DNA of 64,000 nucleotides, taken from Girardia tigrina. Taxonomy: Eukaryota. The translations under genes were made by a program, and so were the position numbers. Of the stretch, positions 1-64,000 are shown one piece after another. Position 1 is the first letter of the stretch. Every line of letters starts with the position of its first letter. The notes beneath the pieces are model-generated. The model did not search any database and had not been told where the DNA came from. It saw nothing but the letters and a program-made list of their open reading frames with translations. The stretch spans positions 1-64,000 of the forward strand of contig MQRK01233587.1 in the NCBI GenBank assembly GCA_001938485.1, read 5' to 3'.

Positions 1-54
1 ATATCATCACAACAGTTCATTAATAATGTTTCCATTATGCTTTCTTTTGACATG

Positions 55-486
55 TTATGTTGCATAATTCTTTCTGCCATCTTTTCTATTTTTTCGAAAA
101 AAAACTTCAGGTATATCATACTTCATCCTATACCGGCAAGCTTCAGACCAATCCTCAAATAGCGAAGATGTCCTACCAAATGCTTTTCGAAGTCGATCTT
201 TATAACCAATTATCGACTTGTCAACGGTCTTATATTTTTCCTTTATGTCTCTGTCCAACAGACATAAGACAATAACGTCCTGTTTCGCTTTTACCACTCC
301 CGCGAATTGAAAGAATGTTTCACATTCTTCTATGAANNNNNNNNNNNNNNNNNNNNNNNNNNNNNNNNNNNNNNNNTTCCTGAACTTTTCAGGTAGTAAT
401 TGGTTCGTGAAGTTGTCCAAAGCAGCGTTGTTCGCCATGTAAGTAGCGTTTATGCCACTTTCATTATTATCACATTCTAAAGCCAT
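55..486 (-). pseudogene. Ty3/Gypsy-type Gag N-terminal fragment, paralog of 8711..9650; contains an N gap
   Basis: FTNQLLPEK..FIEECETFF..YKDRLRKAFGRTSSLFED aligns almost residue for residue with ORF 8711..9412, which continues into CCHC knuckles; frameshifts after DIPEVFF. Confidence 0.8.
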
Positions 487-509
487 AATTTAACACCACC
501 AAAAATGTA

Positions 510-765
510 TTTATAAATAAATATTTAATATTTTTGTTTTCTTGACATTTTTAATTTTAAGATATTTAATATTATTTAGATACATTAAAGATATTTTTTA
601 TTTTTAAATAAATATTTACTTTTTTATGATTTTCTTTTATTATATAATTTTTACTTTTTTAAAATATTTAATAAGCAAATTAACATAAAAATATTTTACC
701 CTTTAAATTAAAAAAATAATAAACTATTCAGGCGAGATAAAAATTTAAAATTAACCCCTCATAAT
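510..765 (-). repeat. Dispersed AT-rich repeat, probable 5' leader of the Gypsy family at 55..486; second copy at about 47101..47438
   Basis: Shared blocks atttataaataaatatttaat...aagcaaattaacat...ttaacccctcata in both copies; lies immediately upstream of the gag fragment. Confidence 0.6.
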
Positions 766-1029
766 GCAATTGAATTTAAATTAAAACCTACACAATTTAT
801 TGTAGTCATATGTTTACTAAATTAACAAAAATGATTTTTTATTATTTCAGAATTAGTTTAATGTTATTTTCTTTTATTTGTGAAAACTTTTTTAATTAAT
901 GAAATATTTTAAAGTTTTATTTATTATCAATATTTCAGTTTAAATTTTTTTTTACCTAAAATTATTTTAAATACAAAAAATAATTTACAGTATTCAAATT
1001 TTTATTATTATTACGATACATTAATAATA

Positions 1030-1260
1030 AAAGTTTTAATTTTAATTTTTTTTACGAAACTGTTTAGAATTAAGTATTTGTCAAATCTTTAATTTGCAGA
1101 ATTTCAAACTTACTTTAAAATTTAAAATTATCTGTTTTTTTTTAATTTACATCTCTGGCAACAAAGTCATTATTTTATTTTTGAGAATAACTTTTAAAAT
1201 TAGTACAAAGATAATTATCCTTGTCTTTATATATTTCTTTTAAATCAATTATTTAAAAAT
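1030..1260. repeat. Dispersed AT-rich repeat, diverged copy at about 33430..33640
   Basis: Colinear blocks aaaattatctgttttt, gagaataac.tttaaaatt and ccttg.ctttatatattt in both places. Confidence 0.55.
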
Positions 1261-1789
1261 CCATTATTTCCCAATTAATTTCATTTTAAGTTTTGACTCT
1301 GCAATTAAAATTCGATTATTTTCAAAAATAACTTTTTAAAATTAATTAAGATATATTTTTTAATTATAATTGCTTAGAGAACTTTTGATTTTAAATATTT
1401 CCTTATTTTAGAAAATTTTTTATAAAAATTAATTATTTCAAAAATTTTAAGAGTGAGCCTGTCCTTTACAACCGTGTTCATTTGGAAATTAGCGCTATAG
1501 AAGAATCCACATTATTATTTTTATAAAAACAGAGTGCTAAAAATACCTACACATTTGTACTCCCTAAGAGCCATTGTTCTCACTTAGTCCAAAGCAAGTT
1601 GTTCACCTAAATTTGTATCATGCCCCCCCCAGAACGAAATCGTATGCACACCCCTGCTATATCATATAGTGACTTATACATCTGTTATATATTTGGCAAT
1701 TAAAATCAATTTATCCTAGTATAATTCATACAAGAATAATCTTCTTTTTTCAAGGAGTAACATACATTCAGAAACCATTGAAACAAATT

Positions 1790-3245
1790 GCTAAAAGAGG
1801 TAATAAAAGAGTTGGTACAAACGTTATTTAGAGCGCAGAACATTGGTGACTGTTTGCTGTGCAATAAGTGCGAACGGAAACTATATTCCACCATTTTTAG
1901 TATTTCCAAGAGTTAATGCTCAAGACCACTGGCGACTGACATTTCCACCAGAATCAGCTGTGGAAAATCATCCAAAAACCAATGGATGGATGGCATAAGA
2001 AAAGTTCATTTCATTTCTGCCGCATTGTAAAAACTTTACAAAGCCAAACATGGAAAGTTCAGTTCAACTTATTCTAGATAACCACAAATCACATATGTGA
2101 TTTGAGGTATTCAATTTCTACAAGGAGAACAACATTACTGTATTGAATTTCCCACTACATTGTTCTCATGAACTACAATAAATGTGTATTTTGCATCTTT
2201 AAAACTTTTTGCAATTAAGCCTCCAATAGATGGTGGTATGACTCTGTAAATACTGGAAAACCAATGACAATTCATACGATTCCCTTCATTGTGAAAGATG
2301 GGTTCATTAACGTCTTTAAACAGAAGAAAATTCTTTCAGTATTTAAATCAACGGGCATTTATCCACTGGGCTGCAATGCTATCCCAGAAGGGAGATACTT
2401 GTGATCTTACAATACTTATAGGTCTCAGTCTCATATTATCACCAACAATTCGTCCAGACCCAGAGTTACCTACTGAAGTCCATAGTGAAAGTGAATCTCC
2501 CTTTGTCACCAGACATTTCAATAAAGCTGGGCCACGAAAAGCAAATAAAAGGAAGACAAAGAAATTAAAAATTTTCACTAAGTCTCCCACAAAAAAAGGT
2601 TTTAATCGTCATACCATTAGAAACCTAGTCTTAGACAGTTCAGATTCAGATGTGTTGATCAATGACAAAAGTGACTCGAATATGGACGACGAAGCGGTGA
2701 GTATAGAGCTAGGGCCTGTTGATAAAGTTCAAATCATTGACTATGTGTTGGTTGCTTTCAATCAAGACACAAAAATAAAATACATAGTTGGGCAGGTCAC
2801 TAAAGAGGAAGATGATGATGGGGATGTTGAGGTGTCTTTTCTCCGCAGAAGCACCAAAGTTGACAAAAAATTCATGAGACCTGTTGTCCCTGACATAAAT
2901 ATAATACTAAAGCAAGACATCCATACTATTCTTCCACCATCATCTGAAACAGGAACCACAGAAAGAACATATCAGGAATAGTTTTTGACATGGATTTTAG
3001 CCATATTAATTTGTCGTTATACTGGTGACTTTTCACTCCATGGCATGTGACATCTTACCCAGCACTGTCCCTGACCACTTTAAATGTGAATATTATGTAT
3101 AATAAAAAGATTTTGTCTTATTTGTTTGTTTTATTTGTTATATGATAGTATGTGTTCCAATTGTGTAAGTTTCATAAAAATCAAATAACTTTAAGGGGAT
3201 GTAAAGTTCAAAAATACAAAATTGTGACTTTTAGCCAAAGTCTTT
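1790..3245 (+). mobile_element. Degenerate pogo-like (DDE_1) DNA transposon
   Basis: Broken frames give LVTVCCAISANGNYIPPFLVFPR, NGWM, LILDNHKSH, LNFPLHCSHELQ; ORF 2298..2981 is the C-terminal part (EVSFLRRS..F..P...D); gtgactttt-type subterminal repeats near 3025-3235. Confidence 0.8.
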
Positions 3246-4064
3246 TTAAGTGAAATTATGATTTTTAATCTTGAATCAAATATTATCGAAGATAATGTCA
3301 ATGCTACTGAAAACCTGATAAATAACACAAACCAATAGCCTTCAATACTTACAAACAAGGAAAGTAATCTTGTAAATCATCTTGTTGAAAGTAAGATTAA
3401 TCCTCCAGCAGGTTAGTTGCAAATTCTGCCAATTATAATTCGATAAATAATTAATAAAAATATAAATATAGAAACTGTCATTAAAATTTTTATAATTAAT
3501 GAATCAAATAATAATAAATTTAAATATTGCTTAAATTAAATATTTTTGTATTTTCAATTCGTAAATTGTATTTCAAAAATGTAGACATGTAAAACAAATG
3601 AAACGTATAAATAGTTAAAATAATTCCAGATAATGAAATATTTTTTTTAAAAAATTGAAATATTGATAATAAATAAAACGTTAAACTCTTTTTTGTTAAT
3701 TTGGTTAAAATAAATTTTGCTGATTTTATACTGATTTTAAATTAAATTTTATCAAATAATAGAATGTTAATCTATAAAATTAATGAAAAAAATTCAATTT
3801 TTAAATCTCGTTTTTAATAAATAGCTTATCAGTATTTATAATTCCATATTTTTATGTATAATAAGTCTGGTCAAAAGAAAACGAAAGATCCTCAAGAAAA
3901 ATTGTTTAAATAATTGTTATTTGTGTTATTAATAAATTTTTGGTGTTAATGAATTATAATATTGATCAAGAACCCAACATACCTGGTATGCTAAAATTGG
4001 TAATTATTATCCTCCTTGCATTTATTTTCTACTTCAAAGAAAAAATTTAGGAACGTATAACAGA

Positions 4065-4742
4065 ATGCTCGGAATTTTGAAGCAACTTCTTCCAACTCTA
4101 TCACCACAAAAAGTTCTGGTTGATTTTGAGAAAGCTTGTTTATCAGAAATTCATATTGCTTTTCCCGGTGCCGAAGGTAAGAGATGTTTTTTTCATCTCT
4201 GTCAAAATATAATCAGAAAGAAAAATAATGTTGGTTTAAAAGTGGATTATGAAACAAATGGTAAAATTAAATTATTATTGAAGTCTCTTCCATCTCTATC
4301 ATTTGTTCCAGTCAGTGATGTCAAAAAAAATTATGGTCTTTTTGTAAGTACGTTCCCTGATGATGAAATATACCAAGAAGTACTGGATTACTTCTTTTTA
4401 AATTATATTGAAGGTCCTCGTGGTGGAGCAGCACAATTTCCTATCACATTATGGAATCATTATGATGCAGCTGCTGATGGATCCCCTAAAACAAATTATT
4501 GCGAAGGGTTTCTTAATTCATTGAACTCTTTATTTCAATATAGTCATCCTAGCGTTTGGAAGTTATTTAATGGACTTAAGAAGAATATTGTTTGCTAAAG
4601 ATTACTCCTTAGTAAAGTGAAGTCAGGTCTTATATTTTCATATAATTTGATTTTTTATAGTGTTGTTTTGTCCGTGTGTCGTTTTGTCCTTGTGTCGTTT
4701 TGTCCTGTGTTGTTTTGTCCAATGCTGTTCTGTTCGTTCACG
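4065..4742 (+). mobile_element. Mutator (MULE) transposase C-terminal fragment plus subterminal tandem repeats
   Basis: VLVDFEKA...FP...RCFFHLCQ (CxxH motif), WNHY, TNYCEGF, HPSVW; about five copies of TGTGTCGTTTTGTCC at 4660-4740. Confidence 0.85.
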
Positions 4743-5199
4743 ATATTAGACTATAGAAATGTAAATCAATGATACCAGTCACATTTCTGTATTGAAATAT
4801 ATTTAAATCATTCTTTTCTCTGATCAGATTAGCGAAATCTTAGGTCTCTGTTAAACAAAGGTATGGTGGTTAATCAAGCATTTTGGTTTAAATATAGTCC
4901 TATCATTACAAAAAAAGTTTCATGAACTTTGTTCATCCTTGATCCAAATTGTCAAGTATCCTTTGTCTCATTTTAACACAACATAATTATCATTTATCTT
5001 GATCTGGTTCTAGGTTTCATAAATCAATAAATGTTTGTTAATTCATAAGGCAAATGGTTATTTGTCACGTTACATATAAATTTTACATTATCTATATTTA
5101 TATATGACTTTATTATTAATGTTGCTAATAACAAAAATAATAATAAAATGAAAGCTATTAACTTGAAAAGCGTTCTAAACACAATTTACTTTGTTGTAT

Positions 5200-5740
5200 T
5201 TGACTTCAGAGGTGATGGTGTGACCGCAAAAAAGGAGTTTCCAGTAAACCGGTCACAATACCATCCACCAAACTCACAACATCCCCTTTTTTGATACAGA
5301 TCACTTAGAAGAGTCCGTTTACAAAGTTGACCTGAACTCAGGCAGTGGTTTTTGAGTTTTCTGCCATCGTAGACAACCCAATTCTCATTGCACGTCAAAA
5401 TCCGTTGCAAGCCCCCACGGCTGAATTTGTGCAATAGACAAGAACAGTCATTAATTCGTCGATTTGTTTTGCATTTTGTTGAGTTTGTGCGGGATCTCTT
5501 TACCATGTATATTTTTATTGTTCATTTTCTGAAGTTTCCGAATAATGCTTGTATGCGAAGTTTGGAGTTTAGCAGTCATTTAGGGTGTTGTTTGAGTAGG
5601 ATTCGCTTCAATGGAACTGCTTAATGCTAGTTTATCAATGGTTATTGTGAATCCAGAGCACGCTTTGTCTTTACAATACATATTGCCGGAGCGAAATTTT
5701 ACATACCATCAGAAACATTATCTTTCATAGATAAATTATC
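5200..5740 (-). mobile_element. Degenerate mariner transposase
   Basis: WYVKFRSGN (HTH region), IPHKL (WVPHEL-like), RILTCNENWVVYD (ITGDEKW-like). Confidence 0.75.
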
Positions 5741-6559
5741 GGAAGGGCAAGAGGAGAATATCAATGAAAATATTGAAATGAAATTTATTAATTCAATCAT
5801 GGATGCAAAAAAACGAAAATTACTCTCAAATAAATGAATTTATAATTTTTTCATCTGTTCGTGGAGAGTTAAGCGTGAAACAAAAAGGAACCTTGTAACA
5901 GAATAGGGCACATAAATCCGTTGCGATTACTAGAATAAGAAAGAATAATATTTTTATTTTCAAAAAAAATATTTTTTGAGGAACTCAGAGTCACTTGACG
6001 AATAAATGCTCTCATCGAATTATTCTTTTTGATAGGGAAGAGAGAAAAGTTGTTTTTAAAATAAATAAAAGAAAATATTACTCAAAATTAATGAAAGTCT
6101 AACGGAGTTGATAAAACTCACTTTATTTTTATACATTAGAAAAGATAAAAATTTAAGAACAATTTTGTAGCATCAAATCTGTAGTGAATTTGAACTAAAA
6201 CAAATAATTGTAGAAAAGTTGGTCTGGTTCTGCTGTCTGATAATTGATAAAATATTGCCAAATTGATCCTGATAAATATTGTCAAAGTAATTGATAAAAT
6301 GCGATCAGCAGATCATTCCGAGGTGATTAAAATAATAAGTATGTAAAAGTTTTCCATTGAGCTAATTGTTCTTTTTCTGAAATGTATGACGCTATTATTT
6401 TAAAATATATCAATAAGTTATATTAATGTGGTTATTAGATTCAAAATATATAATTATTACTAGTTGAATTATATTCATAATTGGTGTGAACCCTTTCGCA
6501 CACACAAGGAAACTATAGACTACAGATAAACATAATTAGATGTAAGTAAAATAAAATAA

Positions 6560-7030
6560 TTCGCAGTTTCGAAGACATTCGAGGGGACATTTATACCCCA
6601 TTGTGCATAAACGGCTTCTTGTTGTTTAACTAGTAAATCAAAAAATTAAATTTTTTAAATCCATTCTTTATGCAGACAGAACTCTACTTTGCCAACAAAG
6701 ATTTTAAAATTTAAAAAATTTCAATTAAAAAAACACTAAAAATTAATATAAACTACTTATAATTTATAAGGTAGATATCTTACAATTAATATTTTTCGAT
6801 AACTCTGAATTTTCCGTTTTTTCCCCATTTTGGGATTTTAAAAAGATTGTTTCGATCAAATTTTTACATAATCCTTTATTGTCATCGAGAATGAGTAAGT
6901 GTGCAAAGTTTGAAGAAAATCGATTGAGTAGAAGTGCTTCAAAAACAGGTTTCTAAATTCCATTGATACACACACACACATATATATATATATATACCTA
7001 TATAGAAAGTAAGTTAATAAAAAGTGTTAG
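6560..7030 (+). repeat. Probable non-autonomous Helitron/HINE-like repeat
   Basis: gtgcaaagtttgaagaaaatcg..agtagaagtg followed by (CA)n(TA)n and aagttaataaaaagtgtta resembles common invertebrate non-autonomous elements; termini not defined. Confidence 0.3.
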
Positions 7031-7639
7031 AATCTCTCGAATCCTCCATCGTCGGTGAAGAATTGGAATTCATAAATCCGAATAGTTGTTAACCCGCAAT
7101 AATAAAATTTACCAATAATCAATTCCCAACAAAGAATAAATTCCAGAATAAGATTTATTGAGAAATATTTGTGGATTCAATTTCACACTTAAATTACAGT
7201 CGCGCAATAATTCACTCGATCGCAAAAATTATTGATTATTCAAACAACCTATTTTTTTAATCATTCATTTTTCCTGATTGTTTTTTTAATTTAATTCATA
7301 CACAATTTTCTGAGGAGCTTTTCGGTTAATGATAAACTTGGACTTTGTATTTTCTTTAATTATTAATTTTATAATTTATTGATTTTAGTTGTTTTTCTTT
7401 TTTTTGAGAATAAAATTTTATCAGACACTCATTGATAAATAATTAATTTTCTTTATTTCTTGTTAAATTTAAAAATTTCTATTTTACTAATTTACCCTTA
7501 TAAAAAGAATGGAAAAATATTATTATTTATACGAAGATGTTTGCATTAAAATTGTAATTTAATGGATTTATTCTAATTTGCTTGAATAATATTTTTTTGT
7601 AAGAATTATTTCATTTTCAATCTTAATTTTTTTTGAATG

Positions 7640-8075
7640 ACCTATTCGTAGCGTTTTAGTTATCTCTTTAATTTCTTCATTGTTACATTGCCATTGTTGT
7701 CCATTTGATTTTGTCTTAAGAGTCAGGATTTTTGTCTACAATTTTCCTCGTTTAGCATCTTCATGTTTCATTTGGCATTGGATGTAGTTTTCACAGTTTC
7801 TTCGTCACAAAAAAAATCCGCATTGTTGTGATGGATAATCTTCCGGTACTGTATGTCCATGTCTAAACTGCTCAGAAAATTAATCCACGTTTGGAACTGT
7901 GGTGTGACGTTTCTAACGTATTATCATTGGCACAAAATAGTTTATCTTCTGATTTCTGTAATTTAACTAATAAACAGTTAACCTTAATACCCGCACAACT
8001 AACATTCAAACTGGGTCTATCTTTCATCACATGATAAACAATCTTAGTAAACTCTTTAATTGGGTGTGAAATGTT
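7640..8075 (-). pseudogene. Ty3/Gypsy pol relic with large internal deletions (protease pieces joined to the end of RNase H)
   Basis: DRPSLNVSCAGIKVNCLL / KLFCANDNTLE (protease, DTG lost), then VTPQFQTWINFLSSLDMDIQYRK..HNNADF (RNase H end) and CENYIQCQMKHEDAK. Confidence 0.65.
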
Positions 8076-8710
8076 ATTAACATTATGAGGAGGTTATTAA
8101 TTTTTGGTGCGCTAATCAAAATTTAAATAGTTTTAAAAAAAGATTATTTTGATTTAAAATCAAATTGAAAATTTTAAAAATTAATTGGAATTAAAAAAAC
8201 ATTCATTAAAAAAGCATTAATTAAAAACATTCTTTATTAAAATATTTTATTAATATTTTTAAAAATATATTTTCTGTTTGAATTAATTTAATGATATGAT
8301 TAAAAGATTAAATATTTAAAAAAAATACAAGATTGAATATTAAATATAACGTATTTTCAAAATTTTTAAATTAGTAAATATTAAAAAAAACAACGCAAAA
8401 TTAAAAAAACAGCATATAAGATTTTAGTTGAAAAACAAAATTATAAAAACAGGATAAAAAGGTTATAATAAAAAACACATTTAAACATTAATTATTTTTT
8501 TAAAAACATTTTAATAAATGTAAAATCATTTTAATAAATATTTTTGTTTAAAAATTTAAAAAAAGTTAAATGTTGTTTTGTCTTAATTAAAATTATAAAT
8601 ATATAAAAAATTATTTGTAAATAGAGATCAGCGGATTAATTATTAATTAGGAAAATAGTCGGAAAATTTGTTTCAAAGTTTTTTTATAATAAAGATATAA
8701 TTTAAGTAAA

Positions 8711-9650
8711 ATGAATTCCGATATTGACGTCACAAATACTTCTCACGTGGCGACTAACGCTGCCATGGATATCTTCACGCATCAACTGTTACCTGAAAAG
8801 TACAATAAAGGCGATAATGTGGAGACATTTATTGAAGAATGTGGAAAATTCTTTAATTTTGCTGGAATAGCGAAGGCCAAACAAGAGACAATAGTCATTT
8901 GTTTATTGGAGAGAGATCGATACAAAGCGGTAGATAAGACAATAGTATGTTATAAAGACCGATTGAGAAAGGCATTCTCTCGAACTTCCTCACTATTCGA
9001 AGACCTGACTGAGGCATGCCGGTACATGATGAAGGAAGACATACCGGAAGTATTTTTTGAAAAAGTAGAAAAGCTCGAGGCCAAGATCTTGAAACATGAC
9101 TTGTCAAAAGAGGCCCTCACGGAAGCATTATTGTTACATTGTTGTTACGATGTGGACATAAAAAAGGAAGTGCGACTTAACAAACTGAAAGGAATAGATG
9201 AGGTAAAAGAAAAGATAAAAGCAGTACATCCCGTCAAAAGTGTGATAGAAGACGTGAATGTAGTAAGAGAACAGGGAATGCAAAACAGATCCTGTAGTTA
9301 CAGAGAAGCAGTAACAGGGGACAGTAAATACGGACAAAATCAGGCAGGGGTTGGTAGAAATACTACAGAATACGCTCAAGGCATGAAAGCTGTCAAATGT
9401 AGAAATTGTTAAAAAGTAGGTCACACAAATGAAACGTGTAGACAAAGAAAACCAATCAATTGTTTCTGATGTGGAAAAGAAAGACACATGATAAGAAATT
9501 GTTCGGAAAGGAAACCAATAAATGTTATGGTTGTGGACAACAGGGACACGTAAGAAGAAACTGTCCAAACATCGAATGCAAAGGGTGTGAAGATAGAGGT
9601 CACAGTGAAAGTGAATGTTATATAAACCTAAATGGCAGAAGAAGACAGCA
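8711..9650 (+). pseudogene. Ty3/Gypsy Gag with four CCHC zinc knuckles; in-frame stops; truncated before pol
   Basis: ORF 8711..9412 reads on through stops as CRNC*KVGHTNETC, CF*CGKERHMIRNC, CYGCGQQGHVRRNC, CKGCEDRGHSESEC. Confidence 0.85.
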
Positions 9651-10129
9651 AAATACTTTCTTTTTATTCTATGGAACTACTAGCATAAAATTTCTGTCAT
9701 TCTCCTGCTTGCTTAACTTGTTCTTCTTGTAAATTTAATTTTCTTTTTACGTTTTCGTAACCTGATAATTTTCTTTTCGGTGGCATTTTAAATCAAAATA
9801 TGGCTATTTTAATTTTAAATTAAAAACAGTTTGGTAAAAAATACTAGTTTACTCCAAGCCCCCCACAAGCTTGGACCCCTAGGCTAGAGCCCTACCTAGA
9901 CCCTCCTTTGTGGGGGCCATGTTTGAAATTATATAGAATTTTTTAATTCATACAAATCGTGCAATTGGTTCATATTGCATACTAATTTCTTTAAAATAGT
10001 GATTAAAAAATCATTTGTCCGGTGACCTTTGGGGAGGAGTAGTAGAATTATTTTTATTATTTATCAATTTTTTTAATTTTATTGTATGAATTTTGTTATG
10101 ATTTTTATTGATGGGCTCAATATATTATA

Positions 10130-10739
10130 CAGGGTGGGCCAAAAGTAGGGTTACAGTTGCTTCATTATCTGTTTCGCCTTCACAATCACGTTTAGATATA
10201 AATTATAGAAAATATTACTGAACTCTTATTCTATGTTANNNNNNNNNNNNNNNNNNNNNNNNNNNNNNNNNNNNNNNNNNNNNNNNNNNNNNNNNNNNNN
10301 NNNNNNNNNNNNNNNNNNNNNNNNNNNNNNNNNNNNNAATACAGAGCAAAGAAAGTGGATATTAAAGCAGTATTGGAAATTGGAAAATGCCGAGCATGTG
10401 CGCACAGCTTGGCAAAAAGCCTTTCAAACTCCTTCACCTTCACGCAAGACAATTTAACATAAGGGATAAATTTGAAACTTTAGGTTCAGTGTGTAATGCA
10501 GATGCATTCACTGAAATTGATGGAGATCGGAATTTGTGTCGTACTGTGTGTCAGAGTGTTTTGGACAGATATAGAGATTGTTGCAAGGTTGAAGGTGGAC
10601 ATTTTGAGCACTTGAGANNTTAAATGTTCAATGTAAAATGTTTATTATGTAAATATAATGTATGTAAATAAATGTCTAAATTTCTAATAAAGATAAAATG
10701 TTTAAGTGTTAACTGTAACCCTACTTTTGGCCCACCCTA
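10130..10739 (+). mobile_element. Internally deleted (non-autonomous) Tc1/mariner-superfamily element
   Basis: 29-bp TIR CAGGGTGGGCCAAAAGTAGGGTTACAGTT (10130-10158) matches 10711-10739 at 28/29 with TA on both sides; N-terminal HTH-like EQRKWILKQY...KFETLGSV joined to C-terminal C..VEGGHFEHL. Confidence 0.9.
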
Positions 10740-11378
10740 TATATATAGTCATTTAGTTTTAAAAGAACAACGGCTTTATTTATTTTAAAAGATTTTAATC
10801 TTTCTTTATTTTTTCTCTTATCAGAATATAATTTCAATAAATTAATTTATTAATTCAACAATACTTTTTGAAACATCATTTTCTTTCGATTTTTATGGGA
10901 AAAAATATTAAGTCTTAAAGAAAAATTTATGATAAAGAAAATAAGTAATTAGAAATTGTCAGATAAAAGAATAATTTGGGTCGAAAATTGTCTTTCGTTT
11001 TCCGAATGAATCAAGTGTGGAAGGAAATCAAATTTGCCCCAAATGAAACAATGTGAATGCAATTTTACAATCAAAATGCTCTTTCTAATTTTTGTGGCTA
11101 AATTTATGAATTTAACTTTGAATATTTAAGATTTTCTGTCTTTCTAGTAAGAAGATTATTTTTCATTTCGTTGGAGAGAAGAAAATTTTTACTTGTATTG
11201 ATTTAAGGTATTTAAAATTTGATACTTTGAGAAAATGGTGAAATAAAATTTATTTAATGGAAGTAAAAATTTATTCAAGTTTCAGAAATTGTTAAAAGAT
11301 ATTCTTTGAAAAAAAATAATAAAAATAATAAAAATAATAATAATAGTAAAAGTTGGAATTATAAATGCTTATAATAAT

Positions 11379-11892
11379 TGTAGTGACCCAGTCAATTATT
11401 ATATATAAATTATATATAGTAAATTATATATAAAATTATATATATAAAATTATATATAAAGCCAATCGAAGATCGATTAAAACAATCATTAATATTACGG
11501 ATTACAATTATATTATATTACTTACGAAACACTTTCCTGTAAAATTGGTTCGTGAATGTATTTTCTGCAAACCAATTTATCAATATTCCCCCTGAAAGTG
11601 CTTCTCTTCATGTAATCTATTTTCTCAAAATCTCGTGGTGTAACCGAATGATTCTCTGACATTTTAATGGATTTTGTTATAACATCAGATCGTTCCTTTG
11701 AAACCTTTGAACAACAAACACAAAATCGAAATCGAGATTTATCCATGCCGTTCACTCTCTCTCGTATGTGATTTTTTTTGTTATTTATATTTACTTATAT
11801 TGTGTAAAAATAAAAGTTTTATACATATTTATCTTTATTTTTTTAACGTTAAAGGAGTTCACTGAAACACGTTTTCAGTTAGCTCTTTTACA
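11379..11892 (+). mobile_element. Solo LTR (about 514 bp)
   Basis: TGTA...TACA termini, internal AATAAA near 11808, imperfect 5-bp flanks ataat/atatt, homologous copy at 46247. Confidence 0.7.
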
Positions 11893-12467
11893 ATATTTTT
11901 TTATAAACAGAAGTAAAATGAAATACAAAGAAAATCAAATTTAAATGTGTTATGCCTTTTCATTTCGAAAAAAAATAATGATAAAATCTCTTCTAGAAAT
12001 CTTTATAAAAGTTATTACAAGAAAAAATTAAAGTAAAATAATAAAAGCAAATATTACTTTTTGATTTTTTTTATTTATTGGGATTTTAAGTGAAGTCTGC
12101 CATTCATCACAATCATATCTTGAGTAAATATTCACATTTTTGTATAGAAGTAAAAATATATTGTTTGCTAATTTTTATTTCTTATTTACGAGAAATTATA
12201 ACATATAAATATTTTATATCAATGTTATGAGCCGATCGAACGGAATGTCCGACCAGTAATAAAAATCCCCCTTCGCCCGACGGGCAAATCTCGGATCGCA
12301 TAACAAATAAAAATGAAATCCAAATTTGAAAACGCATAATCGAAAAAAACTTCTATTCTATTTACAATTGTTTTTATTTTAATTCTCTGTAAAAAATGTT
12401 TGTCCAATTATTTCGATCACCAGTTGCAAGGAAACAACAAATTTACAAATCGTAAAATGATAAAGTT

Positions 12468-12690
12468 GTGTCAAGACAAATTACACAGCACTTAGATTGT
12501 AAAATACATATAGACACTGTGTCAGCCTATGTTCCGTTACAACAACGGGTAGACTTCCAAATAATGGTTCCTGGGCAGAAGACTCTGTATCTCGTAGATG
12601 TCAAGTGCCCATATGATACACAGAAAAATAAAGAAAACAGAAATACCAGTGTAGATACGCGAGCGGTAGCGGGGTCCTGGGGTTGAGAAA
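12468..12690 (+). mobile_element. Restriction-like endonuclease fragment of an R2/NeSL-type non-LTR retrotransposon
   Basis: RVDFQI...LYLVDVKCPYD...N followed by AVAGSW resembles the PD..DxK/CP and GALGSW motifs of RLE elements. Confidence 0.6.
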
Positions 12691-12949
12691 TCAGTGCTTC
12701 CTGGAGGAAGGGGGGCAAAGAAACTGATCTCACCATTTGTCACATAATGCCAACATTTACTAGAGCGACCTTGATACGTCACATTTGCCTGTAGCTCAAC
12801 AATCTCATCCCCGGGAAGATAAAAAGTTTCTCAAAAGTATTTACCCGGGAATTTTCCTTTTTCTCTCTTCATATTTTCAGTTTCAAATTTAAAAGCTTCG
12901 ATTTCCGCTTTATAATAATCTTTATTCGATTCATCCATTTCTTGGTATT

Positions 12950-13544
12950 AAAACTCTGCGATTGAGTCCCTTACTGCTGGTGAACTTGACGATGTCGACA
13001 ATCCTGACGGCAAACTGCTGCTTGGTCTCCATGTGAACGCACTGGTGCACCACAATGAATGGACCAAGAATTTTGATCACTACGAGTCCTTGACTTTTGC
13101 TTGTAGAAAGGTCATGCTAAATACAACTGTACTGCTTCACACCCTCCAGGTAAGGGTGTATCGAAACTTGGTCAAAGCATAATACAAGTATTCTGACAAA
13201 TCTAATCATCCTGCGAAAGACTATTAGAAACATTGTGATAGCGTGCTCGATATCCAATGTCAAATATTCTTCGGCTCAATGGGCATTTCATAGAGATGGA
13301 AGATGCCCATGGATCTGCAGACTTAACTGGATCGATATTTAGAGAGGATGAAGTACCCATGTACTCCATACTGACCATGGAAGAACCAGACAGTATGGAG
13401 GAGCCCCAAGTGGAAACAGGTGCAGAAGATTTCGATCCAATAGTCCTCGATGAGTTGCTCAAGTCATATGTAAACAGAATTCAGCAAATTGACTATGAGG
13501 ACAAGTATCCATCCTCTGATGAAAAAACATCAGAAGATGAGTGA
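12950..13544 (+). pseudogene. Unidentified degraded coding sequence with an acidic C-terminus
   Basis: GC-elevated; open stretches [14 protein letters not shown]...HTLQ and ORF 13257..13544; no motif recognised. Confidence 0.3.
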
Positions 13545-13574
13545 GAGTCACTGATTTTGTACAAATGTAAGTGT

Positions 13575-14118
13575 TTATCCAAAGGGACACTGCCGAACGA
13601 ACTCATTCTTGGCATGAAAACAACGAGACTGTCTCCAGGCCTCAGACCGGCTGCGTATATCATGCCACAGATTTTACCGCCATCGGTTTCACCGCCAAAA
13701 ATTTTATGCAGTCTAATGAGGATTGTTAGGATTATGATAACTTGAATATTCGTCGGACACACTTTTCTTTGAGGGCATTTACAACATCGGTACTCAAACC
13801 CAAATCCGAAAACCTGCATTTCGTCAAGTCCCATGCCGGCAATTTCGAGATTGAATTAATCATATATCGATTGTCCCACTTAAGTTTGGGGGTTGTAGGA
13901 TCGAAATTCAGTCTGCGATTTTTGCATGAAATCATTGGAGGATTTTCTGATTTGTGATATTATTATTGATATTTTGATGTTATTGATATTATTTAGATAT
14001 TATTGATGTTATTTTCCAGAAAATACGATAGATTGATTATTTGTTGAAAATGAGCGTAAAATTCGAGGACTAAGTTGTCGATTGTCTCATTGGATTTGTC
14101 GATAATGGTATCGGACAT
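13575..14118 (-). pseudogene. DEAD-box RNA helicase 5' fragment, DDX28-like, frameshifted
   Basis: Q motif FSDLGLSTDVVNAL..PTNIQ, degenerate motif I GETDGGK, motif Ia-like P..EFVRQ, upstream PMISCKNRRLN segment resembling DDX28. Confidence 0.65.
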
Positions 14119-14559
14119 GGAAAAAGAAACGAAATTACTTATTTTTTAAAAGATAAATTGATTTGTTACAATAGCAAAAAATTGATATTTGAAAAATTTC
14201 AATTAAAATCAATAAATTTATTTTGCTTAATTTTCGAATACAACGCATCAATTAATAAAGCAAAACGCAAAATTAATATATTTAAAGTTTTCATTGATTA
14301 AAAATCAGTTTTTAAATTTTAATTGAATTAAAATTTTTTAATGTAAGCCTGGATTTTTCCAGCTCAAAAATTTCAGGGATCGCAAATCCAATTAAGACAT
14401 TTTAAATAATTATAAAATCAAAAATTAAACTAAATATAACCTAGAAAAACTCTTAATTGGTTACTGCTGCTGATAAGATTTAGTGAACACTAGTTAATCC
14501 TCCTTTTTGAGATGTGGAGACATCATGTTTATTCAGATGTAGGCTTAATAGGAATGGCA

Positions 14560-16400
14560 AAAGAGGCATCAGATATTTGGATCCAAGATGTGAATGTGAC
14601 ACTGCGTTTCGCTATATGATTGACAGGAATGTCGCAGTTGTCATCAACAATATGCACGGTTTTAACTTGCAGAAGTTGACCGTCCTATAAGTGCCATTGT
14701 AATTGATCGTTGCAGTATTGTTGTCCGGATGGAACTGCAAGACTCGATGAGGGCCAGTGTATCGAGTTTAGAGCGATATCGGGTACTCTGGGATCAACCA
14801 GACGAACTTTGCTGAGAGCAATTCGCGGGGTACGTGCATTCTGTACGCACCCTGTTTTGGTGGTGAGGTGTCCAAATTCTTGAAATGCTGCCGAGCCAAT
14901 TCCAACAATCAGAAGAAAAGTTCATTCACTATGGAAGTGTTTGAACCAAACAGCATTTGCGACGGAGAAGTTCCTTGGCGACTGCTTGGAATGTTTCTCC
15001 ACCCCAGTAGAATAAATGACAGCTGTTTTATCCAGTTATGATTGATGGACATGGTTCTAGGACAAGGAATTCTTCAATGTCCAGTGAAATCTTTCAACGA
15101 GACTGTTCGATCGTAAATGAAATGCTGTCATTTTGATGCACTGAGTGCCGAGTCGCTGTAATAGATTGGTAAACAGCGTGGACTCAAATTGGCGAGCTTG
15201 GTCCGTGATTATACGCTTCGGCACACCAAATCTGGTTATCCAATTGTTGACAAATATCTCAACAATTGTTTCGGTGGTTATGTTCCTCATCGGAAACGCC
15301 TCTGGCCAACGAGAGTTCCAATCAATGATCTTCAGGAGATAAGTATAGCCATTACATGGTGGAAGCGGACCAACGATATCCATATGTATGATATCGAAAC
15401 GACTGCCTATCGGAAAGCTGAGAGTTTACGGCTTTGTATGCCTTGTCACTTTGTTGGCTTGGCCCTGGAGACAAGCTGTGCTCCATAACTTGACATCGCG
15501 GCGAATGAACGGCCACACAACTTTGGTGTGCAAAAGCTCATATGTTGCTTTGGAGCCGGAGTGAGCTATGGAATGGACTGCCTTGAAAGCATCCACACGA
15601 AGGTGTTCGTCTAGAACTGGACGAGGACAGCCTGCGATGGAGGTGTAGTAGAAAATATGTCTGCGTGTAGTGGGTTTCTCCTTGAAAAGAGACAGGTCCT
15701 TATCTGACGGTGGATTGACTTCCAAAGCTTCCTGGGAAAGATATGGCTGGAACTCCAATGCTGCCAGTTATAGCCGAGAGATGCGATCCGCTACAACATT
15801 GTCGGCGCGAGAAATGAATCTGACTTCAATATCAAACTGAGACAGGTAACTGATGTGTCTTTGTTTGCGTGGTGATGGATTCTTCATGTGGAAAATCTGT
15901 AGTAGAGGCTTGTGGTCAGTGTACACCGTTGAGGAACGTCCGATGAGCGTGTACTCAAAGTACTTCACAGACAAGAACAATCCGAGTAGCTCTCGATCAA
16001 AGGTAGAATACCTTATCTGAGTCGAAGAAAGCTTGTGCGAGTAGAATTCAAAAGGCTCTGGATTGTTGTCTCGCACTTGCATAAGTACAGCTCCGATTGC
16101 AATATTCGATGCGTTCGTTGTCAATGTAAGTGGAAGCGAGTTATCTGGATATCGTAACGATGTCATTGATATGATATCCTGCTTGATCAGCACAAATGCG
16201 GAATTTGCTTCCTGGGACCACGTCACACGCTTCTTCTTGGGTCCAGATGAGATGTCTGTGAGCGCCGCCAATGTACAGGAGAGAATCTGCCAGAATCTAA
16301 TGCAATAATTTACCATTCCCAAAAAGCTGCATATCGCAGTGACTGTTTCTGGTTTTGGGAAGTCCCTGGTGGCTTTGGTGCGCTTTTCTAGTGGACTGAT
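14560..16400 (-). mobile_element. Ty3/Gypsy pol relic (RT C-terminus, RNase H, integrase)
   Basis: SFLGMVNY, LTTNASNIAIGAVL, YSTFDRELL, TDHKPL, NVVADRISR, H-H-C-C zinc region, MDIVGPLP, IITDQARQFES, VERFH, GPHRV. Confidence 0.92.
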
Positions 16401-16861
16401 AGTAGTAGGAAAAAGGTACAAGACAGCCCCAAACAACATTTTATGCTTTTTTCCTACACCACTAAAATCCTTCTAATTCCTTCCTTTTTTTATAAAAAAG
16501 GATGAAATCCTATAATTATTTATCAATAAATTTGAGTTTGGAAAAAGCACATTTTTTATAAAAAGATCGCTTTTAAACGGTCTCATTCAGTTTAGACTTC
16601 TATATTAATGTGTAATGTATAATGTATAATGTAGAAATGTGAAACTATTAAATGCGATATATAAAAATGTTAACATAGTTCGAAATTCCTTATCTAGAAA
16701 TGGGGAAAATATATTATGATAAATCTGTTACTAAAAATAGTTTTGTTACTAAAAATAGAGTATTCTATAGAAGACTTTTTGATATATATCGTGAAATACG
16801 TATTAGTTTTTGATTTTACAAATTGTTTTATTTTTACAATTTGTTTTGTATTATATTAAAA

Positions 16862-18131
16862 ATGAATAAGCATTTATGTGAAACATGTTTAAAATATATT
16901 TCTAAATCTAACAAATCACACCATGAAAAAACTCAAATACATGCTAAAAATCTATCTCAAAAACAAGGTGGAGATCTTCAAACAACTTCATCAAAATTAC
17001 CAGACTTTCCATGGTCAAAATATAAAGGTGAACATCATCTGCCAAAGCATTCACATGCAGGCTCAGGAACACGTTTAGATATTCGATTAGATGAAATGAT
17101 AAACCAAAACCAGGAGAAGAACCTATAAATCGTATTGATGAAGCAGCTCTAAAACATAATATTGCTTACAGAGATGAAGATATTCATTCAAGACGAAAAG
17201 CAGATATTGATATAATTCAAAATTTAAATGAAATTAATAAACCAACACTTGGAGAAAGGATTGGAAGAACAATTTTAAAAACTGCAATGAAAGGAAAAAA
17301 TATGTTTGGCGAAGCTAATGAATTGCTAGCTCAAGAATTACATAAAGAATACAGAAAACCTAAAATATTTTTAAAAGTTAAAGTTTTTAATAAAGATGAT
17401 ATTTGGGGAGTAGATTTAGTTGAAATGAAAAAAGAAGAAGATTATAAATATATTTAACAGTTATAGATTTATATACAAAATATACATGGGCGTTTTCTTT
17501 AAAAAACAAAACAGGAAATACTATTAAAACTGCTTTTGAAAACCTATTTGAAAGTGACCAAAGAATTCCTAAAAAACTATATGTTCATCATGGAAGTGAA
17601 TTTTATAATAAAACATTTTTAGACTTTTTAAAACTAAAGCAGATAGAAATTTATTCAACTTTTAATCAACCTGATGACAGAAGTCAAGCACCATCTCATA
17701 ATCCGGTTATAAAAAGATTTAATAGAACTTTAAAAACATTTATGTGGAAAGAATTTACAATTCAAGAAAATCAGAAATGGTTAAAAATATTACCTAAACT
17801 ATTAAATTATTATAATCAAAAAGTTCGTAGAACAATAGGAGTTTCACCTGAAGAAGCAAATGATAATCCTGAAATAATAAAAGATAAAATAACAGATAAT
17901 GAAAATGAAAATATAAAAGATATTCAAAAATTTAATATTGGTTATCATGTTAGAATTTTTAAATGAAAAAATAAATTTGAAAAAGGTTTTACTCATAAAT
18001 GATCTAAAGAAGTATTTGTAATAAGTGAAGTTCATAAAACAAAACCTATAGTTTATTCAATTATCGATCTAAATGGTGAAGTAATAAAAGGAAGATTTTA
18101 TACAAATGAATTGCAAAAATCATCTTTCTAA
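16862..18131 (+). pseudogene. Zn finger + parvovirus-type phospholipase A2 + Maverick integrase (frameshifts and late stops)
   Basis: CETC..HEKTQIH; EHHLPKHSHAGSGTRL..RL..PINRIDEAALKHNIAY..RRKAD; then in frame LAQELHK..DIWGVDL..TVIDLYTKY..GSEFYN..KRFNRTLK..YN...RTIGVSP..GRFYTNELQK. Confidence 0.88.
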
Positions 18132-18158
18132 AATTATAATTTTTAAACATATATAAAA

Positions 18159-18389
18159 ATGGAGACACGAGAATGTATAGATTGTAACATATCTATCTTT
18201 TGGATTCGAGGAAATGATGCTCCTCCATTATGTGGAGAATGTTTTTTAAAACGGAAAACGCCTTCTCAGAATGGTTCTGTGGATCCGTATATTGCAGCCA
18301 TGTTCCACGAAATGGTTGCGAGTGCTCGGAGGATGTTAGAAAAACAAAACGAGAAACCAGTAGGTTCATTTAAATCATTTCAACAGTAA
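18159..18389 (+). CDS. Small Polinton ORF with a CxxC-CxxC zinc ribbon
   Basis: Intact 76-aa ORF, AAAATG start context, CIDC...CGEC. Confidence 0.5.
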   Translation: METRECIDCNISIFWIRGNDAPPLCGECFLKRKTPSQNGSVDPYIAAMFHEMVASARRMLEKQNEKPVGSFKSFQQ

Positions 18390-19669
18390 ACATCTTTCCA
18401 TTCTTGATCATGATTTTACAATGTTTTTCTTCGAACTTTATTTATTTTAAAGCTTTCGCTTTAAAGTTACTTGTTTTTGAAATATGAACTGTGATATCAC
18501 ATCCATTGACAGATAGTTTTTCATCTTGAGCAGAAACATAAAAACAGAATATTGAATACAGATTTTTAAAATCACGAATATTTAATGGAGCTGCTTCAAC
18601 TTGAAATTCTGTACACATTTTCAGATAAGCAAGATATGGTTACATTTGATAATTCTTTGCTGAATCAAATTCCATTTTATTGATTGGATAATAAGAGTTA
18701 TTAATTTATACTCTTAAACTTGTGATTTGATTAGCACCATCTTTTGGTATAAATAATGAATTATTTTTCTCTATTGAAGTAGTTAAATCTTTGAAAGCTA
18801 TTAAAACATATCTTGGTCTAGAATTGGTTAAACTCACTTTCCAACTTACATTTGTACTTCCAGCTGTAAGGTCATTTGTTGTACTATTTCTATTTAGGAA
18901 ATTTACTGAAATTGGTTTATCTTTATTTAATCTTTCTAAAAAAGCAACTTCACTTTTCGGATTAACTGTTAATTCAGGAATCCATAACTCTAATGATTTG
19001 ATTTCAACTTTTCCTGTTGGTGCTACTGGAGCTGTTTCAGTTACACCTGTTCCATATAAAATATCCGCATCATTTAGTTTTCTATTTAAAATAATATTTA
19101 TCGATAATAGAAATATAACTCTATGATAATTTTCTAAGAATACAAACAATTTATTTAACGGGAATCTTCCTTCTGATTGATGTGGTTTATCAGCTTTTAA
19201 TTTTTCTTCGTCATTGTATAATTCTTTTCTTGTTTTAAAACCATTACTTCCCGTAGTTCCTTTTCCTACATCTGGAATTCATCCAATAGATTCTCCTTTT
19301 GAAGATGCTCCATTTAACATTACAAAATTTAACATACCTGAAAACTCACCACAGTTATTTATATTTTCAACTTCTGATGAACCATGTTGCATCCTCATGT
19401 TTTCAAGCATTCTTGGAAAGAAGTTATTTTTGAGTGTAACATTTAAATTAGCAACAAATCCAGATAACTTAAGTTTGTAATAAAAGAATGCGTCACCTAA
19501 ATTCAAAGGATTACTTGTTTGATTTATTTGAAATTTGATATCGCCATTTTTATTTAAATTAGTTGAAGAATCGACACTAGCGGAAACTCTTAAATAATCT
19601 TCTTTTTTTTAAATTATGATCAAAATATGTTGTTTTATCTAATTTGAACAATTTCCATTCTTCTTCCAT
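18370..19669 (-). pseudogene. Polinton/adintovirus major capsid protein (double jelly-roll, hexon-like), disrupted
   Basis: NLNKNGDIKFQI, VTLKNNFF, ENINNCGEFSGML, PLNKLFVFLENYHRVI, LELWIP, RPRYVLIAF, INNSYYP, DFKNLYSIFCFYVSAQDE follow the motif order of Polinton MCP. Confidence 0.8.
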
Positions 19670-19719
19670 TTTTAAGGTAAAGATTTTAATTTTTAATTTT
19701 TAATTTTAAACCAATAAGA

Positions 19720-20258
19720 ATGAGTGAAACTTTAGAACATGATCTTCATGAAATAATTAAATCTGGAATTCCAAAAGTTGTAACTATTGATGGGAAAAGA
19801 GTTTATATCAGTAAGAAAATAATTAAACTTTTAAATGAAAAAGAAAAAGAAGGTGGAATAATACCATTAGCAGCATTGATTCCACTAATTATGTCAGTTG
19901 TTGGCGGAGCTGCTGGAGCTGTTGGTGGAGTTACTGGAGTTGTGCAATCAGTTAAAGAAAGTAAAAAGCTGATGCTCAAAAGAAATTAGCTGAAGAAGAA
20001 CTTAAAAAGTTAAAAGATGAAGCAGCAAAGAAGGAAGTAAAGAAAGTTGAAAATAAGGAAGGCGAAGGTCCTTTTCTTGATCCTTATCAAGGTAGAGGAA
20101 TAGTTGATTATTTAAAAACTATCTTAAAAACTTCAAATGTTCAAAATCCAGAAAAGGAAAACCTTAAAAAAATCATTAAGAATTTGAAACAAGGTATCCA
20201 AATTAAACATTCAGGAAATGGTTTATTTTTAAATCCTTATAAACATAATGAATTTTAA
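19720..20258 (+). pseudogene. Polinton core protein with an adenovirus pX(mu)-like segment; one frameshift
   Basis: EGGIIPLAALIPLIMSVVGGAAGAVGGV resembles adenovirus pX GG-ILPLLIPLIAAAIGA; continues after a frameshift to EGEGPFLDPY..GNGLFLNPY. Confidence 0.65.
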
Positions 20259-20388
20259 TCAAAGTACTAGATACTTCAATCAAAAAGAGACTCGTACTTT
20301 TGACTACGAAAGACGATGGTCTATCGTAAGATATACGAGATGATTACCCGCTTAAAATTACTTAAATTATTATCTAAAAAAAGACAAA

Positions 20389-20988
20389 ATGTCAAACAAT
20401 CCTTCATTTTTACATTATAAAATGAGTAATACTAACACATTTACTGATACAATAAAATCATTAAATTCATTTTATAAAGTTGCTGTTTTGGATAAAGCTT
20501 TAAGTTTAAAATTAAACAATCCTAAAATGACAAAGAAAGAAGTTGCAAGTAATTTACATATTTCTGAACGAACATTACAAAGATATTCTGCTGATGTAAA
20601 TGAAGAGATGTTTAAAAAGCGAAAACAAAAAGCTGTTTATAGCCCAACTAAGTGTGACAATTGTTATTTTATATCAAAAATTAGATCGGGATTATCAGCC
20701 CATACAAGAATAAAACATGTAAATGAATATTTATCAAGTAGACAAAACTCAGACACAAGTGTTCATCGAGTTGATAAAAAACTGATAACAAGTCGAGACA
20801 AAGTTAACATGTATCAGCCAAACATGTCTGAAAACGATCTAAATGGATTCTACTCAAATACGGAAAATAACTGCAATTCATGTTCTTTTATAGCAAAAAA
20901 TAAGACTGGATTATCTTTTCATATAAGAAGTAAATATTCAGATACAGGTGGAAATGATGTTATTGACTTACCTAATAACATCGGTTGA
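20389..20988 (+). CDS. Polinton accessory protein: helix-turn-helix plus two C2H2-type zinc fingers
   Basis: MTKKEVASNLHISERTLQRY (HTH), CDNCYFISKIRSGLSAHTRIKH, CNSCSFIAKNKTGLSFHIRSKY; frame continues past the TGA to about 21045. Confidence 0.65.
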   Translation: MSNNPSFLHYKMSNTNTFTDTIKSLNSFYKVAVLDKALSLKLNNPKMTKKEVASNLHISERTLQRYSADVNEEMFKKRKQKAVYSPTKCDNCYFISKIRSGLSAHTRIKHVNEYLSSRQNSDTSVHRVDKKLITSRDKVNMYQPNMSENDLNGFYSNTENNCNSCSFIAKNKTGLSFHIRSKYSDTGGNDVIDLPNNIG

Positions 20989-22790
20989 TCTAAAACAAAT
21001 GAAGTAACTGATGAAGATGTAGCTAAATTATTAGAAGATATGTAAACTAAATTTTCAGCTACAAAATGAGTGAAATACTTGAACTAGCGAAAATAACTAC
21101 TTCTGTTCAAGAGAATATAAAAACTGAACTAATCTGGGTCGTGGATGGCCTCAGCGGTCATACGTACTCTTACACTATCAAGAATTGTCACATGGATTGC
21201 ATCGCGGTATCGATGATTGGAGATTTCGATATGCTGTGGGAATTTTGGGGCTCACGAACTGGTGAGATTCCTCTTTAATACCTCGCCATGATCCGAATTC
21301 TGCCTCCCATTGCCAGACATTCGCTGCAACGAAACCGCTTCGAGCGCTCCGTTACCTATATTTACATTAAATAAAAATCCATTAAACAAGTAGGGATGCT
21401 AAGTTAATCAAAGCCGACAATCAAATGGGGTTTCCTCAATCATGTTAATAAAAGAGGCTCGAAATATTTTTGTGGATCAATGCAATGCTTGGGATCGATA
21501 ATTTGTGCTAAAATCACTGAACAAAAACGGATTTAGTAATTAGAGCTCATGAAATGAATGAGCAAATGAAACAAAAACACTAAACATTGTAATGTATATA
21601 CAAGAAAAAACTTTATATTGAATCATGAAAATAATAATTTTGTTTTATTATTTCAAAGAAATATTAAAAGACTTGAATTTTCAAATTTCCAATCAGTCAG
21701 AATGGCGTACACTTTACTACGGCGTCTTCAAACGAACAGCCGATTTCACATCACTGCTCATTGAACAATATTGACTGAACGGTCCGGAGGCCAAACCTTG
21801 AATTTTATTTCTGCGAACAAACGAATATCGGACAAGAACAAGTCTGCCTGAAGTCTTATCTTGATTGGCTTTCTTATGTGAGCTTATGTGAGCATCATCT
21901 CATTAGTCAGTAAGGTAATGATTATCGAAAGCTCTTTCAGCGAGGACCGAGACCACAAGGTGACCGTCTTTGTTGTCAAATACAACATCGAGTATACCGA
22001 GAACGATTTCAATCCGAAATATTTTCAAGGTACCCAAAAACCATCTCATCCTTAGCAAATTAGAATACTAGGATTGTTTTACTTAATGCATTAAAAGTCT
22101 GTTCTAAGTTTACAAGGATGTAGATAAAAGAAACCTTACATTACTAGGTCAAGCTTCTGCATTTCTTTGAGTTGACTATTATCAGGTATGACGTTTAATT
22201 CAGAAGGATTAAAATTTAGGTGTTTTCTTATTCAGAATGGGTTATAAACTAAACCTTTTGATATTTCAGGCCTTGTGGGGAATAGAGAATTAAGATTTTA
22301 ATTGAGTAGAATTTTTTGGATGATCTCTATTGTAAGATTGATAAGACTCAACGTTTTGAGTTAATATTTACCACTTTTACTAGCAAAAGCTATTTCTATT
22401 CAGAAGTCTGCAATAAGTTTTATTCATTGATTAATTACATTTAGTTTCTATATTCCTGATAATATTTGCTGGATAAAGAGAAATAGAATTTTCGTCAATT
22501 TCTAGTTAATAAAATTAAGTCAATTGAAACAATTTTATTTCCTTTTATCTAAACAATGAGATGAAATAAAAATTGTTTCATGTCAGAATTGTTACAGTTT
22601 TAAAACGGATTAAAAGTAAACTGACTTCAAATATTGTTGGGGGTCTTTATTTGAATATACCGTACTGTTATTATACTTTTAATTATATATGAAAACAATT
22701 TGGGTAAAAACAATATATCATAATTTAAAAAATTTATATTTAGTTTTAATTATCTGATTGGTTCTTTATTGCAAAGTTAAAAGTATATTT

Positions 22791-23150
22791 CTATGAAATC
22801 ATCGGAGGATTTTCTGATTTGTGAAGATGATCGATATTATTGATGTTATTTTCCAGAAAATACGATAGATTGATTATTTGTTGAAAAAGAGCGTAAAATT
22901 CGAGAACTAAATTGTCGATTGTCTCATCGGATTTGTCGATATTTTTTCTGGACATGGAAAAAGAAACGAAATTATTTATTTTTTAAAAGATAAATTGATT
23001 TGTTTCAATTGAAAAAAATGGATATTTGAAAAAATTCAACTGAAATCAATAAATTTATTTTGCTTAATTTTCGAATACAACACATCAATTAATAAAACAA
23101 AACGCAAAATTAATATATTAAAAGTTTTCAATGATTAAAAATCAGTTTTT
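22791..23150 (-). repeat. Second copy of the DDX28-like 5' end and its upstream region (duplicate of about 13925..14310)
   Basis: Near-identical sequence; ATG at 22955 reads MSRKNIDKSDETIDNLVLEFY...SENPPMIS*. Confidence 0.8.
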
Positions 23151-24789
23151 TTCTTTTATTAAGGCCTCAGAATCACTAATCAATTTCGATGTCCTTTTTT
23201 TGTTTCGTTACTATGTAGTCATTATTATTTTTTTTTATTTTGACTATATAATGTTTTTATTATTTATTCATTTTTTTATTTTTTTCTTTTCTTTTGTTTT
23301 TTGTGATATATAATACAACGATAAATACACAATTCTCAAATCAAATAATCATCGAATGTGAATTGTCTTCTATCATTGAAAGATCCTCCCATTTTTTCTT
23401 AAGAAAGCCCAGTCGGCACTCCCCACAGACGACACTGTGAGAAAAACCTGTTAAAATTTTGGCGAGTTCGTAAATTTTGAATTTTAAAAACGCAACATTT
23501 AAAACATATTAAGATATTTCAGTAAAAATTAATATTTGTTGTGAGGAATATTTTTGAATGGTGTTTATTGTGTGTTGTTTGGTATGTTGTTTTAGGATTG
23601 TGTTTCTCCCACCCAGATGGAAGATTGATATTTTAAAACGTCGAGTTGTTTAATCAATTATTAAAATTTAAATAATCACTTTAAAATTAAATTAATATTT
23701 CATAAATAATAATAATTTTCGTAAAATGAATAAAAATTATTTCAAATTTAAAGTATAAATTAGTTTTGTAATAATTAAATTGTAATTTAAATTTGTTTGA
23801 ATAATAAGATGTTAAAGGATATTATTAAAGATTATCAATCAAGAACGATGACGAGCTACGCAAGTTTTACGGAGAATTGTTCTAGTGGCAATTCAAATTG
23901 TGATATAAATAAATGTAAAGAAAACCCAATTAATGTTCTTAATATTTGTAAAAATATATAATACTTCATTAAAACAGATTTTCAAAGTGGTTGTTGAAAA
24001 AATTTATTTTAATTAAAATTAAATAGCTTTTAAAATAATTCAATTAAAATCATAAAATGTTTAATCATAAATTAAAAATTAAAGTAAAATTTATCTTAAT
24101 AAAAAAATGAAATTTAATGTTTAAAATAGAAATAAAATTTAAGGGAAAAATGTGACAAATAATAAAATTAATTTAAAAATTATAAAAACCAATTTATACA
24201 ATTAAACAAAAGCTTATATNNNNNNNNNNNNNNNNNNNNNNNNNNNNNNNNNNNNNNNNNNNNNNNNNNNNNNNNNNNNNNNNNNNNNNNNNNNNNNNNN
24301 NNNNNNNNNNNNNNNNNNNNNNNNNNNNNNNNNNNNNNNNNNNNNNNNNNNNNNNNNNNNNNNNNNNNNNNNNNNNNNNNNNNNNNNNNNNNNNNNNNNN
24401 NNNNNNNNNNNNNNNNNNNNNNNNNNNNNNNNNNNNNNNNNNNNNNNNNNNNNNNNNNNNNNNNNNNNNNNNNNNNNNNNNTCTAATATTTATTTATTAA
24501 TATACAATCATTTCTTTATTGATTATAAAATCATTTCAAAAATTTACCTTACAGCGTTAGTGAGGCAGTGAGTGACTTGGGCTTTTATAAGATAAGATAT
24601 ATAACTTTTATTTATAGATGGTTCTTGCAAACTAAAAATATTGTTCCTCAAAAATTTGTTTAAAAAGTAGTTAAATGTTATAGAAATAAATGTTAGTGTT
24701 CTAAATTCTGTTATTGATCACGAATCTAACACAATCGATGCTCGGTATCAGTCTGCGCAGCCGCAATCCGTCCAACGATTCCCCATTTA

Positions 24790-25400
24790 TCGGCCCCCTC
24801 TCAGAATGAATCGACCATAGGTCTTCAACAATTGTCTAAAAATATTTTGAAAATTGTTGATTTTCAGTCGAGAAAGATGTTCATCTAAAAAGCCCAAACG
24901 GAAAAATCGAAGGCTGATTGATTGGAGCTATTTAGAGGAAACAAATCCTTCCAGAGATATTCTTTGATTTTCTAGATCAAGAAAGTCAGTGTGCTCTGAT
25001 TTACGTCGACATGCTCGCAGTCTTGTTTGAGGATCAGTCCTGGATTTATTTGGTTCGACAGAATGATGGACTTTTTAGTAATCTCATCTTGGTCAATATC
25101 GGCGTTTATTCTAATGCTTTTGGTAAAAAAAATCAGCTCCATTGTGCCATTTAAACTTTAAACCATTAAACGTTTTAAAACAACGTCTTTGTTGCAATTT
25201 TTCTGTTACGGCTATTTTTTGACCTGATGAAAAGAGTTATCAATGATTAGATGCCATTAAGGCGATACACCGAAGAAACCTTTCTTGAGACGTTTTTATT
25301 TTGCTTTGTCTGTTAACTGCTGTTCGTTCAAATGTTTTTTTTGTACCCGATTGATTAAAGAGTCAATCAAGCCTTTCTGCGACTTTTTGCGTTATTATTA
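24790..25400 (-). mobile_element. Highly degenerate Tc1/mariner-superfamily transposase
   Basis: RINAD...LKQD...KDLFPLNSSNQSAFDFSVWAFL corresponds to FQQD...WPPxSPDLNPLDFxVW. Confidence 0.55.
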
Positions 25401-26069
25401 AGGTTTACACAGTCATTCTGGTTATGCAATTCATGATTATTTCTCCAGATTTTTACAGTTAATAGACGACCCTGTTTTTTCTAATCATACAATTGTACTT
25501 AAATACAATGAAAATGTCGTTATACTTAAAATTCAAAAGAAACTACATATGATACTGTAGAATAAATTTTAATTCATAAACAAATACAGTAGATGATCAG
25601 TGAGGAGAAAAACTCTGTAATGAACAAAGAAAATTAATTATATGCACTCATCGGCCAACTTGTATAAAAAATAAATTCTGATATAAAATGACTGTACTAG
25701 TATATAAAAAAGGCATTACATTACGAGAAATATGATAAAAAGAAGATGATTGTGACCAAAAGTCGCAGTAGTCAATTGTGAAACAAAGCGCGAACTATCC
25801 TCTAAAATCAAAACTTCTGGAGTTTGTAACCAATTTTAGCCTGCATTTCACTGGAAAATATATGTTGTCCTTAAAAGTCAAATTAATCTGTGAGATAAGA
25901 AAATATGAGTTGTTTAAATAATATCGAAGAAGTGTGTTATTTAAAAAAATATTTTTATTGATTGATTCTCTTGTCATTGATTATCATTAATCAAGGGCAG
26001 ATCCAGGTGGGGTAGGGCTGGGTAAAGGTGGTAATAACCCCCTTGGATACGTCCTAGCCTCTAAACCTA

Positions 26070-26419
26070 CCTGAGTTATACGCAATGAAACAAGAGGCTC
26101 AAGCTCGGCAGAACCCATTTGTCTGACGAAGATTTTGATGATTTAAAAATGTAAAGTGGGCGCCACATCGTCTACGTGAGATCTGGGCTGGCCCGATCGT
26201 CGTAAATTGATCCTGGGACTTGGATCGAGAGAAACTGCTGAAAAAAAGTAATAGCCTACCGGTTTCGGATGGTGTTGGGATATAGTGGGGGCCACCATCT
26301 TGCCCGTCAGCTTCGGAATGATGTCGATGCGATTTGAGGTCCGGTGAGTTGTCGAACAGCTTTGTGAGAAAATTGAAACAGTTTTCGACGCATAAATCCT
26401 CTAATGAGCTGATATGCAT
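26070..26419 (-). pseudogene. Degraded host-gene exon, possibly a ZYG11/ZER1-like N-terminus
   Basis: SSLEDLCVENCFNFL resembles a BC/VHL box; GC-elevated; ends at a cag|gtaggt donor-like site. Confidence 0.3.
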
Positions 26420-27886
26420 TTTGGAGATATATGAAAGAAAGAGAGAGATATAGGTAGATGTAAACAGAGGTTGTGGTAGAAAAAAACTTCAAGTAAAAAT
26501 GCCAGAATGAGATAAAAAGAAAATAATCGAAAAATATTGAAAATGTTTATTGCCATTAAAAAGATTCGAATAATCCACCGGAAATAAGACTTATTTACAT
26601 GGTTAAAACAAAATTAATTTAGTTAATTCTTTTTTTTAAATTAATTTCCGACATTTTTTTACGTTCTAATGTTGTCGATTCACTCCATTTTTTAAAATTA
26701 AATATCGTATTTTTTGCACATTTTTTTGTTAGTTTTGATAAAATTAAATTAGTTGATTAATAATTAATTTAGTTAAAATTAAATTAATAGTTAAATTAAT
26801 AAATTGCGGTCACTACAATAAACATCTTTTGTAGTGTGTTTTTTGCATTCTACTTCGTCTTTTTTGTATTTAAATCACTCTTTTTAAATTAAAATTCTTT
26901 AATTTTGCATTCAAATTACCCCCCACCTTGGAATTTCAAATTTAAACATAAAACCTTGTAGATGCATTTATGGTTTTGACAAAGAAAACTCAAATTTTAT
27001 CGGTCCCCAACGTTTCATAGTTTGATTATTAACTTTCTCAAGAGTTCAATAATCTAATGAGCTACAAGGTCATATTCTACGGAACTTATTTTGTTTAGAG
27101 ACATTATAACAAAATACACCAATATTTGATACAAAACGTTTACTCTTTCTTAAGTTAAAGTCCACAACATTCAGTCCGTTGGTCTATTATGTCAAAAAGT
27201 ATTTATCATAAAACAACAAAATTTGGCATGCAACTTAAGAATATGACACGGGCGTTACCAAAATTTTTCGTAGAAATATACAGGGTATTAAAAAATTTAT
27301 GGCCAAAAATGTAGTTTTTTGAAATGGAATTGTTATAATATATTTAATTTTTAGAACGTACTTAATAAATGCTATTTAAAAATATCATATTTTATACAGG
27401 TTGATCCAAAAGTAAGGGGACGACTAAATATTTCGAAAACTAATGTTCATAGAAAAAACTTTTCTACAAAAGTTTTAAGAAATTAAATGTTATTTATAAA
27501 ATTTATAAAACTCTCAAAGAATATTAATTCAATTTTTTATTAAGATATGTTTATATTTGTGTAAATTGTTTAAAGGTATGTGAATGTAGATGCGTCGACG
27601 TTTTGCAAAAAGTAGTTTGCAATCTTATAATAAAAATCAATGTTTTACTCTTCGGGAACTAACAAACTACGGGCATCACGTAAAGAAAAAGTCAGTTTTT
27701 AAGAGCAACCTGAATGTCGAACTCCGACGACTATTGACAAAAATATGTAGCACACTCCAGAACTCCTCCAACGAATACTTTTATGCAGGTAATGATCTTG
27801 TGGAACTTGGACTTGTGTCAGTAACAGAAAAATATGCCATGCAATCGTTAGTGCAAGCATTTGACATCTCACTTTGTTTGACATCG

Positions 27887-29620
27887 TCCTTTAACTTCTT
27901 TTATAGAATATTGCAGATTTAAATAATCTGCTCCTAAAAGCCTGTCAACCTGATTCTGATTTACGAAATTTCCAAACGGAATGTCCTTCAAGTGTAGCCA
28001 TTTGCATTTTATCTTTTCCAAATCACACACTTTTAAGTCTCTCGTTACGTCATCTACGACTAATAGACTCAGTCTTTGTCTTAACGATCCATTTGTGGAA
28101 TTCAGTTCAACATTTACTCTATCAGCTTTTACTGATTTGGTACCATTCAAAACTCGAATTTTCATTTCTTTGGTTTCTCCGACTAAACCCAACTTGTCAG
28201 CCACATTTTTATTAATGAAAGAATTTGTGCTAGCGTCGTCAAGTAATAGGTTCACTCTGAGTCGATTTACTTTATTTATTAGATAAACGGGAATGGTTCT
28301 CAAAGACACAGAGAATTCATTTTCCTCTATGAGATCAGTGAAAAATGTCCCACCACTCAGAATCTGATTAAACTCTTCTTGTGGTGTTTTGCCTTTTCGC
28401 TCTTCTTTACTTTCCGTGTGTTTATTTTGATCTGAACTTAAAACATCTTTTTTCGAGTGTAGGTTTCTACAGTTGGTACGAATATACAATTGCCGGATTC
28501 GAAATATTTGCATTTGATTGGAATTTCTTCCTTTGTTAAATCGTGTATGTATCTGCATGCATTTCCTCTTCTACAAATTCCTTTTTGAAAATCCCAACAT
28601 AGTGTCCTTCCAAATTCTCTTTCTGGTTGAGCTGCCCTTTTTTCTTTCTTTTGAAAAAAATCTTTTCCACTACATATTTCTCGAATATCTTTCTTTCGAT
28701 CTTTGGGATTAAATACGCCGATACCATGAACGGCTTCCACATCGGTCCGCTTTATTTCTACTTCATTTATCAGCCAATCGTTTAAAACTGATAAATTTTG
28801 AGGTTTTCCTTCTGAAAGCTGAGTTCTCTCCCAGCGCTCGACTAAAACTTCAGGTAATTTTGCCAACAAAGTAATGTAGAGTAATCATCCTTCAATCTCC
28901 ACTTCCTTGTTATTATTCTCTGATCTGGAAATAATAGCTTCCAACAATCCTACGAAACATTCTAGGTCCTTTAAATTATTTGCCCTCACTGGAAAGAACT
29001 CATTTATTTCTCTCATTTAATTGGTGTATTGCCTCTAAGTACCTCCATATCGTTTGTCCAATTTGGCTAATATCGTTTTGTAGGATTCTTTGGTTATTTC
29101 GATGTTTTTGATCAATGCTTTTGGTTCGCCAACAAGGCATTGATCCAACATTATTTGCTTCGCAATATCTGTCATCTTTGAGGAATTGACACATGCCTCG
29201 AAAGTTCGCTTCCATTTTTCATACTCACCCACATTTCCAAAAAAAATGGGTAAGATGACCGGTTGGAATTTTATCTTCCACCATCTGAACTCGTTCCTCT
29301 TCTTTGATCTGTTTATGATTGATGTTGAATCTCTGCTTTGCAGCTGCCAGCACCTCTTCGTTTTTATCTTCTAATTTTGTCAATTCCTTGTCGATTATTT
29401 GGCTGTACTCCTTTTTCTTTAACCGTTTGGTATTAATTTCGATTGTTTCGAAATCCTTCAGCACTTCAATATAGCATTCGTTATACGAAACCATCGTTCT
29501 ATTGAGTTCTTCAGTTGATATTTCCTCATGTCCGAGCTTACTTCTTAATTGTAATAATTTATCCTTTGAACTCCTTCGGCAAAGCATTTTTCTGTCTAAT
29601 TCATCTTCATCCATTTCCAT
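27887..29620 (-). mobile_element. BEL/Pao LTR retrotransposon gag-protease relic (frameshifted; RT, RNase H and integrase absent)
   Basis: DUF1759-type LPIFFGNVGEYEKWKRTF..K..L...LVGEP..Y...L.KRYGG; KLPEVLVERW; Pao protease LRTIPV..VNLLLDDASTNSFINKNVADKLGL..VDRLLGADY. Confidence 0.88.
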
Positions 29621-29848
29621 GCCTCCTTTCAGGCCAAGCAGAAGATAAATTGTAGCATTCTTAGTTATATTGCTCTCCTTTATTGACATTTCATCTCTTA
29701 AAACTTTCCCAGTGAACCATAATTTTTGCAGGGTACTTAGAGTTCCCTCCTTGTTTTCAATTTTCGTTTTGATGTGCTTTATTGTTTCTCGATTCTTCAC
29801 ATCCGAGGCAATTGTTTTGCCAGAAAGTGTTTTTATGAATATCTGCAA
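29621..29848 (-). CDS. Ubiquitin-like domain (76 aa) inside ORF 29225..30370
   Basis: LQIFIKTLSGKTI...KEG...GK.L.D...NI.K..T..L.LGLKGG is colinear and ungapped against ubiquitin; 35/76 identities by manual count. Confidence 0.93.
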
Positions 29849-29911
29849 ATCTGTTTCTTTTCCTTCAAACCTTTTCTTTTCATCCTCATCTTCCAGTAAA
29901 TCGAGATCTTT

Positions 29912-30801
29912 ACTGCCAATCGACTTCAATTCCAACACAGATGATTCTTTCAATTCACAATTCACCTTGCCATTATCACTCAAATTGTCATCGGTCACTT
30001 TAATCTCCACAAACTTCTGTCTCTGCTCGTTTACTCGAATCCTAATCATCGACACAGACCCGTTGTCCGACGTCCGATTCGACTTAATAATCTCAATCTT
30101 CGGTTTATTATCATTGATATCGTCCACATTAATGACGACCTCGGTGTCACTCAACACATCACTCGCTGTCGATTTATTCGCGTCAACTGCCGATAATTTA
30201 AAAGAAAATGTCCCGGTAGTTTTTGCCGACAATTTCTTATTCAAAATAATATCTCCATTATCTGGATCGATTTTAAGGAACACGGAAATTTGCCGATTGA
30301 TTCCTCGTGCCAATTCGTATTTCGTTTTGTTATATCTCGATCCGTCGGTGTCCACCGCGACGACTCTCATGACGACATTATTGTCGGGATGACTCTCAAG
30401 AATCTTTTTCTCGTATTTCGGGACTACGGATCGTTATCGTTCTGATCATCAACGTTGATGATGATGAGCGAGTGGATCAAGCAGTCTTTATTGTCGTCAC
30501 ATGCAAACAAGAACGCCTCGTTCACCTTCTTGATCTCGTAATTGATCGGTCTCGTCAAAACCACACTCAAATTCTCCAATGCCGAACTATCCAAAATGAA
30601 AGTGTTCGTCGTCTCACGGAAACTGTATCGCTGAAGGCGACTCGCCGCACCAACATCAACATCCAATACGCCGCCGACATCGCGAATTCCCCAACCAATC
30701 AGATCCGCCAACACAGAATCAATCCTCTTCACACCAAATTCATATTTTTTCATTTTCAATGTGACAAGTAACCAAGTTCTGCTACCAAATTTTCTGTTCA
30801 T
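29912..30801 (-). pseudogene. Protocadherin-type extracellular cadherin repeats (partial; one frameshift near 30424)
   Basis: Calcium-binding motifs LDVDVG, INYE, VDDQNDNDP, AVDTDG, AVDA, VDDINDNKP, VTDD..NGKVNCEL; no intron seen. Confidence 0.88.
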
Positions 30802-32016
30802 TTTTTGCAAATTTTAATTAATCGAAATGAATGAATTCAGTTCACTTTTTTTAATTTCAAGCAATCGAGTCACGTACACAATTTTTAATCTTTATTTCCA
30901 ATATTAAAATTCATTTTTCAAGTAAATAATAAATAATAATTAAATTGGTCAATTTAAACAAATTTGACCTTGAACCCAATTTTAATAATAATTTTTAAAT
31001 GTTTTTACAATTATAACTTGACAATTAAAATTAAATGTTTTTTATCAGATTTGTAATTAATTGGTTCATTTTGAATCTTCCAATTGTTATTGTCCGTATT
31101 TTGGAAGTTATTGTAATTTAATTACCTGAAATTATCCCATGGATAATGAAAATTACCAAGGGATAAACTTAAAAATTCAAAATAAAAATAATAACAATAA
31201 TAATTAGTAGTAATTACTTACCGCTGAAATACATATTGCATCAGTGTTATTTATCTCCTCGAAATTGTACTTAGAATAATTATTTCTTTGTAAAAAGAAA
31301 AGGTCGTCTCACCTAATTATTCGCAAAAAACTGAAGTTTACTCAAAACTTGACTGACAATTCCTTTTATAGCAAGAATTATATCTGGCGATTATTTTTTT
31401 ATTTTAGTTACATTACGTTATTTATTCCATTATGTTTGTTAAATTTGTTAGTCAATATTTTTCTGTGAATTTATTCGCGGCAATATATTTGTTTTCATTT
31501 ACTGATTCCTTCGCTGTTAATTTCTCTTTATAAAAGTAATCTCAGGTTCTGGAACTTTATGTTACTCTTACAAGAACAATTCTCAAATTATTCAAATATC
31601 TATTCTTTATTTTAATTTAAATTTTGTTTTTTTATTTATTTAAATTATTTTTTTAATTTATTTTCTTTTAATTATTTTATTATAACATATAAAATATAAA
31701 AGCGCAAGCAATATGCAATCAAAGGGTCAGGTATTACCATTCCATAAAGTCGATTGTAATTTCGATTTGAATTTGTCTTGAAAGGATGATTATCAATAAT
31801 GATAATACAAAAAGAAATATAATAATTATTTGAATTTAAATTCCGAAAAATATAATTTACTCTGAATGGCAAGACACAAAATCAATCAAAACAGCAGTGG
31901 CGATATTTGAATTTAAAATTAACCAACAGTTGAATAATAATGGCAGATCATATAAAATAGAAATTAAATTTTTAGCTTAGAATTGCAACTCACATAAAAA
32001 ATCATTTAATATATAG

Positions 32017-32037
32017 GAAGCCGGGTCCTACAGCTAG
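32017..32037 (+). mobile_element. Possible Helitron 3' terminus
   Basis: GAAGCCGGGT...CAGCTAG followed by T; 5' arm of the hairpin not evident. Confidence 0.4.
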
Positions 32038-32721
32038 TATGCCTATAAAAATTATTATAAATTTAGTTTCCGAATTTACAAAAATCCTTCATTAAGACAA
32101 AAATATAAAGTTTAGAAAATTAAAATTTCATTATGAACGAATATCCAAATCAACATTGACTGAAAAGTCTATTTCGAAATCTGTGAAACTTTTTATAACA
32201 GACCCATGGAGGATACCCAAAAATTATTTATATATTCATTTTATAATTTAAAAATTATATGATGATTTGAAAAGATTTTGGTTTTAAGACTACCTTGAAC
32301 AAGTAAAATGGTTTCATTGTTTCGTGTGGATCTTAATTTGTTAATGTATGTCTGTTTTAAAATAACATTAAAATAAATAAAATTTATTTCTAATATATTT
32401 TAAATTGACAGAGTCACAAGAAATATAGCGACCAACAGATGGAGAGTAGCTTGAAAATCCCAGGCCTTGTCTCTGTAGATAAATTCTTTGCTGAAGCGAT
32501 TGGTTGTTGTTAAAGAAAACAAATAGCAATGTAATTTGATTAACTCCGAGAGACATTTTTTGCTTCTAAGAATAATATTTCCTTTTTCTTAATTTAGCAT
32601 ATATATATATATATATANNNNNNNNNNNNNNNNNNNNNNNNNNNNNNNNNNNNNNNNNNNNNNNNNNNNNNNNTATATATATATATATATATAGCATTTT
32701 GTGAAGTCCCAACTTTTTATA

Positions 32722-34567
32722 CAGTTAAACCTGCATAAAGCAACCACCGATCTTTTCAGACCACAAATTTTGAACCAAAAGTTTCTGCACTGAATTTTAC
32801 ACAGCCATTCCCACCACCAACCTAATGTTTATTCTGACCACCCTCTTTAGGTACCACGATTAAAAATTACCAGTTTTTACGATGTTAGCCAATAAAAAGA
32901 AATTTGGAACCTAAAGAAAACCTTTTTTCATTACTGGGTTATTAGGTTCTTGATTAAGAATAGAATTCATCAACACAAAACTTTATTTCAGTCACAATAA
33001 CAATTATTTAAACAATTTTTCTTGTGGAACTTTTCTTTTGTTTTCTTTTGACCAGATTAATTATATATAAAAATACTGGATTATAAATACAGATAAGTTA
33101 TTTATTAAAAACGATATTTTAAAAATTGAATTTTTTAATTACAATTATTTTATAGATTACCATTTTAATGTTTTATAAAATTTCTTCGAAGTACATTATA
33201 AATCTACATAATTTAATTTTTATTTTATATCCTTTTTTAAAACGTCTATTAGCTAATTTACAATTATTTTTATTAATTTCAAATTATTTTGACGTTTTTA
33301 TTTCAATATTTAATTTAAAAACAATTTAACATTTATATAATTTAAATATAAAAAAATAAGAAAATTGAAATTTATTATTTTACTCTAAAATTTATGTTAA
33401 TTATAAAATTTTAATGGCTGTTTTATTATTTACAAAGCTGTGTAAAATTTAATTATTTATCAAATTATTAATTTACAGAACTTTCAACTAACTTTAATAT
33501 TTAAAATTATCTGTTTTTAAAAATTACATTTCTATCAATCAAAATTTCATTAATTTTATTTTCGAGAATAACGTTTAAAATTAATTTTAAACATATAATT
33601 TTCCTTGACTTTATATATTTTTTTTAAATTAATCATTTTAAGTTTATCAAAAAATACTTAACCAAAAATTCCAAGTAATTCGTTTCATGGACCACGCACC
33701 ATCTCACAAACATGATTTACGACTGACGAATACCAAAATAATGTTCTTGCCACCAAATGCAACTGCTGCTTCTCAGCCATTTGATCAAGGAATTATTCAG
33801 GCCATGAAAGTTAATTACCGAAAAACCTTTCTTCATGCAATATGTTTATGTGTCGATACAAAAGCAGATGATGTTCATAAATCTATTGAATAGCTGAGGA
33901 AGTCTGCCACAATTCTAAATGCTGTTTGCTGGATCGCAAAAGCTGTTCGGGAGATTATTCATGCTGCAGTTATGTGATGTGTTTCTAATCGTGGATTTCC
34001 TGTAGTTTTTGCACCTTTCTTCAGCTTCACAGCGAATGATTATGTGCCAGATATTCAGGGTCTTATTAATTTGTCTTCTAATGTTCTTCATTATCCAGAA
34101 TCATCGGTTATGTCTGTTGACAAATTCTTTAATGTTGACAATGAATTGCCTACCGAAATGGAAGCCGGTGTTAGCACAGATGGGGAGGAAATAGAAATTA
34201 AATCTTTCTCGGAGGAACAAAAGTAGATACATTTTCTGGGTAAGTGCCTTACCTGAAAAAAGCAGAAGAAGTGCAATGTCATGCTCTGGAATTAAGAATG
34301 CATGGTAAACAATTGACAATAGACTCTTTCGTGAAAAGAAAAGAATTTCTTTGAAATAAGTAAATGTTATTTCCGTTTCACTTTTTATTCATTGAAAAAA
34401 AGCCTTGCGTGGCTACTTTTTCACAAATTTTAGGTAAAAAATATGAGCACCTTTATTTTACTCGTATCTTAATAATACAACAATATGAACTGTCTAATCC
34501 GACCACCTTTGTATTAAGACCGGCTACACTGGACCACGAGGGTGGATTTAATATGCAGGTTCTACCG
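32722..34567 (+). mobile_element. Tigger/pogo DNA transposon, deleted and interrupted by an AT-rich insertion
   Basis: TA-flanked imperfect TIRs CAGTTAAACCTGCATA / TATGCAGGTTCTACCG; DDE_1 motif MDHAPSH...FLPPNATAASQPFDQGII at 33687. Confidence 0.8.
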
Positions 34568-34989
34568 TACGTACTAACCTTATGTATGATTACTTAAAAC
34601 TAAAATAAATATGAAATAATTAATTTAATATGAATAAATTAATTAAACTATCGATAAATTAATTACATCGAAAAATGAAAAATTAAATGCAATAAATAGC
34701 AATAAAAATAAAATTCAGATAATAATAATTATGATCATATTGATTTTGTTTTGACTTCTCCGTACTCTTAAGGTTTCAAAGAAATTAAAAACTTAAAATT
34801 TAAAAATGTTGTATTAATATTAAATATTAAGAACACTGTAAACTGCATTTACTTAAATTAAAAATATTATTTTTAATTATTAAAAAAAGATTTTAAAACA
34901 ACTATTGTTGTTTTAATAATCAGAATTATCAAATAATAAATTTTCAAAAATCGTGTTTTATTGTTCTTTTAATAATCGATGGATGAAAT

Positions 34990-37900
34990 TTACAGCGGTG
35001 TCAGAACTAGTTCGCTCGATTGAAACCAAGTCTCTACGAAACTGCCACAATACTTCGATGCGGCGGACATGTTGTTTCGACAAGTTGAGGCCGTTTTCAA
35101 ATTGTCCAAGACCTCCAGCGAAACGACGAAATTCCTTCACTACATTGCCAGCCTTCCACCATACATTCTCATGGAGTTTCAAGACTACTTCAATAACGAA
35201 TCGGCAACACCGTACACGGATCTCCAACAAGCAATAATCCGGAGTCGCAAACAACCATAATCATTTTGATGCGCCTTTCTCTGCTAACAACATTGGCGAC
35301 TGACGTCCGTCGGAGCACCTAAGCATTCTACAGCGTCATCGTGCACAACTCGGACCGACTTCCGAGGACGATCAAATTCTATGGAACACCTTCCTGTGGG
35401 CACTTCCAATTGAAATCCAGAAACAACTCATCGCGAATGGGAGCCAAACCTTATCACACCTAACTTACTCGCAGATGATCTACTCAGGGTTAAACAAACC
35501 AACTGTATAAATGTCGCGGAAACAAATCCTTTCCTAGCCCAAATTGAGTAACTCACGGATGAAATAAATCAAATCAAAAGGAGAATCGATAAAAGCGAAA
35601 ACCAAAACCAGACCGTCATATGCTATTATCATCGCAAATTCGGTCACAAAGCACAGAAATGTCTCAAACCATACAACTTGAACGAACACAAATCTTTGGG
35701 AAAAGTCAAAGATTCGGCGTGAAACCGGTAAGGCTGAATCACACAAAACCACCGGATCAGGTATTCTCAATTTTTACTGTTCCAGCCACCACAAACAACA
35801 AGATACTTCACTTTCTTGTCAATACGGGCACCGACGTAAGCATCCTACCCTACAGTTTATTCCAACCCAGTGGCGGATCGGAAACTCAGAAGCTCGTGAC
35901 AGCAAATGGGCAGGATATCCATACCTATGGGAGACATACGATCGAATTCCAGTTCACAGGGATACAAAAAAATTCAAGTGGAGCTTTATACTGGCCGACG
36001 TTCTGAGACAGATTTTAGGATCAAACTTCCTTGCTCACGAGGACATCACTGTCGACCGCAAAAGGAAAGAAATCTCAACAAGAAACCACACTATCTCGGG
36101 ATCAGCAAAGACATGCCACAGCGTCACGCCCTCAGCAACCGAGGTCACACCCGCATTGAGAATAGAAACAAACGGTCCTGCAATAGCCCAGAAACCGAGA
36201 AGAATTAGGAATCACATTCTCAACACGATCCGCGAGGAATTCGATCGCCTATTAGCAGAAGGCACAATTAGAAGAAGCACGAGCTCCTGGTCATCTTATT
36301 TACCGTTCTTGCGGTAACTACAGGCTTTTAAATTCTGTAACACGGCCGGATAGCTACACTCTGCCCAGAATATCAGACATTCTCGATCGAATATCCGGGA
36401 AAACAGTCTTTTCAACGCTAGATCTAAGAAAAGCGTTTCACCAAATTCCGATTCATGAGACCGACATCCACAAGACGGCCGCAACGACACCCTTCGGGCT
36501 ATTTGAATATACCACCATGCTCTTTGGCTTACGCAATGCATCTCAGATGTTTCAAAGATACATGGATGCTTTGCTTCACGGCGGTGAAGCCTTCGCAGCC
36601 TGCTACATTGATGACATCATCATATTTTCGGACTCGCTCGAGCAACATGAACAACATCTGTCACATATAATTAGCCTACTGCAACAGAAATCATTAAAAA
36701 TAAACGAAGATTAATGCAAATTCAGAGCAACCGAAGTCCAATTCATTGGCTTTATGATTTCCAAGAGTGGGTTCAAACCCATCCAGAAACGAATTTACGA
36801 CATCGCAAGCCTCAAAGAACCAGGCGATACAAAAGCGCTCCGAAGGTTCCTGGGAGCAGCTGTATTTTATCCATGGATGATTCCAAAATTTTACAAAACA
36901 ATGGCTCCACTCCATGATCTGCTCAATAAATCGAACAGAAACAAGAAAATCACACTGAATGCCTCACAAAAACAAGCGTTTTACTCAATCAAACAGAAGC
37001 TCAACGAAATCACCAATATGGAACCATTCGATCATAAAAAGGATCTAATTCTTTGCACTGATGCCTCAAAGACAACCGTGGGAGCAAACCTTAACGATGA
37101 AATCAATGGGCAACTTGCATCGATAGCATTCTTTTCATGAAAGCTAACGGTAGCCGAACAAAAATTTTCAACCCTTGACTGAGAGCTGCTCGCTATATAT
37201 CTGGCCACCAAGAAGTTCAAACATTATCTAGAAGGTTATAAGATTCTTTATCTTTAAGATTCTAACAGATCACAAGCCTCTCATATACATTCAGTCCATG
37301 AATGAACCATCCAACAGACAATGGAGGCACTAGAAATCCTTAATCAATTCTCGTTTAAGCTGCAATACATAAAGGGCTCTGAGAATATTGTTGCAGATTT
37401 CCTCTCCGAGAACCAGGAAGATCTGATCGAAATAACGGAGATATCCAAATCTGATCTCATCAACGAGCAAGATAAAGAGAAAAATTATCTTTTCTCAGAC
37501 AATGAATTAAAAGTCAGAACAGAGGGAGGAATTCTAATAGACGTAGCCAATGGAAAGAAACAAGTCATTTTATCAAGCAAGTTTCGCCATTCCGAGTTTC
37601 AGCATTCAGTTTCAGTTTCCGGTACTAACAAAACCATTGATCTAATCCGAGCCCGCTATGTTTGGAAAAGGATGAAAGCAGACATCCGAAAATGGAACCG
37701 AGAATGTCACAAGTGTCAATCAACAAAAATAACCAGACAAACCAAATCGAAACTTGGCAAACTTCAGGACAGAGGCAGATTCAAAGTACTACACATGGAC
37801 ATTATTGGCCCACTGCCGATGGCAGAAGGTAAACGCTATTTATTGATATTCACTGACAGGCACTCCTCATGGCCCGAAGCGGTTCCTATCAATGATATCA

Positions 37901-38545
37901 CATCCACCGCCGTTTGCAAAGCACTCACCAACTCGTAGATCTCTCGCTTTGAACCACCAGAAATCATCATTACTGATCAGGGCAGACAATTTCTCTCGAG
38001 CCAATTCAAAACCACATGTGAGAGATTCGGAATCGAACACAGGCAAACCACCGCATATCACCCTCAGTGTCAATGGGAAGATTGAGTGAATATACCGCTC
38101 TCTTAAAAATGCACTCAGAGCACACTGTGAAACATATGAACAGACGTTGGTGCGCGATCTACCGATCGTTCTACTCGGATTAAGAAACGCCACTATCCCT
38201 TGTTCAATGGTCTCTCCCGCACAACTCCTCTACGGTTCCTCCACCAGACTTCCAGGAGAGATCATCACAGACAACGAGAACCAGGAACTCTACACAGACG
38301 ACCACGTCACACGAGCTATAACCGAATTCGGTATTCCAATCGTAAACAAGCAGTTGGCCCGCAAGATCTTTCTACCACAGACTCTCAAAGACTGCAAACA
38401 CGTATGGATCAAGACCGATAACTCTTGCTCGCTGAAGCCATCATACGATGAACCTTATGAGGTACTCAGCAGATCATAAGACTTGAAAACCTTTGACCTA
38501 AAGATCGATGGTTGCACATAGAAGGTCTCAATAGACAGATTAAAG
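34990..38545 (+). mobile_element. Ty3/Gypsy (CsRn1-like) gag-pol internal region with many stops and frameshifts; no LTRs recognised
   Basis: Gag FRQVEAVF..TKF..LP, RPSE, CYYHRKFGHKAQKC; protease FLVNTGTDVS; RT LDLRKAFHQIP, FGLRNA, YIDD; RNase H TDAS, TDHKPL; integrase HMDIIGPLP, ITDQGRQF. Confidence 0.93.
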
Positions 38546-39551
38546 CCATCAGAATAGAATACTTTTATCCAAAACTCTTGACTTTTTTCCTCATATCACA
38601 AAGCATGGAAAAAAGAAAAGAAATGCTGGATGAATCCCAAACAAACTGTCCTTCAAGAAAAAATCCGAATAAATTTGAATTTTCTAATTTCCAGTAGCAA
38701 ACGAGCATACTCCGTTCCTAAATAATTTTACCATTGTGTATGAATAGTAACTTCTGTTTAAAAAAGGTTTCTATTTTGCCAAGTGTTTCAAAAAAGTGTT
38801 CCGATTGGATTTCCAAAAAGCGTTTACTAAAATAAGGCAATATTCAGTGTTTAGTTTGATAGAAACAGAGTCATTTACTTGAAAATAATCTCTATTGAGA
38901 TATGTTTTTTGATGGAAGAACAAAGGTAGCCCTCAACAGTTACTTCCATTTGGCTTGACTTTGTCTTACTTATACTGTCAAATGTGTCCTTTATAACCAC
39001 GGTGCATTTGTCGTTTTCTCAATTAATTGGTTAATCAGTATGGGATTGATCAAAATTGGTTTATTTTTACTTAATTTAATAAATAAATAAATTTCGAACG
39101 GATAACTCCTAATAGTGTCAGAGATAATACAGGAATAGTCACAGTGATACTATAGGAATAATATCATGAAAAAACACAAAATGTTTTTAATGATACTATT
39201 TGGAGGTTTAGTATTTAAAATAAAAATTGAACCATTAGAACTATTCAAAATTTAATGCATTTATTCATCAGTATAGAATTTATCTTAATCAAGAATTTCA
39301 ATTTTACTAACATATATTCCGCTTAATTCAACTGTTTCCCACAATTCACAAAACCATTTGCATAAATAAACTTTTACGATAAAATATTTAATAATAATAT
39401 TGGTTATTTACAAAAATGTTACTATTAGGATAGTGATAGTATTAAAAGTTATTGAAATAATGAGTAAAGATATTATTAGGGTTACTGATACTATTAAGAG
39501 TAATTCATTATTTCCGGAATTTTGGGAGAAAAATAGCTGGAAATTTATAGT

Positions 39552-39622
39552 TATATATATATATATATATATNNNNNNNNNNNNNNNNNNNNNNNNNNNN
39601 NNNNNNNNNNNNNNNNNNNNNN

Positions 39623-39675
<53 letters not shown>
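39552..39675. repeat. (AT)n microsatellite spanning an assembly gap; similar at about 32599-32692 and 56650-56785
   Basis: Directly visible. Confidence 0.95.
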
Positions 39676-39677
<2 letters not shown>

Positions 39678-40425
39678 CTTTATGTAATTTAAGTAAATTA
39701 AATTAAAATTTATTAAAATTAACCAAATAATGAAAGTGAATATATGTGTATATTTGTCTTAAATTAAGACTTGATAGATATTTTATTTTTTATACTTTTT
39801 GAAGATTAAAATTTATTACTGGAATATTAAAGATTGTAACCTCCGTGATTGTCGAATTATTCTCCTAGTGAGTATTTTTCGGGCGGATTTGTACATTACT
39901 GTATCTAACAGTTTAAAATAAATGATAAATTTACAAATTTGTTCTAAAATAATATTGTTGGACTCACATTCCATTTTGTATTAGAACATAATAGAAGTTT
40001 ATAAATATGTATGTAAATACTTCTCGTAAATGAGACTAATTGAAAGCGTTATATAATCGATCGCAGAAAACGGATAAACACCGGTGTGAGATATGTATAA
40101 AATATGCTAATGAATCTCGAAATAGTTAGATGCTGAATTTATTCCGACTGAATTAACGAAAATATGAAATAAAATAGTATCTAACACATGCATATAAAAT
40201 ATATTTAATTTAGAATGACCTAAAATATCCTAAAGAACTTTTGGTTCACTCTGATGATTTATATGAATTATTCAAAATTGTGAGTAAAACTCAAATTCAA
40301 ATATTTTAGAATTTAAATATCAACCAACTGTTAAATCAACACTGAATTTGAAACAATAAATAATAAATTATAATTATGATTTTGAAATAAAAACAGAAAC
40401 TTTCAAATAAGAAAATTCAGCTCTT

Positions 40426-40453
40426 CCGTCATATATGACGGGTCTTTTTCTAG
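40426..40453 (+). mobile_element. Helitron 3' terminus
   Basis: Perfect 16-bp palindrome CCGTCATATATGACGG, 8-nt spacer, CTAG followed by T. Confidence 0.65.
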
Positions 40454-40541
40454 TTATTAATATAATAATTAGACATATTATGTTAATATAATATTATTAG
40501 ATATATAATTGCAATATCAAAAGTTTGATTTCATAATTTTG

Positions 40542-41337
40542 TTTGGATTTATTTATCTTACTACATAAAGTGTATATATTTTATTTACGAGTATATTAAA
40601 ATGATCGAAGCTGATCAAGATCAAAACTTCTCTTCATAAATATTAATTGAGTTTAAATAAACTATAATTTGAATAAAATACTAAAAAATTTTGCCGACTT
40701 AACTATATTAATGGTTGTTAGCCTAAAACTTATGGATCTTCGATTTGACTGAGAGAACATCCGACTTGACCAAACGAAACCTTAACGAAACTTAAGAACT
40801 AATAGAAAATTATGTACACAAATTTGGTATTAAATTATATATATATATATGAATGTTTACTTTGATTAATTACTTCCGGATAGATTGGTTAAGATGAAAA
40901 TAAGTGAAGTGCTTTTATGTAAATCAATAATCGAGGTAAACAAGTTTTCGAATCTAAAATGACGTTCCATATTCTTCATATTATAAGAACTGTGGATTTA
41001 AAACTTATTTTATTCAAAACAAACATTCCATATCAATGTACTTAAAAGTTGTTCTTATTATTAAAGTGTGCTTTTGTAAGGCTTTTTTTTTGGATTTATT
41101 TATCTTACTACATAAAGTGTATATATTTTATTTACGAGTATATTAAAATGATCGAAGCTGATCAAGATCAAAACTTCTCTTCATAAATATTAATTGAGTT
41201 TAAATAAACTATAATTTGAATAAAATACTAAAAAATTTTGCCGACTTAACTATATTAATGGTTGTTAGCCTAAAACTTATGGATCTTCGATTTGACTGAG
41301 AGAACATCCGACTTGACCAAACGAAACCTTAACGAAA
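40542..41337. repeat. Pair of apparently identical 249-bp direct repeats (40542-40790 and 41089-41337)
   Basis: tttggatttatttatc...ccttaacgaaa read identical by eye; 298-bp spacer. Confidence 0.9.
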
Positions 41338-41697
41338 TTTTTTTATTCTATCTAGAAGATAAATATGGAGTTTCTTTGAGCAGTTATATTTTAATGATTT
41401 ATAAAATTACTTTTTTTTAACTTTCAGAAATACAAAAATAATAACAAAACTTTAAAAATTAAACAAAAGGATATTTAAAATTGAAAAACATTTAATTTCA
41501 TATTTTTCCTAAATCTTAATTGCTTTCGTCTTTTTGTCTCATTATTAACTTTTTTAGAAAAAAAATAATCGATAAATATCTCTTCCTAAAGATATTCGTC
41601 TAGCAGGCAATGTTTGACCTATATTACTCAAAATCACAGTTATTTAATTATATTTATAATAAAAATATTTACAAAATTACTTTACAAAACATTACTT

Positions 41698-42963
41698 AAG
41701 TAATGCGTTCAATAAATACCCGACCTAAAGAAAAAATTGAATAGCAAATTTCAGTTTTTTTACCTAATTAAATAAATTAATATGAGTTTTAATTAATTTA
41801 TTTTTTTATTTTATCAAACGCATTAAATTTTTTATTTTAACATTTTGAATTTTCGTCGGTGTGATGATTTCAGGCGTCAATTTCCCCGTGTTTTCAATTT
41901 TTTGTGTTACAGAAGAAGACGTGCAGTAAATCTACGATTGTTTGAAACTAACTTACCTATATGAATCCTCATCCATGACAACTGTTAAATATTGGATTTA
42001 AATATTGAGTTCAAAGGTGGTCGTCGTTCGGTTTTCAATCAAGAAAAATCATGTCGGCCACAAGAAATTTTCGACACAGTTGACGAAAAATCGTTGAAGA
42101 TGGTCGACACAGAGCAACTAATTACTATGAAAATGCTATCGACTAAGCTCAACATCGACGTTGGTACAGCTCACGTCAAATTAAAGTCTATTGGTATCAG
42201 AAAACTCTGCTCCAAATTTGTATCCAGCTTCTTGACTAGTGAAATTATGCGAAACTGCTTGAAGTGCAGTTAGGACAACTTGAACCTTTAAAACCATCAT
42301 GTTGAGACTTTCCTGAAAAATTTCATTACGGAGAATGAAACATCTTTCATTATTTATTTGCTGGAAACAAAGCGTGAGTCAGTATAGTAGAAACTGCCTT
42401 AAGAAAAAATATCTTTGAAGATGCGAACGGGGACAAATCATGAACGACCGATGATGCTTTCGTTTTTCTGGGATCATAAAGGTGTTATTCTCACGTTTTT
42501 CGGCAATAAAGACATCACTATCAACGCTGTCAATTACAGCCAACTCGAGGTAACTATCGGAAAGAATAAACGAGAGCAGTAGAACACGCCACTATGGTTT
42601 CTTTACAACAATGTGCCAGTACACACAGCGGGCATTTCTCGGGCAATAATAGAGCTTGTAGATTATTCCCTGTACAGCTCTAATTTTTTATCGAGTGATT
42701 TTTAAACACCTACGCAAGCATTTGAATGACATTCACAGACGATTTGAAGGTAGCCATGAAGGATTTCTTTGCTGTATTACTCCAAGAATTTTTCAAAAAG
42801 GTTTTATTCTGAGTTGATTATTCGTTCGCGGAAGAGTGTGGAGCGAAATTAACATTATGTTGAGAAATCATGCCTGTATACGTTACGCTAGCAGAATTAT
42901 GAAAATGGTACTTTATGGAATTCGTTTTCTTTGCCAAGTCAGGTACTCATTGAAAGCACCACA
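41698..42963 (+). mobile_element. Full-length degenerate mariner (about 1.27 kb)
   Basis: Imperfect TIRs tgcgttcaataaatacccgac / gtcaggtactcattgaaagca; FKGGRRSV, LCSKFVSSFLT, ITENET, FFWDHKGVI, NNVPVH, YSSNFLSSDF. Confidence 0.85.
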
Positions 42964-44559
42964 GATAGCTACATAGTAAAGTCTTAAGAAGTTAAAATTC
43001 TGTAAGATACATACTTACTTTGGAGGATTATTTTAAAAGATGAATTAATTTAATATTATAAGATCTTTACAAACACAGAGTTAATTCAAAAGTTGTCACA
43101 ACAACAATAAAAGGCTCTGCAAGTTGACGAAGCTCTTTTTAATGAAAACACTTTTTACCTTCACTAAACCATGGGCCATATAGGAGTTTTCATTTGAATG
43201 TTATCGGCACTAAGTTATTAAAAAATGTGTATGTGCATATTTCGAGTTTTTCATATATTTCAATTAAAAAATGTTATACAATTGTTCAAGTCATTTACAT
43301 TTATTAAATATTTGTCAAGTAAAATTTATATTCAACACAGTTTGTTACCAGAGCAGAATACTGAATCTCGTTGCCGATGATAATTTGGCCTCATAAAAGT
43401 AACTCATCCTCAATAAAATTCGTTTTCACTAAAATAATTGAATTTATATCTGAACCATTTTCCATTCCAACTTTAAGAATTACTGATTTCTTCAAACATA
43501 ATATTGTATGGAATGACAAAAGGATAAACGAATAAAATTAACGATGTTTGAATAAAAAAATATTAAAATTAATCATTAAGCTATTGGTAAAGTTATATAA
43601 ATACATTAAATTTATATTTCGTAAGATTATATATTTTGGCACAAAGAAAGCAACGGAGATTAACTCAGTTTAAAGTGAAATTGAAAGTGAAAGCTTTCAC
43701 TTGACATTTTTAATGAAAATATCTTAATGTGATTTAATTACTTTAACTATTATTAATATAATGACATAATATTTACTTTAAGTATTTACATGCTTTACTT
43801 AAGCTTATATTCGATAATAGTAATGACATACTTTATTTAACAATTAGTAATTAATCTTGTTATCAATCAAAAACAATTTAATTCAACGATGAATATATCG
43901 TAAAAATTGCATATTAATCTTTTAACCTGCAAAATTTACAATACATGATTATATTATTTTATAGACATGATACTTATATATTTCTTGATTAACATGATAA
44001 ATAAATTTGAAGTCGTGTTTTATAAATTCAAAATGACAATATTTTAATATCTCCTACCAAATGTCACATAGATTATTCTTCAATTGACGATAATTCCCTC
44101 GGTTAATCTCTTTTCATAATGAAAAATTATATTTAAAATATTTTAAGTTAAAGTCAATAGAAAATATTTAAATAATTGAACGACCAAATAAAACTCGCAA
44201 CTACATTCTACTAATTAACAATAAATAATCAAAAATCGTATGAATAATATTTAAAAATTGTCGAAAAAAAACGTTGCATTACTAAAAAAATTATTTGTAA
44301 TTTCCCAATAAAACTTTTCAAACAATAGCCAAAAGTTTTTTTAAATAATTTAAGTCGTTAATTACAAAATTATATAATTACAAAATATGATTAATAAAGT
44401 TTTATTTGGTTTTTTTTCAAAAAAAATCGGAATAATAATGACAAATTTAAATTTGTTTAAATGCATCTCTTCAAATTTAATCATTTTCAAAACGAATTTA
44501 AAATCTCAATGCATATAAAGTGAAAATCAGATTATTGTAATTATAATATTCAAATCAAA

Positions 44560-44584
44560 ATGAATATGGAAAAACCAAATCCAG
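44560..44584 (+). CDS. NTPDase (CD39/GDA1 family) coding exon 1
   Basis: AAAATG..CCAG|gttaat, MNMEKPNP; phase 1, compatible with the next exon. Confidence 0.6.
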
Positions 44585-44705
44585 GTTAATTAAATTTTTT
44601 TTCTTTATAAATTTGAAAAAAAATTAATTTTTCTTTTCGAATATGAATTATTTTTTTTATTGATCGTTAAATTTTTTCAAATTTTGAATTACTAATATTT
44701 TTTAG

Positions 44706-44878
44706 AACAGAATTCAGACAAAAAACTGACAAGCAATTCACTTTGTTTAGGGACTTTGATTTATATTTGGTATAACAAAAAACCTCAATTTATTATCAGT
44801 CTTTTGCTGATATTGATTTCTCTTGTCGTTATTATTGTATTTCTCGCATTGCAACTGAATCTCATTTATTCATTCAAT
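44706..44878 (+). CDS. NTPDase coding exon 2 (N-terminal transmembrane helix)
   Basis: ttttag|...AAT|gtaaga; open frame with FIISLLLILISLVVIIVFLAL; joins exon 3 in phase 0 across a 64-bp intron. Confidence 0.8.
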
Positions 44879-44942
44879 GTAAGACCGATTTTCTGTGGAC
44901 TTTGTCCCTTTATCGATGATGATTAAATGAGTTTTCTTTAAG

Positions 44943-45057
44943 TATGCAATCGTTATTGACGCTGGCTCGACCGGGACGAGAGCGTATCTCTATGAATGGT
45001 TAGACTCACCAGACACGGTCAATGACGACGTAAATGAGACCGCGTCTTGTAAAACAG
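44943..45057 (+). CDS. NTPDase coding exon 3 (apyrase conserved region 1)
   Basis: ttttctttaag|YAIVIDAGSTGTRAYLYEW...SCKT G|gt; DAGSTG is the ACR1 motif. Confidence 0.9.
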
Positions 45058-45299
45058 GTCTTTGTTGATTTTTTGTCATTTATTATCTTTAATATCTTTG
45101 CTGATAATTACTGTTATGTGTAAGGAATGAAAGGAAGTCGACGGGTTTCAAGATAATAATCTCATCAAAATAATAATTTGTGATAAAAATATTTTACCAA
45201 AAGATTATTGGATTAAAATGATTTTATTTTATTTGCCTTAAAACTTAAGCAAAAATACAAGAACAACAATCAATTGGCAGTTGGTTTACTCTATCGTTC

Positions 45300-46130
45300 C
45301 GTACTTTACAAGGTAAAGTAAATTGAGGAGATTACATCAAGTGTGAGAAGTTTCATCTCAAAGATGAGGGACTCAAGCACCTGATCAAGGGCGCTGCGTC
45401 CAAAGGACTGGATGAGGCGATCGAACAGAGAAGAGAGTATCCGAAAATGCTTCAGGCTCGAGAAAAGAGAGTACAATGTACTTTCTCTTCTTGCTTTAAA
45501 GACTTCGCAGAGCAGAAGGAATTAAGAAGGCACATAAAGAACGTGCATACGGTCATAACGAATCAGGGATGTGATGAAAGCGACAAATCTTTCCTATGCC
45601 CCATGGAAAATTGTTATAAGAGATATAAAACAGATGGATGGTTACAGCGACACTTATTATTATACCTCAGGTACCAATGAACTGCAGAATAACAGCAGTA
45701 ATGAAAGACGTGCAGACTCTATTATTGTTCCGACCGAGATACAAGATGTGACAGTGCTGTTCGACCGCACCACTGAAATAGACCAAGGAGTGATAACTCC
45801 GGAGGTTCGAGATTTTCGGCTAAGTAACATAACGGATAGAGGGGAATTCCGATGTCCCTTCCCCCGTTGTGTGAAGTGTGTATACACGGCTAAAGCTCTG
45901 CAGAACCATGACACTCTGTAGCACAACTGGTCTTTTCTGAGGGGGCTTAGTGCCCGTGCACTGAAAGCTCGCATTCCTGCATCCGAAGCCGTGCAAGGAA
46001 GTCAATGACTCTGTATTTGTGAGTGTAAACACTTTATAGTTTCGCCCGAGACAGAGCCAGCGGCTCACTACCCTGTACGCCAATGCTGCTTACGCAGTTA
46101 TCCGTCCAGTCGGGGAGGCTTTATTTTTTT
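45300..46130 (+). mobile_element. Three C2H2 zinc fingers, probable N-terminal relic of an RLE-type non-LTR element, downstream of NTPDase exon 3
   Basis: CTFSSCFKDF..LRRHIKNVH, CPMENCYKRY..WLQRHL, CPFPRCVK..ALQNH; frameshifted, intronless, GC-elevated; element assignment is inference. Confidence 0.5.
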
Positions 46131-46246
46131 TATCACAAAGATTAGCTTTTGGTTAACTGTCAGTTGTCACCTTTATGGTATGTCTTGTAAAATACAGAAC
46201 GATAGAGTTAACACACTGTTTTCTCGAATGGGAATCGATTGCTCCC

Positions 46247-46697
46247 TGTAGTGACCCAGTCAATTATTATATATAAATTATATATAGTAAATTATATATA
46301 TAAAAACAATCATTAATATTACTGCTTACAATTATACTGTATTGCTTGCGGGGCGTTTTCTTGTTAAATTGGTTCGTAAAGGAGTTTTCTACAAACTAAT
46401 TTATCAATATTCCCTCTGAAAGTGCTCCGCTTTATGTGATCTATTTTCTCAAAATCTCGTTGTGCAACCGAATGATTCTCTGACGTTTTCATCGATATTG
46501 TTACAACAGAAGATCGTTCATTTGAAACTTTTGAACAATAAACACTAATCGATATCGAGATTTATCCCTGCCGTTTTCTCTCTCTCGTATGTGATTTTTT
46601 TGTTATATATGTTTATTTATATTGTGTAAAATAAAAGTTCTATACATATTTATCTTTATTTTTTTGTTACGTTAAAGGAGTTCACTGAAACACGTTT
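46247..46697 (+). mobile_element. Second, 3'-clipped copy of the solo LTR at 11379
   Basis: Starts TGTAGTGACCCAGTCAATTATT and is colinear to ggagttcactgaaacacgtttt. Confidence 0.75.
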
Positions 46698-49600
46698 TTT
46701 AAATATTTGTTTAATTATTATCTCGAAAAGCATCGTCTTCTTTTTATCCCTTGTATACATATTTTACTTTGCGGTATTATGATTATAAATATTTTTTTCA
46801 AAAATAGTGAACAAAGAATCAGTATAACTGCATTAATTTATTATTAAATCACTACAGATTACAAAAGTTATGTTTCATTTTACAACATTGAACTTCTTCT
46901 GATGTTTGTTCAGATTTTATTTTATGTCTTAATTTAATCTATTAAAAATAATCTTAATTTATCTATTAAATTCTTTTCAATTCAATTTTGAAAATCTTGC
47001 AAATTTATTAAATAAATTTCACATTAAAACTAAAAAATTATTTAAAATTGTTTCATTACTTCTATTAAAATATATAAATTGTTATGACTAAAATATTTTT
47101 ATTTATAAATAAATATTTAATGGTTTTCTTATCATTTTTAATTTTAAGATATTTAATAGATACATTAAAAAGATATTTTTTATTTTTAAATAGATATTTA
47201 ATTGTTTTATGATTTTCTTTTATTATATCATTTTTAATTTTTTTTTAAATATTTAAAAAACACATTAAAAACATATTTTATTTTAAATACGTATTTGATT
47301 TATTAATAGTTGTTTTATTATATAATTATCAATTTTAAAATATTTAATAAGCAAATTAACATTAAAATATTTTACCTTTTAAATTAAAAAAATAATAAAT
47401 TATTCTGGCGAAATGAAAATTTAAATTAACCCCTCATAGTATCAATTTAGTTTTTTAATTTTTATGAATTACTTAATATTGTAATATTTCACTATTGCCG
47501 TGGACCAGTGCCATCTCAGGAGCAATTATCTAAACGGCCACCTACGGATGGTTGGTCTTCAACAATCTATTTATAAATATATTACTACATTATAATATAA
47601 ATACATAAATGATTAATATTAAGATTTTAAATATATAAAAATTAAATTACAATTAAAAACTTTACCGAACAACGATAATTAAAAATGTATCGTGAAATGA
47701 AAATTAAAACTTCTTACAATTTGTTATTATTCATCTGAACTATTCCGAATAACCCAACGAACAATTAACGACAAATCCCTCAAACTATTAACGAACAATT
47801 TTCTCGTTTGTACGAACTATATTTTAAGTAACTATATTATACTCTATTCAACTCATAACTCATCATTTCTCTTTTTATGTGATCACTTATACACATTCGT
47901 TTTATCTTTCCGTTAAAATTTTACTATTTAACATATTTTTTTAATTTATATTATTATACTAGAAGTGAATTATTTATAGTGAAGTGCTTAAATTATTTGC
48001 TATTGGGTTCACTTTTACTATAATATAAATATTTTGTCATTGTGAGGAATGTTTGAAACGTTTGATGTTTTGTGTTTGAATGTTGTGTTTTGATTTTCGA
48101 TTGTGAATCTCCTACCTAGAAAACAAATTAATATTTTAAATATTATAAAATGAAAGTAATTTAATATTAAAGTTACATATAATATTTAAATTTATTTTAA
48201 TTTTAACCAATAAAACTTGTAGTAAATATTTTTCAAATCTCAATATGGATCAGTTTATTGGATAAAAATTATTAATCAATTTTGTTCTGCAAACTTATGA
48301 TATTTTTTAATAATAAATAATAATATATTTTGCCTAGTCAACAAATTTTCGAAAAACATATTAGTGTTCTTAGTTATCTTTTCATTAAATTATTGTATGA
48401 TTGTAATTTAAAATAAATAATTATATAATTAAATTTTTAAAATTTATATATTTCCATGATTACTTTAAACATTTCTTTAATTTAATCAGAGTAGCTGTTT
48501 TTAGTTTTTTATTTATGTTACTTGTTCTCTTAATGGACCAAATATCTGAAGACATTCAATTTAGAATAAAGTATAGTTGTGTTCTCATAAATAATTTGAG
48601 TGACTTTTAATAATAATAACTTATAATAACTTTTAAAATATTTTTTAAATTTCAAAAAATTATAATTAATTCACATTTTTCATTGAAATTCAAATACAAT
48701 AATTTTAAATAGATTATCTTTGTCTGATTTTCTATCATGACGTTTATTAATTTATTACTATATGTTATAATAGTTATAACCTCATATATTTTACAATAGT
48801 TAAATTTTTTTAATTATTTAATTATTTCTATTGCTTCGTTAATATTTTTTAATTTTAAAATCAAAAGGTCAAATAATAACAATATTTTTAATATATTAAA
48901 AACAATGAGAGATTAAATATTTGAATATTTTTAAATATTTAACACCATAATCAAAATCGTTTTTTTAATTTATTACTATTTATGATTTATTCATATAATT
49001 ATTTTTATTTCATAATATATTATTTTTGGATTTGTTAAAGATTATTATTAGTTGTAATAACAATTAAAATGTCTTCTATATTTTAAATAAGAAAGTTATT
49101 TATAAATTGTAAATTCTTTTAATTACTTAATTTTGTATTATCATTTAATTCTTTGATTTTTTAAAATTTTTATTAATTTATTACTATTTTTGGTATTTTT
49201 ATTATAATTAATATAATCGGTTGTATCTCTTTTGAAGCATATCATAGAATTCGAATTTTTAAAATTTCTAGATACTTTTTATCCTCATTTCTTATAATTA
49301 TTTATTTATTTTTTTTGTAAAATATAATTTTTATTTATTATAATTATTTCTATTTATTATTTTTTCATTGATTTCTTATTGTTTTTTATTTATTAATAAT
49401 AAACAAATAGTATTTGTATTATTTTTAAAATCATCATCTCTGTTATTTACTACAATATTTCATAAATTAGAAATCGAAAATAAAATTTCTTTTAAAGAAA
49501 TTAAAATTTATAAATAAAAGGATTTAAGAAAATTTTTTTATATTTTAGTCTTTGATTCATTATTAATAATTTTTACTTTTAATTAGACTCTTAAACACGT

Positions 49601-52600
49601 CTTTTATCAATTTTTTCAGCTTATTAGTTCATCTAATTTTTCATTTTTTATAAAAATATTTAAATTCTTATGTACTAAATTAAGTTTAATGTAAAAGAGA
49701 AGAAAGATTCAAATGATATTTTCTAAATTTGGGGCTCCTTCAACACGACACTGAAAGAATAAATTATGATTCTGCAGCTTTACGCATTGGATATTGTGGA
49801 ATATTCTTTGTGTTTCACTGATCAATTATCCACCTAATTTACAAACCTCTGACAATCACTTGAAACCAAATATTTGCTTCTATTAACTTATCGAATGTCA
49901 CAATTTGATTTGTGATATTCTAGAAAATAGACATTTCTAAAATTTTATTCATTGAATGTTTTTGGACATCTTTGATAAACTAAAATCGAATAAGTACAGA
50001 AATTTGATTATTTTTCCTATCCAATAAATGAAAAATGCGTTTCTTAAATTAGAACTGTCAAACTTGAACTAATAATGAATACACTCATATTTTATCAATT
50101 TTTAGGAACTAAAAATGAATGAAACGATTTAACTCATACATTATAAAATAGAGGATTGAGCATTATATTTATATTTATATAAATATATCTATAATAATAT
50201 CAAATAAGGATTTCTCTTCTGAGGTTACCATACATTCAGAGTGTAAAGTTTTAAATGTTATTATTTATCAATATTTTTAAGATTTTGAATTGTATTTCGT
50301 CAAATGCCAGTGTCCTGCTCATGTTGTCTGGTTGACTTTAATTATTATATCAAACATTATCATGTCTTTAATCTATCTTTCTGTCGATTTAATATAAATC
50401 CCTTTGGGATACTTGTTTAGGTCTTAATCATAATGAATCGATTTTATATAATTTATATTCGAAAAGATGTGTCAGTAAAAAAGAATATTCTCTGTAGTAA
50501 TTTTTTCCGCGAGAAATATTTTCATTAAAGAATTTTACAATTCTTCGATGATAGCCGAACTTTAATTTAATTTGTCATTAATAGTATTAATTTATTTTTT
50601 ACATTAAAAATGATGCAATTATAATGACATTTGTTTTCATTCATAATATTATTAACAATAATTTTGTATAATATCACAGCTACTGTGGCATGGTACTTCT
50701 TTGAAAATATGATCGGAACATGTGACATTTGGATTTATTAATATTAATACATTCAAAATTAATTAAACTCATTGAGAAGGCACTTGTTATATTAAAGATT
50801 AAATGAAATATACATTGATATTTACGTTTTCATTTAACTCAGTGATTCCCACAAAATTTCGTTTGTCCACATTTTACCCTATCAAAATTCAGCGAAAAAT
50901 ATGTTTATACTTTCGATATAATTAATAAAGAAATTTAGCCTAATGTTAAATTTAAGTAGTCTAGTTATTTGAATGAAGTCTAGGTTCTTAATATCCCAAC
51001 GGCATATCAATGCGAACATCATTTTCAGCTATTGCGGCTTCGAAAAAAACATTGTAAATAAGCTCGCAGTTGAAAGCACTTTACGCGTTTCTCTCTTGTC
51101 AGAGGAATCCAATTTTAATTATCATTTAAAAAAATAATGCAATTTAATTTTTTTTTCAACTTTTCTTTCACAATGGAGCTATGCTTGTTCTAATGATTTA
51201 TAAGTTTTCTATGTCCCCATTTTGGAAACACTATATTAATCCTTTTAAAGGAAACAAAAATGATTCTTGTTGTTAATAATGGTTGACAAACCGTAATAAG
51301 AGATGAACAAAGCTTATTATAAAATTTTATCAATTTGAAATTAATTATTCATTGTCAACATCAAAAATAGTATATATCATCATTTATTTGAATTAAGAGT
51401 TCGTGAATGCTTGAATGCATGTATCAGACAGAAACAGTGTAAGAAAATATTAATACTGTTTTATTCTCTTTATTATTTTATCCGGTCTTATACAAAATTA
51501 AAATTTTCAAGAACAAAATGGTATATTTAAAGATTAATAGACTTTTACTACCATAAATGGAAAATGTGGAATTTGCGCTTATTCAAAAAAAGTATTATTT
51601 TTTCTGATAAAACAATTGTAATGGAACAGAAAATAAATGAAATAAATTCAATTCAGTTCAAAATTAATGATATAATTAATTTATATTATATAATAATAGT
51701 ATATAATTATATTATATTATATTATTAATTTATATTAGACTGTCCTGTATAATTGCATGTTTAAACAAATACCTTTATTTCATATATTTGGAATTTACTT
51801 CTTTTAATAATCAAACATTCATTAAAAACATGTGAATCATTAGTTTTACTCTTGCATATCGATGAGTTTGTAGTTTACAAATAGATTGAATGAGACTTCA
51901 CAGCCTCATTTTGAGCAAAAACATTTTTTGTGTTTATACAAACTTTAGTTTAAAGATTAGTTAAGTCTTACATGTTTCTCCTTAATAATAAATACTCTTT
52001 AAATACAATTCTAAACTGTAACAAATTATTCATGAATTTTAGAATTGTGACATAGATCGTCCTGTTTCAATAACATTTTGTGTTTTGTCAACGAATTGAA
52101 TCGGATAGAGCAACAATTAAATACGATAAATTATTTTATTAACAACATACGTTTGAAAAGATATTCTTAAGATTAACGTAGTCAAAATGAACGAATAAAT
52201 GTCAATCAAAACGTAATAACAGTTCTTCACATGTGATGCATCCATTTACTTTTCCTATTACTTAATTGTGCATGGTAATGAAATATGACGGTTTCATATA
52301 AAGCTATAAGATAAAAACGTCTTTCTTTACTCGAAATGATAGTGTGACAACAACGTGTCTCAAAAGACACTAATAGTATTTCTTAATTTTATCAACTAAT
52401 ATTAGTTTTACAGGAGAAAAATAGACTTTGAACTACTTAAAATTTAAGATTGTGTAATGATTTCTTCAGGATGAATGATATTTAAAATTTACTTTTGGCC
52501 TATAACCTAGGTGTTTTACCAGATCTATAGTAACTTGCTTATAGGTCATTTATAATTATAAAACTAGTTTTAATAGGGCACGTCAATATGGCAAAATAAA

Positions 52601-54234
52601 AATAAAACTCACTCAAAATAAAATATAATGGATATTTAATTTTATAAAAATAAACGGGCCTAAATATCTGATTTAATCAGATTAATAATAATATACAAAT
52701 AATATACAAGATATAGAAGGCTTCTTGGTTGCTATCACTTCTGTTGTGTAATTTAAAAGAAATATGATACATATAAGGGTTTTATTAAGCCGACCCGAAC
52801 TAACTTCAGACAACATCGGTATAATTCCTGCTGGAAACAAATATTAAACCATAAATATTTTTCGTAAAAAGCAAAGCTCAAAAAATATATATTTATAGCT
52901 CAAACGTTAAATGTCGAAATCTTAATCGTATGCTTTGAAAATTTTAAACGTATTTTTAAAATTTGAACTACGCGTACGTTTTGGCGGCCGTATTTTAATA
53001 AAACAAGATGAAACAAGAATAAAATAAATATTAATTTCCCTAAAAAAACTGGTAAACGATTAATTTAATGCTTTTTTGATCTAGTTTCAATTAAAGATGT
53101 CACCAATGCACATAAGACTAGTAAAGAATGCACATGATTAACGGAAGCAAATCATGTGACCCGTCAGAAAATAATCAAGGTCAATGAATAAAAGTAGAGA
53201 TATTCAAATACAAGTTTAAGTATGAAAAACTGAAAACATCAGCTTTTTCAAATAATTTATTTTATTTTCGACTGAAATCTATTTTATATTACGCAAGAAC
53301 GTCTTGATTAATCATAGATTAAATAAAATATTTAAACGATTGTTGTCGATAATTTACACGTTGAAATATTATTCTTTGTTTTTTGTGCTTAGAACAAGTA
53401 CGACAAACAAATTCACAATAAAAGTAAAAATTCGAAAAATGTCATTTTGATTGTAAATTTATGTGAAAGTGTTTGTGAACAATTGAAAAGTCGAGTTTCT
53501 AAAGTCTAAAATTTTCTTTGGTATTGATTTGTGTGTTGTTATTTGAATTTTCAATGTTTAACAATTTGTTCCACTGAACAACTACTGTTAGAAACATTTT
53601 TGATAATAATCATTAATTTTTCATTTTTGCATAATATTTTGTGAAGGTTTAGAATTTGTTTATTATTATCATTATTTGGTTACAGTTTAATTTCTCGGAA
53701 AGGATTTTTAATTGTTTTGGCAAACAATTTTTAATATTTTAAAGTCAGTCTTCCGAGTTTAATTTGAAAAAAAAGAATCTCATGTCTCTGAGGTTTTTTA
53801 AATTTTTATTATGTCTTTTGAGAATAATGCTTTCTTTCATTATATGTTTCTTTTACTAAATGTTTTTTATCAATAGAATTTGAGATTTAAAGATCGTAAG
53901 AGCCTCAATTATCCCAAAACCATTAAAAATATCTCAGGTCACAAAAGTAAAATAATGTGAGTAAAGAGATAGAAATATATTACTTTTGATGCCATGATGT
54001 TTTCTTTAGGTTTTTGAGGTATACTTCGTATGGTTGAAATAGGTTGTCAATGGTACTCAGTGGATTATGTGCTTTACAAATCATAATATGAGCTGATCGT
54101 ATTAAATAATTAGAATTCTATTTAAATTTCAAATTAAATTTTATGTATTTAAATAATATAGAATTATTAAATTTTAAATTATATTTACGTGATAACATAG
54201 AAAGTTCGTAAACTGGTAGATTAATTAATAATGT

Positions 54235-55360
54235 ATGAGGCTGAATTTTTTTGCGAAAAAAATACATCTTAATAGATAAAAACTAAGATGTTTTTTTACG
54301 TTTGACTATTTCGTCAGACATATTTCCCGATTATTCAACTAAGCATGATATCTGAAGTTGAAAAGCGCAGTATAATTAAATTTTTACTACTAAGCACAAT
54401 CGAACCTGATAAAAGTGAGTGATTAAGTGAGGCATATGGTGAAGAGGCCCTCTCTTGGTCTATAACTTCTAAGTTGATAAAATAATTTAGATGAGGCAGA
54501 TCGAATGTGAATGATGAGGAAAGAGGAGGAAGACAACCATATAATGGGGAGAAAGATTTTAAAAGCCGAAGAATACTATGTAAAATGAACGGAAAGTGAA
54601 GAAGGGACAACTTTCCAATGCCTTAAACATCAGTTATGAAATAGTGTATTACATACTTTGCTGAGAGTAAGGAAGTTATGCTCAAGGTCGTGTCTTACTT
54701 TCGTATGTTGGAGAAGCAACTTCAATTCTGTCAGGAGAACATCATCCATGCTCATTTTGGTGCTCGATTCCTGGATACTATCATAACAGAGGACGAAAAA
54801 TCCTCTCCCTCTACACCACAGATCACAGAAAATTGTCAAATGAATGGGACATCCCAAGCTAATTAAGCTCTCGAAAATTACTGAATAGTCTCTCAGCAGT
54901 GAGAGGTGATGATAAACATTTTTTTGGGATTTGTGTGGTGTTTCACATACTAATTTTGATGTTAACGCCACCAAAGTCAATGTCGAATACTACGTTCCGT
55001 TTTGTAGAAAAATTCAATAAGAAAAAGCGAAAGCACTACTTCTAAACACTCATCTGACTCAACGTCTACATGAATGTGAAAAAATACGCTGTGGTCCTGA
55101 ATACTTTTCAGCGAATTTACTTTGTTGAGCTTTCTTATCCTCCACACAGTCTGGATCTTGCTCCAATTGATATTGTCCTTTTGTGTCACCCGAAGAAACA
55201 TCAAGGAGGGAAACGGTTTGCAGACAAAAATGAAGTAATGCAGGCAGCGATCGTATTCCTTATCGAAAAACCAGCTGACTAGTATAAAAATGCCGTCTCT
55301 TACTTAGTCAAACGATGGAGTTTGTGCGTTGAGAATGATGGAGGCTAAGTAGAAAAGAAG
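54235..55360 (+). mobile_element. Degenerate mariner
   Basis: EKRSIIKF, GRSNVNDEERGGR, FLDTIITEDE, INIFWDLCGV, PHSLDLAPID. Confidence 0.85.
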
Positions 55361-55939
55361 CTTGTTCCCATAACATCTTTGACATACCTAATAAATATAT
55401 TGGTATCACCACGAAAAATACTTTCCCAAGATTATAATAAATTTAATGTTTAGGCTTAATTAGTTTTAAATAATAGTTTTGTTTGGGAATTTTTTAAAAA
55501 TTAATTATTCGAATTCTAACTTTATTGAATAAAACTTTCTTATTTAATGATTTAATCAAAATAATTCATCTGATCAAAAATATTTTCATTTCATAATTAA
55601 CATTTATTATTTTGTCCTCTCAATTTAAAAATGATTATATTCAAGATCACATGAAGTATAAAATGAGTATTAAAGTTCCTTGATAATTATTTTAACTGAT
55701 ATTGTTATTAGTTTCGACAAAAAATTATGTTACACTTTTTTAGTTAAATAAAGCATTTTTTATCATTTAAAAAGTTAAGTCATTTTAAGTCACACTGTTC
55801 TATGTAATATATATTTGTTGCTATTAAACAATAAAACTGTCAAGAATTTGTGACAAAATTCTTTAATTATTATTGCCACCTCATATATCTTTATTACTTG
55901 AACTGTTTTTAAAATTGAAGAGTTTGATACTCTAAATAA

Positions 55940-56416
55940 GGTTAGGGCTCTCCCGGGCCCAGTCACAGCGATCTCGTCCGCCAAGATGCTCAACCCGACC
56001 AGCTTCGCTGATTGAGCCTCGGTGCTGAATGTCTTTTGCATAACACGATCGAAACACACTCAACTAGATCTTTCCGAGTAATTGGATAGAATTAGTCAGC
56101 TCACACATCACACTAGCAATTCGAATGATCATTGTTCTGGCGACTTCCAGCTGCAATTTGTCCAGTGTTTCGAGATCAATAGGATCAATAAATCGATTTA
56201 TTTTTCTCTGAATCATCTCAATTGAATCACAACAATGCATCACTCGTCCTCTCTGTGTCTCGATACTCGACAGTGGATGAGTGTGTTCACACTCTAACTC
56301 ATTTCTTGGATACAAGTTCCTGCGATATTCCCGAAATACCTCCACAAACATTTAGTTGGATCTCGAATCGTTTAAAATTATTTATCACACCAAAACAAGA
56401 ATCGGACACTGAATGA
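55940..56416. other. GC-elevated coding-like island of unknown origin
   Basis: Composition shift with short ORFs on both strands; no motif recognised. Confidence 0.25.
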
Positions 56417-56647
56417 ATTAAAAATTGAAATTTTACTTTCAGTTTTTTTAAATCAAGAATTCGAAATACTCAAAAATTCTTTATTTCTTTCCTATAACAA
56501 ATATTTTCAAAACAATGTTACCACGCAATATGTTATTAAAATAAGAGTCATTAAAAACTCTCGAATTTTATAGTAAATAACTTTTTTACATTTTTTTAAT
56601 TAATTTTCATATAATACAAAATAAAACCTATTTATAATTTTAGCAAT

Positions 56648-56687
<40 letters not shown>

Positions 56688-56737
56688 NNNNNNNNNNNNN
56701 NNNNNNNNNNNNNNNNNNNNNNNNNNNNNNNNNNNNN

Positions 56738-56790
<53 letters not shown>

Positions 56791-56864
56791 TTTCAAACAT
56801 TAAAAAATATTTTTTAATCAATCTGGAATTAAAATGAAGTATTTATATTATATTTTTTGTTTAA

Positions 56865-57096
56865 CTCTTGAATGCATCTTGTATCAAAAATGATACAACA
56901 AACGTTTGAAAGTGCCATGCATCCAGTTTGTGTAAATAATTGCTGTCCTTTGTAAATAAATTATCTTTGTACATTTTTGTCTATGACGATTATAACAAAA
57001 CATGTCAAAACTCCCGCCAATATTGATATAAACGTCAAAATTCTTTAGCTGTCATCAAATATTTCATGAAAAAATAAAAAATCATGCATTTAAGGG
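56865..57096. mobile_element. piggyBac-type MITE (232 bp)
   Basis: TTAA on both sides; TIRs CTCTTGAATGCAT / ATGCATTTAAGGG. Confidence 0.75.
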
Positions 57097-57099
57097 TTA

Positions 57100-57904
57100 A
57101 ATAAAACAATTATTGTAGATAGTAATAAATCACTTTTTAAATCTTATTATCAATTTTAAACAGTTATCGCGGCATTGAAAATCACCGAATCATAAATATA
57201 ATGAAAGAGAGATCTAAAAGGACGATTATATAGTTTGTGTTTTGATATAGTACCATGATAGGTCATAGAGATGTATGGCCGCATGAATTGATGTTCATTG
57301 CGAAATCCTGACTACCTATGATACGAGTTGAGCGCAAGGTGAAATGTAAATTTATTTCAAAATGTAACTGGAATGATGATGAAAGAGAACATAGAAAAAA
57401 ATCCATTCAGTATTGGTGATTGTGCTTTTTTGAGAATCAATGTAAAATGGAATGAATCATGGACTGGGCTGTATGTAATCACATCATTCAAATACGCAGT
57501 TGGGATAGAATTCGAGGATAATAAGATTACAAGGCACATATCAAACATCAGGAGGGCAACAAAAATTCAAGAATTCTATTCAATTCTACTACAGTTAATT
57601 CCGATAATTACGCCAGACAGCGATTACGAAGTTGAAGATCATGTACCTTACAAGATAGGAACTCATTACACTTCAGGTAGCGATAATGAAATGAAAGAAC
57701 CAGAGGCTCCAGAGATACTTAAAGATTCTACAAAACGAGTGATTTGAGTACGAAACAACCTAAAGATCTGGATGACTATGTGATTGATCTTGAGATAATA
57801 GGGTAGTGTAATTAAATATTTAGCATTTTATTTGTTTATATAAAACAAATATTGTACACGTTAATAAATCACTGAAAAATCTTCCGTACTCTCCCCATAC
57901 TACA
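57100..57904 (+). mobile_element. 3' end of a Gypsy element: integrase tail, polypurine tract and short LTR (57807-57904)
   Basis: FSIGD...WTGLYVI (GPY/F-like); purine tract agataatagggtag then TGTA...TACA; partial similar LTR segment at 57100-57150. Confidence 0.6.
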
Positions 57905-59452
57905 ATATGAAACATATGTAAAAATTACCTTTTTCAGAACATTGACTTTAATGTTTGTTTCGATATTTTTTTAAATCGATGAATATGTTAGCCTAGCGAT
58001 AGAGTAAATTAAACAAATAAATAATTAAACCTTAATTATTTGTGCTGGTGTATTTTGTAAACCAAACTTCTTTGAGTTATACCGATTCAACATAAATTTG
58101 ATCGAACTGAAATATTTATATAATATATAAAAAGGGTACATTTTTGTAAAATTTAATTATAATAAAGTTATGAAATTAAAAATAGTTTTTACATTCAATA
58201 TTTTAAATATCCATCTCACAGAAAGTATAATGTTAACAGTGGTGTATAAATTACACAGCCCGAGTAGTTATGGAATAAGTGTTGGCGCGGGTAGTTAAAG
58301 GTTAATAAGAAAAACTGCTTAATTATGTATGATAAGTAAAGTCCTCACAGATTATGAATCTTAATAATACTATATAAAATTTGTCATCAATCTTCGAAAT
58401 AAAGGAAATTATTTTGTGATAAAATTTTTTATTCTGATTTCAGTGAACTGCAAAATGAACATATGTTAATATAAGATATTAAAAAAACATGTGATAAAAT
58501 ATGCAAATATTTGTTTTGATTCCAGATAAAGTCCATCAAAACTGAATAGAAGTTCTTAAAAAATGCAAAAATATATTTAAACTTAAAAATAATAACTAAT
58601 TTTCAATATCACTTAATAAATTATTTCATTGAAATTTAATCTGAAAAGCCATTTTCTCATTTTCAAATAGCACTAGAAATTCTAGAAATATAAATGGAAA
58701 ATTAATTATTTTTATAATTAAAAATGAGTGAAATAATTTGGACAAAAAAATGTTAAAAAATTAATTAAATCCGAATATTTTTATATTTATTAATGAAAAT
58801 TCGGCCAATGTAAGTTCAAAGTTATTGTTTGGATCTCACGTGTTTGGTAGGGTTTCGTGTGAAGAATGATTATTTTGGGACACGAATTAAAGGCAAACAA
58901 ATTCATTGGAAGAATATCATTTTTTAAAAAATAATTGTATTGTTATTTGTATTTTGTCTTAAATTTCTAATAAATAAATAATTTATTTGAAACTTTTTTA
59001 GTTTAATATAGCTTTTAAAATTTAATAAGTTAATTTTTTTATTTACTAAACTAAATCTACTAAATATGTTTTGGTATAATTTCTTTTTACACAGCTTTTA
59101 ATTAAATTTTATATTATGCTTTATTTTTTTCTGACTATGTAAAAAATAGTATATTTTTCACCATTCATACGTTCTTAAAATTTAGATTTGATAACTGTAA
59201 TATTTTTACATATAAGATTAATAACCTTCTGACAAAAAAATGTAGATAAAATAATTCAAATAAAGAATATCATTAATAAAATCCAACTACATATCAAAGC
59301 GATTGAATTCTACTTTTAAATTAAGATAATATATGAATTTCAGTTTATGATTATATGGTATATAAAATAAATTTCTGAAATAATTTAATTTGGAAAACTC
59401 GAAATACAAAAGAAACTATTCTAAAATGAATTTGATATTATTTTATAATGTA

Positions 59453-61066
59453 CAGTTTCTCTCAAATTAATCCGTCAGTACTTTTTTCATATTATTTAAC
59501 TTTTTACGAAATTTAACAAACTAAACTATCTTTAAATTTTACATGTAACTGGTATAAACCTTAAGTACATTTAGCATTAAAAATATCTAATCAAAAATAA
59601 AAATGGATTTTTCTATTAAAGATTTTCAAAAAAAATGATCACTCAAATTAATCCATCATCATGCCATACCAATGAAATTTAAACATTTCAGTAAATACTT
59701 ATTAGGATATAATTACAAAATTTTTTAAACAAACAATTTAAGTCTCAAAAATATTTATCAAAAAAAGCAGACCATATAACACTAAATAATATTATATGGT
59801 TTTTTCTTTTGTATCAATACAAGATTGAATTTGTCAATGAGACCTTGACAATCAGAATTAATGTTAGAATATCTTTTCTTTTCTTGTCAGAGTTTTTTCT
59901 TAGTATTAATTGACATTGTGTGAATTTTCCTTTTAACGCTCATAAATTCTCTATTAGAGAGAGATATGGACTGTATGGTGGCCACTTTAAAACAGCAATG
60001 TTCTGGGTTTCTAGAAATAAGATAACTGCTTTGACTTATGACATGGAGCATTATCTTACAGAAAAAAATATCTATCCCAGACGAACGACATTCAATCATT
60101 AAGAGTAACAAGTTAATTTGAAGATATTAATATATTTTTCCGCATTCATGAAACCTTAAACTATTTTTAAGACTTCTGTTCCCACATATGAAAAGCAGCC
60201 CCTGGTCATTACTCGCTTTAAAAAGGTCGATGTTGTCTTGTGTGTTCATTTAGAAGTGATTGTTCTGTTCGTTTTTTTATATTTTTTGCTTGGGGAGGAT
60301 ATATCGAAAGCAGATTCATCGGTTAAAATAATCTAAATTTTTACTGAAAATATTTCTATGTAATACATAAATCAATTAACCCACAGAAACATAACCGAAA
60401 CATATGCCAGATTTTGTACGATTTATACCATTCATATTGTACGTCCTTTTGATACTTAGGTAGAGAAGGTGATATTAATGGTCGGTATGATGATAAACAA
60501 CTTCTTATTAGTGATCGTTTGATGGTATGTAGACTTACATTCATAACATCCAAACCAACAGCAGTTTTTATTGTCCTTGAAGTTGCTTTAGGATTAAATA
60601 AAAATTACTTTGCATTTCCCCTATCAATTTGATCATACAATTTTATTTTGCTACCACATTTTCCTTTTCATTGTGATCCATTTTAACCGATTTCTTTATA
60701 TCTTTTGATGATACCTTATATTTTTGAGGGATATTCACATCCGACGAAATTTAGATATATCTGCTCGTAATATTTTTTTATTAAATAATTCACAGATAGC
60801 AAGAATAATTTCAGAATCTAATTAATTTCCTTCAATGATCAATAAAATTTATACCAAAAAATAAATATTTTAAATTGATAGTTCATTCTTTAGAAAATCT
60901 TTCAGAAAATTCAATTTTTATTTTTTATTTAATATTTTAGTTTCTAAATTTAATCAATGTTTAGGTCAGCTACATGTAAAATTTTAAAGATATTTTGGTT
61001 TGGTAAATTTGGTACGAAGTTAAATATTATGTAAAAAGTACTAACGGATTAATTTAAGCGAAACTA
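59453..61066 (-). mobile_element. Full-length degenerate Tc1 element with long TIRs (about 1.6 kb)
   Basis: TA-flanked TIR CAGTTTCTCTCAAATTAATCCGTCAGTACTTTTT mirrored at 61030-61066, with similarity extending well over 100 bp; DNAPCHKSK, WPPYSPYLSLIENL, FTDES. Confidence 0.88.
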
Positions 61067-62684
61067 TATGATATGAACTATTTAATCAGCTCTATTATTT
61101 TATTTTTTTTCAGTAAATGTGAATGAAATTTTCATATATTCAAAAACTGGTACTTACTATCAAGACTAATTTCATTTCAATATAATAATACTTGCGTCTT
61201 GAAATATTTTTGAAGTTTAGTATTTCTTTTAGTATTAGAATTGGTAGATATAGTAATGAACTACAACGAAAGTAAAATGAAACTGATTTAAAAAGTTTTA
61301 GTTTAAATATAAGTACAAATGGATATTAATGATTGTAAGTATTCGACTATAAAACCTAAATTAGTCTTTATTTACAAATTATGCACGGGATCGTGACGAA
61401 TTTAATAACTGATTAAATGTTGTTTGGTTCAATTAAAGAAATATATTTATATTGTTCTTGTCTATCATACCTTATTTTGCCAGAAATATTGTTTCAAATC
61501 ATTACAAACTTATGATTCTAGTACAAAAATCTTTGGCAAATTATAATTAAAAATCCATCTGAAAATTTGATTTAAACCATTTATAAAATATTACAAATAG
61601 TTTAATAATTAATTTAAAGCTGATTGTTGAAAATAAAAAATAAATTATTAAAAATTGTTATATTTAAGAAAGAAAAAGATGTCTATACCTTTTTCGGATA
61701 ATCATGGTTCTTTAATCAGGTTTATTTTTCCAAAATGAATTTAAAAATTAAAACGTGTAAAATAATTTTTATAAACTTAATAATCGGAAGACACCTAATT
61801 ATGTAATATGTCACAGAACAGATTTAATTTTAACAGCATTTTTTTGTAATATTTTGATGCTTTACTGACTAAAAGAAATTTTGAAGATGAATTTTCGTAA
61901 ATTGCAATTTTTGATTAAGTTTCAGAACCACTTAAAGAAGTCACTGAAAAAGTGATATAATAGTAGACATTAAAATTCGGGAGATTATGTATATCTACTT
62001 TGACAGTTATCATAGCAGTTCCTTAATATCCAGTGTACCTCATGTGAAATAGGATTTTCGGAAAGTAATATCAGCATAATTTTTCTGGCGGTCATATGAA
62101 AAATTGTTCATCTTATAATAAATATTTTTAAAATAATTTGTGAAATTATTTTACCGTTATTTTTGTAACATATTACTGGAAAAATAAAAGCTGGTTTTAA
62201 TTTAGAACATATATGGTCATGTGATTGTAAAGTAAAGAATTTGGTGTCATTTGAGATTACCTTATTAAGGATATTGTTTTCCAGATTTGTAAGAATTTTT
62301 CTAGATATATTCTTCGTAATAAAACAGGAAATTTTAATAAAATTTTTGTATTCAATTTAAAAAATTAAATTGTTCTAAATTTTGAAAACTTTTATCAAAA
62401 TAATATTAATACTTTATGAATATTGTTGCTTTGTAACTCCATTTAAAATAAATTAATAAAAATATAAATAAATGGACAAAATAAGTTTCTTAATCGTTTC
62501 TTTCTATGGAAATAAAAATGGCAATCATCCTCGAAAACATACTCTAGTTTCATTACTTATAATTTTACAGATTCTAAAATATTATCAATGGTTTATTAAT
62601 TCTTATATGTTACTATTAAGTTTAATTTCAGACAACATTTTCTAAGCCCACAAATAATGTAAACACATAATTATACTTAATATA

Positions 62685-62910
62685 CAGTGATGGTCAAAAA
62701 TTTACGACCACTTTAAAAATTTTGTTATTTTTTCTGAATTTAAAGAACAAGAAGTTGACCAACATTTTTTCTTAAACTACATGATCAGCAAAACATTTAG
62801 ACATGATTCGCAAGTGTTTACACTGATCATGTTAAATCTATAACGAGTTGGATCACCCTTGATCGCGATTACTGTACGGATGAGGTCAGGCATTGAAATC
62901 ACCATATTTT
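62685..62910 (-). mobile_element. Terminal fragment of another Tc1 element
   Basis: TA|CAGTGATGGTCAAAAATTTACGACC TIR-like; C-terminus VISMPDLIRTVIAIKGDPTRY. Confidence 0.7.
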
Positions 62911-63269
62911 ATATGCATAATTTGTATATATAACAGAATTTGCGTAACCCAAGTCTTAAAGAAATTCAGAAATGTTTCATAGCAACACGAACCAAGAATA
63001 CTTTTAGACTGTCGAATAAAGTCATTTAATCAAGTCATCCTAATGTACCGGAGATAAGTCGCACTCCTTCGGTACATTTTGTAAACTTAATACTCTTCCT
63101 TTCGTTCTCCTTTCATGTCTACAGTTTCAGAATTATTTTATTAAAAAAATGAGGGATAAAATACACATGCATGATACTAAGAAAAAGGATGCAGAAAGGA
63201 CGCTTTGAGATTTTTACAGTTTCAAAGCTGCTGATATCAGATACTTTAGGATAAGTATCTAAAGAGAAA

Positions 63270-63700
63270 GTTTTTTATAAAGAATGTTATGACCAGGTTG
63301 TGTTCACTGTTTTCCGCTCATCGATTTACGGAAGAAGGTCAATTTTTCATTCCTAATTACAAATTCCTTATTTCGAGGGTTAGAGTGGAGTTTACAACAG
63401 AGATCTTATCGATATTGAGCTGGGTTCTCAGTCAAATTGTGGGGAACTTGCAAAGTACTTCTGTATACAAAATTAAGGTTGTGCAGAAAATAAGCAATGG
63501 TGCTTTTGGAAGTACCGTGTTCATCTGACAGTCATAGCTCTCCCAAAAATATTACAGATAGTCACCCTGAGCATGGTTGTTCTTCAAGACTGGTATAAAC
63601 TTGCTTAAAGTGCTTGAACCACCATCGAGCTGTGTTATTCTTCACTTTATTTTAGCATTCAAAGTCACATATTTCATGATTGCCGAGTATCGCTGTAAAA
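63270..63700 (-). mobile_element. Degenerate mariner transposase N-terminal half
   Basis: TARWWFKHFKQ..SLEEQPCSG, QVPHNLTE, VIRNEK. Confidence 0.7.
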
Positions 63701-63866
63701 CATTTTTTCTAGTAGTGTAGTAAAAGGATCCAAATATTCGTTCTTTAATCAGTAATTATATAAAACAGTATATCAATAAAAAAATTTATAACATAAATAG
63801 ATTCTACTAATCCAAGACCTTCAAAATGATGTCCGATTTGGTCCAAGAAAGTTAATGTGTTACAGA

Positions 63867-64000
63867 TAAGGTTGCCAGATGTCCGGTTTTGAACCGGACA
63901 GTCTGTTAATTCAACTGGTTGTTCGGTATAAAAAAATTATAAAAACCGGACTTACATTTGACGGTATTTCTCCCGAAACTTATTTCCACAATCTTCAAAT
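63867..64000. mobile_element. Probable hAT (Blackjack-like) element terminus
   Basis: TAAGGTTGCCAGATGTCCGG with ccgga subterminal repeats; other end not in the window. Confidence 0.45.

Follow-up and report, generated by a model that had tools for sequence, protein, structure and literature searches.

A ubiquitin-like domain ending in Gly-Gly directly precedes Gag in BEL/Pao retrotransposons of Girardia tigrina: a candidate processing signal for host deubiquitinases

The window analysed here, a stretch of 64,000 nucleotides of Girardia tigrina DNA (contig MQRK01233587.1), contains a copy, broken and truncated at its 3' end, of a non-autonomous BEL/Pao family present in high copy number, with the layout LTR, cadherin fragment, ubiquitin-like domain (Ubl), Gag, CCCH fingers and protease. 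The features of this copy are as follows:

30790..31082, minus strand: 5' LTR of about 290 bp, 70-77% match to the LTRs of other copies (L044, L045, L036)
30799..30801, minus strand: likely start codon in the LTR end; the frame (MNRKFGSRTW...) crosses the primer site and enters the cadherin piece
30770..30787, minus strand: primer-binding site TGGTAGCAGA..., presumably of the initiator-Met tRNA type and shared by families A, D, E3, G and H2
29950..30768, minus strand: cadherin-repeat leader, a protocadherin-like ectodomain piece (Pfam Cadherin, E 4e-9)
29849..29947, minus strand: acidic linker before the Ubl
29621..29848, minus strand: ubiquitin-like domain with the tail LLLGLKGG (ubiquitin-family sequence matches, predicted beta-grasp fold)
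29274..29620, minus strand: helical N-terminal region of Gag, beginning MEMDEDE (helix at 81-105 in the structural model)
28888..29271, minus strand: Gag core, DUF1759, BEL/Pao type (Pfam DUF1759, E 6e-9)
28480..28599, minus strand: CCCH-type zinc fingers in tandem, at the nucleocapsid position (Pfam zf-CCCH, E 6e-8)
27883..28300, minus strand: aspartic protease with an LLDDAS motif (Pfam Asp_protease_2, E 5e-7)

The window copy is dead. Its cadherin leader, in which no signal peptide is seen, is shifted in frame near 30427 and has lost about 400 bp internally near 30745, its Gag core is entered by a frameshift near 29270 and interrupted by stops near 29036, 29018 and 28886, and its second CCCH finger is broken. 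Homology to other copies stops at 27883, leaving a 5' LTR and no 3' LTR. The intact frame described in the first-pass annotation holds for 30433-29228, the copy being broken elsewhere. RT, RNase H/Peptidase_A17 and integrase are absent from the window copy, which does not show the PR-RT-RH-IN order of BEL/Pao elements; LTRs with a short target duplication and a tRNA primer site, a DUF1759 Gag and an aspartic protease are all found in the family, and a K..LxxxR motif in the N-terminal part of Gag aligns with its counterpart in other families. CCHC zinc knuckles are a feature of BEL/Pao Gag. They are not found here, types A and C having CCCH fingers (window 28599-28480, minus strand; L172, L157), and they do occur in type D (L171) and in an ordinary BEL protein, P0123; types A and C are not each other's closest relatives on the Gag tree. 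The protease motif (window about 28235, minus strand) is LLDDAS in family A and its RT-bearing relatives, and LLDDGS in type C and P0123.

A plus-strand open frame of 247 codons (29649-30392) runs antisense over the cadherin-Ubl region, also in several other copies; it has no Pfam match and was rejected as a shadow frame. Other decayed mobile elements lie in the window at 35000-37940 (plus strand), 15768-17966, 3966-4598 (plus strand) and 18706-19278 (minus strand), their contents including gypsy-type RT and integrase, RNase H and integrase pieces, a MULE transposase and a double jelly-roll-like capsid domain.

The window family (family A) is represented by 413 DNA candidates and 2626 protein candidates in the 1.43-Gb genome, of which 40 and 150, respectively, were scored. 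Twenty close copies of the window element were fetched with 7-10 kb. Four of them (L031, L036, L043 and L044) have paired LTRs, 92-94% alike and spaced 3-5 kb apart in three cases and about 6 kb in one, with a target duplication of 5 bp in L044 and one matching at 4 of 5 bp in L031. Between copies (these four and the window), LTRs are ~70% alike and internal regions about 92%; the LTR ends in L031 and L044 are TG...AA, not TG...CA. None of the 20 close copies contains RT or RNase H, and a piece of integrase was found in one. The protease of family copies is followed by a tail of about 250 residues with no Pfam match. Relatives with the same Gag and Ubl tail (L082-L085, L088 and L089), which belong to subfamily A2, have remains of a BEL-type RT, Peptidase_A17 and integrase. 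Since RT and RNase H are missing from all 20 close copies and present in these relatives, the subfamily of the window copy, A1, is a non-autonomous BEL derivative, and it is likely to have been moved in trans by its RT-bearing relatives. The cadherin leader is carried by 33/38 A1 copies and by none of the 29 A2 copies. The family is no assembly artefact, as contigs from other public sequencing runs (under other species labels, or from a biofilm metagenome) cover the Ubl-Gag junction, with records of X4, X8 and X10 bridging it.

The Ubl of the window copy lies within an open frame of 402 residues, which begins in the cadherin repeats and passes through the acidic linker and the Ubl into the helical N-terminus of Gag. 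As had been counted by hand in the first-pass annotation, its 76 residues (29848-29621, minus strand) align without gaps to ubiquitin and are 46% identical to it (35/76, with a sequence from a polyubiquitin locus of the same genome as reference); it matches ubiquitin in Pfam (E 3e-16) and in the PDB (E 1e-17). Residue 1 is Leu (CTG), and the codon after the terminal GG is ATG (GG/MEMDEDE). The altered surface patch (I44W, H68Y, V70L, R72G) and the Met next to GG reported earlier were both recovered, and R42K, R74K and I36T are also present, such that the canonical combination of the I44/L8/V70 patch with R42, R72 and R74 is not found in this domain. Lysines 6, 11, 27, 29, 33, 48 and 63 are present along with G75 and G76. 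This set of seven lysines is nevertheless a property of the window copy and not a family trait, because only 58% of 67 family copies retain K48 (61% have K42), and H68Y is nearly private (2/67 or 3%).

An AlphaFold2 model of the Ubl-Gag junction, built from an 18-row alignment, predicts a beta-grasp for the window Ubl, with a pLDDT of about 90 for residues 1-70. Residues 75-77, the GG among them, fall in an exposed, flexible linker modelled with low confidence, and there is a helix at residues 81-105, after the Ubl. The domain has in common with ubiquitin-fusion precursors a beta-grasp of ~76 residues, an in-frame C-terminal diglycine and a following residue other than Pro. It probably derives from ubiquitin (46%, ungapped) and not from FUBI, a comparison made by eye in the latter case, and shares the tail LKGG with host FUBI, whose junction in FUBI-eS30 reads VSLKGG/KVHG.

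To assess how the junction evolves within the family, the 102 loci covering it were reduced to 67 non-redundant copies. GG is intact in 50/66 readable copies, with G75 kept in 86% and G76 in 88%, to be compared with 82-94% for Gly codons of the Gag core. One pair excepted, a shared GG loss does not go with closer than average relationship between copies, and the existence of GG-less sublineages was rejected on that basis. The losses represent decay after insertion, and, because GG decays like other Gly codons, its conservation among family copies, which had been put forward as a check, is uninformative either way; the comparison across junction types (see below) gives GG in 102/128 records.

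With the A1/A2 boundary set by hand at 91.5% identity and the ratios resting on small differences, net dN/dS between A1 and A2 is 0.12 for the N-terminal part of Gag, 0.09 for the Gag core, 0.12 for the CCCH fingers, 0.25 for the protease and 0.72 for the Ubl. Within A1, pN/pS is near neutral for the cadherin leader (0.78) and the linker (0.89), and for the Ubl it is 0.60 within A1 and 0.58 within A2; no Ubl ratio exceeds 1. Residues 35-62 of the Ubl differ between A1 and A2, the tail HLLLxLKGG being unchanged. In two copies the N-terminal half of the Ubl has been replaced, one of these retaining nothing but the tail HLLLGLKGG behind a piece of gypsy RT. The long residence under selection suggested earlier thus fits the lineage (0.09-0.12 in Gag), applies only loosely to the body of the Ubl and does not extend to the dead copy of the window.

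A second Ubl-Gag junction was met by chance in one locus. The ubiquitin family PF00240 has 3445 candidates genome-wide, and loci for a survey of the junction were chosen by the Gag family PF03564, in order to avoid picking on ubiquitin. The sample comprised 70 loci (the top 30, and 40 of ranks 31-150 with adequate flank length), of which 41, including four near-duplicates, have an upstream Ubl detectable by tblastn. Nine of the remaining 29 had short flanks or N gaps. The other 20, read by eye, divide into eight with a Ubl or its tail ending in GG, one ending in SG, one with a divergent Ubl-like piece ending in EG and 10 that lose homology inside Gag. The EG piece (L250; ...AKLRIREG before ADEDFEE, upstream of Gag) is very divergent and resembles, we believe, invertebrate FUBI. 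In four derivatives of type C (L158, L160, L161 and L163) the Gag N-terminus runs into long coiled-coil repeats and not into a Gag core.

A pattern search of all loci yielded 14 junction types in 132 records, four of which were dropped as spurious, and GG is present in 102 of the other 128. All types have their Ubl in frame with Gag. The commonest pair of Gly codons differs between types, in five synonymous forms (GGA-GGC, GGT-GGG, GGA-GGA, GGT-GGA and GGA-GGG). In the 18-row alignment G75 does not vary and G76 hardly does, alongside the core residues, and positions 42, 44, 68, 70, 72 and 74 vary (K, N, C, R, Q or L at residue 74 across types). The linker after GG varies in length among families. 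Even the divergent Ubl of type G (30-34% identity) keeps GG in 11/12 cases. Six junction types rest on one copy each (four decayed ones beyond H/H2), and types I and K lack GG by one base. The residue after GG is Met in seven types, Ser in six and Ala in one, and never Pro. As the Ser types have no start codon after GG, Gag cannot start at that position in them, and these types fall in three separate Gag clades (in a tree of 28 rows whose deep branches are mostly unsettled). The Gag cores of other types are 26-39% identical to that of family A, which puts them no nearer to it than a BEL Gag from another organism, at 31%. The recurrence of GG followed by Met or Ser across the 14 types, the synonymous changes of the Gly codons and the Ser starts devoid of Met all argue for the original suggestion of a candidate cleavable leader.

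No ubiquitin-Gag junction in BEL/Pao elements was found described in the literature searched, which consisted largely of open-access papers. Protein database searches gave no instance of the same design in other species, these being weak negatives, partly swamped by polyubiquitins; one search returned a single BEL protein, P0123, which has no Ubl.

The ubiquitin modules themselves appear to have been replaced over time. Their DNA identity to a host polyubiquitin locus (L099) is highest in type C (89-92%), followed by E1 (84-86%), full-length B (79-82%), F (about 74%) and A (58-60%), and the young modules share its high GC3. Types E1 and E2 are intermingled on the Gag tree, yet they have ubiquitins of 91-96% and 66-67%, respectively. 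Because some modules are close to the host in DNA while their Gag cores diverge, and because of the interleaving of E1 and E2, it is likely that host ubiquitin was recaptured repeatedly at the junction. A single origin followed by very unequal rates of change could formally accommodate the protein sequences, but fails to explain the silent-site likeness to host polyubiquitin. The host ubiquitin units (L096-L125) comprise a GC3-rich group (0.62-0.70) as opposed to many AT-rich di-ubiquitin genes (0.17-0.32), and it is the GC-rich group that the young modules match.

The leaders in front of the Ubl also differ by type: a cadherin fragment in A1, and a piece of the Hsp90 middle domain in B, C and F (48 loci, duplicates included). 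In family A this cargo comes after the primer site. One-off pieces include a coiled coil in two loci and a gypsy RT joined to a Ubl tail in one. As a possible donor of the cadherin leader, the best of 30 host cadherin loci compared (of 150 places scored) is 30% identical to it, with no match in DNA. Fragments of a PRMT and of RNA polymerase subunit N, intronless-looking and in frame with Ub-Gag, occur in L162 and L158; being single-locus cases located before the apparent primer site, they were rejected as family cargo.

The reading that we consider probable, from the sequence patterns described above, is that the Ubl between a variable leader and Gag is a processing signal, cut after Gly-Gly by host deubiquitinases to free Gag. 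Translation would start upstream (in family A at the ATG in the LTR end) and proceed through leader and Ubl; a host protease would then cut at GG, giving Gag a fixed N-terminus whatever leader precedes it. As this cut would free Gag, pieces of host mRNA (cadherin, Hsp90, fresh ubiquitin) could be taken up in frame at little cost, after which selection would keep only the Ubl fold and tail while the surface drifts. An ATG is found at a constant offset before the primer site in 8/10 family-A copies with a visible site, in association with two LTR end sequences. An unbroken frame from this ATG to Gag is not seen in any single copy, and GG, counted from the primer site, is found in each of the three frames, indels making this frame comparison uninformative. 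Family A also has its own Met after GG, which counts against this reading.

Any fusion of ubiquitin to a protein X is known to be cut unless X begins with Pro. From such established knowledge of ubiquitin fusions, cleavage at GG is most likely for types with an LRLRGG tail; we are less sure of it for the divergent Ubl of the window family. Tail residues decide which USP can act, and with R42, I44, R72 and R74 lost the common enzymes may not cut this domain: R72/R74 are contacted by USP36, and USP42 needs an RxRGG tail, according to the available part of the source (PMC10611586). The accessible text of another report has the divergent FUBI cut by USP36, with the diglycine required (PMC8354635). 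Since the window Ubl is old and divergent, a tolerant enzyme would be needed, such as the one that processes host FUBI-eS30.

The same substitutions (I44W, R42K, R72G, R74K) may instead mean that the junction is cleavable in near-canonical families, and that in the window family the Ubl either remains on Gag uncut, serving as a folded spacer or an aid to solubility, or is taken off by the protease of the element itself. The Ubl net dN/dS of 0.72, the turnover of residues 35-62 between A1 and A2 and the two copies with a replaced N-terminal half are all compatible with such a spacer, which we nonetheless regard as unlikely: it is the tail that stayed the same while the body changed, host FUBI has the same LKGG ending, and type G, equally divergent, has retained its GG almost throughout. 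More doubtful still is the possibility that the leader and the Ubl belong to a 5' region of captured RNA that is not translated, with Gag starting at the Met after GG and the Ubl a relic. Ser or Ala follows GG in seven of the 14 types, even if Met does so in the other seven, and an untranslated relic would account neither for a Ubl in frame with Gag in every type nor for Gly codons that changed only synonymously between types. The near-neutral ratios of cadherin and linker within A1 and the lack of a single copy with an unbroken frame from the LTR ATG are what this scenario would predict, but the Ubl ratios of 0.60 and 0.58, the retention of fold-core residues and an ATG offset conserved across two LTR types are not.

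The first-pass annotation had also proposed that the freed variant could act as a decoy. A ubiquitin that weakens host defence, as a decoy or by poisoning chains, is suggested by the seven lysines and GG of the window copy, and its fast surface change could be diversifying selection; with lysines and I44 patch not conserved across the family (K48 and K42 each missing from roughly four copies in ten, H68Y in two copies), and no Ubl ratio above 1, this claim is not supported. Moreover, the same junction is built with ubiquitins ranging from near-host to 30% variants, all of these identities occurring with working lineages. We consider the decoy the least probable of the three alternatives, and a very remote one.

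Processing after Gly-Gly by host enzymes, the reading preferred here, has parallels in known systems. Host ubiquitin has been inserted in the polyprotein of cytopathic pestiviruses (BVDV Osloss, CP1 and CP Rit) in several independent acquisitions, in frame as here and sometimes with a preceding piece of host mRNA (S27a), according to the portions of the reports available (PMC8310069, PMC13517609). In these excerpts, host hydrolases give the downstream protein its authentic N-terminus, whereas the GG cut is only predicted here, and the insertions are sporadic, dead-end events of an RNA virus in which a nearly exact ubiquitin precedes NS3. The BEL elements described here, in contrast, carry the domain before Gag as a fixed, old retrotransposon trait, with ubiquitin from 97% to 30% identity. 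Ub-eL40, Ub-eS31 and FUBI-eS30, as presented in the accessible text (PMC8354635, PMC10611586), are precursors in which a Ubl ending in GG adjoins a protein, as in the BEL layout; the ribosomal-protein fusions begin with the Ubl, however, and the BEL Ubl is internal, behind a leader, in a mobile element. On this analogy the BEL Ubl-Gag would work like the pestivirus insertions and the Ub/FUBI precursors, while belonging to neither.

Among mobile elements, the giant gypsy-like Burro/GYPSM1 elements of planarians have likewise captured host-like domains, including an Ubi2/SUMO-like motif (PMC6431247, available part). Burro is a gypsy element with an N-terminal Gag and the Ubl-like motif far inside, between MATH and BCL2, and no GG junction is described in the accessible portion of that source (PMC6431247). 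P0123, an ordinary member of BEL/Pao (Belpaoviridae), has a DUF1759 Gag, aspartic protease, RT, Peptidase_A17/RNase H, integrase and DUF5641 in that order, all shared by relatives of the window element; it lacks a Ubl, has CCHC knuckles and starts with Met, unlike the window family with its leader-Ubl, its CCCH fingers and, in A1, no RT. The starting Met of P0123 lies about 150 residues before DUF1759, near the position of GG here, on a short contig that may have had an upstream part. The TR-GAG elements of plants are, like the window family, short LTR elements with Gag and without pol; no Ubl or cadherin is mentioned in the available text (PMC4350172), and the family described here is BEL-derived and keeps its protease.

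The broadest form of the proposal is that a whole BEL/Pao lineage replaced the start codon of Gag by a host-cleaved ubiquitin, that its 5' end became a free-exchange cassette for host mRNA, refreshed by recapture of ubiquitin, and that its assembly depends on host deubiquitinases even at 30-46% identity, for and against which we find the case evenly balanced. Processing of captured ubiquitin by host proteases, a sporadic accident in pestiviruses, would here be a stable, lineage-wide retrotransposon design. It would explain how in-frame host coding pieces can stand beside Gag with no damage to the capsid, and would open a path to gene capture and exon shuffling. In addition, the families offer natural Ubl-GG substrates graded from 97% to 30% identity, with tails LRGG, LCGG, LQGG, LKGG and LLGG, on which one can test directly how much divergence of ubiquitin is compatible with cutting, and which enzymes do the cutting.

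Follow-up and report, generated by a model that had tools for sequence, protein, structure and literature searches.

The probable 5′ half of a dead BEL/Pao-type element in Girardia tigrina, with a protocadherin-like piece and a ubiquitin-like domain ahead of Gag

It is well known that LTR elements can capture host genes. The described elements closest to the one reported here belong to the BEL/Pao group (Belpaoviridae), in which, according to the available text of PMC8742986, PMC554778 and PMC3118150, a DUF1759 Gag is followed by a zinc-finger region and a DUF1758-like protease, and an 18-nt primer-binding site (PBS) lies near the 5′ end. A triple Cys-His box in Gag is a hallmark of the group, with Tas as a reported exception. 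The protease motifs given in the available part of PMC554778 are LLDxG and LIG, and the ICTV profile names tRNA-Arg or tRNA-Gly as the primer. LTR-mediated retrocopies, as presented in the accessible part of PMC5131818, provide a precedent for the capture route, with Pao BATUMI and BEL18_AG among the reported carriers: a host mRNA fragment that is sense, intron-free and truncated comes to lie inside an LTR element. In planarians, the giant Gypsy-like Burro/GYPSM1 elements encode polyproteins in which host-type domains, one of them Ubi2/SUMO-like, lie in frame, and the word "cadherin" does not occur in the available text of their review (PMC6431247). Finally, in cytopathic pestiviruses, ubiquitin within the viral polyprotein acts as a host-cleaved processing signal that frees the authentic N-terminus of the next protein, and in CP Rit an additional host sequence, a piece of S27a, lies upstream of ubiquitin (PMC8310069, available part).

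The element described here lies on the minus strand of a 64,000-nt stretch of contig MQRK01233587.1, hereafter the window (Table 1). It shares with BEL/Pao elements the succession of Gag, zinc-finger region and protease, as well as the 18-nt PBS, but differs from them in having a cadherin and a ubiquitin module upstream of Gag, zinc fingers of CCCH type and a PBS for initiator tRNA-Met (iMet), and this copy lacks pol and a 3′ LTR. Its class rests on Gag and protease, and because the copy has no reverse transcriptase (RT), none of Flow, Suzu or Sinbad is named. The cadherin piece appears to resemble the retrocopies of PMC5131818 in all the features listed above. However, those described in the available part of that source are young and lie between discontinuous LTR-element pieces, whereas this one continues in frame into ubiquitin-Gag and is known from at least two sequences that have diverged. 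Unlike Burro/GYPSM1, which are of Gypsy lineage and carry their extra domains after Gag (PMC6431247, available text), the window element has its ubiquitin at the Gag N-terminus with the Gly-Gly kept. The likeness to cytopathic pestiviruses would lie in the use of ubiquitin as a host-hydrolase site and in the additional host sequence upstream of it. The pestiviruses, however, are RNA viruses without any kinship to these elements, and their inserts are recent and near-canonical (PMC8310069, available part), in contrast to a ubiquitin that is 47% identical to the canonical one and shared across elements about 40% alike in protease.

Table 1. Features of the element, listed in its own 5′ to 3′ direction (window coordinates).
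Feature	Position	Strand	Basis or remark
Candidate 3′ part (R-U5) of 5′ LTR	30795..30896	-	From position only; upstream edge undefined
18-nt PBS, complementary to the 3′ end of initiator tRNA-Met	30770..30787	-	tRNA match compared with shuffles
First ATG after the PBS and degenerate EC2-like cadherin repeat	30427..30753	-	PDB and phmmer similarity
Whole EC3-like repeat and N-terminal half of EC4-like repeat	29919..30418	-	Pfam PF00028, PDB matches
Acidic linker	29849..29918	-	Common to window, P0046 and P0101; cadherin/retroelement junction at upstream edge
Complete 76-aa ubiquitin-like domain ending Gly-Gly	29621..29848	-	Pfam E 3.2e-16
Helical N-terminal region of Gag	29272..29620	-	Alignment with P0157, P0158 and P0163 right after Gly-Gly
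BEL/Pao Gag capsid region (DUF1759)	28717..29271	-	Pfam PF03564 E 1.6e-8
CCCH zinc fingers at nucleocapsid position	28441..28599	-	Pfam zf-CCCH, PDB matches
BEL/Pao-type aspartic protease (LLDDA motif)	27884..28309	-	Pfam; element breaks off here

The element reads PBS, cadherin, acidic linker, ubiquitin-Gly-Gly, Gag, CCCH fingers, protease. A single frame (29225..30433), 402 aa from stop to stop, holds a cadherin repeat, ubiquitin and the helical N-terminus of Gag, with Pfam matches at aa 10-103 (Cadherin) and aa 198-266 (ubiquitin). The original prediction had proposed an uninterrupted 381-aa frame at 29225..30370, a length that is recovered by counting from the Met at 30370, and had read it as running from EC repeats through ubiquitin into Pao Gag. 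The cadherin, ubiquitin and helical Gag portions stand, by Pfam and alignment, but the frame contains only one whole cadherin repeat and about half of the next, its final ~35 codons lie beyond a frame change, and DUF1759 is in the next frame. Frameshifted continuations into a DUF1759-type Gag and a Pao aspartic protease had also been proposed and are borne out by Pfam matches in other minus-strand frames downstream, where DUF1759 (29038-29370) is followed by the zinc finger and then by Asp_protease_2 (27872-28570, E 5.4e-7). Cadherin, ubiquitin and DUF1759 were thus all matched in Pfam, and the protease, which Pfam reports as Asp_protease_2, falls in a DUF1758 cluster in Atlas (score 0.95, family on 25% of members). 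Frame breaks number 1 in the 833 nt of cadherin and 5 in the 2034 nt of the rest (p 0.68), an even spread that fits one unit decaying together. The copy is dead, a decayed LTR retrotransposon whose 5′ half remains. On the plus strand, a 247-aa frame (29649-30392) only shadows the frame on the opposite strand, and the Pfam matches of another (27593-27919) were all sub-threshold. Structure prediction led to no verdict, with a pLDDT of 37 for a single-sequence model and of 40 for a 4-row alignment model, and the best score of an Atlas search with ubiquitin-Gag, 0.76, is at a non-informative level.

The PBS matches the 3′ end of Schmidtea iMet tRNA (PMC7962491 supplement) at 16/18 positions, which none of 100 shuffles reached, and the iMet PBS printed in PMC1797187 at 15/18 (2/100 shuffles). 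It is the sole iMet match in the window and is separated from the cadherin frame by a 16-nt gap, an arrangement with a chance of ~1.6e-5 even allowing 100 sites and 50 tRNAs. This position indicates that cadherin sits inside an LTR element. The candidate R-U5 has an AATAAA at 30896-30891 and a CA end at 30796-30795, which leaves 7 nt to the PBS. At the other side, BEL/Pao similarity ends at 27884-27887, and beyond the protease the window shows no RT, RNase H or integrase of Pao type. In the search for LTR pairs, local matches for a second LTR copy were within or near the shuffled maxima; for instance, the AT-rich 29-nt candidate 31028-31056/27480-27508 reached a score of 38, below the best shuffled score of 44, and was rejected. 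As for a polypurine tract, no purine run of 12 or more nt with at least four G is present in 24490-27887, and a search for a target-site duplication found none. Their absence, and that of paired LTRs, is expected if the 3′ half was lost, and the bounds of the element are consequently only candidates. Rfam gave three sub-threshold matches, nothing real, and ARAGORN found no tRNAs. The 5′ leader does not fold better than its shuffles (z +1.1), and a bacterial promoter scan, a method not applicable to an animal LTR element, stayed at chance level. The window is AT-rich, and CpG is not strongly depleted in its transposons. Neither the PBS nor the replacement of CCHC by CCCH fingers was mentioned in the original prediction.

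The cadherin module amounts to ~2.5 repeats, a truncated EC2-EC4-like piece. The EC2-like repeat is in another frame than the repeat that follows, with the change near 30427-30433; it has no Pfam match, and its similarity is to Pcdh-18 (E 0.0045; phmmer best domain E 0.002 versus 0.18 for the reversed control). The EC3-like repeat matches PF00028 with E values from 3.7e-9 to 3.7e-10, and the module aligns with EC3-EC4 of delta-protocadherins (PDB 6vg1, E 1.4e-17; Pcdh-19, E 4.4e-17). In the furthest-reaching tblastn matches, cadherin similarity ends at ~29918-29927, close to 29912, around which the junction had been placed before. The module falls short of an intact delta-protocadherin, which has a signal peptide, EC1-EC6/7, a transmembrane segment and a cytoplasmic tail. 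With eight cadherin proteins as queries, tblastn found no further cadherin in the window, neither EC1 nor EC5-6 nor a membrane anchor, and hydropathy over six frames revealed no signal peptide or transmembrane segment (top 19-residue Kyte-Doolittle mean 1.13). The parent protocadherin gene, against which the microhomology expected at the switch points of a retrocopy would be sought, was not found, the best cadherins being 26-30% identical. An Anthrax_toxA match to this part (E 0.037) is below the cut-off and due to chance. The base composition of the cadherin DNA is foreign to the element: GC3 is 146/275 versus 175/518 in the rest (p 2e-7), CpG is 62/833 versus 52/1959 (p 3e-8), and both CpG and GC fall at the linker, where there is a sharp compositional boundary.

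The ubiquitin-like domain is identical to the canonical unit at 36 of 76 residues. All seven lysines and G75-G76 are kept, I44, H68, V70, R72 and R74 are changed, and the Met of Gag comes directly after the Gly-Gly. A ubiquitin tail with Gly-Gly precedes the same Gag start in three of the nine protease relatives: P0157, with Pfam matches to ubiquitin and DUF1759, and P0158 and P0163, where it is seen by alignment and Pfam has no ubiquitin match. In P0101, Gly-Ser takes the place of Gly-Gly. Since ubiquitin-GG-Gag is common to three of nine distant BEL/Pao relatives, it is an older trait of the clade, and its Gly-Gly is probably a cut site for host deubiquitinases. The earlier view of ubiquitin and cadherin as two similar captures is therefore abandoned: ubiquitin-Gag is old and clade-wide, and cadherin came later, in one family.

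Downstream of ubiquitin, the helical region contains a frame change near 29330-29370; on its own, this segment did not reach E 1e-3 against P0157, P0158 or P0163. The DUF1759 region has three in-frame stops between 28885 and 29037 and is 25-34% identical to eight relatives by tblastn. The DUF1759 tree places the window among BEL/Pao Gags, grouped with P0157, P0158 and P0163 at 99/98 and on a long branch. In the protease tree it does not fall with the ubiquitin clade, though such a grouping is not rejected (p-AU 0.317). The protease is 36-41% identical to nine proteins and has LLDDA and LLG, with A and not G as fifth residue; LLDDAS occurs in 9/9 relatives, a set biased by word search. The nearest relatives also carry Peptidase_A17, RT, integrase and DUF5641, in PR-RT-RH-IN order in the full-length P0159, P0162, P0163 and P0164. 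Zinc fingers had been anticipated after Gag and are indeed present, but they are of CCCH type and not the CCHC knuckles of Pao Gag. The zf-CCCH matches range from E 3.9e-8 (frame 28441-28884) to 2.4e-9, with CPSF4/MBNL-type matches in the PDB. One finger is whole (28599-28543), and a second, from 28512 as read from the translations, is broken by a frame change. No CCHC motif is found in three frames of 27872-29400, and all three Cys-His boxes are present in eight of nine relatives, the ninth starting inside the region. In the window element, CCCH fingers thus replace the hallmark triple box.

The same cadherin-ubiquitin junction is present in a separate sequence, P0046, a 153-aa fragment without DNA context that comprises cadherin, linker and eight ubiquitin residues and is 87% identical to the window (89% over the 120 aa of cadherin). 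The two differ at 19 positions in 151 aa, all by single-base changes. P0046 is the only junction-spanning sequence known beyond the window (2 matches among 267 candidates, 2 among the best 150 listed). No full-length cadherin-ubiquitin-Gag-Pol protein was found, and among 7996 candidates for longer proteins (705-2010 aa), the five matches are each single-domain.

Taken as a whole, it is rather probable that the locus is the dead 5′ half of a BEL/Pao-type element with Gag behind ubiquitin-GG, in which a protocadherin piece was captured as a cytosolic passenger. Capture by a retroelement, one of the two origins first proposed, is favoured by the PBS directly upstream, by the second, diverged junction sequence and by the lack of any other cadherin piece in the window. 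In such a lineage, Gag would be translated fused to a preceding ubiquitin with a Gly-Gly end, and host deubiquitinases may cut after it, releasing Gag with a fixed N-terminus; the changed I44, R72 and R74 and the Gly-Ser of P0101 speak against such a cut. During reverse transcription in one family, a template switch onto a delta-protocadherin mRNA and back would have inserted ~830 nt (from EC2 to the middle of EC4) between PBS and ubiquitin, sense and in frame. Because everything ahead of the Gly-Gly would be cut away, Gag would remain undisturbed by the insert, and the chimera could be copied onward as a family.

A different possibility is that the piece was captured, or brought in by rearrangement, just once and was not spread by retrotransposition; P0046 would then be this very locus as found in a related strain or species, or a copy made by segmental duplication. 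This is unlikely. The one other junction sequence is known without flanks and its divergence looks neutral, as such an event would have it; moreover, the five residues upstream of the linker in P0101 do not match the window (0/5), which hints at family members without cadherin. However, P0101 (85% identical to the window) is about as distant as P0046, and over a 31-aa three-way overlap the private differences are spread over the window (4), P0046 (2) and P0101 (2), as separate copies, siblings of one burst, would show.

It is quite unlikely that cadherin, captured in the same way, was kept by selection as a cytosolic decoy, scaffold or particle-displayed module. The insert is in frame and sense and starts just downstream of the PBS, close to a boundary between repeats, several calcium-site motifs are kept (invariant D79, D100-N104, D143), P0046 is open over its whole length, and planarian Burro elements retain many host-type domains (PMC6431247, available text). 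Against this, the differences between window and P0046 in cadherin do not lean more towards conservative replacements than random point changes would (P 0.21-0.34; 13 differences, low power), so that cadherin shows no sign of protein-level selection in what is a weak test. Besides, the third repeat is halved, the composition is not blended with that of the element, signal peptide and anchor are lacking, and 0/9 distant relatives have a cadherin match, several of them being without an N-terminus. The env-like or cell-contact function suggested originally is likewise unsupported, as cadherin also lies across the probable cleavage site from Gag. A cytosolic passenger, and not an envelope or adhesion protein, seems the best reading of the sequence.

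Very unlikely, too, is a two-element hybrid, in which PBS and cadherin would come from an iMet-primed Gypsy- or Copia-type element recombined with a ubiquitin-Gag BEL element. The PBS scan covered iMet, and its result departs from the primers listed for Belpaoviridae in the ICTV profile, so the site could derive from another element; GalEa-type Copia elements are reported to use iMet as their primer (PMC3587641, available part), and the CCCH swap and unresolved protease tree would suit a mosaic history. But few exemplar species underlie the ICTV statement, and the 16-nt gap between PBS and cadherin holds no Gypsy or Copia coding remnant. Finally, the other origin proposed at first, a deletion that happened to bring a genomic protocadherin copy and a neighbouring ubiquitin-Gag element into one frame, is highly improbable and largely refuted, as is such a fusion produced by the assembly: the assembly is gapped (7 N runs) and the window dense in broken elements, but every gap is more than 1.8 kb away from the unit, the PBS occupies the place expected of a protocadherin signal peptide and EC1, no other cadherin piece is present in the window, and the same junction recurs in an independent record.

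The literature searched yielded no retroelement lineage in which a cleavable ubiquitin has persisted at the N-terminus of Gag among members with only ~40% protease identity; prior records may exist, and these domains may already have been noted in Repbase (a 2008 Schmidtea BEL family is cited in the available part of PMC3118150), in the Burro genome paper or in the supplements of PMC3118150. A broader proposal, rather unlikely as a whole, is that the lineage hands the first Gag cut to host deubiquitinases and has a cargo slot between PBS and Gag, with the protocadherin kept for a function and RNA-binding CCCH fingers of cellular type swapped in for the nucleocapsid knuckles; pieces of host genes could then enter this slot, spread with the element and be made as free proteins of the cytosol. 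If cleavage after Gly-Gly does occur, this would be an LTR retrotransposon that matures via host deubiquitinases, a device shown for pestivirus variants, which would also explain how cargo such as cadherin can be carried in frame without a cost to the element. The CCCH swap, in turn, offers a natural test of the need for CCHC knuckles in genome packaging by reverse-transcribing elements.

The chimera is a real, variant form of a known kind of element. The original prediction placed cadherin and ubiquitin in one frame, with Gag and protease continuing in others, and the Pfam matches bear out both points (see the table). The open frame comprises 402 codons, or 381 aa counted from the Met at 30370, and its cadherin part resembles delta-protocadherin repeat EC3 together with the N-terminal half of EC4; a weaker cadherin repeat lies upstream in a different frame. 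Six breaks (three frame changes and three stops) interrupt the window copy, which stops at about 27884. Elsewhere in the window, tblastn with nine BEL/Pao relatives detected no Pao pol, the sole match being a weak one to a Gypsy integrase. Immediately past the protease break, some 300 nt (27590-27880) are moderately GC-rich and hold a 110-aa plus-strand frame; this segment has no significant Pfam match.

The window is AT-rich and crowded with broken transposons, including a broken Polinton/adintovirus-like block (16814-20985) and three distinct decayed Gypsy-type pieces. Two related repeats (11379-11724 and 46247-46548), both starting TGTAGT and 85-98% alike in parts, are possibly solo LTRs of one family. 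Near the MULE fragment, 3412-3977 is repeated inverted at 32942-33492, and the C2H2 frames may be part of a DNA transposon.

Features of the chimeric unit and of other elements in the window
Feature	Position	Strand	Match
Cadherin repeat	in frame 29225-30433	-	Pfam, E 3.7e-9
Ubiquitin	in frame 29225-30433	-	Pfam, E 3.2e-16
DUF1759 (BEL/Pao Gag)	frame after the 402-codon one	-	Pfam, E 1.6e-8
CCCH finger	frame after the 402-codon one	-	Pfam, E 3.9e-8
Aspartic protease	frame after the 402-codon one	-	Pfam, E 5.4e-7
Phospholipase A2-like frame	within 16814-20985		PF08398, E 8e-5
Integrase (rve)	within 16814-20985		
Double-jelly-roll capsid frame	18709-19278	-	E 3e-12
Gypsy-type protease-RT-integrase	35593-38476	+	
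Gypsy-type RNase H-integrase	15060-16472	-	
Gypsy-type Gag-like frame, then zinc knuckles	8693-9729	+	no Pfam match for the frame
MULE transposase fragment	3966-4595	+	E 7.5e-8
C2H2 zinc-finger frames	45327-45918	+	E 2.6e-6

A search of 1.84 billion representatives with phmmer gave 16,606 matches, and the best 150, which were examined, include two close relatives, the protein sequences P0046 and P0101; the remainder are apparently polyubiquitin or multi-repeat cadherin. P0046 runs from cadherin across the acidic linker into ubiquitin, of which it covers the first 8 residues (19 differences/151 aa from the window), and P0101 extends over linker, ubiquitin and Gag start (18 differences/123 aa), every difference being a single-base change. 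They stem from different source databases (contigs of 640 and 1069 nt), and when the search was centred on the junction, these were again the two hits in a set of 267 candidates. P0046 is a second junction-spanning sequence; judged by alignment, the junction is not unique to the window and P0046 would be a paralogue or orthologue. The five residues preceding the linker of P0101 agree with the window at 0/5, which hints weakly that the family had a parent form lacking cadherin. A single event without subsequent spread is unlikely.

The cadherin was probably added later, as a passenger. GC3 in its DNA is 53%, against 34% in ubiquitin-Gag-protease (p 2e-7), CpG is commoner in it (p 3e-8), and base composition changes in a sharp step at the junction. 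The last cadherin repeat is halved, hydropathy reveals no signal peptide or membrane segment in the cadherin part, and breaks are evenly distributed between cadherin and the remainder of the unit (p 0.68). Relative to P0046, the cadherin changes show no excess of conservative replacements over random point changes (P 0.21-0.34, with only 13 differences). Retention of the cadherin for a selected function is rather improbable.

The cadherin also appears to sit within an LTR element. The 18 nt at 30787-30770 (minus strand) fit a primer-binding site (PBS) for initiator tRNA-Met, being identical at 15/18 positions to the iMet site printed in PMC1797187 (2/100 shuffles) and at 16/18 to the Schmidtea iMet tRNA of the PMC7962491 supplement (0/100 shuffles). 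CA and AATAAA are found upstream of it. The cadherin frame opens at the first ATG past the PBS, after 16 nt; thus, the primer site occupies the expected place of the protocadherin signal peptide and EC1. Eight cadherin queries found no further cadherin pieces in the window. Against this placement, a search of the window found no second LTR and no polypurine tract. Against an iMet site in this family, the ICTV profile gives tRNA Arg or Gly as Belpaoviridae primers; an iMet primer site is described for Copia (PMC3587641). A hybrid of two elements is unlikely.

The protease query retrieved nine relatives among 661 candidates (identity 36-41%). Peptidase_A17 and RT occur in five, four of which also have integrase and DUF5641. 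In three (P0157, P0158 and P0163), a ubiquitin tail with terminal Gly-Gly leads directly into the same helical Gag start; three possess extended N-termini that lack ubiquitin, an AMPK-type glycogen-binding domain being present in one of them, and in three the N-terminus is missing. In P0157, Pfam identifies both ubiquitin and DUF1759, and the alignment with the window spans the fusion point (29% over 151 aa); P0158 and P0163 start within ubiquitin, their tail being seen by alignment only. In a DUF1759 tree (78 columns, 8 rows; P0156 and P0160 lack the region and were excluded), the window, on a long branch, clusters with the three ubiquitin-bearing proteins (support 99/98). The protease tree (143 columns, 10 rows) neither backs nor rejects this grouping (p-AU 0.317), and the window's helical Gag segment by itself did not reach E 1e-3 against the three. 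From these comparisons, the ubiquitin-Gag fusion predates the cadherin. The window ubiquitin retains all seven lysines and Gly-Gly, with I44, H68, V70, R72 and R74 altered, a pattern more in line with a cleavage tag than with a conjugated modifier.

In P0164, a full-length BEL/Pao polyprotein, the region N-terminal to DUF1759 includes an AMPK-type glycogen-binding domain (aa 155-236; PF16561, E 3e-24), an apparent further capture of a host domain in the group. P0156 joins a BEL/Pao protease to an RT resembling the non-LTR (LINE) type, without Peptidase_A17, and is probably a nested insertion read as a single gene.

The part order, the PBS, the second junction sequence and the ubiquitin-GG-Gag arrangement common to relatives are established. 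The explanation that we favour, with some confidence, is template-switch capture into a slot cleared by ubiquitin cleavage. Host deubiquitinases would cut after Gly-Gly, as PMC8310069 describes for ubiquitin inserts in pestivirus polyproteins. A template switch onto protocadherin mRNA would have set the fragment between PBS and ubiquitin, a capture route reported for LTR elements, Pao BATUMI and BEL18_AG included (PMC5131818). Since cleavage would strip everything upstream of Gly-Gly, the insert would not disturb Gag, and the chimera would be able to spread. Beside the second junction sequence, a chimera produced by deletion or by misassembly is very improbable.

Gag and protease are both of BEL/Pao type and, as known here from sequence, the unit operates like such an element. 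It departs from two listed features, lacking the triple Cys-His box and having an iMet rather than an Arg/Gly primer site, and the window copy has no RT; consequently, it is labelled BEL/Pao-derived and not placed in a named clade. The triple Cys-His box, a hallmark of Pao-like Gag (PMC554778), is present in 8/9 relatives and absent from the window, where two CCCH fingers, one complete and the other interrupted, take its position and resemble those of CPSF4/MBNL. CCCH fingers seem to have been swapped in for the box, as known from one copy. In planarian Burro Gypsy elements, a Ubi2/SUMO-like domain lies after Gag (PMC6431247). A cadherin- or ubiquitin-led BEL/Pao Gag is described in none of the titles and abstract openings covered, a coverage that takes in neither Repbase nor the genome paper on Burro nor the PMC3118150 supplements. 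The main text of PMC3118150 contains neither 'ubiquitin' nor 'cadherin', that of PMC6238403 lacks 'ubiquitin', and that of PMC11410931 lacks 'cadherin', 'BEL' and 'Pao'. The cadherin is of no greater interest than the ubiquitin-GG-Gag lineage or the CCCH swap.
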